DNA from: a virus
DNA: 64,000 nt
Direction: 5' to 3' (one strand)
Virus record (IMG/VR): IMGVR_UViG_3300046170_000478
Coordinates: 30,028 to 94,027 of that record
Position 1 is the first letter of the stretch; each line of letters starts with the position of its first letter. Both the position numbers and the translations under genes were made by a program. The notes under the pieces are model-generated. The model was not told the DNA's origin, searched no databases, and saw only the letters and a list, made by a program, of their open reading frames with translations. Positions 1 through 64,000 of this stretch are shown piece after piece.

Positions 1-603
1 GGTCAGAACTTTGATGAAGTCAATATCCAGACTAAACAGAAAAAAATGTGCGAAAAGCTGCTTTTTTATCTCAAGAGTCCAAGATTTGTTCATTTCATCA
101 ATCAATACTCAACAATCGCAGACAGAGACTTATTTGAAAGCGAATTCGTAAGAACTGTTTGGGATAAGCCAGATTTAACCAACGATGAGTTGAATTTGTA
201 CATAACTGTATGCACGAACTACGTTAGGCAAAAACACATCCAACAAAGAATCGATAAGTTGAACACTATGCTCAATGATACTGATAATGAGCGAGATTTG
301 ACCTTACGCCTTACTGAGCTTATAAAGGCCACTAGTGAGGAGTTGAATCAATGCGAGAAGAGAATTGAATCTTTGACGAAAGACCTTAACGGGAGCCGTC
401 AGGCGCGTTTAAAAGCCAGAGGGGAGCAAAATGGAAGTATCGCGGCTTTGGTGGAGGCGTTTCAAGAGAAAGAAGAGCGAGAACGCATGATTTTGATGGC
501 TGAGATGCAAAATAAGCTGATTGAAGACGAAGCAGATCGATTAGAGTCTATGGACGAATATAAGGCTCGCATTTTAGGAATATCTAAGAAGGAAATTTTA
601 TGA
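1..603 (+). CDS. 5'-truncated coiled-coil protein, possible terminase small subunit
   Basis: Frame is open from base 1, so the true start lies upstream of the window. Helical, charged sequence two genes upstream of TerL. Function is positional inference only. Confidence 0.35.
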   Translation, partial: GQNFDEVNIQTKQKKMCEKLLFYLKSPRFVHFINQYSTIADRDLFESEFVRTVWDKPDLTNDELNLYITVCTNYVRQKHIQQRIDKLNTMLNDTDNERDLTLRLTELIKATSEELNQCEKRIESLTKDLNGSRQARLKARGEQNGSIAALVEAFQEKEERERMILMAEMQNKLIEDEADRLESMDEYKARILGISKKEIL

Positions 604-1553
604 GTGAATTTGTTTGTTTAGAGTGTGGGAAAGAGTTTGATAAAAAAAGGAGCTTCCACGCTCACTTGAAGGCCCATGCGCTTACTATAGGAGATTACTA
701 TGTGAAGCATTATGACAAAAGAGATTTATATACTAACGAAAAGCTCGCTTTTAGAAATTATGACCAATATATGCGCGACAACTTCAATACTTACGATAAT
801 TTTGTTTCTTGGATGGAATCTGCTCCAGAAGAGACTGTGAAAAGCTATATTAGAGGAAGAACTATAGAAAAATTCAAACTAAAAGAAATAAAGGTTTCCC
901 CACCTAATCTTTTTTATGACCTATCGGAAATGGCCAATATATTTTATTATAAAAAATTTTGGGGATCATACTCAAATTTTTTAAAAGAATTAGATGTAGA
1001 ACATTACTTTAACAAAAATCTACCAAAAAAGTTCTGGGATGACTCTCACGAAGATATCCCTATATTCACAGATACAAGAGAGAAGGCTCCACTAACATTT
1101 AATGACTCTATAACTAATAAATTAGATTTTGGAGACTATACCGCCAGAGGCGACCTATACACAAAGACATTTGTAGACAGAAAGGCTCAAGATGATTTCA
1201 GACAGACGTTTGGGAAAGACATTGATCGATTCAGGAGGGAGATGGATAGGTGCGTTGAGTTCAACTCTTTTATGTTTGTTGTGGCAGAGACTTCAATAGA
1301 TAAACTAGAAGACCACAATAAAACCTCTAAGTTCAAATCTAACTTGGGGTACCTGTGGCATAACGTAAGAAATTTAATAATAGATTACCCCAAAAATCTT
1401 CAAATTATTTTCGCTCACAATAGGGCGGGAGTAAAAAAACTAATCCCACTCATATTATATCATGGAACTGATTTATGGAGCGTGGATTTACAATATTTTA
1501 TAGATAAAAGAATAAATGGCTTGGACAAAAGGAAAACAAGGATTTCGGCTTGA
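600..1553 (+). CDS. C2H2 zinc finger + ERCC4/XPF-family nuclease
   Basis: N-terminal CLECGKEF...FHAHLKAH. C-terminal IFTDTREK...LDFGDYT...VDRKAQDD...RFRREMDR...FVVAE matches the ERCC4 DxRE / GDY / ERKx3D pattern. Confidence 0.7.
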   Translation: MSEFVCLECGKEFDKKRSFHAHLKAHALTIGDYYVKHYDKRDLYTNEKLAFRNYDQYMRDNFNTYDNFVSWMESAPEETVKSYIRGRTIEKFKLKEIKVSPPNLFYDLSEMANIFYYKKFWGSYSNFLKELDVEHYFNKNLPKKFWDDSHEDIPIFTDTREKAPLTFNDSITNKLDFGDYTARGDLYTKTFVDRKAQDDFRQTFGKDIDRFRREMDRCVEFNSFMFVVAETSIDKLEDHNKTSKFKSNLGYLWHNVRNLIIDYPKNLQIIFAHNRAGVKKLIPLILYHGTDLWSVDLQYFIDKRINGLDKRKTRISA

Positions 1554-3405
1554 TCACTCCTCTCAGGAACTGAATAACTCTTTAAAGGAGATAGAAGGCA
1601 CAATAAAAGAAGAAGAAGCTAAATATTTATTATATAAGTTTCTGAGGAACAATATCGCTTTTACATCAGAGCTTTTTTTAGGAGTTAAATTATTTCCTTT
1701 CCAAGCTATGGCAATTAAAGGAATGATGGTTTCTGATTATTCTATGTTTGTTTTTTCCCGTGGTATGTCTAAGACGTTCTCCACTGCGGTTTATGTATTG
1801 ATGGAGTGCTTGCTCAACCCAAATGCTAACATTGGTGTTATCGCAGGTAGCTTCAGGCAATCTAAACAGATTTTCCAAAAAATGGAAGATATTGTGAGTA
1901 AACCAGAGGCTAGTCTAATCAAAGAGTGTGGGTTCAGGATTCAGAAGGGAACTGACCAATGGACGATGACTTTAGGCAAATCTAGGGCGATAGCTCTACC
2001 TCTAGCTAATGGAGAAAGGCTCCGTGGATTTCGTTTTAATCGGATTGTATTGGATGAGTTCTTAACTATCCCAGAAAAGATTTTTAACGAAGTTATCATA
2101 CCATTCCTTGGCGTGGTGGAAAATCCTATCGAGAGGGAAGAGCTATACAATCTAGAATCCAGAGTAATCGACAAAGGCGAGATGAAAGATGAGGATAGAT
2201 ATATTTGGCCAAACAACAAGCTTATCATCCTATCATCTCCATCATTTAAGTTTGAGTATATGTATAAATTATATAAAAAATATGAGGATCTTATATTCGG
2301 AGTAGACAAAGAAGAAGATGACGAGGAGGAATTAAAAGATGATGCTTATAGGCTTATTATGCAATTAAGTTATGATTGCGCTCCGACAAGACTGTATGAC
2401 CAAAACCTACTAAAACAAGCTAAGGCAACAATGTCAGAGATGCAGTTTAAAAGAGAGTTTGGCGCACAATTTATTGATGAGAGCGACGGTTACTTTAGAT
2501 TATCTAAAATGGCTGCTTGCACAATCCCTGATGGGGAATTTCCCGCTGTAGAAGTTGTAGGTAATCCTAGCGATGAATATATACTTGCTTTTGACCCTAA
2601 CTGGGCTGGGAATACAAGTGCTGACCATTTTGCAATGCATGTCTTCAAAATAGATAGGGACGCTCAAAAGGTCTGTTTAGTTCATAGCTATGCTATAGCT
2701 GGCGTTTCTCTAAAGCAACATATGGAGTATTTTCTCTACCTGATCCAACACTTTAATATAGTGGGTATATGCGGAGACTACAATGGAGGAGTACAGTTTA
2801 TAAATTCTTGTAATGAGAGCGCTTTATTTAAAGATGCTAAAGTGAAAATTGGAGTAGTTGAAGTTGATCTAGAAAAACCAGAGAATTGGAACTCAGATAT
2901 ATTAAATTTTAAAAATCAATATAATCTAAGAGAGAGAAATTATTGTATTTTAAGAAAACCTACATCTAACTGGATTAGAAATGCTAATGAGATGCTACAG
3001 GCGGCGATAGATCATAAAAGAATTTTATTTGCTTCTAGAGCGATAGATAGTCACTTTGATTCACAAAGGAAAAAGAATATACCTATAGATAAAATAAAAT
3101 GGGATGTCAAAACACCAAAGGCATCCAAGGGTGCCATGATGATTGATCTGATTGATCATCAAAAGTATGTAGTAGAACTTACAAAGTCTGAATGCGCTAA
3201 CATTGAGGTCATAGGGAACCCACAAGGATCACAGGCATTTAACTTGCCTCAAAACCTCAGGAGACAGAAGGGGCCGAATAGAGCAAGAAAAGATTCTTAT
3301 TCTGCCTTGGTTCTGGGCAATTGGTTTGCAAAGGTGTTCTTTGATTCAGAAAATGCTAATGAAGAGAGAAAGCCAGAAGGAACATTTATTCCTTTTGCTA
3401 TTTGA
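1516..3405 (+). CDS. terL: terminase large subunit
   Basis: LFPFQ adenine-binding motif, Walker A-like SRGMSKT, Walker B LRGFRFNRIVLDEF, coupling motif ILSS, nuclease YILAFDP and C-terminal KDSYSAL. Lies directly upstream of the portal. Confidence 0.9.
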   Translation: MAWTKGKQGFRLDHSSQELNNSLKEIEGTIKEEEAKYLLYKFLRNNIAFTSELFLGVKLFPFQAMAIKGMMVSDYSMFVFSRGMSKTFSTAVYVLMECLLNPNANIGVIAGSFRQSKQIFQKMEDIVSKPEASLIKECGFRIQKGTDQWTMTLGKSRAIALPLANGERLRGFRFNRIVLDEFLTIPEKIFNEVIIPFLGVVENPIEREELYNLESRVIDKGEMKDEDRYIWPNNKLIILSSPSFKFEYMYKLYKKYEDLIFGVDKEEDDEEELKDDAYRLIMQLSYDCAPTRLYDQNLLKQAKATMSEMQFKREFGAQFIDESDGYFRLSKMAACTIPDGEFPAVEVVGNPSDEYILAFDPNWAGNTSADHFAMHVFKIDRDAQKVCLVHSYAIAGVSLKQHMEYFLYLIQHFNIVGICGDYNGGVQFINSCNESALFKDAKVKIGVVEVDLEKPENWNSDILNFKNQYNLRERNYCILRKPTSNWIRNANEMLQAAIDHKRILFASRAIDSHFDSQRKKNIPIDKIKWDVKTPKASKGAMMIDLIDHQKYVVELTKSECANIEVIGNPQGSQAFNLPQNLRRQKGPNRARKDSYSALVLGNWFAKVFFDSENANEERKPEGTFIPFAI

Positions 3406-3434
3406 AAAGTTCTAAAGTCACTTTTATAACTTTA

Positions 3435-3440
3435 GTGTAA
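3435..3440 (+). promoter_or_regulatory. GTGTAA putative late-promoter element (portal)
   Basis: Hexamer 8 nt before the portal ATG. The same motif recurs before about a dozen genes. Confidence 0.6.
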
Positions 3441-3448
3441 ACTTTGAT

Positions 3449-5404
3449 ATGGCTCGTAGATATACTAAACGCTCTGAATATTGGGAAAAGTTCAATAAGA
3501 AAAAAATTCCACTTGAAAACCTAATTCAACCTCAAGACGAGGGTTTTCAGCCAGAACTAATTGGAGAACCTGTTTTCAGCTCTGAGTCGTCTCGTTTAGA
3601 CTCTCCCACAGCTAGAACGAAAGCTCGTACCAATGCTGTTGCCACTTCAGGCTTAGGTAATAAATTTGAGAATATCAAAAACGGAATCTTACCGTTTAAC
3701 TATGAGAAAGACTCTGCAGACGCTAAAGAAGCAGTAGAACTTTGTCAAAAAGCTTATTTTAATATTTCTTCTTTTAAAGGAACGATTGATCTTTTGTCTG
3801 AATTTGCTGACTCGGAAGTATATCTTGAGGGGGGTACAGAAAAATCTAGAAAATTTATCGACGCTTGGTTTAAAAGAATCAAGATGCATGATTTAAAACA
3901 ACAATACTTCAGAGAGTATTACCGATCAGGCAACGTCTTCTTTTATAGAGTAGATGGGAAAATACCTCTTAAAAATTCGCAAAAAATGCTAGAAGCTTAT
4001 GGGGCTAGTTCTAGGAAAGAAATCCCTATTAGATACCTTTTAATCAACCCTACAGATATCGCAACCAAAGGCTCTGTTTCGTTTAGTGGCTATGAATATT
4101 TTAAAGTATTATCTCCATTTGAAATTTCTCGACTGCAAAAGCCAGAGACAGAGCATGAGCTAGAAATGTTTAAATCCTTGCCAGAAGACGTTCAAGAAGC
4201 GCTTAAATCAGGGAAGAATGCTTATGCAATGACTAGAGTTCAAATTAAACTTGACCCACAATTATTGCATGTTGTTTTTGCTAAAAAGCAAGACTACGAA
4301 CCTTTAGCGATACCCTTGGGTTATTCTGTTCTTGATGATATCAATAGAAAAATAGAATTGAAGAATATCGATCAGGCAATTAGTCGTTCTATTGAGAATG
4401 TAGTTTTATTAGTAACAATGGGCAATGAGCCAGATAAGGGTGGAGTCAATCACCGAAACCTAGCTGCAATGCAGCAAATATTTAAGAATCAGAGCGTTGG
4501 TCGGGTTCTTGTTTCTGACTATACGACAAAAGCAGATTTTATCATTCCAGATATCCGTAAAGTCGTAGGCCCAGAAAAATACGAAGTCTTAAACAGAGAT
4601 ATTGAACAAGGTTTACAGAATATTCTTATAGGGGAATCTAAATATTCAGATACTCAGATCAAAATGAAGGTTTTCTTCCAGAGATTAGAAGAGTCTCGTA
4701 GAGCCTTCCTAAATGACTTTATTAATCCCGAGATCAGAAGAATATGCAAGGCTGCTGGCCTTCGTTCTTGGCCAGAAGCTAAATTTGTTAGGACAGATAC
4801 AATGGACGACAATAACCTGTCAAAGTTGGCCACAAGATTGATGGAGTTGGGAGTCCTTACCCCAGAACAAGGCATGAAGGTTGTCCACACTGGAGTTTTC
4901 CCTCAAGCTTCTGACATGCAAGTAGCTCAAGATAAATTCAAGGAAGAACGTGAAAAAGGGCATTACATGCCTCTTGTGAATACAATTAATTTGTATAATG
5001 AGGAGGGAGAGGGTTCTCCAGAGCCAAACAGACCTCAAGCTATTGCACCGTCTGGAGGAAGACCTATTGGAGTTTCTAATTCTTCTTACTCAAAGAAAAA
5101 CATTGTAGAAGCCACCAAAAGAATCAACGAACTTGAGATTTTAGCTTTCAGAGAATTCGCTTCAAAGTTTGGACTTAAAAGGATGTCAAAGCAAAAGAAA
5201 GAGATGGTAACTCAAGTCTGTGAATCTATTGTTATAGCGAAAGATAGTGGTGATTGGGAGTCTACTTTATCAGAAATAGTTGAAGACTTGGACAAGCTAT
5301 CTTCTCTCGCAGTAAATCAAAAAGTACTAGAATTGGGCTGCCAACATCAGCTAGATGACTTAGCTTCTGCTATTTTATATCATTCAACTCAAATTTGCGT
5401 GTAA
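3449..5404 (+). CDS. portal protein
   Basis: 651 aa between TerL and the protease. Contains FREYYRSGNVFFYR and a C-terminal GGRP motif typical of large-phage portals. Confidence 0.8.
   Translation: MARRYTKRSEYWEKFNKKKIPLENLIQPQDEGFQPELIGEPVFSSESSRLDSPTARTKARTNAVATSGLGNKFENIKNGILPFNYEKDSADAKEAVELCQKAYFNISSFKGTIDLLSEFADSEVYLEGGTEKSRKFIDAWFKRIKMHDLKQQYFREYYRSGNVFFYRVDGKIPLKNSQKMLEAYGASSRKEIPIRYLLINPTDIATKGSVSFSGYEYFKVLSPFEISRLQKPETEHELEMFKSLPEDVQEALKSGKNAYAMTRVQIKLDPQLLHVVFAKKQDYEPLAIPLGYSVLDDINRKIELKNIDQAISRSIENVVLLVTMGNEPDKGGVNHRNLAAMQQIFKNQSVGRVLVSDYTTKADFIIPDIRKVVGPEKYEVLNRDIEQGLQNILIGESKYSDTQIKMKVFFQRLEESRRAFLNDFINPEIRRICKAAGLRSWPEAKFVRTDTMDDNNLSKLATRLMELGVLTPEQGMKVVHTGVFPQASDMQVAQDKFKEEREKGHYMPLVNTINLYNEEGEGSPEPNRPQAIAPSGGRPIGVSNSSYSKKNIVEATKRINELEILAFREFASKFGLKRMSKQKKEMVTQVCESIVIAKDSGDWESTLSEIVEDLDKLSSLAVNQKVLELGCQHQLDDLASAILYHSTQICV
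5399..5404 (+). promoter_or_regulatory. GTGTAA putative late-promoter element (protease/scaffold)
   Basis: 8 nt before ATG 5413. Overlaps the portal stop codon. Confidence 0.55.
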
Positions 5405-5412
5405 TAAAAACT

Positions 5413-6912
5413 ATGTCATTGGATGATTTTAATATTTGTTTATTTGAAGGTAAAGTAAGGGAGATTAAAAATGAGGAGTTTGAGTTATTCGGGCTTTCTC
5501 AAGGCTCCATCCAAGAAGCTGCAGAATCTTTATTGCCAGAGGACTTTAATCCAGAAGAGAATATCGATGTTTTGCCTGTCGTCTTTAACTTGGCGAAGGT
5601 GAACGAGTTTAATAAAAATGGAGATGGTATTGATGCAGAAACAGCTATAGCGGCAGTAAAACGTTTCATTAATAAGCCAATCAACATTGAGCACAAAAAA
5701 GATAAAATTGTTGGTCACATGATTAACGCCTCTTTCTCTGATAAGGAGTTTGACTTTAAGGATAATGACATTGAATCTTATGCTGATAAAAAAGAACCTT
5801 TTTATATTAATGCCGCAGGATTGATTTATAAATCTGTTTATCCAGAATTAGCAGAGGCTATCACAGAAGCCTCTGAAGAAGAGGAGCCGTCTTATCAAAG
5901 TATCTCTACCAGCTGGGAGCTAGCATTCAAGCAGTTTGAAGTGGCTGTTGGATCTAAATATCTAAACGAATCTAGCATCGCAGAAGGTGCTGAGAAAGAA
6001 GATCTAAAACAATATATTAGAGGATTAGGAGGGAAGGGAGTCGATAAAAATGGTAATCCTGTGAATAGATTAATCGTCGGCCAAACTTATCCCTTGGGGG
6101 CAGCATTAACTAAAAATCCTGCCGCAGCAGTGAAGGGAGTTTATACAACAAAAAATGCTTTAGATAATAAAAAAGTAGAAAAAATTTCCCGAAATAGTAA
6201 TATTAATGTAAACTCAAACAAATTAAAAAGTATTTTTAATATGGATAACGAACAATTTGATCAATTAATCTGTCAGTTGACCAAGAGTGTTGCTTCTGCT
6301 GTGAAGGAAGGCTCTGAGGCTAAAACTGTTAGCGAAAGTATTCGTGATACTCTCGTAGAACACAACGAGTCTTGGACTTCCAAGATGAAAGTTGAGCAGG
6401 AAGCTAAGGCTAAAGCCGAAGCTGAGCTTAGTGAGTTGCAAGACTCTTTTAAGCAAACAAAAGAAGAACTAGACGCTCTTAGGGGTGAGGTTGAAGCAAA
6501 AGCTGCTGTTGACCTTTTCAATGACCGTATGAACTTTATTGATAGCGATTATGACCTTAACGAGAAAGAACTCGCTTTGGTCACTGCTGAAGTAAAAGAT
6601 CTAGGTTCTTCCGAAGAAAATTTTAATTCCTATAAGGAAAAGCTTGAAGTGATTTTTGCTCACAAACTCAAAAAGAATATTGAGGCAAAAGAAGCAGAAA
6701 TTAAAGCTCGTATCGACGAAGCAGTGGCTAGCCGTGAAGAAGGTGACGAACCTGAAGAAGAAGCTGCTGACGAAGAAGAGTCGGAAGAAGAGCTTGAGGT
6801 TGAAGGGGAAGAGGCTGAAGCTTCCATCCCTAATAACAACGCTGAAGCAAGCGAACAAATTTCTTTTGTCGAGAGGCTTAAGAAGAACTTCTCTGTAGAA
6901 GTTGCAAACTAA
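5413..6912 (+). CDS. prohead protease fused to coiled-coil acidic scaffold
   Basis: NKNGDGI, FINKPINIEH..IVGH, SWEL and GAALTKNPAA motifs of HK97/herpes-type maturation proteases, followed by an E/K/A-rich coiled coil. Start moved to ATG 5413 (ORF track gives TTG 5395). Confidence 0.75.
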   Translation: MSLDDFNICLFEGKVREIKNEEFELFGLSQGSIQEAAESLLPEDFNPEENIDVLPVVFNLAKVNEFNKNGDGIDAETAIAAVKRFINKPINIEHKKDKIVGHMINASFSDKEFDFKDNDIESYADKKEPFYINAAGLIYKSVYPELAEAITEASEEEEPSYQSISTSWELAFKQFEVAVGSKYLNESSIAEGAEKEDLKQYIRGLGGKGVDKNGNPVNRLIVGQTYPLGAALTKNPAAAVKGVYTTKNALDNKKVEKISRNSNINVNSNKLKSIFNMDNEQFDQLICQLTKSVASAVKEGSEAKTVSESIRDTLVEHNESWTSKMKVEQEAKAKAEAELSELQDSFKQTKEELDALRGEVEAKAAVDLFNDRMNFIDSDYDLNEKELALVTAEVKDLGSSEENFNSYKEKLEVIFAHKLKKNIEAKEAEIKARIDEAVASREEGDEPEEEAADEEESEEELEVEGEEAEASIPNNNAEASEQISFVERLKKNFSVEVAN

Positions 6913-6932
6913 AAAATTAACAATTATATATT

Positions 6933-7562
6933 ATGGCTAACGAAATTACACGTTTATTGCCGTTTCGTCAATATGACGAGAATGATGTTATCAACTTCTA
7001 TTCTCTTGATGCCGAAACGGGTGAGGCGGGTTCTGTTGTTAAGGTAAGCGCTGCTAACCTTTCCGACGATCCTGTCAGTTATGTTGAGCGAGGCGATGCC
7101 GACTCGTATCAATCCACTATGGGTAAGGGTCTTTCCCTTTACCCCGAAGTACCTTACAAGGTGACCAAAATGGTCACTACTGGAGGTAATGCTAAAGCTC
7201 TCGGAATTCTTTTGCGCGATGTTCGCTCTAAAGATGAAAACGGAGAGAACCTTCTATACTACCCACAGAAGAAAGAAGAACTTCAGTGTGTTGTATCTGG
7301 CGAAGCGGTTCCTATCGCTACAAAGGGTATTTTCACAATCAACGCAAATGGTCTCACAAATGGAGTCGCACCTACTGTTAATCAGTTCGCTATACCTTCT
7401 TTGAATGGAACTATTTCTGGGATCACTAGTACTGCAGGTAACCACGGTCAACATCACACTCATTCAATCGGAACCTTCATTGGAACTGGACTTCGTGAGT
7501 CACAAGGTGGAACGACTGATGCTTTCGCAGGTGCTTACGCAATTCTTAAACTTAACTGCTAA
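6933..7562 (+). CDS. capsid decoration/cement protein (putative)
   Basis: 209 aa between scaffold and capsid genes. G/T-rich beta-type sequence with ALGILL and VPIATKGIF motifs. Confidence 0.55.
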   Translation: MANEITRLLPFRQYDENDVINFYSLDAETGEAGSVVKVSAANLSDDPVSYVERGDADSYQSTMGKGLSLYPEVPYKVTKMVTTGGNAKALGILLRDVRSKDENGENLLYYPQKKEELQCVVSGEAVPIATKGIFTINANGLTNGVAPTVNQFAIPSLNGTISGITSTAGNHGQHHTHSIGTFIGTGLRESQGGTTDAFAGAYAILKLNC

Positions 7563-7573
7563 TATTTACGAAA

Positions 7574-8713
7574 ATGAAAATCACAATTAAAAGAACTGAA
7601 GATCAGTTAGCTCTTATTAGAGCAATGGGATCTAATAATCGTGAAGAGGCTTATGAGGCTCAGGCGGCAGTTGCAGAACTGCTCGGACCTGTTGTATCTG
7701 AAGTTATTAACAACGCTCCTACTATTGGAAATCTCTATACGACGATTTCTTATGGAGAAGATGATAATCCTTCTCTTCCTTTGGACCTTTTCCACGACAT
7801 CACTGACGAGGACTACATTGAAGTGTATTCTCAGCAGGTCGCTGGTGGGCTTCCATACAGTCAAGTCTTCCCCGCTCACAATGAGTTGAAGTTTAGCACT
7901 TACACCTTGGACAGTGCTCTTGCGTTTGATCGCAAGTACGTCCGTAAGGCTCGCCTCGATGTTGTAAGCAAGACTTTCACTCGGATGGCTCAAGAAGTTC
8001 TGCTCAAGCAAACGACTACCGCTTTCAACGTTCTCGCTACCGCTTTGGTAAAAGGAACTGGAACTGGAACAACCGCTGGAGGAAGCATCATTGGTTCTTC
8101 TGCGGCTGACCGTTTTGTCCTTGCAGACTTTAATAACCTGATTACCAAGAGCAAGCGTATCAATAGCTCCTTCAGTGGAGGAACTCCTGTTGGTGGCGTT
8201 AAATCTGGTATTTCTGATCTCCTTGTTTCTCCAGAAATGGTCGAGGAGCTTCGGGCAATGGCTTATAACCCAATCAACACCGCTGAAGCCCCTTACGGAT
8301 CTGCAGTTAAGGACAGTCTTCCTGCTCCTGATGCTCTTCGTCAAGAACTCTTCAGTGCTGCTGGTCTTCCTTCTTTCTACGGAATTAATGTTATGGAGAT
8401 CAACGAGATGGGCATCGGACAACGCTTCAATAAGCTCTTTGGTGCTGTTGTTGCTTCCGAAGGTGCTACTGTTATCGGTGGTGGAGGATCTGGAACTTGG
8501 GTAACTGGTGATGATGAAATTCTCATCGGTATCGACCGTTCTAAGGATGCTCTTATCCGTCCTACCGTTGTTGGTGAGGGATCACCATCTGAATTCCAAG
8601 TCCTTGTTGACGATCAGTTCTCTGTTCGTCAGAACAAGATTGGATACTACGGTAAAGTTGAAGAGGGTCGTATTTGCATCGACAATACAGCTCTTATCGG
8701 CTTGGTGGTATAA
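7574..8713 (+). CDS. major capsid protein
   Basis: 379 aa in the canonical position, followed by a strong terminator. DLLVSPE and QNKIGYYGKVEEG are consistent with the HK97 fold. Confidence 0.85.
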   Translation: MKITIKRTEDQLALIRAMGSNNREEAYEAQAAVAELLGPVVSEVINNAPTIGNLYTTISYGEDDNPSLPLDLFHDITDEDYIEVYSQQVAGGLPYSQVFPAHNELKFSTYTLDSALAFDRKYVRKARLDVVSKTFTRMAQEVLLKQTTTAFNVLATALVKGTGTGTTAGGSIIGSSAADRFVLADFNNLITKSKRINSSFSGGTPVGGVKSGISDLLVSPEMVEELRAMAYNPINTAEAPYGSAVKDSLPAPDALRQELFSAAGLPSFYGINVMEINEMGIGQRFNKLFGAVVASEGATVIGGGGSGTWVTGDDEILIGIDRSKDALIRPTVVGEGSPSEFQVLVDDQFSVRQNKIGYYGKVEEGRICIDNTALIGLVV

Positions 8714-8737
8714 TCAACCTGATGTTACTTATAAAGA

Positions 8738-8770
8738 GAGTCGCTCCATAAGGGGCGGCTCTTTTTTTTT
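8738..8770 (+). terminator. intrinsic terminator after capsid gene
   Basis: GAGTCGCTCC-ATAA-GGGGCGGCTC hairpin (with G:U pairs) followed by T9. Confidence 0.85.
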
Positions 8771-8797
8771 GATTTTTATCTAAATTTTAACTATTAT
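8769..8797 (+). promoter_or_regulatory. sigma70-type promoter, leaderless
   Basis: TTGATT-N17-TATTAT, ending 5 nt before ATG 8803. Confidence 0.6.
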
Positions 8798-8802
8798 GTA
8801 TT

Positions 8803-9225
8803 ATGAGTGAGAAAAAACCAGCAAAGAAAATGAAAGCTTCAAAGGGAATTGAAAAGAAACACTTAGAGGAGTTTGATGTCACTGATGGTAAGCACAGGAG
8901 TTCCAAGGAGGAACAGATTGAACATGTAAAAGAACTAGAGGATCTATTGGGTATGCCTCAAATGAATCCTTATGGGACACTACATCGAGACGTTTTCAGG
9001 CAACGTCTAGATTCTTGCAATGCTTCTGAATTAACTGATTTAGCAGCTAGAGTTGGCATCCCGAGAGAGAGAAACATGAACCTGCTGAGAAAATCTTTGA
9101 TGAAATCTTTTGATTTTTATGTACAGAAACACAATGTAACAGTTCAGGGTTCATCTAAACCAATTTTAGATCCAAGTTCCCCAGACTACGAATCTACTGT
9201 AAGGTTATTTAAAGAAGGTTTTTAA
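8803..9225 (+). CDS. hypothetical protein
   Basis: 140-aa ORF with its own promoter. No recognised motif. Confidence 0.6.
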   Translation: MSEKKPAKKMKASKGIEKKHLEEFDVTDGKHRSSKEEQIEHVKELEDLLGMPQMNPYGTLHRDVFRQRLDSCNASELTDLAARVGIPRERNMNLLRKSLMKSFDFYVQKHNVTVQGSSKPILDPSSPDYESTVRLFKEGF

Positions 9226-9228
9226 TTA

Positions 9229-9717
9229 ATGAATGATCTTGGAGTTTTAGCTACTGACATTGTCACATATGATTTCCCTAATGATACGGGGTCATATAAT
9301 GTTGGATTTGTTTCTGGGTGGCTGGAAACTAATATTGGAGAGTTTAATGGGCTTATACATGAAGAATTTTCAGTAGACTCTACTGGAGCGATCTTGATGG
9401 ATAATACAGGTCTAGCTGAAGTAGAAAAGAATATTTTTTCTAAATTGTATGAGATCTGGTATTACCAAAAATCAGCAAGAGAATCTCTAAGATCATTTAC
9501 TTATTCTGATTCTGTAGATTGGGTGACCATTAAAGAAGGTGACACGACAATCCAGAGACAGAATAAAAACTCTGTAGCCAAAACGTATAAGGATTTAGGA
9601 GAACAAGCTCAAGAAGCTCTTGATGGACTCCTTTTCCAGTATAACTATCAAAAATCTTCCCCTGTTCAAGTTGCAGGGACAGATGGAACTTTTAACTTGT
9701 CTGGTCAATTAGTTTAA
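9229..9717 (+). CDS. head-tail adaptor (putative)
   Basis: Position after the capsid gene. Helical N-terminus plus the TIKEGDTTIQR hairpin typical of adaptors. Confidence 0.5.
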   Translation: MNDLGVLATDIVTYDFPNDTGSYNVGFVSGWLETNIGEFNGLIHEEFSVDSTGAILMDNTGLAEVEKNIFSKLYEIWYYQKSARESLRSFTYSDSVDWVTIKEGDTTIQRQNKNSVAKTYKDLGEQAQEALDGLLFQYNYQKSSPVQVAGTDGTFNLSGQLV

Positions 9718-9718
9718 T

Positions 9719-10165
9719 ATGCCCTCCTTACTCACAGACGCTGAAAAATCCGCTATTAATTCTGCTTTAAGTAGCATTCATGATACATTTGCTAGAAACA
9801 TCTTTATCTACGTCAAGGAGGCTTCTGTGGTCCCAGCTGAGCTTAATTTTAACCCTTTGTATGGCAGAAATAAAAACGCAGCCAAAATCTCTTCTGAGAT
9901 AACTCTGACCAAGTACACGTTCCCTGCTCGCATTTATTATAAAAACGAACAAAAAGAAGATATACTAGATGGGAACGGACAAATGAATCTTGTAGGATCA
10001 GAAGGCCAAATTAGAGTCAAAATAAAAGCTGACGCATACGAAAAACTTAAGATTTGTTCAAAGATAGAAGTTGATGATCAACTCTTTGTAATTGATGGAG
10101 ATGCAAAAATCATCGGACCATTTGATACCCAATTTTACTCGATCTTTTTGAAACGTGAAAACTAA
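9719..10165 (+). CDS. head closure/stopper protein (putative)
   Basis: Position and size. Beta-rich C-terminus KIEVDDQLFVI...YSIFLKR. Confidence 0.5.
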   Translation: MPSLLTDAEKSAINSALSSIHDTFARNIFIYVKEASVVPAELNFNPLYGRNKNAAKISSEITLTKYTFPARIYYKNEQKEDILDGNGQMNLVGSEGQIRVKIKADAYEKLKICSKIEVDDQLFVIDGDAKIIGPFDTQFYSIFLKREN

Positions 10166-10807
10166 TGGCAAAAAAGAATTTCATGAGGGTTTCAAAGCCC
10201 GTGGTGACTATAGACGCCAAAGAACTACTAAGAGAGCTTACCGCAGATAGCCCGAATAGTAAATCTATGGCGATGGCTATTCGGCAGGTTATCGCTCCAA
10301 AAATAGAGGATAGGCAGAAAGACCTACAAAAAGAATTTAAAGTACACCCAATCACAGTTGAATTAGATGCTGGTCCGACTGCGTCTAATACTAGTGGAAG
10401 CTTGGGAGGATACGGTAACCTTTTTTCTTTTATAGGTTTCTCAGGAGGAGATAACCCAACGGAAATTATATCTGAGATTTTCAGACAAAAGATTAGGTTT
10501 ACGGTACGGAGAAGAAATAACAAAGGGCAATACAATGTTACTTTTTTATATACCCTCTACAGATGACATATATAATTTGACTCCGATCCCTTGGATGACA
10601 GGAAAGAGTTGGGCGAAAAGCGTTGAAGAGGGAGGTATAACAAACTTAGGGCAGTTTCTATACAGCTCTACTGGTTTTGGGCAATCTTCTTCTGGTACGG
10701 GTATACAGGTCAAAAATAGATCTTCTGGTGTAAAGTTTACTAGGACTCCGTATATCGGGCAGTTAATAGAGAATTTTAAAAAGAATTTGTTAAGGTTAGA
10801 TAGATGA
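10165..10807 (+). CDS. neck/tail-completion protein, split by a 1-nt frameshift at T6 run 10542-10547
   Basis: ORFs 10165..10566 and 10535..10807 join into one frame (...YNVTFYIPSTDD...) if one T is removed. Confidence 0.55.
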
Positions 10808-11688
10808 AAGCACAATTTGATCAGAATATTTTATCCAGTTTTTACCTATGGTTTGAAAATCGCTTGTTGAGCGATTCTGCTAAGGCTTATAAAATAGATT
10901 TAGATAATGCTTTTGTATCAGGATCTTTTTCTGATATACCGTCAACTCATATAGGATTTCAAGGCAAGTACCGATCTCTTGTAGGCGAATATGGCGTTGA
11001 TAATCCAAACTCAGGTTTTTTCTTAGGGAATGATTTCATTACAGGCGATTATGACGAAAATGGAGGTATTTTTACAGATTACGAAAATGGTAGACTTATT
11101 TTCCCGCAAGCGTCTGGTGCAGAGATAGCAAGCAATGCTTTGACGGCAAATTCTACAGTAAAAGAAGTAAATACCTATATCACAAATGATACTGATGCTC
11201 AAATCATCATTCATTCTGATTTTAAAGATAGCGCTACAGAGTTGCCTTATCAGTATGGTAAAACGGGAGAGTTTGATGAGACCACTTACTTTTTGCCAGC
11301 ATGTTTCATATCTGTAGCTTCTTCAGATAACAAGGAGTTTTCTTTCGGCGGAGAGGAAGACACTACTACTAGAATCAGAGTTATGGTATTATCCTTTGAT
11401 AATTATACTCTAGATTCTGTTCTGTCTTTATTCAGAGACTCTGTCAGAAAAGACATGACTCATGTCCCATATGAAGATTTCCCATACGGTTTCTCTTTTT
11501 CAATTAAAGATTTCCCTTATAATTATAATAATTTAATCTCAGGACAATCAGACCCTGTGAAGTCTCATATCAAGGATGTTTCAGTCTCAAAAATTGTGTC
11601 AGAAAGAATTAGGGAGAATTTAAATAAGAACATTTCAATTGGATATATCGATTTTGAATTATGTACTTATCGTTTCCCCAGAGCTTAA
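10804..11688 (+). CDS. tail terminator/neck protein (putative)
   Basis: Directly upstream of the tail tube. LPACFIS...FSFGG...RIRVMVLS...GYIDFEL pattern. Confidence 0.5.
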   Translation: MKAQFDQNILSSFYLWFENRLLSDSAKAYKIDLDNAFVSGSFSDIPSTHIGFQGKYRSLVGEYGVDNPNSGFFLGNDFITGDYDENGGIFTDYENGRLIFPQASGAEIASNALTANSTVKEVNTYITNDTDAQIIIHSDFKDSATELPYQYGKTGEFDETTYFLPACFISVASSDNKEFSFGGEEDTTTRIRVMVLSFDNYTLDSVLSLFRDSVRKDMTHVPYEDFPYGFSFSIKDFPYNYNNLISGQSDPVKSHIKDVSVSKIVSERIRENLNKNISIGYIDFELCTYRFPRA

Positions 11689-11692
11689 ATTG

Positions 11693-11708
11693 GTGTAAGA
11701 AGGTGTAA
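11693..11708 (+). promoter_or_regulatory. tandem GTGTAA late-promoter elements (tail tube)
   Basis: GTGTAA at 11693 and at 11703, 10 bp apart. Confidence 0.55.
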
Positions 11709-11735
11709 ACCTTTACATTTTTAACTTAAAATCTT

Positions 11736-13019
11736 ATGGCTTCTAGAACTAGAATAATTTCACAAAGCAAGGCTGTTTATGTATCCCCTACTGGTACACT
11801 CGGTGGGCTTACCACCCCTGAAAAGGCAGTTACTGGGGTTATGCCTCAACAATTACACCGTGTAGATACTTTATCTTTTGATGTTGATATCGCTGGAGGG
11901 CGACAGGACATTAGAGAGTTTGGTCAATTGGCACGAATCGGAACAATCACTTTGGGTGATCTAAACCCATCTTTTTCTCTGGGTTATTACCTTGGAAATG
12001 GAGAAAACGAGGGTAATTTGGGATTCAATGGTCTTGGTAGAAGCGCTGTAGATGGTTCTTTGCAAGATCAATTTATTTCTGGGATTCTTGCTGAAGATCC
12101 CGCTAAAAGAGAAAAGAATCTTTTCATATTGACTGTTAAAGAGGGTGAGGATGCTTTTGCATCTACGAGTTCATTTAACGATAACCCAACTGGGAGATTT
12201 ACCACTGCTGAAAGAGCGGGCCATGATGTTGTTTCTCTCGGAAACTGCAACTTTGAAAGTTATACTGTTAACTTTGCTGTTGGAGAGATCCCTAGGGTAG
12301 ATATTGATGGAACCGCAGAAAACATTACTTTTGATACTACCAGTTCTGGCCTTTATAACCCATCTTTGAACAAGGCGGGAGGACGAGCTGACACAGGACA
12401 ATTCATGTTAGGAACTCCTAGTACAGGTAATATGGACGTTCTTGTTCTTCGTCCAGAAGACGTAAGTTTAGCCTTCTCAAAAGAAGAATTCTCATTTGGT
12501 GGAACAGATCTTGGAGATATGCATGTGCAAAGCGCCTCAATTGAAGTCCCTCTTTCTAGGACTCCCATTGAAGCTCTAGGATCAGCTAAAGCTGTTGCTA
12601 AACCTTTGGATTTCCCAATCAATGTAACTATGTCAGTTAGTGCGTTGCTAAAGAATATCCACTCAGGTCAAATCGACAAAATCTTGACTGGAAATGCTGG
12701 AAACGAAACCACGAACATCACCCTTACTGTTAAGGGCGATGATGGAAAAACCAAGCATCAATACACTATGCAGAAGGCAGTGATGGATTCACAAGGATTC
12801 TCCCAAGGCTTAGATGATAACGAATCAATTGAATTGACATTCTCCACTCAGATTGGAGGAATAAATCAAACTGATCAGGGATTGTTCTACTCTGGTGTTA
12901 ATGCAAGTCAACCTGATGTATATAGTAGTACTGCTACTCAGAAATTTGGAGATGGATTCATGTATAAAAAGAACAATGCGATATCACCATACTCCTTGGA
13001 AGACGGAGCTGGGTCTTAA
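11736..13019 (+). CDS. major tail tube protein
   Basis: Own promoter and terminator. Two tube-like halves: RQDIREFGQ and SRTPIEALGS. Confidence 0.7.
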   Translation: MASRTRIISQSKAVYVSPTGTLGGLTTPEKAVTGVMPQQLHRVDTLSFDVDIAGGRQDIREFGQLARIGTITLGDLNPSFSLGYYLGNGENEGNLGFNGLGRSAVDGSLQDQFISGILAEDPAKREKNLFILTVKEGEDAFASTSSFNDNPTGRFTTAERAGHDVVSLGNCNFESYTVNFAVGEIPRVDIDGTAENITFDTTSSGLYNPSLNKAGGRADTGQFMLGTPSTGNMDVLVLRPEDVSLAFSKEEFSFGGTDLGDMHVQSASIEVPLSRTPIEALGSAKAVAKPLDFPINVTMSVSALLKNIHSGQIDKILTGNAGNETTNITLTVKGDDGKTKHQYTMQKAVMDSQGFSQGLDDNESIELTFSTQIGGINQTDQGLFYSGVNASQPDVYSSTATQKFGDGFMYKKNNAISPYSLEDGAGS

Positions 13020-13037
13020 TATAACTATTATATCTAG

Positions 13038-13068
13038 AAAAAGCCTCGCAGGAATGCGGGGCTTTTTT
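13038..13068 (+). terminator. intrinsic terminator after tail tube gene
   Basis: AAAAAGCCTCGCA-GGAA-TGCGGGGCTTTTTT. Confidence 0.85.
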
Positions 13069-13074
13069 GTGTAA
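13069..13074 (+). promoter_or_regulatory. GTGTAA late-promoter element
   Basis: 8 nt before ATG 13083, immediately after the terminator. Confidence 0.6.
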
Positions 13075-13082
13075 ACTACTAT

Positions 13083-13928
13083 ATGCCAGATAGGATTCAT
13101 GCTAGTGATGTTCAGCTTTTTGTAGATGATCAGCGGATTCCTTCTGTAACCTCTCTATCTATTTCATCTCCTAAGAGTGTTGTTGATATCCAAAGATTAG
13201 GAGCTTCCCACTCTGTAGACAGAATATTAACCTCTAACCAATCTACCACATTAACCTATGACGTTAATTTAACAACTGGAGCTACTGGAATTGACCCTAT
13301 TTACAGCTACCAAAATATGAAGTCAGGTTTTTTGTCTACTGGCTTTTTTGAATTTAAAGCAAAGGACTCTGTTGGTGTGACCACTATTTCTGGAGCATCT
13401 TTAACATCTTATTCTATTAATGGATCTGTGGGGGATATTGTTAAGGGATCTTCTTCTTACGAGGGAGATGGAGCTATTTTTACTGACGCTGGAGCTTTAA
13501 CAAGTGAATCTAACGATATATTTGACGGTTTCTTTAGACCTGAAGATATCGAGATCTCCACATCTTCTAACGGCGACGAAGGAATAGATTCTACTAGTTT
13601 GAATATACAAGATTTTTCTATATCAGTTTCTCTTCAAAAGACTCCTGTAACTAGGTTGGGTACTAGAGTCCCTCAATACAGATATCCTCAGATGCCAGCT
13701 CAGGGAAATCTTAATTTCAATGTTTTAAAGACAGATGTTACTGGAATTAATATTTCCAGTCTAGTTTGCGAAAGCGGGGTGATTACTATCGACTTAAAAG
13801 GTAGAGACAATGAATCTATTTTAGATTTTACTACAAGTGGCTGTTGTTTAGAATCTGTTGAGGAATCGACTTCTCTAGACGATAATACTTCTGTAAGCTT
13901 CTCTTACTATTTCCCAATAATAAAATGA
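13083..13928 (+). CDS. minor tail tube paralogue
   Basis: Aligns by eye to 11736..13019: VVDIQRLG vs RQDIREFG, and IQDFSISVSLQKTPVTRLG vs VQSASIEVPLSRTPIEALG. Confidence 0.6.
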   Translation: MPDRIHASDVQLFVDDQRIPSVTSLSISSPKSVVDIQRLGASHSVDRILTSNQSTTLTYDVNLTTGATGIDPIYSYQNMKSGFLSTGFFEFKAKDSVGVTTISGASLTSYSINGSVGDIVKGSSSYEGDGAIFTDAGALTSESNDIFDGFFRPEDIEISTSSNGDEGIDSTSLNIQDFSISVSLQKTPVTRLGTRVPQYRYPQMPAQGNLNFNVLKTDVTGINISSLVCESGVITIDLKGRDNESILDFTTSGCCLESVEESTSLDDNTSVSFSYYFPIIK

Positions 13929-14326
13929 TTACTAGCGGAAACCTACCAAATTATAAAAATTGTATCTACAATGTAGATGTAACGATTGATTCTCCCATCA
14001 GTGGTTTTGAGTTTTCCATTATGGAGACAGGGATAGACGGAGGTTTTAAAACAGCTAACTTAATGACGTTTTCTGGAGCGGAAGGTTATATATTTGACCA
14101 AAGTGGCAACTTTTTTGGAGGGTATAGAAGTGGCGTCCCCTTTGACCTTGAAATACATCATGATTTTTTAAACTCCACATTTTCTTATTACAAAGATAAT
14201 ATTTTAATAGCTAATGGATTAGATGTGACGGGAGATAGTATTTTGAATGGAAGGCCAAATCTAGTTATGTTCACTAAACATGGGGAATCGGTACTTTCTT
14301 TAGAGGCCACAGGTTGTATAAGTTGA
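13925..14326 (+). CDS. small beta-rich virion protein (putative)
   Basis: ATGA overlap with the previous gene. About 8 [ST]G dipeptides in 133 aa. Confidence 0.45.
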   Translation: MITSGNLPNYKNCIYNVDVTIDSPISGFEFSIMETGIDGGFKTANLMTFSGAEGYIFDQSGNFFGGYRSGVPFDLEIHHDFLNSTFSYYKDNILIANGLDVTGDSILNGRPNLVMFTKHGESVLSLEATGCIS

Positions 14327-14350
14327 TTTTTTTCTGTATATTTATATAAT
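14323..14350 (+). promoter_or_regulatory. sigma70-type promoter, leaderless
   Basis: TTGATT-N16-TATAAT, ending 7 nt before ATG 14358. Confidence 0.6.
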
Positions 14351-14357
14351 AATATAC

Positions 14358-15170
14358 ATGAAAGAGCTATACTCGTTTGATGTAAAGAGAACCATTGAGA
14401 AAGAGGTTCCTCATGTCAAAAAAACTAAAAATGGTCCAGTTGAAACTACTAAAAAAGTAAAAAACACCATTAAGAATAGAATTGTTTTTCGGAAGCCATC
14501 TATTCTAGACCTTGAAGACGCCGAGTTCTTCTACGGGCAGAAATACAACGAATATATTAACGCTGGATTTTTAACTAAAGCTATGCTGTCTAAGAAACTT
14601 GGAGACATGGGTGGGCTTACTTCTAAAACGTCCCAAGAAGCCATGAACCAGATTATCATTGATAATATGGAATCCTCAAGAACGATTGAATTTTTTGCTG
14701 GTGCAAAAGATTTGTCTGAAGAGCAAGAAGAGCAGTTAGAAGAAGCTAAAAAACTGTTTACGCACACTAAAGTTCAACTACATGAATACGAAACTTCTCT
14801 AAGGTCTCAATTCAGTCAAACTGCAGACTCAAAAGCTGAGATTAAGGTTATTGAGTGGCTGGTGTTGAATTTCTCTTATTTTGAAGATAGTGTAAGTGAC
14901 AAGAAAGATTTGTTTGAGATTTTTGAAGGAGATGAATTTGAGCAAAAGCGCATGTTCTTGATTAGACTACAAGAAGCTGAAGACGAAGACATTGAAGACG
15001 CTACATTCTTAAGAGCCAAAAAGATTTACGACGAGTGTTTTGAGAAGCTTATTAGGGTTGCTAGCATTTGGTATAATAAAATGGGCAATGATCAGAAATC
15101 AATTGATGAAGCTCTAAAAGACCTGTTTGAACCTGAAGCAGAAGCTTTAGATGAACAACAAGGAGAATAA
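14358..15170 (+). CDS. tail assembly chaperone (putative)
   Basis: Charged helical protein between the tube and tape measure genes. Confidence 0.45.
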   Translation: MKELYSFDVKRTIEKEVPHVKKTKNGPVETTKKVKNTIKNRIVFRKPSILDLEDAEFFYGQKYNEYINAGFLTKAMLSKKLGDMGGLTSKTSQEAMNQIIIDNMESSRTIEFFAGAKDLSEEQEEQLEEAKKLFTHTKVQLHEYETSLRSQFSQTADSKAEIKVIEWLVLNFSYFEDSVSDKKDLFEIFEGDEFEQKRMFLIRLQEAEDEDIEDATFLRAKKIYDECFEKLIRVASIWYNKMGNDQKSIDEALKDLFEPEAEALDEQQGE

Positions 15171-16020
15171 ATATTCTATTGACTTATTAGACATAGTTCG
15201 TGGATACAGTGTTTTAACAAGTTCTGATAGTCAATGCTATTTTAAGCACTTTACGGTGCTTGAACTTCTTGAATTAGATAACCTTCAAGAAATTGATATT
15301 AGTCGATCTATAAAATCAGGCATTAAGACCGAGAAAGACCTAGTTGAGACTGCTATTAAAAGAAAGTCTTGGTCAGTGCAGAAAGAGGACAAAATAAAGT
15401 CCTTAGAGTGGACTATAAAAAAATCACTTACAGCTTTCGGCAAGATTGAAGATCCCAAACAAAAGGAAATATTCAAGAGGCAGATAGATAGCCAAGAAGA
15501 CGAACTCAAAGAAATCAGGGTTAAAAGAGCCAATATAACTTCTTATAGTGCGGAGCACTTATCTGAAGTGAAAAGAGTTAAGAGGATGTTTAAACAGTCT
15601 ATTTTTATGGATTTAGATTTTACAGAATCTCCAACCCAAGATCAAGAGCTTGTTTTTACTACAGCGATGTTCTCTAGGTATGGGGAACTCAATAATCGAG
15701 AATCAATATTAAAAGCATCTTATTTTGGTGGGTTTTTTGATTTATTCTCTGCTCAAGATGGAAATCCTTTAACTCTCTTGGGCAAGACATTTGAGGATAT
15801 AACAAATTTCCAAAAGTATCTAATTGTAGTCTCTAATGGGTTATTAAATAAGATTAAAAATACAAGAATACCCGAAGAAATTTATGGAGACCCAGTAAGA
15901 ATGATGAATTACGAGGAGAAAGAAGAGAAGGATACAAAGGTTTCTCATGGTCTAGATGATCTAAGACGTAAATCTCAAGTAAGAGGGGGAGAACTTAAAG
16001 CAGAGGACTTTTTAAGCTGA
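15151..16020 (+). CDS. second tail assembly chaperone (putative)
   Basis: Immediately upstream of the tape measure. Helical and charged. Confidence 0.4.
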   Translation: MNNKENKYSIDLLDIVRGYSVLTSSDSQCYFKHFTVLELLELDNLQEIDISRSIKSGIKTEKDLVETAIKRKSWSVQKEDKIKSLEWTIKKSLTAFGKIEDPKQKEIFKRQIDSQEDELKEIRVKRANITSYSAEHLSEVKRVKRMFKQSIFMDLDFTESPTQDQELVFTTAMFSRYGELNNRESILKASYFGGFFDLFSAQDGNPLTLLGKTFEDITNFQKYLIVVSNGLLNKIKNTRIPEEIYGDPVRMMNYEEKEEKDTKVSHGLDDLRRKSQVRGGELKAEDFLS

Positions 16021-16023
16021 TAG

Positions 16024-16036
16024 GTGTAAATTACAC
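16024..16036 (+). promoter_or_regulatory. GTGTAA late element within palindrome GTGTAA-A-TTACAC
   Basis: GTGTAA ends 10 nt before the tape measure ATG 16040. Confidence 0.55.
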
Positions 16037-16039
16037 TAT

Positions 16040-19000
16040 ATGGCTACCAGTCTAAATGCATCCCTAAATGTCTCTCTAAACCCGCAGAGCCTGAATGCTT
16101 CTACGAAGCAGGTTCAACAAGCTTTAGGGAGAATCACGGGACAAGCTTCGGAGTTCCAGAAATCTCTGGATGCTTCCACTGCTCGTGTCTTTGCATTTGG
16201 AGCTACTACCGCCGTTCTAAACGGAGTAACTCAATCTTTTAAAAAATTAGTTTCTTCAACTATTGAAGTAGAAAAACGATTAATTGAAATAAACTCTATT
16301 TTTCAAGCTACTGACGCGACATTTAATAAATTTAGGAATTCAATATTTAAGGTTGCAAAAGAAACTGGCCAATCATTTGCGACCGTTGCAGATGGTGCTG
16401 CTGAATTAGCTAGACAAGGTCTAAGCGCAGAAGAGACCGCTAAAAGACTAAAAGCGTCTTTAGTCCTAACGAGAATCTCTGGATTAGATGCAGAGAAATC
16501 TGTCAAAGCCCTCACTGCTGCGATTAACGGTTTCGCATCCGCTGGATTAAACGCAAATCAAATCGTCAATAAACTGGTTGCTGTTGACACGGCTTTCGCT
16601 GTATCTGCTCAGGATTTGGCAGAGGCATTTAGTCGTGCTGGATCTACAGCGGAGGATGCTGGGGTTAGTTTTGATCAGCTTTTGGGGCTTGTCACAGCTG
16701 TAGAACAAAAGACCGCTAGGGGAGGAGCAGTTATTGGTAACGCATTTAAATCTATTTTTACTAGAATATCTAGGGGCAGTACAATTGATAAACTTAAAGA
16801 GTTGGGGGTTGAAATTGATGCGACTCAAACAGGAATTCAAAAACTCAATGCTTTATCTGTAGCTTTGCAGAATGTCTCCGATCCAACTGTAGCTTCTCAA
16901 ATCAAAGAACTCGCAGGTGGCGTCTTTCAAATTAACGTTGTTAGTGCTGCTTTAAAAGACTTGGGTTCTGATACTTCTATATTTGCCAGTGCAGCGAGAA
17001 CAGCCTCTCAAGCCACAAATGAAGCTTTTGAAAAAAATGCAGAGTTAAGTAAATCAATATCATCTCAAATAAATGTACTTGTTCAGGGTTTAACTAGTCT
17101 TTCTGAAAAGATAGGGACAATTACTTTTGGGCCTCTTCTAAAAAACCTAATTGGTTTAGCTAATAAGTTTACGGAGTTTTTGGATAATGCTCTTGATCCA
17201 GAGAAGGGTAATACGTTTATTAAAGGATTATTTAAAGCCATAGGTAGTTTCTTGAGTGGCCCCGCTGTAGTCATCTTTACAGCAGCTTTTGTTAAGATTT
17301 TCAAATTAGTCGCTAGGTTCGCTGGAGACGGATTAAAATCCTTGTTCGCGATTGGAACCCAGACAGAGAGGATTAAAAATATTGAAGGAGGGATCGTCGG
17401 TTTGCTGCAAAAGGATGAAAGCCTTAGGAATGCAATTACAAGCTCGACAATAACTCAAGCTCAAAAGGAACAATTAGTTTTAAATGCTATAAGGAGCGAA
17501 AATAAACTTTTGGAGCGACAAGCCCAGTTAGTGAGGCAAATTGCGACCTCTGCTGCCGCAAAAGGTGTGACTGGGTTTAGTGCTACTTCTGGGACTTTTA
17601 AGGGTCGGCGGGGCAAGCGTTATGCTTCTGGATTCATGGAGGAAGAGGCTACCGCTAGAATGCTTGGCGCTCCTGATAATGTGCAAGCTCATTTCGGTAA
17701 GGGAACTATTGGTGGACGTAGATTTGTCATGAATGACAATGAGGTAGAGATACCTAATTTTGCAGGAGGAAATTCTGCTGTTATCCCCATGTATGCTGGA
17801 GGAAATCTACCCAAATATAACAGGGGGTTTTTATCTCCACTCAAAAATAGGACAGATATAACAACTAGGCAACAAGCTATAGATGCTGGATATAGTGGAG
17901 CTGCTGCCAGTAGTAGATTCGGAGCAGCCCCGAAGGTTGCGCCTACTCAAAAAATGGAGGATGTAATTCAAGTTAATCCTACTGGATCAGCTATGCTTGT
18001 TCCGAATATAGGTAAAACTTCTAGAATAAATAAGGGGACTAGAGGTAGATTTAAATTCAAGGGCAAGAACATGGGGTTTGAATACGGGGCGGGATTGGGT
18101 GTTTATGGACCCAAGGTTCCAGAAACTGTTGATGGAGCAGCCAACCCTCAAGACGAAAGACTGAGGAAGAATATAACAAGAGGGGTTACTACAAGTGCAG
18201 CAAACTATGCTGGATCGTTAAATCCTATTCTAGGTAAGCCTAAACCATCTCAAATTAGCAAAATGCTACAAAGACAGGGTGGTGGTAAAGGAGCACTCAG
18301 AGGAGTTGTTGGCGCGGCATTTGAAGCTGCTGTTAATGTTGGATTAGGAATAAGTCCAGCCCGAAAGGTAGATGGTGGAGATTTTGATATTAAGGGGGTT
18401 AGTGGAGAGAAACGCAAAGATGTTAACACCATGTTTGGAGTTAAAAACCAAGCAACAAACCTGTATGATTATAAGGAGAATGCTGGAAAGAATAGTTATT
18501 CTAGTTTTGCTAAAAAATTAGCTAACCAAGGGAGATACACTACTGTTAAGAGGCCCAAGTTTTCTAAGAAAGGTTTTGCTGGAGGATATATGCCTAAGTT
18601 TGCTAAAGGGGCTACTGGTGGAGGCGGTGGAGGCGGCGGATTGATGATCGGTCTTTTCGCACTACAAGGAGTTTTAGGAGGTGTTACATCAAGTTACGAA
18701 CAGAATAAAAGTGCTGTAGAGGCAGATACTGAAGAAAAAATACAAGCTCTGAAACAGTCTAAAAAGAGCTATAAAGAAATAAGCTCTGGGATAAAAGCGC
18801 TTAAAGAAGAGGGTAAAGCTAGGGGAGAAGCCAAGACTGCTATGGAGGTTCTAGCAGAAAAAGCTATGTTGGCGGCGAACGCATTAATAACTTTAAGCAC
18901 CTTGAATATGGTTACTGGAGGAGGGTTAGGTAAGGCTGGAAGTTTTTTGATGGGTAAAGGTGGAAAAGCCGCAAAGTTGACTCAAGCTCAGAATAAGGCT

Positions 19001-20902
19001 AGACACGCTAAAGAACTGAAACAATTTAGAAAAAACAAGGCATCAGGTATGAATCCTGCAGATGCTCAAAAAGCAGCTAGATCTACCGTAGCCAAGAGGG
19101 GAATGATGGGAACTGCTGCCAAACGACTGGGCGTGGTTGGATCGATAGGTTTCGGGGGTTATGAAGCTGGGTCAGCTTTCTTTGATGATAGCCTAGAGCA
19201 AGAGCAGAAAGATGAAAGATATAAAAGTGCTGCTGGCTCTACAACAGGAGCTTTGGTAGGTGGATTGGTTGGTTCTATACTTGGCCCAATAGGTACAATT
19301 GTCGGATCGGCTGCTGGAGGATATTTAGGTGGTAAACTGGGAGACTCTGAAGGAGCAGATAGTGCTGTAGCGACTAGGCGAGAAGAGTCTTTCAAAGAAG
19401 CTCAGACTTTTGGGATGTTAGATTTTAATGCATCTGATTTTCAAGAAGCTATTGAGGAAAATCTAGACGCGATTACCGCTCAAGATGGCTTTGAAGCGGC
19501 AGCAAATCTTCAAAAAGCTTATGATGATGCTTTGGCAGCAAAAGCCCAATTACTAGATGAAGCTAAAAAAGGAGAAGTTTCAGAAAAAGATAGGGTCGCT
19601 ATTCAAGAACGACTAGATCAAGCTTCCATGAGGCTTGCTGGGGTTAGATTCAAATCTGCTGCAGATGAAAGTGCAAATATAAAAGCTATAGCTCAAACAG
19701 AAAGAAAAATAGTTGCGTCAAGTGATGCTCTAGCTAAGGCTAGAAAAGAATTAGCTGATAAAACCCTAGATATGGCTGCTAGGGTTAAGAGAGAACAATC
19801 TCAGGGTAAACTAAGGACTCAATTATCTCAATCTGTTTCTGGACCGTTTGCTGGAGCTGTAGGATTAGCTTCTGAACAAAACCTAATGTTTAGAGATATT
19901 AATGTAGCTAAGAATGAAAAAGTAAATGCTGAAGCTGCTCTAAGGGCAGGTCAGAAGATTGGAGTTTCAGGAGAGGAGTTACAAGATCTTAAAGATGCTG
20001 TAAGCTCCGCTGGAGAAAACTTTGAATCAACTGTCAATAACGCTGCAGTTTCATTCAAGAATAAAATGGTAGCCCTTGAAAAGGGTATTGCAGATATAGA
20101 TAAGCAAAAGGCGAAACTAAGAGAAAAGGAAGTTCAAGCCTCAGAAAACTTTATTCAAAAAGTTGTGGCAGGAAATAAAGGAGGAGGGTCATTGAATTTC
20201 CTGATGGACTCTATGACTAATCTTAAAGCTTTTACAAAAGATATCCAAGCTAGAAAATCCGCCGTAGAAAAACAAGGGGGGACTTTTGAAATGACAAGAG
20301 AAGAAGTCCGTAAATTAGCTCAAATGCAAGCCGCTGTTGAGCAAGGTGGAGAGAACGCAGGTCTCTCTCAAAACTTCTCTGAACTAATTAAAAAACTAGC
20401 GCCTGAACTTTCTAAAATATTTTCTGGAGAGGGGGCAATGGGGGCGAAAGCTAGAGCTAGAGCCATGTTCGGGGACGAAGAGTCTAGAGCTGAATTTGAG
20501 AGAAGATATGGGAAAGGAGCTATTGACAAAATTCTTGCTGGAGAAGGGATGTCAGAGAAAAAAGCGATAGATGAATTGACTAAAACTCAAGAAGATTTAA
20601 GAGCGCAACTAGAGATAACTAGGAAAAATTATGAAAAGCTTAATACAGATGCTGATACTGCAGCCCTAGCTGCGAATATAACAAACCTAGCTACAGAAAT
20701 GGAAATGGCTGCTCGTGGCTTATTTGAACTTAATGATTTCTCCGCTAGAATTACAAAAACAGTAACAGATACAAGTGGATTGATAACCACAAATGCAGCT
20801 TTCGTTGAAACTCAGAAAGGTTTAATATCTGCTCTAACTTTAGAGTTAGCCAATCTGAAAATTAAAGTTGATGACCTTTCTGCAGATTCAGATCTTAAAT
20901 AA
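16040..20902 (+). CDS. tail tape measure protein (TP901-type core)
   Basis: 1620 aa, Ala/Gly-rich. ELARQG, DLAEAFSRAGSTA, GVSFDQLLGL and GAVIGNAFKSIFTR are classic tape-measure core motifs. Glycine-zipper hydrophobic segments. Confidence 0.9.
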   Translation: MATSLNASLNVSLNPQSLNASTKQVQQALGRITGQASEFQKSLDASTARVFAFGATTAVLNGVTQSFKKLVSSTIEVEKRLIEINSIFQATDATFNKFRNSIFKVAKETGQSFATVADGAAELARQGLSAEETAKRLKASLVLTRISGLDAEKSVKALTAAINGFASAGLNANQIVNKLVAVDTAFAVSAQDLAEAFSRAGSTAEDAGVSFDQLLGLVTAVEQKTARGGAVIGNAFKSIFTRISRGSTIDKLKELGVEIDATQTGIQKLNALSVALQNVSDPTVASQIKELAGGVFQINVVSAALKDLGSDTSIFASAARTASQATNEAFEKNAELSKSISSQINVLVQGLTSLSEKIGTITFGPLLKNLIGLANKFTEFLDNALDPEKGNTFIKGLFKAIGSFLSGPAVVIFTAAFVKIFKLVARFAGDGLKSLFAIGTQTERIKNIEGGIVGLLQKDESLRNAITSSTITQAQKEQLVLNAIRSENKLLERQAQLVRQIATSAAAKGVTGFSATSGTFKGRRGKRYASGFMEEEATARMLGAPDNVQAHFGKGTIGGRRFVMNDNEVEIPNFAGGNSAVIPMYAGGNLPKYNRGFLSPLKNRTDITTRQQAIDAGYSGAAASSRFGAAPKVAPTQKMEDVIQVNPTGSAMLVPNIGKTSRINKGTRGRFKFKGKNMGFEYGAGLGVYGPKVPETVDGAANPQDERLRKNITRGVTTSAANYAGSLNPILGKPKPSQISKMLQRQGGGKGALRGVVGAAFEAAVNVGLGISPARKVDGGDFDIKGVSGEKRKDVNTMFGVKNQATNLYDYKENAGKNSYSSFAKKLANQGRYTTVKRPKFSKKGFAGGYMPKFAKGATGGGGGGGGLMIGLFALQGVLGGVTSSYEQNKSAVEADTEEKIQALKQSKKSYKEISSGIKALKEEGKARGEAKTAMEVLAEKAMLAANALITLSTLNMVTGGGLGKAGSFLMGKGGKAAKLTQAQNKARHAKELKQFRKNKASGMNPADAQKAARSTVAKRGMMGTAAKRLGVVGSIGFGGYEAGSAFFDDSLEQEQKDERYKSAAGSTTGALVGGLVGSILGPIGTIVGSAAGGYLGGKLGDSEGADSAVATRREESFKEAQTFGMLDFNASDFQEAIEENLDAITAQDGFEAAANLQKAYDDALAAKAQLLDEAKKGEVSEKDRVAIQERLDQASMRLAGVRFKSAADESANIKAIAQTERKIVASSDALAKARKELADKTLDMAARVKREQSQGKLRTQLSQSVSGPFAGAVGLASEQNLMFRDINVAKNEKVNAEAALRAGQKIGVSGEELQDLKDAVSSAGENFESTVNNAAVSFKNKMVALEKGIADIDKQKAKLREKEVQASENFIQKVVAGNKGGGSLNFLMDSMTNLKAFTKDIQARKSAVEKQGGTFEMTREEVRKLAQMQAAVEQGGENAGLSQNFSELIKKLAPELSKIFSGEGAMGAKARARAMFGDEESRAEFERRYGKGAIDKILAGEGMSEKKAIDELTKTQEDLRAQLEITRKNYEKLNTDADTAALAANITNLATEMEMAARGLFELNDFSARITKTVTDTSGLITTNAAFVETQKGLISALTLELANLKIKVDDLSADSDLK

Positions 20903-20919
20903 AGTGACTAAAATTTAAA

Positions 20920-22467
20920 ATGGCTAGCTTAATAGTAACAAATGTTTTAACTTCTTCGGTTCAGATAGAATATTCTTATCTGAACACTGAGGAGCTATTT
21001 GGCTATAAGGTTGTTGGATCTTATCAGATTGACGTTTCTGATATTAATATTGAACAAGAAGACACTACTTTAGTTAAAGGCAGGGACGCTATTGAAAGCG
21101 CCTACAATAGACCAAACATTACAGCAAGAATCGGAGCTGATGATTATATAAATGGTCAAATAACTTCATATAGTTTTGATGCGGGGACTCTAGTAGGATC
21201 TGAAGTTGTATCTATTACAATAGAAGAGTATAGAAGATTAGATGATTATTCTTCTTCTGAGTTTGCAAAATACATTCCAAACCCTCATGCAATATCTAGT
21301 TTTTCTGAGTCTTATGATTTCTCTAGAAATGGCTCTGATTACAGCTCAAGTAGAAAGATATCCTTAACATATATTCAAGATGCGGGAGATCAATTTCTCA
21401 ATAATGCCAAGACCTTTTTAACTAATTATTATTTCGGTAATAGACCTGACTTTGGTTATCAAGAAGATGGAATATCTGAAAACGCTAAAATTAGCGATAA
21501 TTTTCGGGGATTGATCAGTGAGACTTATGATCTTATTGGGCTAAGCGTTTCTTTAGAGGAGAATGTGAATTCTTCAATAGTTGATGATGCTAATAAGGTC
21601 AGTAAGAAAGAGACTCAAAACTTGAGTATTGATGAAAGAGGTTACTTAAACAAAACTATAAATATAGATCTTACTTCTCTTAGATTAGATTCTGAAAATG
21701 TTATCAATGCAGCTATAGCAAATATTATTGACGCGAAGAAGGCTGAAGAACAAGTTGAATTTGGCAACCCACATTCTATATCTAAAGCAGTCTCTACAGA
21801 CGGAAATAAAGCAACTATCTCCCTTTCTTTTTCAACAGATCCCAAAAAATCTCAAGAGAATGTGATATCATATTCTGGAACCGAGAGTAAAGATGGAAGA
21901 TTTATAAGTTATTCATTATCTATAGAATACGTATCGGATGGAAAGAACAATATAGATAAATTTAAAAATACTAGGGCTTCTTGGGGAAACGAGCAGCCTC
22001 TATATCCATTAAAAATTCGTAGATTATTTCATCCTACATTTCAATTTTTTGAAAAGAGTAGGTCAACAAACTTCTTAAAAACCGAGGGAAAGATTACTGA
22101 GAGTGTAGTATTCACTAGTGATGATGCATATCAATCATCTGACGATGGATTACTTAAATTTAAAAAAACTTTAAATAAAGCAAATCAAATTAATAGATTG
22201 GAGAAATTTTTAAATTTAGAAGATTTAACAGATCAGATTGTACAGAGTAATCTAAAAACTGTCGGACAAGCGAGCGTGTCAGCTGAAGCTACAGTTAGTC
22301 AAAGTGCAGGAATACTCAAAGCCAAAGAAATTTTACAATCAAAAACTGCGGAATTAAATGAATTGGTTGATGAGGATGTTATTCATATTACCTCGGATAC
22401 AACAAGTCTAAACCTAGGGGACGGGAAAGCTACTAGAAACTTAACTTATTTATTTATTGAAGAGTAA
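20920..22467 (+). CDS. tail tip/distal tail protein (putative)
   Basis: Follows the tape measure. Ser/Thr-rich beta repeats. Confidence 0.5.
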   Translation: MASLIVTNVLTSSVQIEYSYLNTEELFGYKVVGSYQIDVSDINIEQEDTTLVKGRDAIESAYNRPNITARIGADDYINGQITSYSFDAGTLVGSEVVSITIEEYRRLDDYSSSEFAKYIPNPHAISSFSESYDFSRNGSDYSSSRKISLTYIQDAGDQFLNNAKTFLTNYYFGNRPDFGYQEDGISENAKISDNFRGLISETYDLIGLSVSLEENVNSSIVDDANKVSKKETQNLSIDERGYLNKTINIDLTSLRLDSENVINAAIANIIDAKKAEEQVEFGNPHSISKAVSTDGNKATISLSFSTDPKKSQENVISYSGTESKDGRFISYSLSIEYVSDGKNNIDKFKNTRASWGNEQPLYPLKIRRLFHPTFQFFEKSRSTNFLKTEGKITESVVFTSDDAYQSSDDGLLKFKKTLNKANQINRLEKFLNLEDLTDQIVQSNLKTVGQASVSAEATVSQSAGILKAKEILQSKTAELNELVDEDVIHITSDTTSLNLGDGKATRNLTYLFIEE

Positions 22468-24071
22468 TGTCTGAACAAATTACATATGGAACTTATACTT
22501 TCCCAACTCCTGTCCCTTTCGTTGGACAAGGGGTTGAGCCTGTTTACCTTGGAGGCAAGGCTGACCACTTTAGAAATACGGTTGAACTCGTAGGCAACTT
22601 AACTGGAGAAAATTTAAGTGGTTTACACTTGCAGAAGATGCAAATGGTTAGTGGTTTAATGTCAACATTTGAAACTCTTACCGTTTCTCATGACGCAGGT
22701 AATAAGACTTTTACACAAGCAAAGCCTGAGACGATTTCTTTTTCTGATTCTGACTTGAGTACTGTCTTGCCATATTCTGTATCTTTTAGCTGTTATAAAT
22801 CGGAAGACTTTTCTGAATTTTTTGGAATAACTAATCCTACCGATACTTGGTCTTTTAATGAACAAGATGGTCGTATTGTAGAAGCAAGCCACAATGTTTC
22901 AGCACAAGGTTTAAAAGTTGATGCGACCTCTCCACTGGTAAATGCTAGACACTTTGTGACTGGTAGGACAACAGGTTATCGTGATTTAAGTCTATTTTTG
23001 ACTGGAGCGACAGGCTATTTGATGTCTAGAACAGAGAATATAGACAGGAGCCAGAATACCTACGGGTTGCAAGAAACTTATCGTTATAACTCAAGCGAGT
23101 ATATGAAGACTGGTTTATCTGGAGTTTTTTCATCAGACTGTTCTATATCTTACGAGAAAGAAGCTGGCTTAAGCGTGAATGTTAATGCTAGTATTCAAGG
23201 GGACTTTGATTCCATTAGAAACTCCGAGGGTCTTGTGACTACAGGACTATTTACAGCGTCTCAAGCTCAAGAAATTGCAGTTAACGCCATCGCGTCTTCC
23301 CTCTCTGATTATGAAAGCGGAATCTATACCTTTATGGATAGAGGTCCGAAAACAGTATCTTATGATATAGATACTGGAACTAATGTTATTAACTTTTCCT
23401 ATGTATTCTCTGACCCTGAAAATACAGACCAAGTCGGCAATGTTTCGCACAAGAGAAGTTCTTCTGTAAACGCCAGCAAAGATGATTCAAAAGTTAAAGT
23501 TTCAATTCAGGGAGAATTTAAATATAATTCTCCTTTTGAAGTTATCCCTACTGGAGACCCAGCTACTGGGCAAAGGTTTATTGAAATAGATGAGCAATAT
23601 AGTGGGATAGCTACTGGGTCTGGGTTTTTAAATTTAGCTATTGAGGCTTTGCAAGACTTTACGGGTTATGCAACTGGATACTATATAAGTGGAGACTATA
23701 TTAATCCTGAGCCTCTTAGTAGGTCCATTTCTAAAAATCCATCTGATAGTATCATTAATTACTCATTAGAATTTGATAATAGGCCAGATCTTTCTAATGG
23801 AACCCTGACAGGTTTGAAAGTTACTTTAACTGATAAGCAACCATTGGAGCGAAGTGGAATAGTTCCAAGTTTAGGGGGGTTTGCAAAACAAAAAATAAAT
23901 AACCGTAGTGCAGGAGAGTTTTCTGCGTCTGCTGTTTGTGAAGCCTCAACAGGACAGTTGCAAGAACTAAAAGATGTTGTGAGTGGATATATGACAGGAG
24001 TATATATATTTTCTGAGTCAAGTAGTTTAAATGACAATTCTATTTCTTATAATGTAAGTAGGTACTATTAA
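22467..24071 (+). CDS. tail tip protein (putative), [ST]G-rich
   Basis: TAATG coupling to the previous gene. Similar repeat style to it. About 25 [ST]G dipeptides. Confidence 0.5.
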   Translation: MSEQITYGTYTFPTPVPFVGQGVEPVYLGGKADHFRNTVELVGNLTGENLSGLHLQKMQMVSGLMSTFETLTVSHDAGNKTFTQAKPETISFSDSDLSTVLPYSVSFSCYKSEDFSEFFGITNPTDTWSFNEQDGRIVEASHNVSAQGLKVDATSPLVNARHFVTGRTTGYRDLSLFLTGATGYLMSRTENIDRSQNTYGLQETYRYNSSEYMKTGLSGVFSSDCSISYEKEAGLSVNVNASIQGDFDSIRNSEGLVTTGLFTASQAQEIAVNAIASSLSDYESGIYTFMDRGPKTVSYDIDTGTNVINFSYVFSDPENTDQVGNVSHKRSSSVNASKDDSKVKVSIQGEFKYNSPFEVIPTGDPATGQRFIEIDEQYSGIATGSGFLNLAIEALQDFTGYATGYYISGDYINPEPLSRSISKNPSDSIINYSLEFDNRPDLSNGTLTGLKVTLTDKQPLERSGIVPSLGGFAKQKINNRSAGEFSASAVCEASTGQLQELKDVVSGYMTGVYIFSESSSLNDNSISYNVSRYY

Positions 24072-24072
24072 T

Positions 24073-25461
24073 ATGAGCGAAAAAGGTTTAAATTACTCTT
24101 TAACAGAATCATTGGGAAATAATAATGACTTACTTGTCTTTTATAATTTTTCTGGGCTTAGTGGTAGGCATATCGGAATTGATAATAGAGCAGGAACCAA
24201 ATATTCTGTTATAGAAAATTGCGAGCCAGTAAATGATACAGGAATATATAGCGGGGTTGTAGTTGGGTTGGGTTCTACCACAGATGCAGGAACTAAAGAG
24301 CTAACTACAGGAACATTTTTAATCAATGATAAAGCAGACTTGTCTGAATCAAACTTGCAAATTACAGGTACCGAGACATTGCCTTATTCCAATTGCTCTG
24401 TGATCATGGACTTTGAATTTAATGGGGAAGTGAATGATTGCGTATTATTTGGTTCTCTTGAGAAGAGTTCAACAACCATCAATGATCAAGTTATAACGGG
24501 AGCAAAAGGATTCAATTTTGGCATAACAGATAGAGGAAAGCTTTTTTACCAAGGTTTTGGCAAAGACGGGGATTTCATATATACTTCTAGTGATTTAGAA
24601 TTATCTAAAAGAAACATAATTAGTTTTTCCCTTGGATTTAATCAAGTCACCATGTGCAAATATGACTTCTTCAATCAACAAATTGATAAGGATGATTTCA
24701 ATGTTGACACATCTTATATTGCTAATAATGAAGATTTTTACATCGGGGGTTCTAATCAATATTTTAGAGGGACGAACGGAGAATTTAAGACTTCTAATGT
24801 AAGCCTAAATTCCTTCGCTTTACTATCGGGTTATATTTCTCCTAATACTATATTTGGTCTGGGTAGTGGAATGATAGGAAATTACTTCACCTCTTCTGAA
24901 TCAGCTACAACGGAGACTAGAATTACAGGATATCATCAAACCACAGTTTATGAAACGGGTATAACTGGGTACGACTATGAGGATACTGGAAGTATTAACC
25001 TGTCTACGGGAAGAGGAATGCTTACAGGAAACTTCTCTTTTGATTCAAATACTAATACGGGAGAGGGCGATAGATATTTTGTTTATAGATTTTTTGATGT
25101 AAACCAAGTAACTGGGTTTGTAAAAGAAGAGGTCGGGTTTCTACATCCAGATTCTGGTTATCAATACTTGCCGACTGGAGACACTTCTGCATTTGATACC
25201 TTGGGATTACAAGATGTCGAGGGAGCAGTAGCAGAGTATATAGAACAAAGGGGTATATCTGGAGCGGCTGCTATTTCTGTTCAGCTATTTGGATCTAGAA
25301 TACAAACAGGAGTCTTAGATAAAATAAGTGGAGTTATTCAAGAGCCTATGTACGAGACTGTGATAGATAATCCCAAGTCTGATAATTCAGGTATTAGGAT
25401 GGACGTAAGTGGAGAGTATTTGAAGAAAGATTACATTTATTATTTAGGAGATAGGATATGA
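24073..25461 (+). CDS. virion protein with LamG/concanavalin-like domain, [ST]G-rich
   Basis: LLVFYNF, GFNFGI and FYIGG motifs. About 24 [ST]G dipeptides. Confidence 0.5.
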   Translation: MSEKGLNYSLTESLGNNNDLLVFYNFSGLSGRHIGIDNRAGTKYSVIENCEPVNDTGIYSGVVVGLGSTTDAGTKELTTGTFLINDKADLSESNLQITGTETLPYSNCSVIMDFEFNGEVNDCVLFGSLEKSSTTINDQVITGAKGFNFGITDRGKLFYQGFGKDGDFIYTSSDLELSKRNIISFSLGFNQVTMCKYDFFNQQIDKDDFNVDTSYIANNEDFYIGGSNQYFRGTNGEFKTSNVSLNSFALLSGYISPNTIFGLGSGMIGNYFTSSESATTETRITGYHQTTVYETGITGYDYEDTGSINLSTGRGMLTGNFSFDSNTNTGEGDRYFVYRFFDVNQVTGFVKEEVGFLHPDSGYQYLPTGDTSAFDTLGLQDVEGAVAEYIEQRGISGAAAISVQLFGSRIQTGVLDKISGVIQEPMYETVIDNPKSDNSGIRMDVSGEYLKKDYIYYLGDRI

Positions 25462-26324
25462 TTTACGACTCTGTTATATTTACTGGTGACACTACAATTT
25501 CTGGATGCTCTTCTTCGGACTTGCATACAGATAATTTTCTTTTATTAAACAAAGATGTAGCGGGGTCTCAAGATGTCGTTTATTATGACCGAAGAGTATC
25601 TCTTGAGGATAGGAGATTTCAATTATCTTTAAATGGCCAAACTTTAACTCAGGAGGTTCCGATAACTGGGCTAGCAATTAATGAGATATCTTACCAAATA
25701 AATACTGGAGATTTCTTTATTAAAGATGAGGAGAGTAATCCGATTGATAAAAGCAGAATATTTTTTGACCAGACCACCCCAGCAAATGCTTTAGATGATA
25801 TTTCTTATAATCTAGTTTCTGGTTCTGGGATAATCGCTGCAACAGGAGATTTCGGACAATCCTTAAAAACAAGTATCACTGATGGTATCGGGACAACATC
25901 AATTGCTTTCAATGAATGCGATTATTTTTTAAATGGTCAAAAGGTTTATTCTGGTGTTGGCGTTGGAGTTTCTGTTGGGACAGAGTCTAATTTCATACCT
26001 CTTTTTGGAGGAGCTGGATCAGAAGCCCAAAATGTCGGAGGTGTAGTCACAACAAATAATAAAAATGAATTTAAATACTCTGCTTACAAGAAGAGATTTA
26101 GGTCAGACTCTGTAACAGGGGTAAATCCTGATGTTTTTGGTTCTGGATTTATAGAGAAAAGAACAAATTATTATATTAATGGAGTTTCAGAGCTTCAATC
26201 TAACTATCTAGAGCTTTATACAGGTGTAAGTATAATAAAATCAGGAGTTAATGCTTTGATTAGTGGATCTATCGAGGGGAATAAGTTCACTGTAGAAACA
26301 TTAGTAGAAGATATTATTTTATGA
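25458..26324 (+). CDS. virion structural protein (putative)
   Basis: Three xLNG(Q/V) repeats (SLNGQ, FLNGQ, YINGV). About 13 [ST]G dipeptides. Confidence 0.45.
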   Translation: MIYDSVIFTGDTTISGCSSSDLHTDNFLLLNKDVAGSQDVVYYDRRVSLEDRRFQLSLNGQTLTQEVPITGLAINEISYQINTGDFFIKDEESNPIDKSRIFFDQTTPANALDDISYNLVSGSGIIAATGDFGQSLKTSITDGIGTTSIAFNECDYFLNGQKVYSGVGVGVSVGTESNFIPLFGGAGSEAQNVGGVVTTNNKNEFKYSAYKKRFRSDSVTGVNPDVFGSGFIEKRTNYYINGVSELQSNYLELYTGVSIIKSGVNALISGSIEGNKFTVETLVEDIIL

Positions 26325-28828
26325 GAGAAGGCATAACAAAAGTAGATTTGAATTTTACAAACGCTGGAGGAGGTCACACAGCGTCTGTAACTTCTTTCTT
26401 GAACCCCAAATCTGTAGAGACTGGGGAAGATTTGGGCATTGTCATCGGTGGGTTAGGTGAGATCAATAACTTTTCTAATCCTAAGATTACTGAGATGCTT
26501 GGGAATTTTATCTGCACTCAGAAAACTACTTCGGCTGGCCCTACAAAAAAAGCGATCACCAGAAGGTATGTGGATAGAACGTCCTTACTTTTAGAATCTT
26601 ATGTGGTTTTAGTTCGGGGTATCAATTCTGGTCCAAATGGAGGTAGTGATTTTGAAGGTGCAGTTCCATATTTTACAGAGGTCTCAAATACTCCCTTAAC
26701 ATCTTTTAGATCTCAGGGACCAAGAGTTGAAGGTTCTGTGATCTACATAGGAAAAGTTTATAATGTAGAGTCTGCAGCTAACTTCCAAGGAGTTAAGATT
26801 AGCCTTGTCTATCACAATAAGAAATTAAAAGAAGATCTCAGTTTAAACACTGAGTTTGTAAATGGCACTTATAAGGCTGCTCCAGATTTATCTCAATACG
26901 ACTTGAAATTTGGTTATACCCTTTCTGATTTTAGATCAGCTTTAAATAGTGTTGGCATATCTATAAATGGATTACCCTCAAGCAATAATACTTTATTTGA
27001 GACCAGTGGCACTCTCAGTAGTGTTGTTAGTAGTATAGCAAGTTATTTGGGTTATTATTGGTATGTAGACCCTAGAAATGGGAGTATTAACTTAATTAAC
27101 AGTGAAATAGCTAGTCAAATACCAATTGATAATTATACAGATACAACCAATTCCGATATTGTAAGTGCATCTTTCACTGAGAGTATCGTTTCTAATAAAA
27201 TAGTTAACGTTTATAATGGATCTACAGAAAAAGATTCAAACAATCCTAAAGATGACGATAGACCTAGACCGATTTTCTTTAAAAGATGTCGATTTGAGAC
27301 TCTAGGGATACATAAAAAAGCATCTAGAACTGTTTTGGCTGCTTTTTTCAGTTTGTTTGATCAGGAGGAAAGTGTTGATGTTTTTGATAAATTTACCTAT
27401 TTCGCAACTGCAATAGCTAAAAACAAATCTTTGAAAAATGAAGTTTTTGGTAAAGAGAAATTAAATGATCATCCGTTTGATTTAAGTAAATTGTATCCTT
27501 ATGAACCAGTTTTAAATCCAGAGGGAAATGCTCTACCACTAATTCCTTTCCTAGAAGAGCATGGGGGAAATGCTGATGAAAAATTAAGAGCAGTATTCAA
27601 TACTAACGATGCAGAAGCAAAAAAAGAAGCGAAAAAAACATCTCTTCTTAATATGGATAGGATTACTAATAAATTTAAATATATTAGGATGACTCAATAT
27701 ACCGTTCAAAACGGGAAAAATGTAGTTAAAAAAATGGAGAGACCCCATAAAAGTGAATTATATAGCTTTCTGAAATTATTTTATCAAATAGCTGGAGGTA
27801 TTTACATTTCAAATGGCTATTCAGAATATAAGGTAGAGAGAATGGAGTTCTCAAATAGTAACAATGTCAATGTTGTTGGTCCTTTAAAAGCCTCTGATAA
27901 AATAAACGAAATTTCGGAATTATCGCCCATAACAGACTTTTTTGACTCTTTGGGCATAGACCAAGATGTGACAGTCAAAGGTCTAGCTAATTTGACTCAA
28001 GCAGAAAATCGTATTGGAGGAGTCCCAGCAAAAAGCACTCATGAGCATCATTTCATAGCTATTAGGTCTATACCTAAGTTAGAGAGAGTTAAATCCACAA
28101 ACAATCAGAAAATAGTTCAAAAAGATGCAAAGGTAGATTTTTCTCCTTTGCAGGAGTATTATGAAATTTATGAAAACCCAGCCAATAAAGAAGACCTCCT
28201 AGTAGGCGGACCAACTTTCCCCAACAACCTTATCGATAAAACTCTTGTTGAGGGAATGAAACATTTGATGAATCAATCAATTGACAATTATTATAGAGCC
28301 ATAAAGAAAAAAACAACTTTACGATTAACCTATAAACGGAGTAAGACACGGGTCAATAAAACAAGCGAAGATGGAGAAGAAGCTGAAGACGATGAATTGG
28401 CAGAAGCTTCAGAAGACGATCAGAAGATCGCTGAACTTTTTGATCGTTATGATTTGAAATATAATTCAATTGAAAGCCCACCTCATAATATGTTAAACAA
28501 GCTCAGTCTATCATCTGCTTCTGGTTCAACTGCAGAAATGAAGGTTCTCCAAAAAATTAGAGGTAAATACCGTAATCGCTTTGATAAGCCTGAATCTTCT
28601 AGTAGGACTTTCTATGGCCTTCAGATCCCAGAGTTTTCTCCAACAATGAATTCTGTTTCTATCTCTATCGGTCCAGATGGTATTACAACTACAGTGAGTG
28701 AGTCTACGATAAAGCTAATTCCACCAGATCAAGGTTTCCAGATTACAGAAGGAATGGAGGCGCTGACTCCGAAATCAATGCTTCCAAGCTCCTTTAATGC
28801 GAGACAGAGGAACACTCTAGGTCTATGA
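26321..28828 (+). CDS. tail tip hub / central tail protein (putative)
   Basis: 835 aa, last gene of the structural run. SIASYLGYYWYVD and SVSISIGPDGITTT are hub-like motifs. Confidence 0.5.
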   Translation: MREGITKVDLNFTNAGGGHTASVTSFLNPKSVETGEDLGIVIGGLGEINNFSNPKITEMLGNFICTQKTTSAGPTKKAITRRYVDRTSLLLESYVVLVRGINSGPNGGSDFEGAVPYFTEVSNTPLTSFRSQGPRVEGSVIYIGKVYNVESAANFQGVKISLVYHNKKLKEDLSLNTEFVNGTYKAAPDLSQYDLKFGYTLSDFRSALNSVGISINGLPSSNNTLFETSGTLSSVVSSIASYLGYYWYVDPRNGSINLINSEIASQIPIDNYTDTTNSDIVSASFTESIVSNKIVNVYNGSTEKDSNNPKDDDRPRPIFFKRCRFETLGIHKKASRTVLAAFFSLFDQEESVDVFDKFTYFATAIAKNKSLKNEVFGKEKLNDHPFDLSKLYPYEPVLNPEGNALPLIPFLEEHGGNADEKLRAVFNTNDAEAKKEAKKTSLLNMDRITNKFKYIRMTQYTVQNGKNVVKKMERPHKSELYSFLKLFYQIAGGIYISNGYSEYKVERMEFSNSNNVNVVGPLKASDKINEISELSPITDFFDSLGIDQDVTVKGLANLTQAENRIGGVPAKSTHEHHFIAIRSIPKLERVKSTNNQKIVQKDAKVDFSPLQEYYEIYENPANKEDLLVGGPTFPNNLIDKTLVEGMKHLMNQSIDNYYRAIKKKTTLRLTYKRSKTRVNKTSEDGEEAEDDELAEASEDDQKIAELFDRYDLKYNSIESPPHNMLNKLSLSSASGSTAEMKVLQKIRGKYRNRFDKPESSSRTFYGLQIPEFSPTMNSVSISIGPDGITTTVSESTIKLIPPDQGFQITEGMEALTPKSMLPSSFNARQRNTLGL

Positions 28829-29596
28829 TTTTTTGCAGATTGCCATCAATTTCCTGCATTCTTTGGCTGGGATGTCCTCATAAGACATCCAATTTGCGGC
28901 CTCTTCATTTCGGTAAGACTCCTTCTTCCACAATGACCTTAGAAACGTTTTAAACTCCTCAAAGGACTTTACTCCATGATTCTCGTTCAAAGCCTTCTGG
29001 AGCGATCCTGAGGGGGTTAATGGGAGCATTACTGAGTCACTAGAGGCATCATATTCCACACTATTAGAATTATTCGCTCCTTTTGACTTATCAATCTCGT
29101 CTGCCCCTACGATATGGATATTTAAGAAATTACGGACACAACGAACAAAAGCCCTATTACAAGCAATAGTCTCTAGGAATTTAGCGCAAAAATCATCCGT
29201 ATTATCTAATGAGGCATTGGCGACATCTTCGTAAATTGTGTTGATTCCAGCGCTTTCGTAATTCTTACCCCAAATAATTCTACAAGTTGCTTTGACATAT
29301 CCATCGGAAATATTCTCCGTTTCAAATGACACTGATTCAAAACCTCTTAGCTTGGCTAGTTCTTTAATGCCTCCGAGCATAATTAGGAGTTGATTGTCTT
29401 TCAATCCATCAGTAGAGCTTGGGACAGGCTTCTTCCTTGCTTCAAACCAACCTTTATTAGGATAAAGGAAGTCGTCTTTGATCATGGATCTCCAATCAAC
29501 AGATCCGTCTTCATTAAAACAATACGAAGCATTCTCTAAAAGGCCGTGCTCGTTTCTCTTGTAAATATCTGGACCGTAAACACTATTCTTGCTCAT
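28823..29596 (-). CDS. Rad52/Sak-like single-strand annealing protein (putative)
   Basis: GIKELAKLRG, ATCRI, DVANAS..N and ETIACNRAFVRCVRNFLNI...DE motifs. Start placed at ATG 29596 from promoter spacing. Confidence 0.55.
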   Translation of the reverse strand: MSKNSVYGPDIYKRNEHGLLENASYCFNEDGSVDWRSMIKDDFLYPNKGWFEARKKPVPSSTDGLKDNQLLIMLGGIKELAKLRGFESVSFETENISDGYVKATCRIIWGKNYESAGINTIYEDVANASLDNTDDFCAKFLETIACNRAFVRCVRNFLNIHIVGADEIDKSKGANNSNSVEYDASSDSVMLPLTPSGSLQKALNENHGVKSFEEFKTFLRSLWKKESYRNEEAANWMSYEDIPAKECRKLMAICKKS

Positions 29597-30713
29597 GTGG
29601 CTCACGGTAAACTCTAAAAAATTCTAAGTCAAGATAAAAATGATCTAAATTTTTTCGTTCATTTAAATCAAAATAGCTAGGATAAATCTCGTCTCCACAA
29701 ACAATTTTTTTATTACTTTTAATTTTAATTGTATTAAAATCGTCGATATCAATCCTTTTTTTATTATTCTCAATAATAGCCTCAGTATCTAGATAATTAA
29801 TTAGCTGATCAAAGTTTTTTGATCTTTCTTCAGTGAGGTTATCTGAAGAGGTGCATATTGTGATAGTGGGTATACCCTGATCTTTTACAAGTTTACAGAA
29901 ATCAAGATCAAACAAATCCGCTTTATATATTAACTTTTTTATTCTCTTGGATTTAATCAGGCTCTCGCTAATGGGTTTTGAAGTAGTAACTTCAACTTTA
30001 TTTCTTTGTAGAATATGATACAGGACTTCTTCGTTATGAGCGTAGTCCATCCTTACATCGATATGATCAGACACAATATTTGTGCGCTTTATCGGTACAA
30101 CCTCGTAAAAATCTGACTTATAATTACCCCCAATGAAAATAGTTTCATGAACAACTTTCTCATCGATCTCTAAAACATCAAGAACAGCTTGAGCGATCTC
30201 CTCTGGTTTTATGAAATTAATTGTTTTTGGATTTTCCTCTAAAGAAAATGAGGGTTTTTTTCCACCTCTATCTGATTCAATTGTTATCGCTTTTGTTTTA
30301 TCATTCCAAAGCGGAGAACATGTGTCTGCATATGTGTGAGCATAGATACCTACAACGGGCTTATCTAATGCAGAAGCTATGTGAACAGGGACGCTATCAA
30401 TCCCGACATGTCCCAGAGAGTTTTTTATAATATATGCAGATTGCTTCAGAGTTTCTGTGGGCATATGAGCATCTACGCCGTCAATTGTTTTTTCTCCTTT
30501 AGCTCCGACTTGGATGATTTTAATATCTCCCAAATGCGTTTTAAGAAGTTCAACAACATCAACCCACATGTCATATTCTTTCGCCTGAACTTTCTTGTCA
30601 TTATGAATTGTAATATACTTATCGTATAAAACTGGGAAATAATGAGGATTCAATACTGGTTTACCAATCTTTACTCCGCATGATTTGGCGTATTCCTCTG
30701 CTAGATGGCTCAT
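29583..30713 (-). CDS. GT9 (heptosyltransferase-like) C-terminal domain protein with extra C-terminal domain
   Basis: YITIH...AKEYDMW...IIQVG...TLKQSAYIIKNSLGHVGIDSVPVHIASALDKPVVGIY. Confidence 0.7.
   Translation of the reverse strand: MSHLAEEYAKSCGVKIGKPVLNPHYFPVLYDKYITIHNDKKVQAKEYDMWVDVVELLKTHLGDIKIIQVGAKGEKTIDGVDAHMPTETLKQSAYIIKNSLGHVGIDSVPVHIASALDKPVVGIYAHTYADTCSPLWNDKTKAITIESDRGGKKPSFSLEENPKTINFIKPEEIAQAVLDVLEIDEKVVHETIFIGGNYKSDFYEVVPIKRTNIVSDHIDVRMDYAHNEEVLYHILQRNKVEVTTSKPISESLIKSKRIKKLIYKADLFDLDFCKLVKDQGIPTITICTSSDNLTEERSKNFDQLINYLDTEAIIENNKKRIDIDDFNTIKIKSNKKIVCGDEIYPSYFDLNERKNLDHFYLDLEFFRVYREPHEQE
29604..29632 (-). promoter_or_regulatory. sigma70-type promoter, leaderless
   Basis: TTGACT-N17-TACCGT on the - strand, ending 7 nt before ATG 29596. 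Confidence 0.45.
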
Positions 30714-32425
30714 CGTAACTCAAATTGTGTTTTATCTTTACCGTTATGGAGATAGTTTAAATGTTTTTGCGTCCCAATATTAGGTAAAAAAGCCATGTCA
30801 AAATACCCCTGATGATCTCCCTTCCCTTCTAGCATTAATAGGTTTTGAAGACTATCTTGATATGGAAGGATTTTATGAACGCTTGGATTATCCTCAATCA
30901 TTTGATAAAATTGAGGTTTAGTAAATACATATATATTTTTTTCTGGATATAAATCTTTAAGATTTTTCATTAAAGAATTCAGGATGAGAATATCTCCAGC
31001 TGATTCAGGAAGAACAACGGCGATTCTATTAGAAATGCCTTCATCGCCTAATACATCTTCAATCCCTAAGGTCTTGCGAGAGTCTTCAGCCTCTTCTTCT
31101 TTAACTTCAGGTTTTTTTAGGTTTAAGAGGACTTTCTTCAGTTTTTCTACTGTAGACTGTACTGAAAACTCCTTCTTTACGTATTCCATACCCTTCTCCG
31201 CTAGAACCATAGTGTCAACTTCTGTCATCCCACGCACCATTTTCAACTTTGCAGCTATATCCTTCGGGCAAGTCGATGCTTTAATAAACTGAGTGCTAGG
31301 TTCTCTATATGAATTCCATTTTAGAGGGATTCCCCCTTGATGTTCATAGCACGAATCTGTTCCACAGGAATATTCCGTGACTAAAGTCACTAGACCCGCT
31401 GCTTTAGCCTCTTGAATCGGCAACTCTTGTCCTCCGCTTGTAAATGGATGACAATAAACATCCATACAATTATAGAGTTCGTTCAACTGTTTTTCATTAA
31501 TTCCCTTCGCGCTATTTTTAGTTTTAAACGATTTTTCTTTTTTACAACGTGGGCAGTCCTTGTCTTCTCCTTGGTAAGGTGCAATGTGGTAATAATCACA
31601 AGCATGGCAAAGGTAAGTGGACAATACATCATCCTGATCGATATCCATTTCTTTAAGATACCTTGGTATATCCCAGCCATGAGATGTTTCCCCCCAATCT
31701 GTATGTAATAGTAATTTTGCGTTAACATTCGGGTTTTCTTCTTTGAAGATCTTAAATCCCTCTAAAAGATTGGGTACTGATTTCCTCAATTGGTTCTTAA
31801 AAACAAATCCTATTACATAACTTGAGTCTAAACCAAATCTCTCTCTTACCGCAGACCTATAATCCATTGGTTTGAAATGAGAGTAATCAACAGCCCCATG
31901 AATTGTCTCTACATTTTTATGTCCGAGCTTCTTCATTTCTTCCTCTGCAAATGATGCCCACACTAACATCTTATCACAGTGAGGCTCCATTTGTTTTGCT
32001 TGATCCAGTATCGGGAGGCTATCTAAAGTCGTCCAAAGAACTTTGTTAATTTTATTCCACCAAGGTTTTTTATGATATTCAGAAAAGGCCCAAATATCTT
32101 CAATCCCAAGATATACGTCTGGTTTAGATTTTTCTACAATTTCGTCTATCGTATAATAACCATATTGAGCCATTCTTTCTTTTTGACCATTCCCTTGAAT
32201 TGATCTTAAGACTGATGGATCACTGGGGTGAGTCCCATACGACTCCCAAGGGGTCAGTAAGTCTGCTCCAAATTTTGCGCCGTTTCCAGCTTCAATAACT
32301 TCAATGTGTGGGTCATTATGTAATGCTAACAAAATATTTTTAGCATTTTTCCCAAACCCCGTAACAAGTCTGCTATGATTAGAGTGTATTAAGACCCTTA
32401 GTTTTTTAGAATGGGACTCCATCAT
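30710..32425 (-). CDS. GT4 glycosyltransferase with zinc ribbon and GT9 N-terminal domain
   Basis: TGFG, KNQLRK, LYNCMDVYCHPFTSGGQELPIQEAKAAG (GT4). CHAC...CPRC insert. C-terminal RIAVVLPESAGDILI...NPSVHKIL (GT9 N-lobe). Confidence 0.8.
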   Translation of the reverse strand: MMESHSKKLRVLIHSNHSRLVTGFGKNAKNILLALHNDPHIEVIEAGNGAKFGADLLTPWESYGTHPSDPSVLRSIQGNGQKERMAQYGYYTIDEIVEKSKPDVYLGIEDIWAFSEYHKKPWWNKINKVLWTTLDSLPILDQAKQMEPHCDKMLVWASFAEEEMKKLGHKNVETIHGAVDYSHFKPMDYRSAVRERFGLDSSYVIGFVFKNQLRKSVPNLLEGFKIFKEENPNVNAKLLLHTDWGETSHGWDIPRYLKEMDIDQDDVLSTYLCHACDYYHIAPYQGEDKDCPRCKKEKSFKTKNSAKGINEKQLNELYNCMDVYCHPFTSGGQELPIQEAKAAGLVTLVTEYSCGTDSCYEHQGGIPLKWNSYREPSTQFIKASTCPKDIAAKLKMVRGMTEVDTMVLAEKGMEYVKKEFSVQSTVEKLKKVLLNLKKPEVKEEEAEDSRKTLGIEDVLGDEGISNRIAVVLPESAGDILILNSLMKNLKDLYPEKNIYVFTKPQFYQMIEDNPSVHKILPYQDSLQNLLMLEGKGDHQGYFDMAFLPNIGTQKHLNYLHNGKDKTQFELR

Positions 32426-32984
32426 CTTCGTCTTCAGTTACCTCTTGTTTAGGCTCTTCGTATTGTTTTTTTTCGTATTTGGGTTTTTGATTCTGATAAG
32501 AGTCAGCTACAACGAAAGAGTCTAAAATATACTTTTTCATTAGTTCTCCGAGAACCTCTGTTTCTCCAGCTTCTAAGGGAAGCTTGAATGTCTGAGAAGA
32601 ATTTCTCGTTACAGTGAACCCAAATGCAGGGGTTTCAAGCCATTCTTCCCCATCTTTATTCATAATTTTTCTTTTTTTATCCCAAGGCGTGAATTTAATG
32701 ATCGTAGTGTCTTTATCCCGTCTATGGAAGGCTACGAAAGGAATTCTGGTTTTTAGTGAAGATAAAATTTCTCCAGCTTCATTAGCTGTTAACTTAATGG
32801 TTCCAGACTTTTCTGGATTTTTAGCATTTTCTTTAAAAGAACCGCTTTTGGTTTGATCATTCCAGCTGTGTTGTTGAATCATAGAGACGTACATCACTGC
32901 ATTTCCCTTCTTGTCTTTTGCGATATCAAAACTGAATGCAGATCCTGCATTTTTAGAGTTTGGCTTATAAAGAGTAAATTTCAT
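32406..32984 (-). CDS. ssDNA-binding protein, Whirly-like fold, with SSB-type acidic tail
   Basis: LYK...AFSF, IKLTANEAGEILSSL...AFH and LPLEAGETEVL resemble Whirly. Ends EDEDDGVPF. Confidence 0.6.
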   Translation of the reverse strand: MKFTLYKPNSKNAGSAFSFDIAKDKKGNAVMYVSMIQQHSWNDQTKSGSFKENAKNPEKSGTIKLTANEAGEILSSLKTRIPFVAFHRRDKDTTIIKFTPWDKKRKIMNKDGEEWLETPAFGFTVTRNSSQTFKLPLEAGETEVLGELMKKYILDSFVVADSYQNQKPKYEKKQYEEPKQEVTEDEDDGVPF

Positions 32985-32991
32985 TGAATTT

Positions 32992-32997
32992 GTGTAA
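32992..32997 (+). promoter_or_regulatory. GTGTAA late-promoter element
   Basis: 25 nt upstream of ATG 33023. Confidence 0.45.
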
Positions 32998-33022
32998 TTT
33001 ATAGAAGATAATCTATTGTATC

Positions 33023-33859
33023 ATGGCTTTTAATAAAATTCAACCTGAACAGATCCAATTGCACACTTTCTTTAGTGACTCTGGAGATCTAAATATAACT
33101 CAAACAAATACAGGAGTTAAAATCAATGTTTCTAGGAACTTGACGGGTGATTTTTCTTTTACGGGAAATTTGACTAATAACGGTAAATCAATTGCGAGTT
33201 TTGCTCAGAAAACTAATAACATCTATAATACAAATAGTGGAAACTTTTTGTTTCTAGGTAGCAATACTGAAATCGGAGATGGACTAAATGCATATAATAA
33301 TTTCGCAATTTCATGCAATGACAGTAGCATTAGTGGAATTAACAATGCTGTTTTCCGCGCAGATTCTGTAGAATTCAGGACAGGTAGTCAAGAAAATGTT
33401 TGCTTGGCTGGGCATGGTATAACGTTTACTGACACTGCAACGGGCAGTGTCGTCTTAAAAGATAACCTAACCACAAACTCAATTACCGTAAGTCAGCAAG
33501 ACGCCTTATATGCGAAATTTAGTTCTGGTCATTTCTTCCAAGGTGGAGACACTTATTTCCAACAGAGTTTAAGTGTAGACGGAACTGGCATATTTAGTGG
33601 TCAATTAGATGTTCTGAGCGATGCGGTGTTAAGCGGTAGCACCATTGTCAATGAACAAATGTTGAACGGCCCTCACACTGTAACGGGAATCGTAAGATAT
33701 CAGACGGGATTCGCCCTCCCTAAATGGTTGGGTAATAGCATGGGAGCTTCTGAAGGATCTCCTGTAACGGAAGCAACAGGAGCACTCGCCATCTCAGGAT
33801 CTACTTTATGCGTATTTATTGGAGGGAGTTGGGCTGGAATCGGTTTAACCTCCATTTAA
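33023..33859 (+). CDS. orphan virion fibre/decoration protein (putative), [ST]G-rich
   Basis: Beta-rich. 16 of 33 Gly are preceded by S/T. C-terminal GALAISGSTLCVF..GSW is fibre-like. Confidence 0.5.
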   Translation: MAFNKIQPEQIQLHTFFSDSGDLNITQTNTGVKINVSRNLTGDFSFTGNLTNNGKSIASFAQKTNNIYNTNSGNFLFLGSNTEIGDGLNAYNNFAISCNDSSISGINNAVFRADSVEFRTGSQENVCLAGHGITFTDTATGSVVLKDNLTTNSITVSQQDALYAKFSSGHFFQGGDTYFQQSLSVDGTGIFSGQLDVLSDAVLSGSTIVNEQMLNGPHTVTGIVRYQTGFALPKWLGNSMGASEGSPVTEATGALAISGSTLCVFIGGSWAGIGLTSI

Positions 33860-34236
33860 TCCATATCAATCTTTATTGATTTATTCTCAAAACTAGTTTG
33901 ATTATCTGCAATGTGCTTTTTGCCGATGTCCCTTTCGTAGTCTTTGAAGTGTTTAGTCTTAACGGGGTCTTGTCCTCCATGTTTGTCTGCTCGTTTCTGG
34001 CTCAACTCTTCAGAATAGCTCATCATATCTCCCACAGTACCCTTCATTTTCCCTGTCTTCTCAACGAAGGCGTTAGAGTTAAAGGGGTCATCGTTACTTG
34101 ATATCGAGGCATGTGGAACTGTGAATACTCTTCGCCATTCCTCTCCGTCTTTTGAGAAAGTATGGGGGTCATTCATTCCCTGAATAACCTCCTCGTACTC
34201 GTCTTTCGTGGGGTGTTTATATAGGTATATTGCCAT
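33856..34236 (-). CDS. FmdB-like protein with degenerate (Cys-less) zinc ribbon
   Basis: MAIYLYK...EVIQGMND...WRRVFTVP pattern. Confidence 0.5.
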   Translation of the reverse strand: MAIYLYKHPTKDEYEEVIQGMNDPHTFSKDGEEWRRVFTVPHASISSNDDPFNSNAFVEKTGKMKGTVGDMMSYSEELSQKRADKHGGQDPVKTKHFKDYERDIGKKHIADNQTSFENKSIKIDMD

Positions 34237-34523
34237 TATATAACTTCTATTTTTCTTCTTCCTATTACACTCTTTTTGGGGAGAGTTACTGTAAGAAGAC
34301 CGTTCTTCATATTTGATACTATATTTTCAATAGAGACAATTCCATATAAATTTAATTTAAAATGACTTTGTCTATCTTCATTTTTAGCATCAATTATTAA
34401 TTTTGAATTTGTAGCTGTAACATCAAGATCTTTTTTTGAGAAACCTGCTAGTTCAAATTGAGCGATATAATCGTCTCCGTTATCTTTGATTTCACTTTTA
34501 TTTGTATTATATGAGTAATTCAT
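34236..34523 (-). CDS. small heat-shock protein (Hsp20)
   Basis: ELAGFSKKDLDV...MKNGLLTVTLPK...RKIEV. ATG at 34523. Confidence 0.85.
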   Translation of the reverse strand: MNYSYNTNKSEIKDNGDDYIAQFELAGFSKKDLDVTATNSKLIIDAKNEDRQSHFKLNLYGIVSIENIVSNMKNGLLTVTLPKKSVIGRRKIEVI

Positions 34524-34555
34524 ATTTTCTATATAACACAACTCATGCCAAGGCT

Positions 34556-35641
34556 CTAATCCCCATAGATACGAGATAAAATAGCGTCTATGCTTTTGGC
34601 ATATGTAAAGTTGTCGCGCAATTTTGTCCCATCTGTGTTTTTTTGTCCCACTTTCTCTAAGGCTTCATCAAATCCCTTTTGAATGTCGTCTGCATTCAAT
34701 TTATAATATTCCCCCTGATTAAAAGACATCCCTTCTCTAAAAAAGAAATTATCATAACAAGGTTGTTTACCGATTGGATCTACGAGAATGCTATTATTTT
34801 CTGTTGCCCAGTCTTTATGGGAAGAACAGTTGCTCACTATGGACCATTTGCCAAGAGCGGTCGCGTTGAAAGCAGGAAGATTCCAACCCTCTCCATTTGA
34901 AAGTCCAGAAAGATCTATATCAATTGAATTCATGAAATCATTCACTTCTGAATTTGTCTTCAAGTGGGGTAAGAAATTAATGTTTGACCAACTCTGTCCA
35001 CTTAGAGAATTATTGATTGCCTGATTCATCTGCTCTCCATTTAAAAATGGGTTCGCAACAAGACAAGATAATTGGTATTTTGGGTTATTCCCGAATTTCT
35101 GAGTCCATAATTGGATGATGGCCTGTGTGTTTTTTCTTCTTTCAAATTTGCCAACTAAACCGAAATGGATTGTATCTTTTAGGTATTCTTTTCCTGTTTC
35201 TTCAAAATCTTGATCAAACCCAAGGGGGACATGGCTGACATTGTCGCAACCTTTATCTTTAAACGCTTGGGCTGCTTCTGACGATGAGAAAAATACATGG
35301 TTTTGAAGATTGACTATATTGACTTCCTCTTCCGTAGGGGAATCAAGTTCGTAAAATGTATAAAGAAATTGGTTGGGTAGAACTTTTTCGGAACCATTAA
35401 TGTGCCAAACCTTTAGGGATGGCGTATTTTTGTCTAATTTTTTCAGTCTAGTGGCTGAAATATTACTGACCCATTGTTGGAAATCTTTGGGGATTTTGTC
35501 GTAAGCAGAGAAATCACCTTTATCTCCTATTGGGAAAAAAGAGATTTCAAGGTCTTTTTCTTTGAGTTCTCTTAGAAAATTTACTGTTACATTCCCTAAA
35601 CTGAGTGAGTTTATTGGTCCTTCAAAATTTAATCTTTTCAT
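34556..35641 (-). CDS. GT4 glycosyltransferase
   Basis: HVPLGFD, GLVGKFERRKN and SNGEGWNLPAFNATALGK. Confidence 0.8.
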   Translation of the reverse strand: MKRLNFEGPINSLSLGNVTVNFLRELKEKDLEISFFPIGDKGDFSAYDKIPKDFQQWVSNISATRLKKLDKNTPSLKVWHINGSEKVLPNQFLYTFYELDSPTEEEVNIVNLQNHVFFSSSEAAQAFKDKGCDNVSHVPLGFDQDFEETGKEYLKDTIHFGLVGKFERRKNTQAIIQLWTQKFGNNPKYQLSCLVANPFLNGEQMNQAINNSLSGQSWSNINFLPHLKTNSEVNDFMNSIDIDLSGLSNGEGWNLPAFNATALGKWSIVSNCSSHKDWATENNSILVDPIGKQPCYDNFFFREGMSFNQGEYYKLNADDIQKGFDEALEKVGQKNTDGTKLRDNFTYAKSIDAILSRIYGD

Positions 35642-36218
35642 TATCTATTCTTTGGCTTAATTCTAATATCGCTTTGTCATGTATATTTATACATCCCTGT
35701 GCAGAAAGATTTAATATACTAGCAATTTCCTTCCAAGGTTTTAACTTGCCTCTCTTTCCACAAAAATACCTCTCGTGGAAGATTATTTTCAAGCGACCAT
35801 CTTGGTGTTTTTCTATAAGATTAATAATTCTAGAGAAAGAATCACTCATATCACAAGACTGATCGGGAGTGTATCCTTTATCTTTTTGACAAAATTGTAT
35901 TTCATCAAAATTTGAAGTGAACCGATTGTTTTTGTTTTTCGTTTTCTGGGTCAGGCACATATATTTGGTCTTATTTGCCAAATGAGTTGAAAACTTAGCC
36001 CTAGTTTCATCATACTCTAGGGCTGCTTTGTAAATTACGTAGTCTTTTTCCCCCATTATATCGTATACTTGATTTTTGGTAAGACAATTTGACCCAAATT
36101 TTTTAAGCATATCAACGTAAATGCCTGAATGCCTAGAAATTAGCTCATTCAGGGCTACTTCATTATTATCCTCTCTAATTAGTGCGGTTAAATCAGAATC
36201 TGTAAGATTATTGATCAC
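35622..36218 (-). CDS. phage RNA polymerase sigma70-family factor
   Basis: Region 2 ALNELISRH...IYKAALEYDETRAKFSTHL and region 4 HTH PWKEIASILNLSAQGCINIHDKAI. Confidence 0.8.
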   Translation of the reverse strand: MINNLTDSDLTALIREDNNEVALNELISRHSGIYVDMLKKFGSNCLTKNQVYDIMGEKDYVIYKAALEYDETRAKFSTHLANKTKYMCLTQKTKNKNNRFTSNFDEIQFCQKDKGYTPDQSCDMSDSFSRIINLIEKHQDGRLKIIFHERYFCGKRGKLKPWKEIASILNLSAQGCINIHDKAILELSQRIDNEKIKF

Positions 36219-36227
36219 TTTTTTCTT

Positions 36228-36255
36228 ACTATAAGTAAAAATTAAAAAAAATCAA
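36228..36255 (-). promoter_or_regulatory. sigma70-type promoter for the sigma gene
   Basis: TTGATT-N16-TATAGT on the - strand, ending 9 nt before GTG 36218. Confidence 0.5.
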
Positions 36256-36279
36256 GTAAAATCTTATAAAATTTTATTC

Positions 36280-36307
36280 TTGACAGGCTGGAATCTTAGC
36301 TTAATAT
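36280..36307 (+). promoter_or_regulatory. sigma70-type promoter facing a non-coding palindrome
   Basis: TTGACA-N16-TAATAT. Confidence 0.5.
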
Positions 36308-36389
36308 AAGAAATATATCGTATTGGAAACGCTCGTATGGGATACGTATTTAAATAATATTCCATACGATACCCATACGTTTATATTAA
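36301..36389. repeat. long imperfect inverted repeat with CGTATGG/CCATACG units
   Basis: TTAATATAA...TCGTATTGG..TCGTATGGGATA-[TATTTAAATA]-TATTCCATACGA..CCCATACG..TTATATTAA. Confidence 0.75.
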
Positions 36390-36425
36390 TTTAAATGAGC
36401 TTCGCTCTTTTTAATAAAAAGAGGG

Positions 36426-36460
36426 TTGACTCAGTTCTGACAAAGGCATATTCTGTGTAA
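36426..36460 (+). promoter_or_regulatory. dual promoter for RNR operon
   Basis: TTGACT-N17-TATTCT immediately followed by GTGTAA (36455-36460), 9 nt before ATG 36470. Confidence 0.5.
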
Positions 36461-36469
36461 AATTACAAG

Positions 36470-37441
36470 ATGATCTTTGACGAACAAATTTCCAGAAAGC
36501 CTGACCATTATTCATGGGCAGGAGAATTTATCGAGGCAATGCACAACGGATTCTGGACGGACAAAGAGTTCAGTTTCGCTTCTGATATTCAAGATTTCAA
36601 CGTGGTGCTCGATGATCAAGAAAAAGAGATTATCGTTAGGACTCTTTCGGCAATTGGTCAGATTGAGGTCGCTGTTAAAAAATTCTGGAGTAAATTAGGA
36701 GATAATTTACCTCATCCGTCTCTTAGTGATTTGGGCTTTGTTATGGCCAATGTTGAAGTTATTCACAACAATGCTTATGAGAGACTCCTTGAGGTGCTAG
36801 GACTAGAAGAGGTTTTTGAAGAAAATCTTAAACTAGATTTCATACAGGGTCGAGTAAACTATTTGCGGAAATATACACACAAGTTTTACAAAAATAGCAA
36901 GAAGCAGTATGTTTATGCTTTAATCCTATTTACTCTTTTTGTAGAGAATGTGTCGTTGTTTTCTCAATTTTACGTAATAAACTGGTTTGCTCGTAATAAA
37001 AATGTCCTAAAAGATACTGACCAGCAAGTGAAGTATACAAGGAACGAAGAGAATATTCACGCTCTCGTAGGCATGAAGCTGATTAATACTATTCGGGAAG
37101 AACACCCAGAATTTTTTGATGAAGAACTTGAGGAAAAAATAGCTCAAGAAGCAGTATGTGCTTTTGAAGCTGAGAGTAAGATTGTTGATTGGATGATCAA
37201 CGGAATTCGTCAAAAAGGCTTGAACGCTATTGTATTGAAAGAGTTCATTAAAAATAGAATTAATGAGTCCATGCAACAAATTGGTTTCAAACAACCTTTT
37301 GAAGTTGACAAAAATCTGCTAAAAGATACAATCTGGTTTGAAGAGGAGTTACTTGGAAATAATGCCACGGACTTTTTTTATTCCAGACCTGTAGAATATT
37401 CAAAAAATTCTCAGACTTATAATGCAGACGACCTATTCTAA
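36470..37441 (+). CDS. nrdB: ribonucleotide reductase beta subunit (class Id-like)
   Basis: QIEVAVKKFW, EVIHNNAY, VENVSLFSQF, EENIH and DFF..RPVEYSK. Confidence 0.92.
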   Translation: MIFDEQISRKPDHYSWAGEFIEAMHNGFWTDKEFSFASDIQDFNVVLDDQEKEIIVRTLSAIGQIEVAVKKFWSKLGDNLPHPSLSDLGFVMANVEVIHNNAYERLLEVLGLEEVFEENLKLDFIQGRVNYLRKYTHKFYKNSKKQYVYALILFTLFVENVSLFSQFYVINWFARNKNVLKDTDQQVKYTRNEENIHALVGMKLINTIREEHPEFFDEELEEKIAQEAVCAFEAESKIVDWMINGIRQKGLNAIVLKEFIKNRINESMQQIGFKQPFEVDKNLLKDTIWFEEELLGNNATDFFYSRPVEYSKNSQTYNADDLF

Positions 37442-39085
37442 ATGACTGAATACTATTGGCTAAATGAAGATTCAAGGATTTTCCTTGAAAGGGGCTATTT
37501 AAAAGGAGAAACTCCAGAAGAAAGGATTGAAGATATAGCTAATACCGCCCAAGGATATTTGGGTATTGAGGGATTTTCTGATAAATTCATTTCTTATATG
37601 AAGAAAGGGTTTTATTCTCTCGCTTCTCCTGTTTGGTCTAATTTCGGGAGGAAGAGGGGTCTCCCTATTTCTTGTAATGGGGTATATGTTCCTGACAGAA
37701 TGGATGGAATTTTGTCAAAGCAAAGTGAGGTTGGAATGCAAACCAAACACGGTTCTGGGACTTCAGCTTATTTTGGAGAACTCCGTGGTAGGGGAGCTAA
37801 AATAAATTCAGGTGGGGAATCTTCTGGGGCAGTTCATTTTATGGAACTTTTTGATAAGGTGGCAGCTGTAGTTTCTCAAGGTAATGTCCGTAGGGGTTCT
37901 TTCGCTGCTTATTTACCTATTGATCATCCTGATATCAAAGAATTTTTGCGTATAAGGAGTGAGGGTAATGCAATCCAAGAGATGTCTTTTGGGATTACTG
38001 TCGGAGATGATTGGATGAAATCTATGATTGATGGAGATTCAGATAAGCGTCAGATCTGGGCTTCAGTGATTAAGAAAAGGTTTGAAACGGGATATCCATA
38101 TTTATTTTTCAAAGATACTGCTAATAATCAAGCCCCAGACTGTTACAAGGATCATGCGATGGAGATATTCGCTTCTAATCTTTGTAATGAGATAAGCCTT
38201 CCTTCAAAAGAAGATGAATCTTTTGTTTGTTGCTTATCTTCCCTTAATCTAGTCCAATGGGATGAAATTATTAAAACTGATGCCATTGAGATTTTGACTA
38301 TGTTTCTCGATGCGGTAATGGAAGAGTATATTATTAAAACTAAAGATATTCCATTTATGGAATCTTCCCATAATTTCGCTAAACGGCACAGGGCTTTAGG
38401 CATGGGAGTCCTTGGTTGGCACTCTTACCTACAGAGCAAGAGTATTAGTTTTGAAAGCATGGAGGCTAAGCTGGCTAATAGCTCTATATTCAAAAAGATT
38501 AGAGAATCTAGTGATAAAGCAACAGGGGATCTTTTTAACATTTTAGGCGGTCCTTTGTATGCTAAAGATTACGGTCGCAGAAATACAACTACTCTAGCTA
38601 TAGCTCCGACAACCAGTAGTTCTTTTATTTTGGGTCAAGTGTCTCCTTCTATTGAACCCTTGAATTCAAATTACTTTGTTAAGAATTTGGCTAAGGGCAA
38701 ATTTACTTACAAGAACCCTTACTTAAAAAATGTATTACGAGAGTATGGGAAAGATAATGACGAAGTCTGGTTGAGTATCCTTAAAACAGGAGGATCTGTT
38801 CAAAATTTGAATTTTATGTCTGATGATGATAAGGATATATTTAAGACATTTGAAGAGATTTCTCAGAAAGAAGTCGTTATTCAAGCTTCCCAGAGGCAGA
38901 AATATTTAGATCAAGGCCAATCTTTGAATTTGATGATACCCCCAAACACTCCTGCTAGAGAAGTTAATCAACTTATGATTTATGCTTGGCAAAATGGAGT
39001 GAAAGGCTTGTACTACCAAAGGAGTGCTAATCCGAGTCAAGAACTTTCAAGGTCTTTGATGGAATGTAAATCTTGCGAGGGTTAA
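37442..39085 (+). CDS. nrdA: ribonucleotide reductase alpha subunit (no ATP cone)
   Basis: PISC, SNLCNEI, CCLSS, AIAPT, DQGQSLN, KGLYY and C-terminal CKSCEG. Confidence 0.95.
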   Translation: MTEYYWLNEDSRIFLERGYLKGETPEERIEDIANTAQGYLGIEGFSDKFISYMKKGFYSLASPVWSNFGRKRGLPISCNGVYVPDRMDGILSKQSEVGMQTKHGSGTSAYFGELRGRGAKINSGGESSGAVHFMELFDKVAAVVSQGNVRRGSFAAYLPIDHPDIKEFLRIRSEGNAIQEMSFGITVGDDWMKSMIDGDSDKRQIWASVIKKRFETGYPYLFFKDTANNQAPDCYKDHAMEIFASNLCNEISLPSKEDESFVCCLSSLNLVQWDEIIKTDAIEILTMFLDAVMEEYIIKTKDIPFMESSHNFAKRHRALGMGVLGWHSYLQSKSISFESMEAKLANSSIFKKIRESSDKATGDLFNILGGPLYAKDYGRRNTTTLAIAPTTSSSFILGQVSPSIEPLNSNYFVKNLAKGKFTYKNPYLKNVLREYGKDNDEVWLSILKTGGSVQNLNFMSDDDKDIFKTFEEISQKEVVIQASQRQKYLDQGQSLNLMIPPNTPAREVNQLMIYAWQNGVKGLYYQRSANPSQELSRSLMECKSCEG

Positions 39086-39123
39086 ATTCCATTATATTTT
39101 TTTTAGTGTAGATAGTCATTACT

Positions 39124-39240
39124 ATGACTATTGCAGAACCTACAATTGAGAAGGAAGACATTGAAAATGTTGAATTAGAATATGATGAGACTTTAGCTTA
39201 CATCTTGGGCAAAATAAGCGAACATATTGCCGAAGATTAG
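39124..39240 (+). CDS. 38-aa acidic microprotein (not in ORF track)
   Basis: MTIAEPTIEKEDIENVELEYDETLAYILGKISEHIAED*. Preceded by GTGTAG (39106-39111) and fills the intergenic gap. Confidence 0.55.
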   Translation: MTIAEPTIEKEDIENVELEYDETLAYILGKISEHIAED

Positions 39241-39269
39241 TTGATTTTAGATAATTTCCTCAATACAAT
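39241..39269 (+). promoter_or_regulatory. sigma70-type promoter
   Basis: TTGATT-N17-TACAAT. Confidence 0.6.
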
Positions 39270-39274
39270 AAGGG

Positions 39275-39344
39275 AGGTCAAGGATTCTCCTCCTTGAGGT
39301 CATAGTAGCCTCTGGGTCTTTGTTTCCATAAGGCCCAGAGGTTT
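39275..39344 (+). ncRNA. candidate two-hairpin small RNA or structured leader
   Basis: TCAAGGA-TTCTCC-TCCTTGA hairpin, then CCTCTGGGTCTT-N9-AAGGCCCAGAGG-TTT. GC-rich island in an AT-rich genome. Confidence 0.45.
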
Positions 39345-40079
39345 ATGAAAAAATTACCCTTAAATTTGATTTTGTTTAGCACTACTATGGGTCATGGTGG
39401 TCGGCATACTTACAGCGATGTTATTGAAGATCTGTTTGAAAAAGTAGATCCTAATCTTTTCTCAAACAAGGTTTTACATTTAAAAACTAGAGACGAAGAG
39501 GAATCAGTAGCAGATAAAATAAAATCTTTCTGCTGTGTGTATGGTATAAGAGTCATCGAGACTAAAGAGTCGATTGTGCATCACAGTGAAAATCATTTGT
39601 CTCACTCTGCGGGTTACTTCAAAGACATTTATAAAGCGTATTCTGACAAAGAAATAAGGAAACAAAAATATTCTTTGTGGCTAGAAGATGATTGGTTAAT
39701 AAATTCAAAAATTTGTATAAATAAAGTTATTGAAGAATGTCTAGAATTTCTGGATAATAATCCAGACCAAATTTGTATTAGATTTAATGGGAGTGAAGAA
39801 TATGGCGCTCCAGATGGAGATTACAATAATGAGACTGGCAATATTTTAACTCAATCCATAAATTATACTCAATATGGGCCAACTTTTACTTTTCAACCTA
39901 ATATTAATAGGACTAATGAGATATTTATTGCGTGGAAGGCGGCTCAACAATACTTAGATAAACTTGGATCTTATCATTGTGAGCTAATGTCAGGAGATCT
40001 GTTGAAGCCTATGAGCAACAGTAATACTCCATTTTCATTCTTTAACCCTGAAAAACTTTACTCAGAACATATAGGATGA
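39345..40079 (+). CDS. GT-A fold (GT2-like) glycosyltransferase
   Basis: YSLWLEDDW motif, FTFQP and terminal EHIG. Confidence 0.6.
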   Translation: MKKLPLNLILFSTTMGHGGRHTYSDVIEDLFEKVDPNLFSNKVLHLKTRDEEESVADKIKSFCCVYGIRVIETKESIVHHSENHLSHSAGYFKDIYKAYSDKEIRKQKYSLWLEDDWLINSKICINKVIEECLEFLDNNPDQICIRFNGSEEYGAPDGDYNNETGNILTQSINYTQYGPTFTFQPNINRTNEIFIAWKAAQQYLDKLGSYHCELMSGDLLKPMSNSNTPFSFFNPEKLYSEHIG

Positions 40080-40918
40080 ATAAACTTTGGTTGATAGGTA
40101 TAACCACGGAAGGTCATAAACAAGATCTTCAAGAACTAATAGAACCAATCAAAAATCATTTTGATGGGCTTATCTGGACTTTTCATTACCCTAAGGATGA
40201 TGGAGCTGATTATTTAGAAAGCGTAAAAGGTCAGGGCGAAATAATTTATACCAAATGGTGTAATAGGTTGGACTTCAGCAGGAATCATTCATTATTTCAG
40301 AGTCGTATGGAAGTTGGCGATTGGTTCCTTACAATAGATACCTTAGAAAGACTTTCTCCAGATTTTACAGGAAGATTGAAAAGTATTTGTTCTCATTTGG
40401 ATTACTCGGGAGTTGATGGAGCTTATCTATATAATAAAAGACTTTTATTTAAACTTAATGAGCAAACAGCATTTGTAAACAATCCTCACGAAGGAATAGC
40501 GGGAGTGACAAAGACTATAGAGCTTTCCAAGCAATCTTTTTGGGAGGAAAGATATCAAAAAAACGTAAGAGCAGATAAAAGACAAGATCCATTATATTTC
40601 ATTAATCATAATTTTAAATATTATTTTTTCCCCAATACAAATCATTTATTGTTAGGTTTTGAGAATGATAAGGATCTAGTAAATAAAAGATACCAAAATA
40701 GATCCAAGCTTATTTCTCTGATTAAGAAGGAGGGCTTAAATCCTTTTTGCTTAGATTCTGTTGAACTATGTTTTAGGTATAGATTAAATAAAGAAATTAA
40801 AGAGTGTATTAGCTTTGATAAATTTTTAAACGATTGGTATAGATATAAAATCCTAGAACAGAAAGAGGGTTTTGTAGACAAGCACGATTTCTCAGTATTT
40901 GAACCCCTTTTTATATGA
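40076..40918 (+). CDS. GT2-like glycosyltransferase (degenerate DxD)
   Basis: DDGADYL, DFSRNHSL, DWFLTIDTLERL and NPHEG. Confidence 0.6.
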   Translation: MNKLWLIGITTEGHKQDLQELIEPIKNHFDGLIWTFHYPKDDGADYLESVKGQGEIIYTKWCNRLDFSRNHSLFQSRMEVGDWFLTIDTLERLSPDFTGRLKSICSHLDYSGVDGAYLYNKRLLFKLNEQTAFVNNPHEGIAGVTKTIELSKQSFWEERYQKNVRADKRQDPLYFINHNFKYYFFPNTNHLLLGFENDKDLVNKRYQNRSKLISLIKKEGLNPFCLDSVELCFRYRLNKEIKECISFDKFLNDWYRYKILEQKEGFVDKHDFSVFEPLFI

Positions 40919-41694
40919 TTTCTTTATATACTACTTTATTTAACATTTCTAGACTAAATATTGATTTTGACGATGTATTTTCTAATTGGCTCTACTATTG
41001 TGATGAAATTATTATTTCAACATTTAAAAAAGATGTCGGGGAGATTGAGCAAGAAATATCAAAAAGTAAATTTTATGATCCTCATAAAATAAAGATTATA
41101 TCAAAAGAATTAGATATAGAGGGGGATGTTTTCTGGGAGGGGAAATTAAAAAACGAAGGATTACAATTTTGTAAAAATAAAGTCGTCATTCAGTGTGATA
41201 TGGACGAGAGGATATCTGGCGAACCTATTCTTTTCCATTATTTATGTAATCACATTTTATCTCACGGTTCCCCTTGTAGCATTATGCTTCCTACCATTGA
41301 TCTTTACGAAGATTTAGATCATTATGTGAATGTTGGATACAAATGGTATTTGCATAGAAAAAAGGGAACTTATAGAGGTTCTGTTAAGTGGGCTAGAAAA
41401 GACAATGGAGATCTAGATCCTGAAAAAAGTGATACCTGCGAACTGATCGATAAAGATGCTAATTTAATATCCTGTATTGGCAAAGTTGATTTAGAAGATA
41501 ATGGTCCTAAAATTATCCATTTAGGTTACTTAGATTTGGAAGAAAGAAATAACGTTAATAAATTTTGGGGTAAAATCTGGAATCATAGATCTGAAGGAGA
41601 ATTTGACCCTAGTTTTCTTCCAGAGGAAGTTCAATCAGGAGACTCAAGAAAACAAAAACATAATTTAACTAAACCTTTATGGCCCAACTTATGA
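40915..41694 (+). CDS. GT2-like glycosyltransferase
   Basis: CDEIII, LKNEGLQFC, QCDMDERI and IIHLGY. Confidence 0.7.
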   Translation: MISLYTTLFNISRLNIDFDDVFSNWLYYCDEIIISTFKKDVGEIEQEISKSKFYDPHKIKIISKELDIEGDVFWEGKLKNEGLQFCKNKVVIQCDMDERISGEPILFHYLCNHILSHGSPCSIMLPTIDLYEDLDHYVNVGYKWYLHRKKGTYRGSVKWARKDNGDLDPEKSDTCELIDKDANLISCIGKVDLEDNGPKIIHLGYLDLEERNNVNKFWGKIWNHRSEGEFDPSFLPEEVQSGDSRKQKHNLTKPLWPNL

Positions 41695-42449
41695 AGAAAT
41701 ATGGTATAATCTATTGCGGCTTTAACACAGAGGACTACATCCTAAGATCTATTGAACCGTTTTTAAGTAGGGAAAATTATTTTGTTTCCGCAGTGTCTGT
41801 CCCTTTTAAAGAGTATAAAGATATAGATGAACTTGAGGATAATAGTACTAATATATTAAGAGATTTGGTTATCCAAGGACGATTGAAAAGTTTAGTTGAT
41901 AAGCCTAAATATATCTTAGAGTCAGAGGCTAGGAATTTAGCCTTGGAAAAATTAAAAAAGCATGATTTAGATTACATTTGGTTGGTTGACTCAGACGAGT
42001 TTTACACCGAAAAAGATATTCAAAAAATTGAAGATTATGTCGAGTCAAGTGATAAAAATTTATTTAAAATATCGTTTAAAAATCACGTTTTTGATATAGA
42101 TCATTATTTAGAAGAACCCTTTTGTCCTCCAAGAATTTTTAAAACAAGAATTAATGATATGCTTGATTTAGAGGGGTTCTATTGGGACAATGATATTTCT
42201 TATTCTTGCTTCGGGAATCTAGTAAGATACAATGATATTGAACAATTAACGATTATACCTGAAGAGGTAGCTCTTATTAGTCACTTTACATGGCTTAATG
42301 ATAAAATAGGAAAGCGGAAAGTAGAATATCAACACAGGCATTTTGGTCATTGCGGGTATAAGTGGGATAAAGAGTCTAATACTATTGAATTTGATGAAGA
42401 ATTCCACAAAATTCACAACATACCTATTCCAAAAGTTAAAAAAATATGA
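41691..42449 (+). CDS. GT2-like glycosyltransferase
   Basis: RNLALE, DYIWLVDSDEFY and HFTW. ATGA overlap gives start 41691. Confidence 0.7.
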   Translation: MKKYGIIYCGFNTEDYILRSIEPFLSRENYFVSAVSVPFKEYKDIDELEDNSTNILRDLVIQGRLKSLVDKPKYILESEARNLALEKLKKHDLDYIWLVDSDEFYTEKDIQKIEDYVESSDKNLFKISFKNHVFDIDHYLEEPFCPPRIFKTRINDMLDLEGFYWDNDISYSCFGNLVRYNDIEQLTIIPEEVALISHFTWLNDKIGKRKVEYQHRHFGHCGYKWDKESNTIEFDEEFHKIHNIPIPKVKKI

Positions 42450-43228
42450 AAGCAGTATCTCCAGAATGTAGATTAATAATCGACACTCAAAATATGAATA
42501 AGTATAACTTTTTAAAAAAGTTGATTTATCCTCATAGACTTCTTAATTTAAATAAACATAGATATGGAGGTAGTGAAGATGGCAGTTATGTTTTCGTAAA
42601 AGAAGTGTTTGAAAGTTCTAAAAACGTATACTCTTATGGAATCGGTTCAGACGTTTCTTTTGATAAGTGTTGTGCTGAAATGGGTAAAAAGGTATTTATG
42701 TATGATGCCTCGATAGAAGAACTTCCAGAGTTTCATAGTAAGTTTAATTTTAAAAAACAATTCTTATTATCTGGATTAATCAAAGATCATATACTTGAAA
42801 ACGGTCATGGAGAAGGAGATACAGATATGATTTTGAAAATGGATATTGAAGGGCATGAATATGATGTAATTAATAAAGATATTGATTTAATCAAAAAACA
42901 TTTTAATCAAATTTCTATAGAAATTCATGGATTGATAGAAGAAATTCCAGAAGGATGGGTAATAGATGATTTATTAAAAAAAATAAAGCCAGACAAGACT
43001 TTAAAAGAAACTTTTTTCAAGAATCTGTCAAAATACTATAATATTGTTCATATTCATGGCAATAATCACTCTTATAGATTTTTTGATTTTCCAGACTCAT
43101 TGGAAATAAGTTTTTTAAGGAAGGACTTCGCGACATTGGGGAAAGACAACATTTCATTTCCTGTTGACGGATTAGATTTTCCCAATTATGATATGGTGGA
43201 AGATTTTAAATTAGATTGGTGGATTTGA
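42446..43228 (+). CDS. FkbM-like SAM methyltransferase
   Basis: RYGGSEDGSY, YSYGIGSDVSFD, LKMDIEGHE, QISIEIH and HIHGNN. Confidence 0.75.
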   Translation: MKAVSPECRLIIDTQNMNKYNFLKKLIYPHRLLNLNKHRYGGSEDGSYVFVKEVFESSKNVYSYGIGSDVSFDKCCAEMGKKVFMYDASIEELPEFHSKFNFKKQFLLSGLIKDHILENGHGEGDTDMILKMDIEGHEYDVINKDIDLIKKHFNQISIEIHGLIEEIPEGWVIDDLLKKIKPDKTLKETFFKNLSKYYNIVHIHGNNHSYRFFDFPDSLEISFLRKDFATLGKDNISFPVDGLDFPNYDMVEDFKLDWWI

Positions 43229-43229
43229 A

Positions 43230-44264
43230 ATGAAAAAAATAATTATTACAGGTGTGACAGGTCAAGATGGTAGTTTTATGACTGACTATCTTTTGGAGAA
43301 TACAGAGCATACTATTATTGCGGGAGTACGCCGTCTTAGTGTCAAAAACCACGAGAATATTTCTCATCTTAAGGATAATGCTAGATTTAAATTAATTGAT
43401 CTTGATGTTGCAGACCAAGCAAATACAGATCTTGTGATTGCAGAAGAGAAGCCAGATTATTTTATTAACTTTGCTGCTAATTCTTTTGTCGGGGTTAGCT
43501 GGAAGATGCCAGTCAATCACATGGAAACGAATACAATGGCTGTTTTATACCAGTTGGAAGCTATAAGGAAGCATTGCCCTAATTGTCGTTATTATAATGC
43601 TGGCTCCTCAGAAGAGTTTGGGGACGTTTTATATTCTCCCCAGTCAGAACTTCATCCTCTGCGCCCAAGAAGCCCATATGGGGTTTCTAAGGCTAGCGCG
43701 AGGCATATGGTGAAAGTCTGGAGAGACTCTTACGACTTGTTTGCTGTACAGGGCTGGTTATTTAACCATGAAGGGACTCGTCGTGGTGAAGAGTTTGTCA
43801 CTCGTAAGATCACAAAAAATGTAGCTCGCATTAAAAAAGAGTATATTTTAAATGATTTTAAACCTCTTGAGTTAGGGAATATCGATGCAAAAAGAGATTG
43901 GAGTGATTCCGAGGACTTTGTAGAAGGCATTTGGCTAATGCTGAATCAAGAAGAGCCTAAGGAATATGTTCTATCCTCTAATGAAACTCATACTATTAGA
44001 GAGTTCGTAGAACAAGCGTTTAACTTCGCTGGATTCGCTGTAGAAGAGTGCAAGTGGGTTGGAAAGGGTGTGGAGGAAAAATATTTACATGAAGGTCGGA
44101 CCCTAATGAAAATTAATCCAGATTTCTATCGACCCGCTGAAGTAGAAGTTCTTTGGGGGGATTCTTCTGAGGCTAGAAGACACTTGGGTTGGAAGCCCAA
44201 AACAGACTTTATTGGTCTCGTAAGAAAAATGGTTGACAATGATTTGAAGTTGAGTATGGTTTAA
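43230..44264 (+). CDS. gmd: GDP-mannose 4,6-dehydratase
   Basis: ITGVTGQDGS, SSEEFG, PRSPYGVSK, LFNHE..RRGEEFVTRKIT, LGNIDAKRDW and FYRPAEV. Confidence 0.93.
   Translation: MKKIIITGVTGQDGSFMTDYLLENTEHTIIAGVRRLSVKNHENISHLKDNARFKLIDLDVADQANTDLVIAEEKPDYFINFAANSFVGVSWKMPVNHMETNTMAVLYQLEAIRKHCPNCRYYNAGSSEEFGDVLYSPQSELHPLRPRSPYGVSKASARHMVKVWRDSYDLFAVQGWLFNHEGTRRGEEFVTRKITKNVARIKKEYILNDFKPLELGNIDAKRDWSDSEDFVEGIWLMLNQEEPKEYVLSSNETHTIREFVEQAFNFAGFAVEECKWVGKGVEEKYLHEGRTLMKINPDFYRPAEVEVLWGDSSEARRHLGWKPKTDFIGLVRKMVDNDLKLSMV
44233..44260 (+). promoter_or_regulatory. sigma70-type promoter, leaderless, for the replication operon
   Basis: TTGACA-N16-TATGGT, ending 7 nt before ATG 44268. Confidence 0.55.
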
Positions 44265-44267
44265 TCC

Positions 44268-44711
44268 ATGCCTAGAGGTAAAAAGACCTGTCCTTTATGT
44301 AGTGTCCTAGTTGGAGCTAGAGCAGTCTCATGTGAATGTGGTTACATATTTAAGCCTACCAAGAAGAAGGCTCCGAAACCTTTTTTTAAAGATCGGAGAG
44401 ACTTTGTGAAAAGAATGTTGGGTGGCTCTAAGGCTACAGATTGGCGCATGGAGATGCATGCAGCAACGACAGTCTTTAATCAATTTAATAACGATCTAGA
44501 TTTTTTAGAGAAGGTGAAACCGCCGTTTGTATTTAAAAATACAATAAAATACTTTTTAACTAGAGAAGGCAAGGAGTATTTACTTAAGAAACATAAGGAA
44601 TTTTATTATAAGCCTCCAGATAAGGATAAATTTATTGACACGAAGGAGAAAGCGGGAGAAGATATCTTAGAGACGAAGAAGAAAACCTTAAAAGATTTTT
44701 TAAATGAGTAA
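44268..44711 (+). CDS. zinc-ribbon protein
   Basis: CPLC...CECGYIF at the N-terminus. Confidence 0.55.
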   Translation: MPRGKKTCPLCSVLVGARAVSCECGYIFKPTKKKAPKPFFKDRRDFVKRMLGGSKATDWRMEMHAATTVFNQFNNDLDFLEKVKPPFVFKNTIKYFLTREGKEYLLKKHKEFYYKPPDKDKFIDTKEKAGEDILETKKKTLKDFLNE

Positions 44712-45843
44712 AAAGAAGAGCAAGAACTTAAATAGTTCAAAGGAATATACAGAAGCATACTTTAAGTCAAACCAAGAGTATCACCTTAATTTTGAAGAAG
44801 CTGCTGAGCAATATCTTGTGTCTAGCGGTTCTATGATTCTAGATAAGGTCTTGGGTGGAGGTCTTGGTTCGGGCTTGCATAGATTTATTGGAGCTAACGA
44901 GGGAGGGAAAACTAACGAAGCATTACATGTAATGCATAATATGATGAAGAGCGTGAAAAACTCAAAGGGGCTTTTTGTCATGGCCGAGGGTCGCCTCAGT
45001 GAAGACGTAAGAAATAGAGCAGGAATTAAATTTGTTAACAATCCAGAAGATTGGGTAACTGGAACTTGCTTGGTATGGGAGTGTAATATTACAGATACTG
45101 TGGTAGATTTTTTGAGGGGGTTATTGAAGAATAACCATGATCAAGAAAAGTTTTGTATCATAATCGATAGTATGGATGGTCTAATAAGCAAAGAAGATCT
45201 AGAAAAAAGCTCTTCTGACGCGAGAAAGGTCGCAGGAGGAGCATTGATGTGTTCTGATTTTTTAAGACGAGTTAGCTTAGGAATGAGTAAATTCGGGCAT
45301 ATGTGCATTATGATTTCTCAAGTTCGTAGCTCGATTAATGTTAGCCAATACGCTAAAGCAGATCCCAATAACCAAACGAACAGTAGTGGAGGAAATGCTA
45401 TTCTCCATTATCCAGATTGGATTCTCCAATTTTTGAAGCAAAACAAGTCTGACAAGATTTTAGAAAAACCTAATGAGCAGATAACTCCAGATAACAAGAT
45501 TTATGGACATCTTGCTAAGGTCGCTATTTTGAAATCAACAAATGAATCTACAGGTCAAGTAGTTAGTTACCCGATTAAACATGGACGAATGAACGGTAAA
45601 TCCATTTGGATAGAAAGGGAGATTGTAGAGATGTTACTTATGTGGGGTTATTTAGAAAAAGCTGGAGCTTGGATCAAGCTTGATGAAGAGCTGAAGGGAT
45701 ATCTTACTAGTAAAAAAATCGATTTCAAAGAGTCTTATCAGGGTAGCCGTGCGTTCTACGAGTTTTTAGAAAATGACGAAAAGGTGACTTCTTTGTTGTC
45801 GGAGTTTGTGAGAGATAATATTTTAAATAAAAAATTAGTATGA
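44704..45843 (+). CDS. RecA/UvsX-like recombinase
   Basis: SSGSMILDKVLGGG, GANEGGKT, IIDSM, ISQVR and SGGNAILHY. Confidence 0.88.
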   Translation: MSKKKSKNLNSSKEYTEAYFKSNQEYHLNFEEAAEQYLVSSGSMILDKVLGGGLGSGLHRFIGANEGGKTNEALHVMHNMMKSVKNSKGLFVMAEGRLSEDVRNRAGIKFVNNPEDWVTGTCLVWECNITDTVVDFLRGLLKNNHDQEKFCIIIDSMDGLISKEDLEKSSSDARKVAGGALMCSDFLRRVSLGMSKFGHMCIMISQVRSSINVSQYAKADPNNQTNSSGGNAILHYPDWILQFLKQNKSDKILEKPNEQITPDNKIYGHLAKVAILKSTNESTGQVVSYPIKHGRMNGKSIWIEREIVEMLLMWGYLEKAGAWIKLDEELKGYLTSKKIDFKESYQGSRAFYEFLENDEKVTSLLSEFVRDNILNKKLV

Positions 45844-46256
45844 CTTTTTTGTGTGCAAATGGTAGAGAGAAAAAAGTTAAAAATATCACTAAGTATCTGA
45901 TCGATTGGGATTCAGAGTGTAGGAGCGGTATACAAAAAAACGTAAAAAATAATATTAAACCATACTGGTTTGCAGATGTTGTTTTTGAAGAATTCCCTGT
46001 CGCAGGGACAAGAATGACTCTTGATTTTTTCAATGCCACTCAAAATATTGCGATTGAGGTTGATGGAAACCAACACTACAAGTATAACAAATTTTTTCAT
46101 TCTAATTCAAGGCAGAATTTCCTTCGTCAATTAAAAAGAGATGAGAATAAGGAATATTTTTGTGAGATTAATAATATAAAATTAATTAGAGTTCTAGAAT
46201 CAGAAATATTGGATTCTGAAGATTACCCAAATAATTTAATAAAACTTTTGAAATGA
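45840..46256 (+). CDS. DUF559/Vsr-like endonuclease
   Basis: EEFPV...LDFF...IAIEVDGNQH...RDENK...NIKLIRV. Confidence 0.75.
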   Translation: MTFLCANGREKKVKNITKYLIDWDSECRSGIQKNVKNNIKPYWFADVVFEEFPVAGTRMTLDFFNATQNIAIEVDGNQHYKYNKFFHSNSRQNFLRQLKRDENKEYFCEINNIKLIRVLESEILDSEDYPNNLIKLLK

Positions 46257-46486
46257 GCTACCTTGAAGAAGACCCTGCAAATAATATCCCTCAATCTTTA
46301 CTAGATAAGATTTATGACTCTACTGGATCTGTAAATGGCGGGAATAGGGGGTTTATGTTAATTTACGTCAATAAAGACGGATGCCCAACAGTTACTACTA
46401 AAACAGAAAATCCTTGTGTAGACATGGCTCTTAGCAAGTTGATAGAGATAGCCATGACAAAAAAAGACGACGATATTTCCATATGA
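46253..46486 (+). CDS. hypothetical protein
   Basis: ATGA-coupled on both sides. Confidence 0.6.
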   Translation: MSYLEEDPANNIPQSLLDKIYDSTGSVNGGNRGFMLIYVNKDGCPTVTTKTENPCVDMALSKLIEIAMTKKDDDISI

Positions 46487-48009
46487 TCCATTCATTTGAT
46501 TTAGAGAAGAAAGTTTTAAGTGGTGTTCTCCAACACCAGCATAAGTGGGAAGAGATCTCTAGTTTTTTAAACGAGAGGGATTTCTATTCTGATGATTCCA
46601 AGGTTAATGTATCAATATTTAAGCTCCTTAAAAACGCCTTAAATAATGCGGAGAATATAGATGAAACAATTTTAGTTCAAAGGATTCATCAATTGAAAGC
46701 AACATTCCCTGATAGCGTTGATGTTGCAGAATACATCTATTCACTAGCCTTCTACAAGATAACAGAAAATATATTCTTAAGTTCTGTCAGGGAACTGAAA
46801 AAGTTTACAGCACGTAGAGAGATCTATAACAGCTGTAAAAACGTGGCTGATTTCGTTAAAAAGGCGGACCCAAACCTTAAATATGGAGATATTGTCGAGC
46901 AATCTGATCAGATCTATAATCAGAATATAAAGGATTTTGAAATGACAGAGGCTGGACCAGTCAATTTGTTTGATATGATGGAAGAGCTTGTTGAGGATAG
47001 AGGGAATAATCCCGTTGAAGATTTTGGGATGCTTGGTCCTCACCCAAGGGTCAATGATATGTACGGGTCACTATTACTAGCGGGGAATATTTCTGTGATT
47101 GTAGCTAGGTCTGGAGTCGGCAAGACTAACTTTTGCATGGATTACACAACAAAAGTTTCTGCTGAGCATGGTGTTCCAGTTCTCCACTTTGATAATGGAG
47201 AGATGAGTGAAGATGAATTGATTTTCAGGCAGTGCTCTGCAATGACAGGTATACCTGTATGGCTATTACAAACAGGCAAGTGGAGGACAACAGCTTATAA
47301 AGACTGGAGTGTAGAAGAGGTTGTTGAAAAAGTAAGATCTGCTTGGGGGAAGATAAAGGACATGGAATTTTATTATGAAAATGTCGCAGGATTATCCCCT
47401 GATGAAATGTGTTCTTTATTGAAGAGGTTTTATTTCTCAAAAATAGGAAGAGGGAACCGCTTAATATTTAGTTTTGATTATATTAAGAGCGATTTTGGAA
47501 GTATTGGAAAGGTAGATGGTTGGCAGCAAGTCTCCTATTTGGTCCATAAATTCAAACAGACAATTCATAGAGACTTATCTTTTGATGGGAAGCCATGTGT
47601 TTCTATGTTGACTTCGGTTCAGTCTAATAGACTCGGTATTACAAATAATAGAAATGCTGGAGCAATTGTTGATGATGAGAGCGTAGTTTCTCTTTCAGAT
47701 GGAATCACCCAGTTCTGCTCTCATTTGTTTTTACTGAGGAGAAAGGTTGCAGAGGAGATCCATGATGAAGGGTCTAATTTCGGCACTCATAAGCTTATTA
47801 ATTTGAAGGCAAGACACTTGGGGAGAGATGCTTTGAGGGCCATTCATCCTGTAGAGATGCCTGATGGCACGAAGAGGCAGAATTTTGTTAACTTAAAGTT
47901 AGAAAATTTTAGGATTGATGAATGCGGCGACTTACAAGATATTGTAGATTCTTTTAATGGAGAAGGAATTGAAGTTCGCCAAAATGATCTGGAACAAATA
48001 CCAATGTGA
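46483..48009 (+). CDS. dnaB: replicative DNA helicase (DnaB family)
   Basis: EKKVLSGVL N-domain, ARSGVGKT, NGEM, FDYIK and VQSNR. Confidence 0.9.
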   Translation: MIHSFDLEKKVLSGVLQHQHKWEEISSFLNERDFYSDDSKVNVSIFKLLKNALNNAENIDETILVQRIHQLKATFPDSVDVAEYIYSLAFYKITENIFLSSVRELKKFTARREIYNSCKNVADFVKKADPNLKYGDIVEQSDQIYNQNIKDFEMTEAGPVNLFDMMEELVEDRGNNPVEDFGMLGPHPRVNDMYGSLLLAGNISVIVARSGVGKTNFCMDYTTKVSAEHGVPVLHFDNGEMSEDELIFRQCSAMTGIPVWLLQTGKWRTTAYKDWSVEEVVEKVRSAWGKIKDMEFYYENVAGLSPDEMCSLLKRFYFSKIGRGNRLIFSFDYIKSDFGSIGKVDGWQQVSYLVHKFKQTIHRDLSFDGKPCVSMLTSVQSNRLGITNNRNAGAIVDDESVVSLSDGITQFCSHLFLLRRKVAEEIHDEGSNFGTHKLINLKARHLGRDALRAIHPVEMPDGTKRQNFVNLKLENFRIDECGDLQDIVDSFNGEGIEVRQNDLEQIPM

Positions 48010-49055
48010 TGAACTATAAAGAGGTTCTTGAAAATCTTGGTTATCGACTGAAGGACCATGGTTCATATTGGAGGACGAATGCAGTTTATAGATCTGGAGA
48101 TAACTCTACTGCCCTTCAGATATATAAAGACACGGGAGTTTGGAAGGATTATGTTGAGGAATCTCAATTTATGCCGTTTGAGGCTCTACTAAAAAAGACT
48201 CTAAACACTAGTGACGATAAAGCAGTAAGTCATTATTTAAAAGATAATGGTGTAAGTATAGGGGCAAGGATTAAACAAAAGCATCTTTTGAAAGAGGAAA
48301 AGACATACCCAGAGCGAGCATTGACTAAGCTCGTTCCTCATTACGATTTTTACTTGGATAAGGGGATCAGCAGGAATACTTTAGAAGACTTTAAGTGTGG
48401 GTTGGCGATGTCTGGCAAAATGTATCAGAGAGTTATATTTCCGATCTTTAGAAAAGATGGACGTATACATGGGTTCTCTGGAAGAAAGGTTACACAGGAT
48501 GATAGGCCCAAATGGTTGCATATGGGGAAGTCTTCTAATTGGTTATTTCCATATTACAATATAGAGTCAGTTAGAGATGAGATAATACAGAAAGAATCAG
48601 TTCACATTGTAGAGTCTATAGGAGACTGTCTTTCTCTTTATGAGAAGGGGATAAAAAATGTTTTAGTCTCTTTCGGGCTGAATATATCTCCAACTTTCAT
48701 ATCAAGATTAGCTCTTTTGCCTATAAAAAAGATTTTTATATCATTTAATAATGACGAAAACTCTTCTGTTAATAGGGGTTTTGAGGGAGCAATCAAATCT
48801 GTATTTAAATTAGTAGAGTCAATAGACTTTGATAAAGTGTATTTCATGCCTCCAGAAGAAAATGATTTTGGAGAGATGAATGAAATCCAAATAGAAAAAT
48901 ACGCGACTGAGTGTTATAATAAACAACACCAAAACTCGATGTCTCAAGTTTTAAAGATTGCGAGAGACATGGATAAAAAGGGTGTTAACAAAAGTTTTTC
49001 CTCATCACTTAAAAAACTAATGAAGAAAAACGCATTTTATTATGGAGACTTTTGA
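48006..49055 (+). CDS. dnaG: DNA primase (DnaG/Toprim)
   Basis: RVIFPI...HGFSGR...PKW, IVESIGD and FNND...DFG. Confidence 0.8.
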   Translation: MMNYKEVLENLGYRLKDHGSYWRTNAVYRSGDNSTALQIYKDTGVWKDYVEESQFMPFEALLKKTLNTSDDKAVSHYLKDNGVSIGARIKQKHLLKEEKTYPERALTKLVPHYDFYLDKGISRNTLEDFKCGLAMSGKMYQRVIFPIFRKDGRIHGFSGRKVTQDDRPKWLHMGKSSNWLFPYYNIESVRDEIIQKESVHIVESIGDCLSLYEKGIKNVLVSFGLNISPTFISRLALLPIKKIFISFNNDENSSVNRGFEGAIKSVFKLVESIDFDKVYFMPPEENDFGEMNEIQIEKYATECYNKQHQNSMSQVLKIARDMDKKGVNKSFSSSLKKLMKKNAFYYGDF

Positions 49056-50082
49056 TAATAAGCCCTTATCAGCATCACGGATTAAGACGTTACAGACATG
49101 TTCTTGGCAATATTGGTGCAAATACCACTTGAGACTTCCTGATAAGTCTAATCATGGTTCCTTGAGAGGTACAATATGCCATGCTATATTTGAAAATTTA
49201 GGAAATCCTAGGCATAAGAAGCATTACAAAGCAATCGTCAAGGCTCAAGATATAAATGTCAGCCATCCTATTAGAAGGATGGTAGAAGCTTATGCTAAAA
49301 AATATGAGATAGATGACTTTGAAAACATGGATCTTATCAACAGGATGACGGTTGAAGGTTTAAATTATGATTTTTTTGGGGATTCTGAGGGAAAGCCCAC
49401 TGAGTCCATTTCAGAAAAAGATTTTGATATTAAGGTCAATGATGGGGATAAAAATTATAGGATACTGGGTTTTATAGATAAGCTGTTTTTATTTAAACGT
49501 AAAAAGATGGCTGTTATCCGAGACTTCAAAACTTCAAAAAGCATTTTTGAAGGGAAGGAGTATAGCGATAATATGCAGGATTATATGTATTGTCTTGCGA
49601 TCAAGTATCTTTACCCAGAATACCTAAAGAGACGGATGGAATTTTTATTTCTTAAGTTTGATTTAAATGGAGAAGGTCTTTTGGAAATGGAGCCTCTAGA
49701 GGAGTTAGACTTAGAAGGATTTGAGTATTTTCTAACTGAGGTCCAACAGGTTATAAATAACTTTAGCGAAAAAGCTGGTAAAAGTGGCTTGGCTTGGGAG
49801 AAGGGGTACCCCAAAAAAGAAGAGGGTTTTGCTGGTAGAATTGTTTGCGGTAGAGCGGATTTTGCTGGGCAATTAAAAAAAGATGGCAGTCCGATGTGGC
49901 ACTGTCCATTCAAGTTTGCTAGAGATTATTATCACCTAGAGGATAGAGAGGGAAAATTTATCTCTTCAGCAGACAATAAGGAAGATTTACAAGAGCGCTT
50001 CAAAGAAGGGTTCAGAATTAAAAAATTAAAATATGCAGGATGCCCTGCTTTTTCATTTGACAAGCGAGTAGAACTCTTGTAA
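49042..50082 (+). CDS. PD-(D/E)XK exonuclease (RecB/AddB/Cas4-like)
   Basis: LSASRIKTLQTC, GTICH, GFIDKL, IRDFKTS, Q..MY and C-terminal cysteines. Confidence 0.85.
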   Translation: METFDNKPLSASRIKTLQTCSWQYWCKYHLRLPDKSNHGSLRGTICHAIFENLGNPRHKKHYKAIVKAQDINVSHPIRRMVEAYAKKYEIDDFENMDLINRMTVEGLNYDFFGDSEGKPTESISEKDFDIKVNDGDKNYRILGFIDKLFLFKRKKMAVIRDFKTSKSIFEGKEYSDNMQDYMYCLAIKYLYPEYLKRRMEFLFLKFDLNGEGLLEMEPLEELDLEGFEYFLTEVQQVINNFSEKAGKSGLAWEKGYPKKEEGFAGRIVCGRADFAGQLKKDGSPMWHCPFKFARDYYHLEDREGKFISSADNKEDLQERFKEGFRIKKLKYAGCPAFSFDKRVELL

Positions 50083-50093
50083 TTTACAAGAGT
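50057..50093 (+). promoter_or_regulatory. sigma70-type promoter overlapped by a perfect palindrome
   Basis: TTGACA-N17-TAATTT ending 6 nt before GTG 50092. ACTCTTGTAA-T-TTACAAGAGT at 50073-50093. Confidence 0.55.
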
Positions 50094-50793
50094 GATACCG
50101 TTATTCAAAAGTAACTTCAGCATAGGAAGATCTCTCTTAAGAGTAGAGGATCTAGTAGATATTGCTCAATCAGGAGACATAAATAAAATGATTCTGGTAG
50201 AGGATAACTTCTACGGGTTTAGAGTCGTGAATAAAGCTTTCTTAGAAATCGGCATACCCATGATTTATGGAGTTAGATTACCTGTGGTACAATCTAGTTT
50301 TTATCTAGAAAAGCCAAGTAAATTAATTTTCTTCCCAAAGAATAACAAGGGAGTCTCAGTTGTGAGGAAATTATATACTAAGTGCTTTACTAGTGAAGGA
50401 GACTGTTTACATTTATCTGAGTTGGGGGACGCAGAGCTTGATGATGTTAGTATCGGAGTCCCGTTTTATGACTCTTATGTCTACAATAATATTTTTCACT
50501 TTGGTCTTTGCGAACTTTCCTTAAGTAATTATGATCATTTTTACATAGAAGAGTCAAACCAGCATCCATTTGATTTCCAAATTAGTTCTGCTTTAAAGAA
50601 GCTTCAGGTCAAAACAGAGAAGGCGAAAAGTATTTATTACAGAGATAAAGAAGACTTTGAGGCATTCCAAATGTACAAAGCTGTTTGCAGTAGAAAACAA
50701 GGCAGAGTGCCGACTTACAGTAACCCAAGATTGGACGACTTTTGTTCCAATGAATTTTCATACGAATCCTTTTTAGAACATGTTGCCAAGTAA
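50092..50793 (+). CDS. stand-alone PHP domain of DNA polymerase III alpha (metal ligands degenerate)
   Basis: FKSNFSIGRSLLRVEDLV, LVEDNFYGF, MIYGV, FPKNNKG and IYYRDKEDFEA parallel the DnaE PHP motifs. Confidence 0.75.
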   Translation: MIPLFKSNFSIGRSLLRVEDLVDIAQSGDINKMILVEDNFYGFRVVNKAFLEIGIPMIYGVRLPVVQSSFYLEKPSKLIFFPKNNKGVSVVRKLYTKCFTSEGDCLHLSELGDAELDDVSIGVPFYDSYVYNNIFHFGLCELSLSNYDHFYIEESNQHPFDFQISSALKKLQVKTEKAKSIYYRDKEDFEAFQMYKAVCSRKQGRVPTYSNPRLDDFCSNEFSYESFLEHVAK

Positions 50794-51394
50794 CCAAAAA
50801 TATCTAGTCTTTGATACAGAAACCGAAGGTTTAAATTTACATTCCTCCAAACCTTGGCAGTTATCTTGGATAATTTGTCAGGGAAACAAGGTTTTAGAAG
50901 AGCATGATGAATTCATCTCTCATAAAGAGCTTAACATCCCAAGTGCTGTAAAAGAAATGACAGGGTTCAACTGGGATCATTATAATAAAAAATCCAGATC
51001 TCTTTCAGAGGTTTGGTCTAAATTTGAAAGCTACTTATTTGACCCGCAATATATTGTGGTCGGGCAAAACTTACTTGGCTTTGATGTCTATATGGTAGCT
51101 CTCTTGCAGAGGATGTTAAGTCAAGAGCCTGATTACTCTTATTTACCTAGAATCTATGATACCAGAGCTTTAGGTAAAGCATATAGAGAGGAATTAGATA
51201 AGCCGAAGAGTGATATGTTGAGCTGGCAATACAAAATTATTAATGACCGAAGTCTTAAGGCGAAGGTCTCACAAAATCAGCTATTGAAATTTTTCGGTAT
51301 AGAGTTTGAGGAGGAAAAGCTCCATAATGCCATGTATGATATCAAGAAGTGTTATGAAATTTTCTTAAAATTAAAGAAACATATGAATTTATAA
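50780..51394 (+). CDS. DEDDh 3'-5' exonuclease (DnaQ/epsilon-like)
   Basis: VFDTETEG, GQNLLGFD, YDT and LHNAMYD. Confidence 0.88.
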   Translation: MLPSNQKYLVFDTETEGLNLHSSKPWQLSWIICQGNKVLEEHDEFISHKELNIPSAVKEMTGFNWDHYNKKSRSLSEVWSKFESYLFDPQYIVVGQNLLGFDVYMVALLQRMLSQEPDYSYLPRIYDTRALGKAYREELDKPKSDMLSWQYKIINDRSLKAKVSQNQLLKFFGIEFEEEKLHNAMYDIKKCYEIFLKLKKHMNL

Positions 51395-53955
51395 TGTTTG
51401 AAGACTTCACACCATATGATGATTGCGAGCCAGCTGGGGTTGAGCTTCCGAAAACAGTTGTTAACGAATCAAAGTTAAAGGAGCTAGGTCTGGATCTAGA
51501 TAGCACGAATAAGGAGATCCTATATGAGCTTGCAAGGAAGGGGTTAAAAGATCGTGGTATTATACGGTACGAAAATAAAGAAGTTTATTTTTCTAGAACA
51601 CAACAAGAGTTAGAGACTCTGGTAGATTTGGATTTTACAGATTATATCTTGCTTAACTGGGATGTCCTCAATTTTTGCCATGACAATAATATTCCAACTG
51701 GTGCTGGCCGAGGTTCTGCTGCAGGTTCTCTTGTTTTATATTTGCTAGGAGTTACTAATATTGATCCTATACCTAATAATCTTTTTTTTGAGCGATTTGT
51801 GTCTAAATCAAGAGCAAAGAAGGTTGAAGACAAAAGGGGTAATAAATTTCTTGTTGGGAGTCTCCTCCCAGATGTTGATTCTGATATTTCTTATGATCAA
51901 AGACATAAGGTTATAGAATATATTGAGAGGAAACACGAGGGTAGGACAGCAAAAATACTTACGTTTAATACTTTTAGCTCCAAGCTCTGTATTAGAGAAG
52001 CTACTAAATACTTTGATCGAGCGAAAGAGATTGAAGCTAATAGAGTTTCGGATATGATACCTAAAATTCATGGAAAAGTTTTTTCTTTGAATCAGGCGAG
52101 AGAGGAGGGGGAAAGTTTTAAATCTTGGGTTAAGAGCCACAAGAAAACATTTGAAAATGCTTTGAAGGTAGAAGGTCTACCGAAGAACTCTGGGGTCCAT
52201 CCCTCTGGGATTGCTATTTGTTCTAAGAAAATTGAGGATATGGTTCCTCTTCAGAGAACTAAGGACGGAGATTTAATTACTGGCTACGACATGAATGATG
52301 TAGCAGATCTAATGGTCAAGTTTGATATCTTGGGGTTAAGAACATTGACTATTGCTCACAAGACCTGTGATAAAGTACAGGTTGATCTTGAGGATATTGA
52401 CCCAAATGATAAATTAATTTACGATATTCTCCAAGATTTCAAACATCCCATGGGATTGTTCCAGATTTCAGCTGAGACAAACTTTAAAGTTTGTAGAAAA
52501 GTTAAACCAGTAGATATTAATGAGCTTTCAGATGTTGTTGCTCTTGCTAGGCCAGCAGCTCTCCAGTTTGTAGATTCTTACAAGAACCAGAAAGATGACC
52601 CTACAGAGTTAAATTTAAATCCAGAGCTAGATAATATTTTATCTTGGTCAAAGAACGTTATCTTGTATCAAGAGCAATTAATGCAAATCGCCCACAACGT
52701 TTTTGGATTAAGTCTTGAAGAAGCGGAGGTTCTCAGAAGGATAGTGGGAAAGAAAAAGGTGGATGAAATGCCCAAGTGGAAGGATAGAATTTATGATGCA
52801 GCCAAATCAAGGAGCTTGAGTGAAGAAATAGCTGACTTTTATTGGAATTCTCTGGTCGCAGCGTCTCATTACTCTTTCAACAAGTCTCATAGCTTTGCTT
52901 ATGCGGACTTGGCGGCTAAGACGGTTTATCTTAAACACACTTACCCTCAGGAATTTTTTCTTTCAATCTTGGAATGTTCTGAATTTGATCCAGAGCCGCT
53001 GGAGGTAATATCTGGAGTAAATGAAGAATTATCTGACTTCGGTATCAAAATGTTACCGCCCTGTTTGTTTAAATCAGATTTTAATTTTAAAATAGAGGGG
53101 AATGACATCAGGTATGGATTAAATAGTATTAAAGGAATTTCTTTGAAATCTATACAAAGCTTAATCGATTTTAGAGGAAAAAAATTTAATAATAAATACG
53201 AGGTTTTTCTAGCCGCAAAGCAGTGTGGGATTAACATCTCTGTTTTAGCTGCGCTTATCCAAGCTGGAACAATGGATAACACAGGCACAAATAGAACTCG
53301 GCTAGTATTAGAGGCTCAATCATTTAATCTGTTAACAGACAGGGAGAAGAGGAATTTTGTTAAGATGGGAGAAAGGTTTGGGTATGATATATTGAAGGCA
53401 ATATCAGAAGTCGTTAAGAATCAAACTTTGGCAGATGATAACCGCCCTATAATGAAAGAGAAGCGATTCGGCACATTTGAAAAGAAGTATTCGGGTTATA
53501 AAAAAATATATAATCAGAATAGGAAACACGAGATGTTTTCAAATTGGAGGTATGAGACTACTTTATTGGGATATAGTTATTCTCATAATCTACGAGATTG
53601 CTTTATAGATAGGTTTTCTTCTTTAGTAGATATAAAGGAGCTAGACTTTTTTACTGACAGGGAAACATTCCAAGTGGTCGGGGAGGTAAAAGATTTTTTC
53701 GTTAGAGTGTCTTCTAATGACAATAAATATATGATACTAACAATTTGCGATAATACTGCGACGAAGAATTTTCTATTTATGGATAATAGCAGAGAACAGA
53801 AGCTATCTAATTTTCTTGCGCGTGGCAAAAAGATTGCAAAGAATCAAGTAATTGTTATAAATGGCTCAAGAAGTAGCGATGCCTTCTTTGTAGATAAAAT
53901 AAATTCAATCGATACAGATATATATATGAAATTGAAAGAGGTAAAAAATGACTAG
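51394..53955 (+). CDS. dnaE: DNA polymerase III alpha catalytic core (lacking PHP domain)
   Basis: GAGRGSAAGSLV, LFFERF, PDVDSD, HPSG, KFDILGLRTL, LYQEQLM, YSFNKSH and a C-terminal OB fold. Confidence 0.93.
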   Translation: MFEDFTPYDDCEPAGVELPKTVVNESKLKELGLDLDSTNKEILYELARKGLKDRGIIRYENKEVYFSRTQQELETLVDLDFTDYILLNWDVLNFCHDNNIPTGAGRGSAAGSLVLYLLGVTNIDPIPNNLFFERFVSKSRAKKVEDKRGNKFLVGSLLPDVDSDISYDQRHKVIEYIERKHEGRTAKILTFNTFSSKLCIREATKYFDRAKEIEANRVSDMIPKIHGKVFSLNQAREEGESFKSWVKSHKKTFENALKVEGLPKNSGVHPSGIAICSKKIEDMVPLQRTKDGDLITGYDMNDVADLMVKFDILGLRTLTIAHKTCDKVQVDLEDIDPNDKLIYDILQDFKHPMGLFQISAETNFKVCRKVKPVDINELSDVVALARPAALQFVDSYKNQKDDPTELNLNPELDNILSWSKNVILYQEQLMQIAHNVFGLSLEEAEVLRRIVGKKKVDEMPKWKDRIYDAAKSRSLSEEIADFYWNSLVAASHYSFNKSHSFAYADLAAKTVYLKHTYPQEFFLSILECSEFDPEPLEVISGVNEELSDFGIKMLPPCLFKSDFNFKIEGNDIRYGLNSIKGISLKSIQSLIDFRGKKFNNKYEVFLAAKQCGINISVLAALIQAGTMDNTGTNRTRLVLEAQSFNLLTDREKRNFVKMGERFGYDILKAISEVVKNQTLADDNRPIMKEKRFGTFEKKYSGYKKIYNQNRKHEMFSNWRYETTLLGYSYSHNLRDCFIDRFSSLVDIKELDFFTDRETFQVVGEVKDFFVRVSSNDNKYMILTICDNTATKNFLFMDNSREQKLSNFLARGKKIAKNQVIVINGSRSSDAFFVDKINSIDTDIYMKLKEVKND

Positions 53956-56290
53956 CCTTCCTTTTACCCCACATATAGAAGGAGTAATCAAAACAACTGA
54001 AGAGTTGTGTGATGTTTTATACAGGAATGGAGCGGATACAGATTTGTTTTTCCACTGCTTCTTGAATGACTTAAGTGAGTCTTGCTCCTCTATTTTTAAA
54101 AAAGTAGATATTGAACCCAAAGATCTTTTAAAAGAGTCTCGCAAGGTTTTAAGCAAGAAAAGAAAAAATAAGTATACGAAGAAGTTTCTAAAGACAGAGG
54201 TCAGGAAGCTCTTGAGAGAAGCGGAAAAAGTTTCACGGGAGAGTTTTTCCTTGGATTACATACCTCCAGAGGTCATTTTGATGGTGTTCTTTGAAGAAGA
54301 GTATTCGCCTAAGGTAATTAAAAAATTATTTCCAGCAGGAGATGAGGCTTCTGCGGAGGTGGTATTGGGATTTATTACAGAGTCTTCTTTGATTGTCAAA
54401 GATGTGGATTTTGGCAGTGATTTTGTAGATGCTCCGATTAATACTCCAGAGGATTGGATAGATATGTTCTCTAAGAATGAGATATTATCACAATTTGCTG
54501 AAAATTTAAATTTAAAAGCTTTAAATCAAGACTTTGACACTATCGTTGATTTTGACGGCAAGATAGATGAGATAGCTACTGTGCTTTGCAGGAAAAAAAA
54601 GCCGAATGCATTACTTGTGGGGCCAGCTGGGACGGGCAAGACTTCTTTGGTCGAGGGATTAGCTTCTAAAATAGTTTCTGGACATGCTCCAGAGCTGATA
54701 GCCAACAAGGTTATTTACTCCGTCAGCTTGTCAAGTATGGTTGCTGGCACAGAATATCGGGGTCAGTTTGAAAAACGCTTAGAAGATTTCGTTTCTGAAG
54801 CTAAAAAATATTCTAACTTAGTTTTATTTATCGATGAAGTTCATACCTTAGTGGGGGCGGGAGGAGCTACCAATAATTCCTTAGAAGCTTCAAACATACT
54901 TAAGCCAGAATTGGCTCGTGGGACGATTAGCTGCATTGGAGCTACAACTATTAATGAGTATACTAATACGATTAAGAAAGACTCAGCGCTTGATCGGAGG
55001 TTTGAGCGGATCTCAATTCGTGAACCATCTAAATTTCAGATGAAAGAGATTTTGCCTACAATAACCTCATATTATGAAGACTTTCATGGAGTGAGTTATA
55101 CTGATAGATTCTTAGATAATGTGATGGACTATTGTGAGAAGTATATGCCTAATAAGTTTTATCCAGATAAGGCTATTGACGTTATTGATCACTGCGGCGC
55201 TCAATCAAAGGTGAGTCATAATGAGGTGGACCCATCTATAAAAGATCAGCAAATAGAAGCTATGTCAGCAGCACTAGATCCAGAGAGGGACCATTTACAG
55301 ATTTTAGAGAAGTTGAATGAATCATTAGAAAAGTGGGCGGGGTCTGTTTCTCAAAAGACTCCAGAGGTAAAGCTTCGTCATCTAAGGGATTTCTTTGACC
55401 GTAAGAAAAACCCGTTAAGTAATAGAGATGTAACAGATAAAGTATTTAATTGTATTGGCGACTCTATTATTGGCCAAAAACATTTTCTCAAAAAACTAAG
55501 GGAGAAGATGATTCTTTCTGGCCTTGGTATTCGGAAGACGGATAATTTTGCATCTCCAGATTGCTTTGTGATTAGTGGGCCAAGATTTAGCGGCAAGTCT
55601 TATTTTGTAGAATTATTGGAGGATGGTTTGGAAAAAAATTCTGTAAATGTATTGTCTTACAGTGGGGTCCATTTCTCAGATTCTTACGCAGCTCATAAAA
55701 TAGCCTCTTCAGATGGTCATAACACATCTATTTGTGAAAAAGTTTTAATCTCTCCGAATAGTGTTATAATTATAGATGATTTCCACAAAGTCAGCCCCTT
55801 ATCCATTCCTTTGTTTAATCAGATATTCAAGCATGGGCAGCTTCAAATGAGCAATGGGGATATTGCTGACTTTACAAATTGTAAAATATTTTTAACAAGC
55901 GCTGTTTCTACTAGTCAATCATCAATGGGGTTCCAAAAGGAGACCTCGGATAAAGATAATTTAATTATACACCCAGATATATTGTCACTTGTAGATGAAT
56001 GTTTTTCTCTAAAAGAGTTGAATAGCAAGGGGTTAAGAAGATTGCTTTGGTCTAAATTGAATAGATTAAAAAATAGATTAAAAGATAATAATATAGAATT
56101 AACCTTCAATTTCAATTATATTAAACACATTGTATCTCAAATTGATAAGGAAAAAATAAAAGTAGATGCTTTAAGTAAGAAGATGTTATCGGAAATCACG
56201 CCATTTGTTTCAGAGAGGGTTCTGTCTGGAGAAAAAAATATTGAACTTTTTGTTGAAAAAGGTTTAAATAAGCATGATCATACATTATGA
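53948..56290 (+). CDS. ClpA/ClpC-like AAA+ ATPase
   Basis: GPAGTGKT, AGTEYRGQFE, LFIDEVH, GATT, DSALDRRF and PDKAID. Degenerate second AAA domain with an SMGF loop. Confidence 0.88.
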   Translation: MTSLPFTPHIEGVIKTTEELCDVLYRNGADTDLFFHCFLNDLSESCSSIFKKVDIEPKDLLKESRKVLSKKRKNKYTKKFLKTEVRKLLREAEKVSRESFSLDYIPPEVILMVFFEEEYSPKVIKKLFPAGDEASAEVVLGFITESSLIVKDVDFGSDFVDAPINTPEDWIDMFSKNEILSQFAENLNLKALNQDFDTIVDFDGKIDEIATVLCRKKKPNALLVGPAGTGKTSLVEGLASKIVSGHAPELIANKVIYSVSLSSMVAGTEYRGQFEKRLEDFVSEAKKYSNLVLFIDEVHTLVGAGGATNNSLEASNILKPELARGTISCIGATTINEYTNTIKKDSALDRRFERISIREPSKFQMKEILPTITSYYEDFHGVSYTDRFLDNVMDYCEKYMPNKFYPDKAIDVIDHCGAQSKVSHNEVDPSIKDQQIEAMSAALDPERDHLQILEKLNESLEKWAGSVSQKTPEVKLRHLRDFFDRKKNPLSNRDVTDKVFNCIGDSIIGQKHFLKKLREKMILSGLGIRKTDNFASPDCFVISGPRFSGKSYFVELLEDGLEKNSVNVLSYSGVHFSDSYAAHKIASSDGHNTSICEKVLISPNSVIIIDDFHKVSPLSIPLFNQIFKHGQLQMSNGDIADFTNCKIFLTSAVSTSQSSMGFQKETSDKDNLIIHPDILSLVDECFSLKELNSKGLRRLLWSKLNRLKNRLKDNNIELTFNFNYIKHIVSQIDKEKIKVDALSKKMLSEITPFVSERVLSGEKNIELFVEKGLNKHDHTL

Positions 56291-56460
56291 GTGGTTCCAC
56301 TGCTAGGAGAATACGTGAGTTGATCGGCTACGACAAAAAAAACGGCAACCATATCCAAAAAAAACTTTACAAGATCCAGAAAAAACGCTATATTGAGTTG
56401 GGAGACGAAGAATACTGGAAAAGCGTCCAAGGAAGATTTACAAAAAAAGATCATGAGTGA
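56287..56460 (+). CDS. 57-aa basic protein (not in ORF track)
   Basis: MSGSTARRIRELIGYDKK...KKDHE*. ATGA overlap with the Clp gene and overlap with the next ATG (56453). Confidence 0.6.
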   Translation: MSGSTARRIRELIGYDKKNGNHIQKKLYKIQKKRYIELGDEEYWKSVQGRFTKKDHE

Positions 56461-56665
56461 AAACACTAAACAAAACGACGAATGGAAGCAGCGTGAATTA
56501 GGCGCTCTTTGGAGAGTAGACGGTCAGAAGCAATCTTACTATAGTGGTTCTATTAAGGACGCAGATGGTAATGAGCTTAAAATCGTCTGTTTCCCCAATT
56601 CCTTCAAAGAGAAGGGTTCAAACCAGCCAGATATTAGAATTTACGCGAGTAAAGAGAAAGGTTAA
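56453..56665 (+). CDS. DUF736-like small protein
   Basis: ELGALW...YYSGSI...FPN..K....QPDIRIY. Confidence 0.55.
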   Translation: MSENTKQNDEWKQRELGALWRVDGQKQSYYSGSIKDADGNELKIVCFPNSFKEKGSNQPDIRIYASKEKG

Positions 56666-56666
56666 G

Positions 56667-56894
56667 ATGACTGAAGAAGATACAAATAAGCTGAAGTCTT
56701 TTTTAACTTCTGAGATGGTCTCTCGTATTACTTTGGCGGAAGCAATCAACATTATGCATAATCTAGCTGTTCAAGAAGTTGAGCAGAATGTTGAACAGAT
56801 GTCAGAAGAAGAAAGGATTTCTGCTCTAGAAGAACTTCAGTCTAAAGTTGAGTCAGCATCAGTTGAAAATGCAGATGGTAATTTAGAAAAATAA
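56667..56894 (+). CDS. hypothetical acidic protein
   Basis: ATG 56667 lies just after the previous stop codon. Confidence 0.55.
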   Translation: MTEEDTNKLKSFLTSEMVSRITLAEAINIMHNLAVQEVEQNVEQMSEEERISALEELQSKVESASVENADGNLEK

Positions 56895-56900
56895 GTGTAA
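56895..56900 (+). promoter_or_regulatory. GTGTAA late element (within TAAGTGT-AAG-ACACTTA)
   Basis: 10 nt before ATG 56911. Confidence 0.55.
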
Positions 56901-56910
56901 GACACTTATA

Positions 56911-57327
56911 ATGCCTTATACAGTCGAGTTTTTAGATGACGAGTTATATCGTAGCCTGTCTTTTGATGCTGATATCAAGTTTGAACAGGGGACCGAATAT
57001 GCTAAAAAAATCTGGGTTTTAAAAAAGTATAAAAGTCAGGGGGGTAAGATCGAGTTGACTGAATTTGAGGAAGAGAAGAAAAAACATACTGTAAATAAGT
57101 ATTCTTCTTACTCCCTGAGTAAGTCATTTAGAAACGATGAGCTAGTAGTGGAGGTGATTCAACATTATACTCTGCAAGACGACTTTGACTTCTTTTCTAA
57201 AGCGGAACTAGAAGAAGATACTGGAGATGAGAGTCTTAATAAAGAGTTGACTAAAATTAAAGAATCTGATTTTAGTGAACAATTGATTAAAAATCTTATT
57301 GAAGAATTTGATTGTGAAGGCGAATAG
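56911..57327 (+). CDS. hypothetical protein
   Basis: 138-aa ORF behind the late motif. Confidence 0.55.
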   Translation: MPYTVEFLDDELYRSLSFDADIKFEQGTEYAKKIWVLKKYKSQGGKIELTEFEEEKKKHTVNKYSSYSLSKSFRNDELVVEVIQHYTLQDDFDFFSKAELEEDTGDESLNKELTKIKESDFSEQLIKNLIEEFDCEGE

Positions 57328-58156
57328 AGTATTAATCACTGGTGCGGGCGGATTCATAGGCGGCAATTTAGCCGCCTATTTATCTCATAGGGGATACAAT
57401 GTAACAAAATTTGATTTTAATCTTGGTCATTCTGGATTGCCTAATGTCTTTGATCAAGATATTGTTATTCACCTTGGGGCTAATTCCAGTACAACAGAGA
57501 GAAATTTAAAGAAAATCCTCAAGCAGAATTTTGAATTTTCCAAGAAACTATTTGAGCTATGTGCGAGTGTAGATGTTAAGTTCCAGTATGCAAGCAGCGC
57601 ATCTGTTTATGGAACGGGGAAGAATTTTAATGAAGATGACTTCTGTAAACCTATAAGTCCGTATGCCTTTAGCAAATATATGTTTGATTGCTGGTTATTG
57701 AATCAAGATTATCCATACCAAGGTTTTAGGTATTTTAATGTTTATGGCTTAGGAGAAAATAAGAAGGGAGATCAGGCGAGTCCTGTGTCCAAGTTTATTA
57801 AACAAGCTTACAAAGACGGAGAGATAAGTTTATTTGAAAAAAGTGACAGGATAAAAAGGGATTTTGTTTGTGTCGATGATATTTGTGAGATCCATTACGA
57901 AATGCTTCTTAAAGATGAATCGGGCATATTTAATGTTGGAACTGGCAAGCCCATTTCTTTTACTGATGTCGCTGAGATAATACAATCAAAAATGACATGT
58001 GAAATCAAGGAAATACCTATGCCGAAACAGCTTGTGGGGCAATATCAGAGATTCACTAAAGCAAATAACTCTAAGTTATTAAAAGTTATTGGCGATTATA
58101 AATGGAAGAGTGTAAAGGATTATGTAGAAGAAAATTTAAATGCTCTCTCTAGTTAA
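57314..58156 (+). CDS. hldD: ADP-L-glycero-D-manno-heptose 6-epimerase
   Basis: ITGAGGFIG, HLGANSSTTE, YASSASVYG, YAFSK, FRYFNVYG..E.KKG.QAS and YQRFTKA. Confidence 0.85.
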   Translation: MKANRVLITGAGGFIGGNLAAYLSHRGYNVTKFDFNLGHSGLPNVFDQDIVIHLGANSSTTERNLKKILKQNFEFSKKLFELCASVDVKFQYASSASVYGTGKNFNEDDFCKPISPYAFSKYMFDCWLLNQDYPYQGFRYFNVYGLGENKKGDQASPVSKFIKQAYKDGEISLFEKSDRIKRDFVCVDDICEIHYEMLLKDESGIFNVGTGKPISFTDVAEIIQSKMTCEIKEIPMPKQLVGQYQRFTKANNSKLLKVIGDYKWKSVKDYVEENLNALSS

Positions 58157-58406
58157 ATCAGTATTAAAGTCAGTAGAGTTATATTTAACTTTAAAGAATA
58201 AACTATTCTTCTTTGAATTAACCAATAACCATGAAAGAAAAAGAAAAAAAATCATCCAAGAGATTGAAGATATTAGGTCTAATGACGGTGATGCTGACAG
58301 GGCTGATCTCTTGCGGGAACAACTCATCAGTGAAGACAAATCCTTTAAACATTTATCAGCCTTCTACTCTAAGTCTTCAGAACGGGATTCCAGTTCAGAC
58401 AAGTAA
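58140..58406 (+). CDS. possible i-spanin (Rz-like)
   Basis: Amphipathic/hydrophobic N-terminus plus coiled coil, overlapped by a lipoprotein gene in another frame. Confidence 0.4.
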   Translation: MLSLVKSVLKSVELYLTLKNKLFFFELTNNHERKRKKIIQEIEDIRSNDGDADRADLLREQLISEDKSFKHLSAFYSKSSERDSSSDK

Positions 58407-58500
58407 AGGTATATATACCCCCCAGACAGATGAAGTTTGGCATTCTGATGCTAGATTTAGGAAGCTTGAGAGGCAGCTTTATTTTCCCAGCGTGAAATAG
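58231..58500 (+). CDS. lipoprotein, possible o-spanin (Rz1-like)
   Basis: Basic N-terminus, hydrophobic stretch and lipobox LISC. Overlaps the previous gene by more than 170 nt. Confidence 0.5.
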   Translation: MKEKEKKSSKRLKILGLMTVMLTGLISCGNNSSVKTNPLNIYQPSTLSLQNGIPVQTSKGIYTPQTDEVWHSDARFRKLERQLYFPSVK

Positions 58501-58546
58501 AGCTTTTTAAGTGTAGATCTTGTATATACACTAACTTTAAATTTAT

Positions 58547-58792
58547 ATGCCTGATCCAAATCACACAAAAGGAGACATACACTCTAATTTCTCAGTTACT
58601 TCTGGAACATGGACTGGTTATAGGGTTGAAGTAACAGGTCTTTACAATGATTATTCTAGTAGTGATTTAGACGCACATGTCTGTAGGGAATTCAACAAAA
58701 AAATAAGAGATTTGGGCCAACCAGAATCTCTTTATATAGCTCCTTATGATGCTGGCTTGAGGTATACGGGTGATGGTTCCACTTTTTCTTAA
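58547..58792 (+). CDS. small [ST]G-rich late protein
   Basis: GTGTAG at 58511. Contains TSG, WTG, VTG and YTG in 81 aa. Confidence 0.5.
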   Translation: MPDPNHTKGDIHSNFSVTSGTWTGYRVEVTGLYNDYSSSDLDAHVCREFNKKIRDLGQPESLYIAPYDAGLRYTGDGSTFS

Positions 58793-58809
58793 TTTCTTTT
58801 AAGAAATAG

Positions 58810-58838
58810 TTGATATTACATTCTATAAATCATATAAT
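58810..58838 (+). promoter_or_regulatory. sigma70-type promoter, near-leaderless
   Basis: TTGATA-N17-TATAAT, ending 8 nt before ATG 58847. Confidence 0.65.
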
Positions 58839-58846
58839 AATCACAT

Positions 58847-59044
58847 ATGAACTCTATTGAATTTAGTGATGAAGAGCTTAATGCTCTTATGCAATTAATT
58901 GATATCGCAATTAAATCTCAAGGCTTGAATGTAGCTCAAGCTGGTGTCATCTTAGCGGACAAAGTTCGCGAAGCGGCTTCTCCTCCTCCTGAAGTTGATT
59001 CTGAACCCAAATTTGCTGAAGAAGCAGAGGTGGTATCAGATTAG
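58847..59044 (+). CDS. hypothetical protein
   Basis: 65-aa helical ORF with its own promoter. Confidence 0.6.
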   Translation: MNSIEFSDEELNALMQLIDIAIKSQGLNVAQAGVILADKVREAASPPPEVDSEPKFAEEAEVVSD

Positions 59045-59074
59045 TCTAATTCTACTTAGACATATCAGTTCATA

Positions 59075-59107
59075 AAGACACGATAGCCCCTTGGGTTATC
59101 GTGTCTT
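59075..59107. terminator. hairpin between convergent genes (bidirectional terminator candidate)
   Basis: AAGACACGATAGCCC-CTT-GGGTTATCGTGTCTT. Confidence 0.7.
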
Positions 59108-59123
59108 CATTTATTTAGGTCGT

Positions 59124-59954
59124 CTAATAAGTTTTCCGCTTACCTAGAAGTAAAATTATAGGGATGGCACTAAGAAGAATAAAATGCGCCTCTGGGATTG
59201 CAGTACCCGTTGTACCACTGAACTTTAAAATAGATGGGTTTTGTGAGAATGATACACCATTGAAGTAAATATCATCGCCTTGTACCGCGAATTGATCTAA
59301 CGAACTTAAAGTGAGTTGGGCATTTGGAGATAAGTTAACGATAGACCTTTCGGTTTGACTATTGATTGAGTCTCCAGCCCCTCGTAGAGTTAAACTGCTG
59401 GTTGAATCAACATTTATTTGTAATCCTATTGCGGAAAACATAGCGTTCATACTCGACCCTTCAGTTATATTTAAAGTAGAATAAACATTATCATCATCAT
59501 CTACTCCAGTAAAACCATTATTGTTTTGAAAAGTAAAATTCGTAGATTTTAATGTTACTGAAAACTCGTCACCGATTTCAATATTTGAATAAGAGGGGCT
59601 ATCTTCAAGTATTAGGGCATCCGTTATAGTCAATATGTTAGTAATAGGCGAATCTCTGTTTAATTCCAGAGAATCTGATTCTGAAAAATCCCAGTTTGGG
59701 GCATCATAAAAATCATAAATATCTTCTTCTTCTGCGTCCCAAACTATAACCATATCTAATTTCTTATCTTCGCTTTCGGCTATATCTACAACCTCCTCGT
59801 TACTAATCTGGATGGGTCTTTGAATATTGACTACAGGGTTGATATTAGGGTTTTCTGTAGGGTTTATTAGGAATACATTTCCTTCTACAGAGGCAATAAT
59901 AGCAGATTTAGCTACAGAAATAATTGAGAGTAAAGTTATGAGTGTGCGCTTCAT
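59124..59954 (-). CDS. secreted protein with PEP-CTERM-like sorting signal
   Basis: N-terminal signal peptide MKRTLITLLSIISVAKSA. C-terminus AIPEA-HFILLSAIPIILLL-GKRK. Confidence 0.65.
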   Translation of the reverse strand: MKRTLITLLSIISVAKSAIIASVEGNVFLINPTENPNINPVVNIQRPIQISNEEVVDIAESEDKKLDMVIVWDAEEEDIYDFYDAPNWDFSESDSLELNRDSPITNILTITDALILEDSPSYSNIEIGDEFSVTLKSTNFTFQNNNGFTGVDDDDNVYSTLNITEGSSMNAMFSAIGLQINVDSTSSLTLRGAGDSINSQTERSIVNLSPNAQLTLSSLDQFAVQGDDIYFNGVSFSQNPSILKFSGTTGTAIPEAHFILLSAIPIILLLGKRKTY

Positions 59955-60142
59955 TTCTTCTTTTTTAGTATAAGGTTTTTCAGTTTAGTGAGATTCCCCG
60001 TCAACTTCCCTAACAACCTCCCCAGCTTACTATTTTCAGGCACAATGTAGGAAAGCGTCCCCAATAAACCCAAGATAGAAATAATAAACTCAGGCATTGA
60101 CCCCATATAAGGAGCGAGTATTTTTTCAAATAAATCTTCCAT
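59951..60142 (-). CDS. small membrane protein, holin-like
   Basis: One TM segment followed by a basic amphipathic tail. Confidence 0.45.
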   Translation of the reverse strand: MEDLFEKILAPYMGSMPEFIISILGLLGTLSYIVPENSKLGRLLGKLTGNLTKLKNLILKKKK

Positions 60143-60147
60143 AATAA

Positions 60148-61362
60148 CTATTTTCTTATCATGTTGGGGAGTTTAATCACATCAGGGACTTGAGTGACTT
60201 GATCATCTTCTTCTAGTTCAAATGTTTCTTCTGAATTCTCAATATCTGTTTTTTCTTTTTCGCCCTCTTCAGACTGTTCTTCAGGCTCCTCTTTTTCTTC
60301 AGGCTCACCCTCTTCAGATTCTTCCTCCACTTCTTCTCCCTCTTCTTCTTCTTCGGATTCCTCCTCTTCGGATTCCTCCTCTTCGGATTCCTCCTCTTCA
60401 GCCTCTTCGGATTCCTCCTCTTCGGATTCCTCTTCTTCAGCCTCTTCGGATTCCTCTTCGGATTCCTCTTCGGATTCTTCTGTTTCCTCTCCTTCAGCCT
60501 CTTCCTCTGCTCCTTCTTCAGTTTCTACAGAATCCTCTTCTTTGACAGCTTCTCCTTCGCCTTCTTCATTATTTTCTTCTGTAGGCTCACCCTCATTTCC
60601 TTCGGCCTCGTCAGACGCTTCGCCTTCCCCCTCTTCACCACTAGATCCTTCACCTTCTCCTTCTTCGCCTCCTTCGTAACCTTCTTCAGATGTGCCGACA
60701 ACATCTCCATAACCTTTTTCAGCGTATTCTACAATTGACTCGGTAACGCCACCAAAAGGCTGAAACCCAATTGTCGTTTCAGTAAAATCATTTAAATTAG
60801 AAAATATCTGGTGTTCTTGCTCTGCCACAACAGCTATTTCAGTACCTTTTTCTTTTGTTGTTTTGGCTTGGAAGTAAGCTCCACTACCTATGGACATAGT
60901 TCCAGCGACCCCAATTGTTCCTACTTTTTGAACTGTCTCTTGGACAAAAGCGCTTAAACCAGTAGCGGCACTTGCTGTTTGGGTTGTCGCTCCAGCAGCG
61001 GCTGCAGCAGCAGTACCTTTTGCAGCTTTTTCTAAAATATCTTTATTTTTTTCAGCTATCTCAGACAACTTATCCATAGTAGAAGTCTCAGGGGTTTCAG
61101 CCTTCACTTCCTGACCTTTATTTTTTTCAACTTTAACTTCTTCTCCCTCAATCTCTTCTTCTAAGGACTCTTCTTCCACCTCATTGCCACATTCTTCACA
61201 GACACAAGGGCTTTGTTCCAAATGTTTAATTCTCTGTAATAAAGCCCATGCTGTTTCTCTTGCATGGCGGTCTAAATCAGAGATGATGTCGCTATCATCT
61301 GGATTGCAGTATTTTTTTGCGAAAGCTTCTGCTTCCGCAAGATCTTTGCGATGTTCCCCCAT
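60148..61362 (-). CDS. Glu-rich low-complexity protein
   Basis: 404 aa with a central Ala/Gly hydrophobic segment and a very acidic EEES-repeat tail. GTGTAT lies 10 nt before the ATG on the - strand. Confidence 0.65.
   Translation of the reverse strand: MGEHRKDLAEAEAFAKKYCNPDDSDIISDLDRHARETAWALLQRIKHLEQSPCVCEECGNEVEEESLEEEIEGEEVKVEKNKGQEVKAETPETSTMDKLSEIAEKNKDILEKAAKGTAAAAAAGATTQTASAATGLSAFVQETVQKVGTIGVAGTMSIGSGAYFQAKTTKEKGTEIAVVAEQEHQIFSNLNDFTETTIGFQPFGGVTESIVEYAEKGYGDVVGTSEEGYEGGEEGEGEGSSGEEGEGEASDEAEGNEGEPTEENNEEGEGEAVKEEDSVETEEGAEEEAEGEETEESEEESEEESEEAEEEESEEEESEEAEEEESEEEESEEEESEEEEEGEEVEEESEEGEPEEKEEPEEQSEEGEKEKTDIENSEETFELEEDDQVTQVPDVIKLPNMIRK
60351..60480. repeat. coding tandem repeat (12/15/24-nt units)
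   Basis: Eight copies of TTCGGATTC, encoding E(E)EES repeats on the - strand. Confidence 0.85.
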
Positions 61363-61372
61363 TTAATAATTC

Positions 61373-61398
61373 ATACACATATTTCTTTTTTTGTGTAA
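61373..61398. promoter_or_regulatory. divergent pair of GTGTA late elements
   Basis: GTGTAT on - (61378-61373) and GTGTAA on + (61393-61398), each 10 nt from its ATG. Confidence 0.55.
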
Positions 61399-61408
61399 GT
61401 TAATTTAC

Positions 61409-61723
61409 ATGGACCTAAAAAATCTAATGAGAGAATTTATGGATGGCGGATGGGTTATTCCAATAATTGGGGCTGCGGGTATGATAGCTAGGATGCTAAA
61501 CTCCAAAGTAGAATACTGTTGGAAGGAATTCGCAAAAAACGTTAGTTCTGCAGCAATACTCTCTATGATTTTATGGTTTATTTTGCATGATGCTCCCATA
61601 AGTGATTTAGTTAAAGCTGTTTCTTATGGTGTTGTTGGTGTAATTAGTCCTGAAATCATTAATGGTCTTATTGCATTAGCAAAAAAATATGCGAAAAACC
61701 CTGAAAAAATCATTAAAAAATAA
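61409..61723 (+). CDS. holin (3 TM, class I-like)
   Basis: Three hydrophobic segments and a basic C-terminus, directly before the endolysin. ATG at 61409. Confidence 0.65.
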   Translation: MDLKNLMREFMDGGWVIPIIGAAGMIARMLNSKVEYCWKEFAKNVSSAAILSMILWFILHDAPISDLVKAVSYGVVGVISPEIINGLIALAKKYAKNPEKIIKK

Positions 61724-61728
61724 TTAAA

Positions 61729-62349
61729 ATGGACTTTAAATCAAAAAAAGAAGTTGTTAAAACTGTTCAAAAATTACTTGAGATTTCTGCTGACGGAGCA
61801 GATGGTCCAGTTACTTGGAATGCTATATTGGCGAAGTTATCTACAGACGAAACAGAAGTTTCTGGGAGTAGTGTTTCAGAAAAAATGGTTAACCTAGCTC
61901 GTGGAGAAATTGGGGTATCAGAAGTTGACGGAAGTAACTGTGGACCAAGGGTGGATGTATACAAAGCTGCAACTTGGTTAGATCCTGATAAGGGTTGGCC
62001 TTGGTGTGCAGCCTTTATCTGTTGGTTAGTTAGAGAAGCCATAGAAGGAGAGGATATTTCCTTCAAAAGACCTCAAACAGCAGGAGCTTGGGACTTTGAA
62101 AATTGGGCTAGGAAACAAGTTTCAAAAGGAGTCGAGTTGCGGAAGCCTACAAATGAAGATATTAAAGCTGGAGATATAGTTGTTTTCACTTTTTCTCATA
62201 TTGGGTTAGCAGTTAAAGATATTGATTCCAGTGGTTATGTTACCACGATTGAGGGAAATACTAATGGAGCTGGCAGCAGAGAAGGAGGCTCTGTTTTGGA
62301 GAAGAAACGTCATGTTTCTTGTATTCGGAGTAGAATTAGGATTATCTAA
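61729..62349 (+). CDS. endolysin, peptidoglycan-binding segment + CHAP amidase
   Basis: VQKLLEISADGADGPVTW, PWCAAFICW, SHIGL and TIEGNT. Confidence 0.85.
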   Translation: MDFKSKKEVVKTVQKLLEISADGADGPVTWNAILAKLSTDETEVSGSSVSEKMVNLARGEIGVSEVDGSNCGPRVDVYKAATWLDPDKGWPWCAAFICWLVREAIEGEDISFKRPQTAGAWDFENWARKQVSKGVELRKPTNEDIKAGDIVVFTFSHIGLAVKDIDSSGYVTTIEGNTNGAGSREGGSVLEKKRHVSCIRSRIRII

Positions 62350-62376
62350 TAGAATTCCATTATCTCCTGTAATATA

Positions 62377-62679
62377 ATGTTACAGATGCAGAAAACTAAA
62401 ATCAAAGTCAGCAGGTATGACATCTTTGATTATGTCATAGGCATTTCTAATTTTGATCCTATAGAGAAGTGTATTGATCCAATACGTTATGAAGTCTTTG
62501 AGACTTTTATCTTTGATAATAAAAAAAAAGAAGATCTCCCTCAGGGTAAGGTTTTTTGCAAATTTGAAAAAGAGTTAATAAAACTAAAGACATTTTCCAG
62601 AAAAATGGATAATTCTGAGATTGATCGTATTAGTATAGAATTAGAGGAAATTGCTCCGATATTTGTCGATCTATTATAA
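62377..62679 (+). CDS. hypothetical protein
   Basis: ORF coupled by TAATG to the next gene. Confidence 0.5.
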   Translation: MLQMQKTKIKVSRYDIFDYVIGISNFDPIEKCIDPIRYEVFETFIFDNKKKEDLPQGKVFCKFEKELIKLKTFSRKMDNSEIDRISIELEEIAPIFVDLL

Positions 62680-63572
62680 TGAAGGGGGATATATTTATAG
62701 ATATCGATTACCATGGAGTGGGAGATAGAATTCAAATGTCTTCAGTGCCAGAGGCTATTTATAGATGGTATGGTAAAAAAGTCGTTGACATAAAGAAATC
62801 TTGGGTCTTTGATCATAATCCATACGTTATTAGAAGAGAAGATCACAGCGACGACCTTCAAATAAAATTTGATAACGAAGGATTTCATTGCCTTTACTGC
62901 GATGAGGTGGATTGGATAAATCCTGAAATAAAGGGGGTAACAAATCTACATAGAACACTTGATAAAAATGTTCAAATACTTATCCATAGCTTGTGTCCCC
63001 CTTACGCTGATCATCAGATAGCTAGCAGTAGGAGTACGTGGATTTTTCAAAGACTATGTATCAACGCTAATCAAAACCCTAAATTAAATATTCCTAGAGG
63101 ATCAAGGTTATACAAATATGAAGATCCTAGTGAGGTTAATAAAGATCAAATATCAATTCATGTCGGGCCTAGTAAAAGCACTGGCCAATTTATCCCCGAT
63201 CATGTTTTAGATATGATAAAGAAAAGATATTCCAATTACAAGATAATTCAAATTGGGAGTTCTAGCGACCACTATTCTCCATTTATTGATAAAAGAGGTC
63301 TTGATATTTGGGATTCTGTTGAAATTATCGCTAAAAGCTCAATTTTTATTGGCATAAACAGTGGACCGATGAATATTGCGAATTGTTATCCGCATATAAA
63401 TAAGAAAGTTATTTTTAATACTGATTTAGATTGGATGGAGAAAGAGATTCAAAGATTTGAGCCTTTGAATGCAAGAGTCAATGCATCTTTCGGATGGGTC
63501 GATTTCGGATGGCAGTACTTTACTACTAAAGAGCATGATATGGGCAGGATGTACTCTTATAACAGAATATAA
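62679..63572 (+). CDS. GT9-like glycosyltransferase
   Basis: GVGDRIQMSS, FDHNPYV, IIQIG and IIAKSSIFIGINSGPMNIA. Confidence 0.7.
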   Translation: MKGDIFIDIDYHGVGDRIQMSSVPEAIYRWYGKKVVDIKKSWVFDHNPYVIRREDHSDDLQIKFDNEGFHCLYCDEVDWINPEIKGVTNLHRTLDKNVQILIHSLCPPYADHQIASSRSTWIFQRLCINANQNPKLNIPRGSRLYKYEDPSEVNKDQISIHVGPSKSTGQFIPDHVLDMIKKRYSNYKIIQIGSSSDHYSPFIDKRGLDIWDSVEIIAKSSIFIGINSGPMNIANCYPHINKKVIFNTDLDWMEKEIQRFEPLNARVNASFGWVDFGWQYFTTKEHDMGRMYSYNRI

Positions 63573-63625
63573 ATTTTCCGTTATATTCCTAACGGTGTAA
63601 TATATTTATATAACAACACAAAATT

Positions 63626-63809
63626 ATGGACTCTATTCTTCAATTATTTCAAGATAACCCTTGGTTCGGCGTAGTTACAGCTTTTGTCGCTTTTGCTTCC
63701 GCTCTCGCTGCAGCTACCCCCACTCCTCGAGAAGGGACTTTTTTATCTAAGGTATACAAGGCAATTGATTGGGGCTGCGTTAAATATCGGCAAAGCCAAG
63801 CAGAAATGA
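63626..63809 (+). CDS. holin-like membrane protein with probable 1-nt insertion in G4 run 63771-63774
   Basis: Removing one G restores ...YKAIDWAALNIGKAKQK*, a familiar phage holin-like C-terminus. GTGTAA at 63595. Confidence 0.55.
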
Positions 63810-63825
63810 TTGGTTGAAATAACCC

Positions 63826-63853
63826 TTGAATAATCATCTCAACAGGCTATAAT
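63826..63853 (+). promoter_or_regulatory. sigma70-type promoter, leaderless
   Basis: TTGAAT-N16-TATAAT, ending 7 nt before ATG 63861. Confidence 0.6.
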
Positions 63854-63860
63854 ACTCTCA

Positions 63861-64000
63861 ATGAGTGTTAAGCCTGTTTTTTCTAGACTTGAAGTTCACC
63901 CTAAAGGATGGGGAGATGAGCTTTGGATTATTAATAACGAGAGATATTGCGGTAAAATTTTGCGCTTTAATAAGGGGGCGAGTTTTTCAATGCACTATCA
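63861..64000 (+). CDS. cupin-domain protein (sugar isomerase-like), 3'-truncated
   Basis: MSVKPVFSRLEVHPKGWGDELWIINNERYCGKILRFNKGASFSMHY..., open to the end of the window. Confidence 0.7.
   Translation, partial: MSVKPVFSRLEVHPKGWGDELWIINNERYCGKILRFNKGASFSMHY

Follow-up and report, generated by a model that had tools for sequence, protein, structure and literature searches.

The tape measure protein (TMP) encoded in the analysed stretch of 64,000 nucleotides, referred to below as the window, contains a domain that folds confidently in structure models, is conserved and basic, and is confined to TMPs. We designated it D (aa 639-845, positions 17954-18574, plus strand) and consider it a real new family of TMP-embedded domains with a probable functional site. 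The TMP insert that holds it is composed of two parts, module M followed by D, and among the sequences retrieved it characterises one large TMP clade, whose phages are uncultured and mostly marine. A more far-reaching reading, to which we give a probability of roughly 0.25, is that in this clade of marine long-tailed phages the TMP delivers a new, highly divergent nuclease-type domain, with M-type units as boundary or processing elements. The delivered domain would enter the host with the genome or just before it, where it might act against the host DNA or serve in processing the end of the phage DNA.

The Tape Measure Gene and Its Genomic Context

The window is the 3'-terminal 64 kb of an IMG/VR record of 94,027 bp, which is linear and estimated to be ~70% complete. 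The TMP gene, P0001, is a single ORF of 1620 aa (16040-20902, plus strand; all segments of this gene given below are on the same strand). Its product was classified as a TP901-type tape measure, with the PF10145 PhageMin_Tail core (aa 105-293, 16352-16918) scoring 88.2 bits versus the Pfam cut-off of 33.2. Eleven tape-measure families of PHROGs matched the first ~590 residues, and the homologues are named TP901 family TMPs by JGI.

Downstream of the core the protein has the first hydrophobic stretch (aa 396-429, 17225-17326), module M (aa 524-596, 17609-17827), a variable linker modelled with low confidence (aa 597-638, 17828-17953) and D. The latter is followed by a pair of motifs, GFAGG and PKFAKG (aa 845-857, 18572-18610), and by a run of eight glycines (aa 860-867, starting at 18617) leading into the second hydrophobic stretch (aa 864-885, up to 18694). 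D is therefore placed between the first and the second hydrophobic stretches of the TMP. The third stretch (hydrophobic over aa 1069-1094) lies in a glycine-zipper-like segment (aa 1066-1105, 19235-19354) with a Pfam match under the family cut-off, and the acidic C-terminal region (aa 1121-1620, 19400-20899, pI 5.27) gave profile matches to coiled-coil proteins only. The charge distribution along the TMP resembles a dipole: all measured segments within aa 1-1120 are basic (pI 9.5-10.4) and the last 500 aa are acidic.

The record also encodes a T4-type large terminase. The replication set, unusual for such a phage, includes the large subunit of ribonucleotide reductase (37442-39085), a DnaB-like helicase (46483-48009), a DNA polymerase III alpha-type replicase (51394-53955; PF07733, PF17657, and HHH_6) and a Clp-like ATPase with two AAA (53948-56290). 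None of the ten ORFs of the tail/head region beside the TMP gene (7574-16020 and 20920-25461) matched a PHROG at E up to 0.001, and in this phage lineage the structural module has essentially no annotation.

Domain D: Predicted Fold, Charge, and Distribution

The original prediction described the central segment of the TMP as basic and globular-looking; the basic character was confirmed, and a globular structure is predicted. With 36 K+R versus 15 D+E, aa 639-845 have a net charge of +21 and a pI of 10.25. The AlphaFold2 pLDDT exceeded 90 over aa 639-839 in the longer model, and D modelled alone reached a mean pLDDT of 89.1 and a pTM of 0.79. The predicted order of elements is six short strands, three helices, and then strand-helix-strand-helix-strand. 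The positive charge is kept among the homologues, 140 of the 144 distinct D sequences being basic with a median net charge of +19.

A word-indexed search with aa 520-870 retrieved 157 long TMPs, mostly of marine metagenomic origin (Tara, JGI, and ENA), with identities from 99% down to 27% at full coverage. The phmmer search over 1.84 billion cluster representatives gave 174 matches, each of them a TMP or a fragment cut by a contig end; with clustering at 50% identity, the D insert is represented by at least 174 clusters. When a profile search was limited to proteins of 59-560 aa, no annotated free-standing D was found; it returned only three short entries: a 285-aa protein sharing 89% identity with D, fragment P0231, and a marginal match of 153 aa. 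Every occurrence of D was thus within a TMP, and the phages concerned are uncultured and mostly marine. Among 50,697 phage records, no DNA-level relative of the TMP gene (megablast) and no match to D (tblastn) were detected in cultured phages, and tblastn of the whole TMP gave a match limited to the N-terminal aa 4-458.

The most conserved part of D, defined by a profile, spans aa 747-830 (18278-18529). Iteration of this core profile found the D core in at least 211 of the 247 retrieved proteins, including divergent versions in TMPs that had first been scored as lacking D, e.g., G-x-I-F-D-x-A ... N-F-D ... D-x-K. The swapping of cargo between the motifs, which the original prediction had suggested looking for, was found in none of the relatives. 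The TMPs with M but without a D match, or with long M-D spacers, contained no other Pfam cargo domain: PF10145 alone was recognised together with two matches under the family cut-offs, and a divergent D core eventually turned up in most of these TMPs. The 4611-aa metagenomic TMP P0172 has two copies of D, partial (aa 912-1027) and full (aa 1052-1247), as well as two copies of M; therefore, the units duplicate within a TMP.

The Candidate Site in D

The putative site is formed by the strings GAAFE (aa 758, 18311), DFD (aa 781, 18380), and YDYK (aa 809, 18464), and the codons of its key residues start at 18323 (E762), 18386 (D783), 18467 (D810), 18473 (K812), and 18515 (K826). In the model of D, the third helix carries E762, and a short strand begins at D783. 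The strand after it holds D810-x-K812, and K826 is located on the helix that comes next.

Conservation was assessed in two sets. Among 73 D sequences at <70% identity, G758, D783, and K812 were invariant (100%), position 810 was always acidic (100%), F761 and E762 were retained in 99% (the lone exception at position 762 being D), F799 in 96%, and K826 in 96%, with Q as the remainder. In 77 cores (aa 747-830) at <60% identity, obtained with the iterated core profile, [E/D]762 and [D/E]810 were acidic in 100%, D783 was present in 97%, and K812 in 100%. The catalytic residues proposed in the original prediction, E/D762, D783, D/E810, and K812, are thus conserved at 97-100% in 73-77 non-redundant relatives, which bears out this part of it. 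The elements of the PD-(D/E)XK signature, an upstream helix acid and D ... (D/E)xK, are all present in D at this level of conservation. An alternative reading of GGGKGA as a P-loop was dropped because its K varies among the relatives.

The residues follow one another in the order of a PD-(D/E)XK site. The secondary structure of D would be compatible with the PD-(D/E)XK fold if the poorly modelled loop of aa 770-782 is taken as beta1 and one helix as an insertion.

Searches for Related Families and Folds

Comparison of both D-containing models with the PDB by Foldseek gave no row below E 0.7; the output contained a weak, long structural alignment of D to three enzymes of the CCGG family. No row below E 0.5 was obtained against BFVD, and no usable neighbour was present in the ESM Atlas. 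Pfam searches at E up to 10 returned nothing for D or 11 of its homologues. When M, D, and the D core were compared with PHROGs and Pfam at E up to 10, nothing was found save a PHROG of unknown function (E 0.052). The PDB sequence profile search with the whole TMP produced coiled-coil matches only, and the match of D alone to Fe-hydrogenase in the same type of search (E 0.8) was considered a chance hit.

The motif in D presumably resembles that of Mrr. A search of the whole 94-kb record for PF04471 (Mrr_cat), with E values of up to 10 allowed, gave no match, and hhalign of the D alignment with the single sequence of E. coli Mrr gave a probability of 0.1%. The value was 0.3% for 157 D sequences versus the relatives of Mrr, a template whose low diversity (relatives 77-100% identical) limits the weight of this comparison. 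Altogether, M and D represent new families, absent from Pfam, PHROGs, PDB, BFVD, and cultured phages. In a full-text literature search, no nuclease-type domain in a TMP was found reported.

Possible Functions of D

For the function of D itself, we tentatively place first a nuclease-like role, with a metal- and DNA-directed site that would be either of the PD-(D/E)XK type or its convergent mimic. In such a site, a carboxylate would be supplied by a helix rich in small residues (G758-x-x-F761-E762), and D783 would be the residue at which a short strand begins. The strand after this one would contribute D/E810-x-K812, and the helix next in order K/Q826. The site would depend on a divalent metal and be directed at DNA, which it might nick, cut, or grip. 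D would travel in the tail tube unfolded or compacted, be ejected together with the TMP when the phage infects, and regain its fold at the host envelope or within it, beside the entering DNA. The metal or DNA chemistry, the ejection, and the refolding are inferred.

A second possibility, almost as probable as the nuclease-like role, is that D has no catalytic activity and is a structural or interaction domain in which the basic surface serves as a pad and the E/D/D/K residues form a structural network of salt bridges or a metal site. The pad could contact the DNA end, the lumen of the tail tube, anionic lipids/LPS, or another tail or host component, and could act during assembly or channel formation. 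The searches described above, which recovered neither an enzyme family nor a fold, are consistent with such a role, as are the strong and conserved positive charge, the strict confinement to TMPs, and the hydrophobic stretches on either side (aa 396-429 and 864-885), suggestive of insertion into a membrane. However, the signature persists down to ~27% identity, and positions 762 and 810 swap only between E and D. Such restricted swaps together with deep conservation are a pattern that active or metal sites show more typically than binding surfaces do.

Module M and the [FY]AxG Motifs

The repeated motifs that drew attention to this part of the TMP were all found where the original prediction had placed them in the window: RYASG (aa 527, 17618), PNFAGG (aa 572, 17753), PMYAGG (aa 583, 17786), and PKYNRG (aa 591, 17810) on the N-side of D, and GFAGG (aa 845, 18572) and PKFAKG (aa 852, 18593) on its C-side. 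The [FY][AN]xG pattern occurs eight times in the TMP, versus 1.8 +/- 1.3 expected from 5000 shuffles (P ~0.0006), and the presence of four copies within a single 75-aa segment has P ~0.0002 by shuffling. Both the [FY]AxG motifs and the E...D...DxK residues are kept in distant relatives. Hence, none of these features is a product of chance.

The four N-side motifs belong to M, a beta-rich module of ~70 aa (aa 524-596) with one helix and four strands in the AlphaFold2 model (pLDDT ~90), in which the PNFAGG and PMYAGG positions correspond to strands and connecting loops. Among 97 non-redundant copies of M, the residues E535, A539, G543, A544, G555, I557, G559, N565, E568, E570, G577, S579, P583, Y585, and G588 are retained in 96-100%. 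M is the most conserved stretch of the central and C-terminal TMP, and its identity remains at 55-74% even between TMPs that show a poor alignment, or none, in their D regions. Some TMPs of 1600-4600 aa have two or three copies; in the 2631-aa P0077, M is located at aa 541, 1866, and 2467, and M was also noted in P0085, P0092, P0134, and P0172. M gives the impression of an independent functional unit, which might bind a metal or serve in docking.

The C-side GFAGG/PKFAKG pair is a remnant of a second M-like unit, which is complete in distant relatives with the pattern G-F-I-P-N-F ... G-V-P-x-S-x-I-R-A-H-F-D. D is therefore bracketed by M-type units, M on the N-side and the M-like remnant on the C-side, in agreement with the bracketing by repeated motifs noticed originally. 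The [FY]AxG motifs, as conserved parts of these units around D, may mark the boundaries of domains.

It was also proposed that the [FY]AxG(G) motifs are proteolytic sites that free D as an effector, which would hold whatever D does. Conserved motifs are present on both flanks of D, and the TMPs of T5 and lambda are cut in tail assembly, the cut in T5 separating the part with the enzymatic motif (PMC10038345). We nevertheless rate processing at the motifs as improbable because those on the N-side lie in the strands and loops of the folded M (pLDDT ~90) rather than in a linker, and because longer TMPs contain two or three M units, also at places where no adjoining D was detected. Moreover, the literal FAGG/YAGG letters vary more than the neighbouring residues of M, position 575 being mostly G and 576 mostly N.

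Significance and Comparison with Known Systems

The catalytic domains known within TMPs in the literature found are cell-wall hydrolases. Against this background, D stands out as a TMP-restricted domain present in at least 174 clusters, with an invariant carboxylate/lysine site and a net charge of ~+20, for which Pfam, PHROGs, PDB, and BFVD yielded no relative. If D acts on DNA, it would represent a new class of virion-delivered effectors and a new, very divergent branch of the nuclease-like folds. If it does not, it would still be a strongly constrained, unexplained part of the infection machinery in abundant marine phages. Module M is as unexplained as D.

No Pfam family of cell-wall hydrolases (SLT, M23, NlpC/P60, or Rpf) was recognised in the TMP or D by a search that recovered both SLT and M23 in YomI, the positive control. 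The least probable of the readings considered is that D is an envelope-degrading enzyme of a new fold, using carboxylate catalysts on peptidoglycan or polysaccharide as a functional counterpart of T5 pb2C, TM4 motif 3, and the SLT/M23 domains of SPbeta YomI: this is the sole kind of enzymatic TMP cargo documented in the sources consulted (PMC10038345, YomI, and PMC1796659), and D does have a helix Glu followed by a strand Asp ~21 residues on, but SLT, M23, NlpC/P60, and lysozyme were matched neither by Pfam nor among the fold-search matches of D, no His or Cys is conserved, and the invariant lysines and the net charge of +21 are atypical for muramidases.

Functional domains embedded in TMPs are an already known kind, with T5 pb2 and YomI as the solid precedents. 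The T5 pb2 protein (pb2* and pb2C) is, like the TMP studied here, a long tape measure with hydrophobic stretches, and it includes a part with an enzymatic motif that is proteolytically separated in tail assembly (PMC10038345). It is cut after R1127, and expulsion of the C-terminal piece with the muralytic metallopeptidase motif into the periplasm of the host has been proposed (PMC10038345). The T5 cargo is C-terminal and its metallopeptidase motif has been shown to be muralytic, whereas D is located mid-protein, N-terminal to the second hydrophobic stretch, and has no peptidase motif or sequence similarity to the T5 cargo. The peptidoglycan-hydrolase motif in the TMP of mycobacteriophage TM4 is reported to be a small, conserved functional motif that aids infection (PMC1796659). 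It resembles the candidate site of D in being embedded within a TMP and differs from it in chemistry, the two having no sequence in common.

YomI of Bacillus phage SPbeta (L009:5634-12491) shares with the present TMP the N-terminal PF10145 core (25% identity over aa 4-418) and the presence of globular enzyme domains farther along, SLT at aa 1425-1533 and M23 at aa 1579-1674. In contrast to D, which falls in no family, the cargo of YomI is made up of recognised cell-wall hydrolases, and M and D were matched by no cultured-phage TMP among the 50,697 records. A single F-A-S-G-G is present near the C-terminus of YomI (aa 2143), downstream of SLT and M23; therefore, the [FY]AxGG type of motif is not unique to the marine clade. 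With the PD-(D/E)XK nucleases Cfr10I, Bse634I, PspGI, and Mrr, D has in common the E on a helix, the D at the start of a strand, and the (D/E)xK on the next strand, at comparable spacing.
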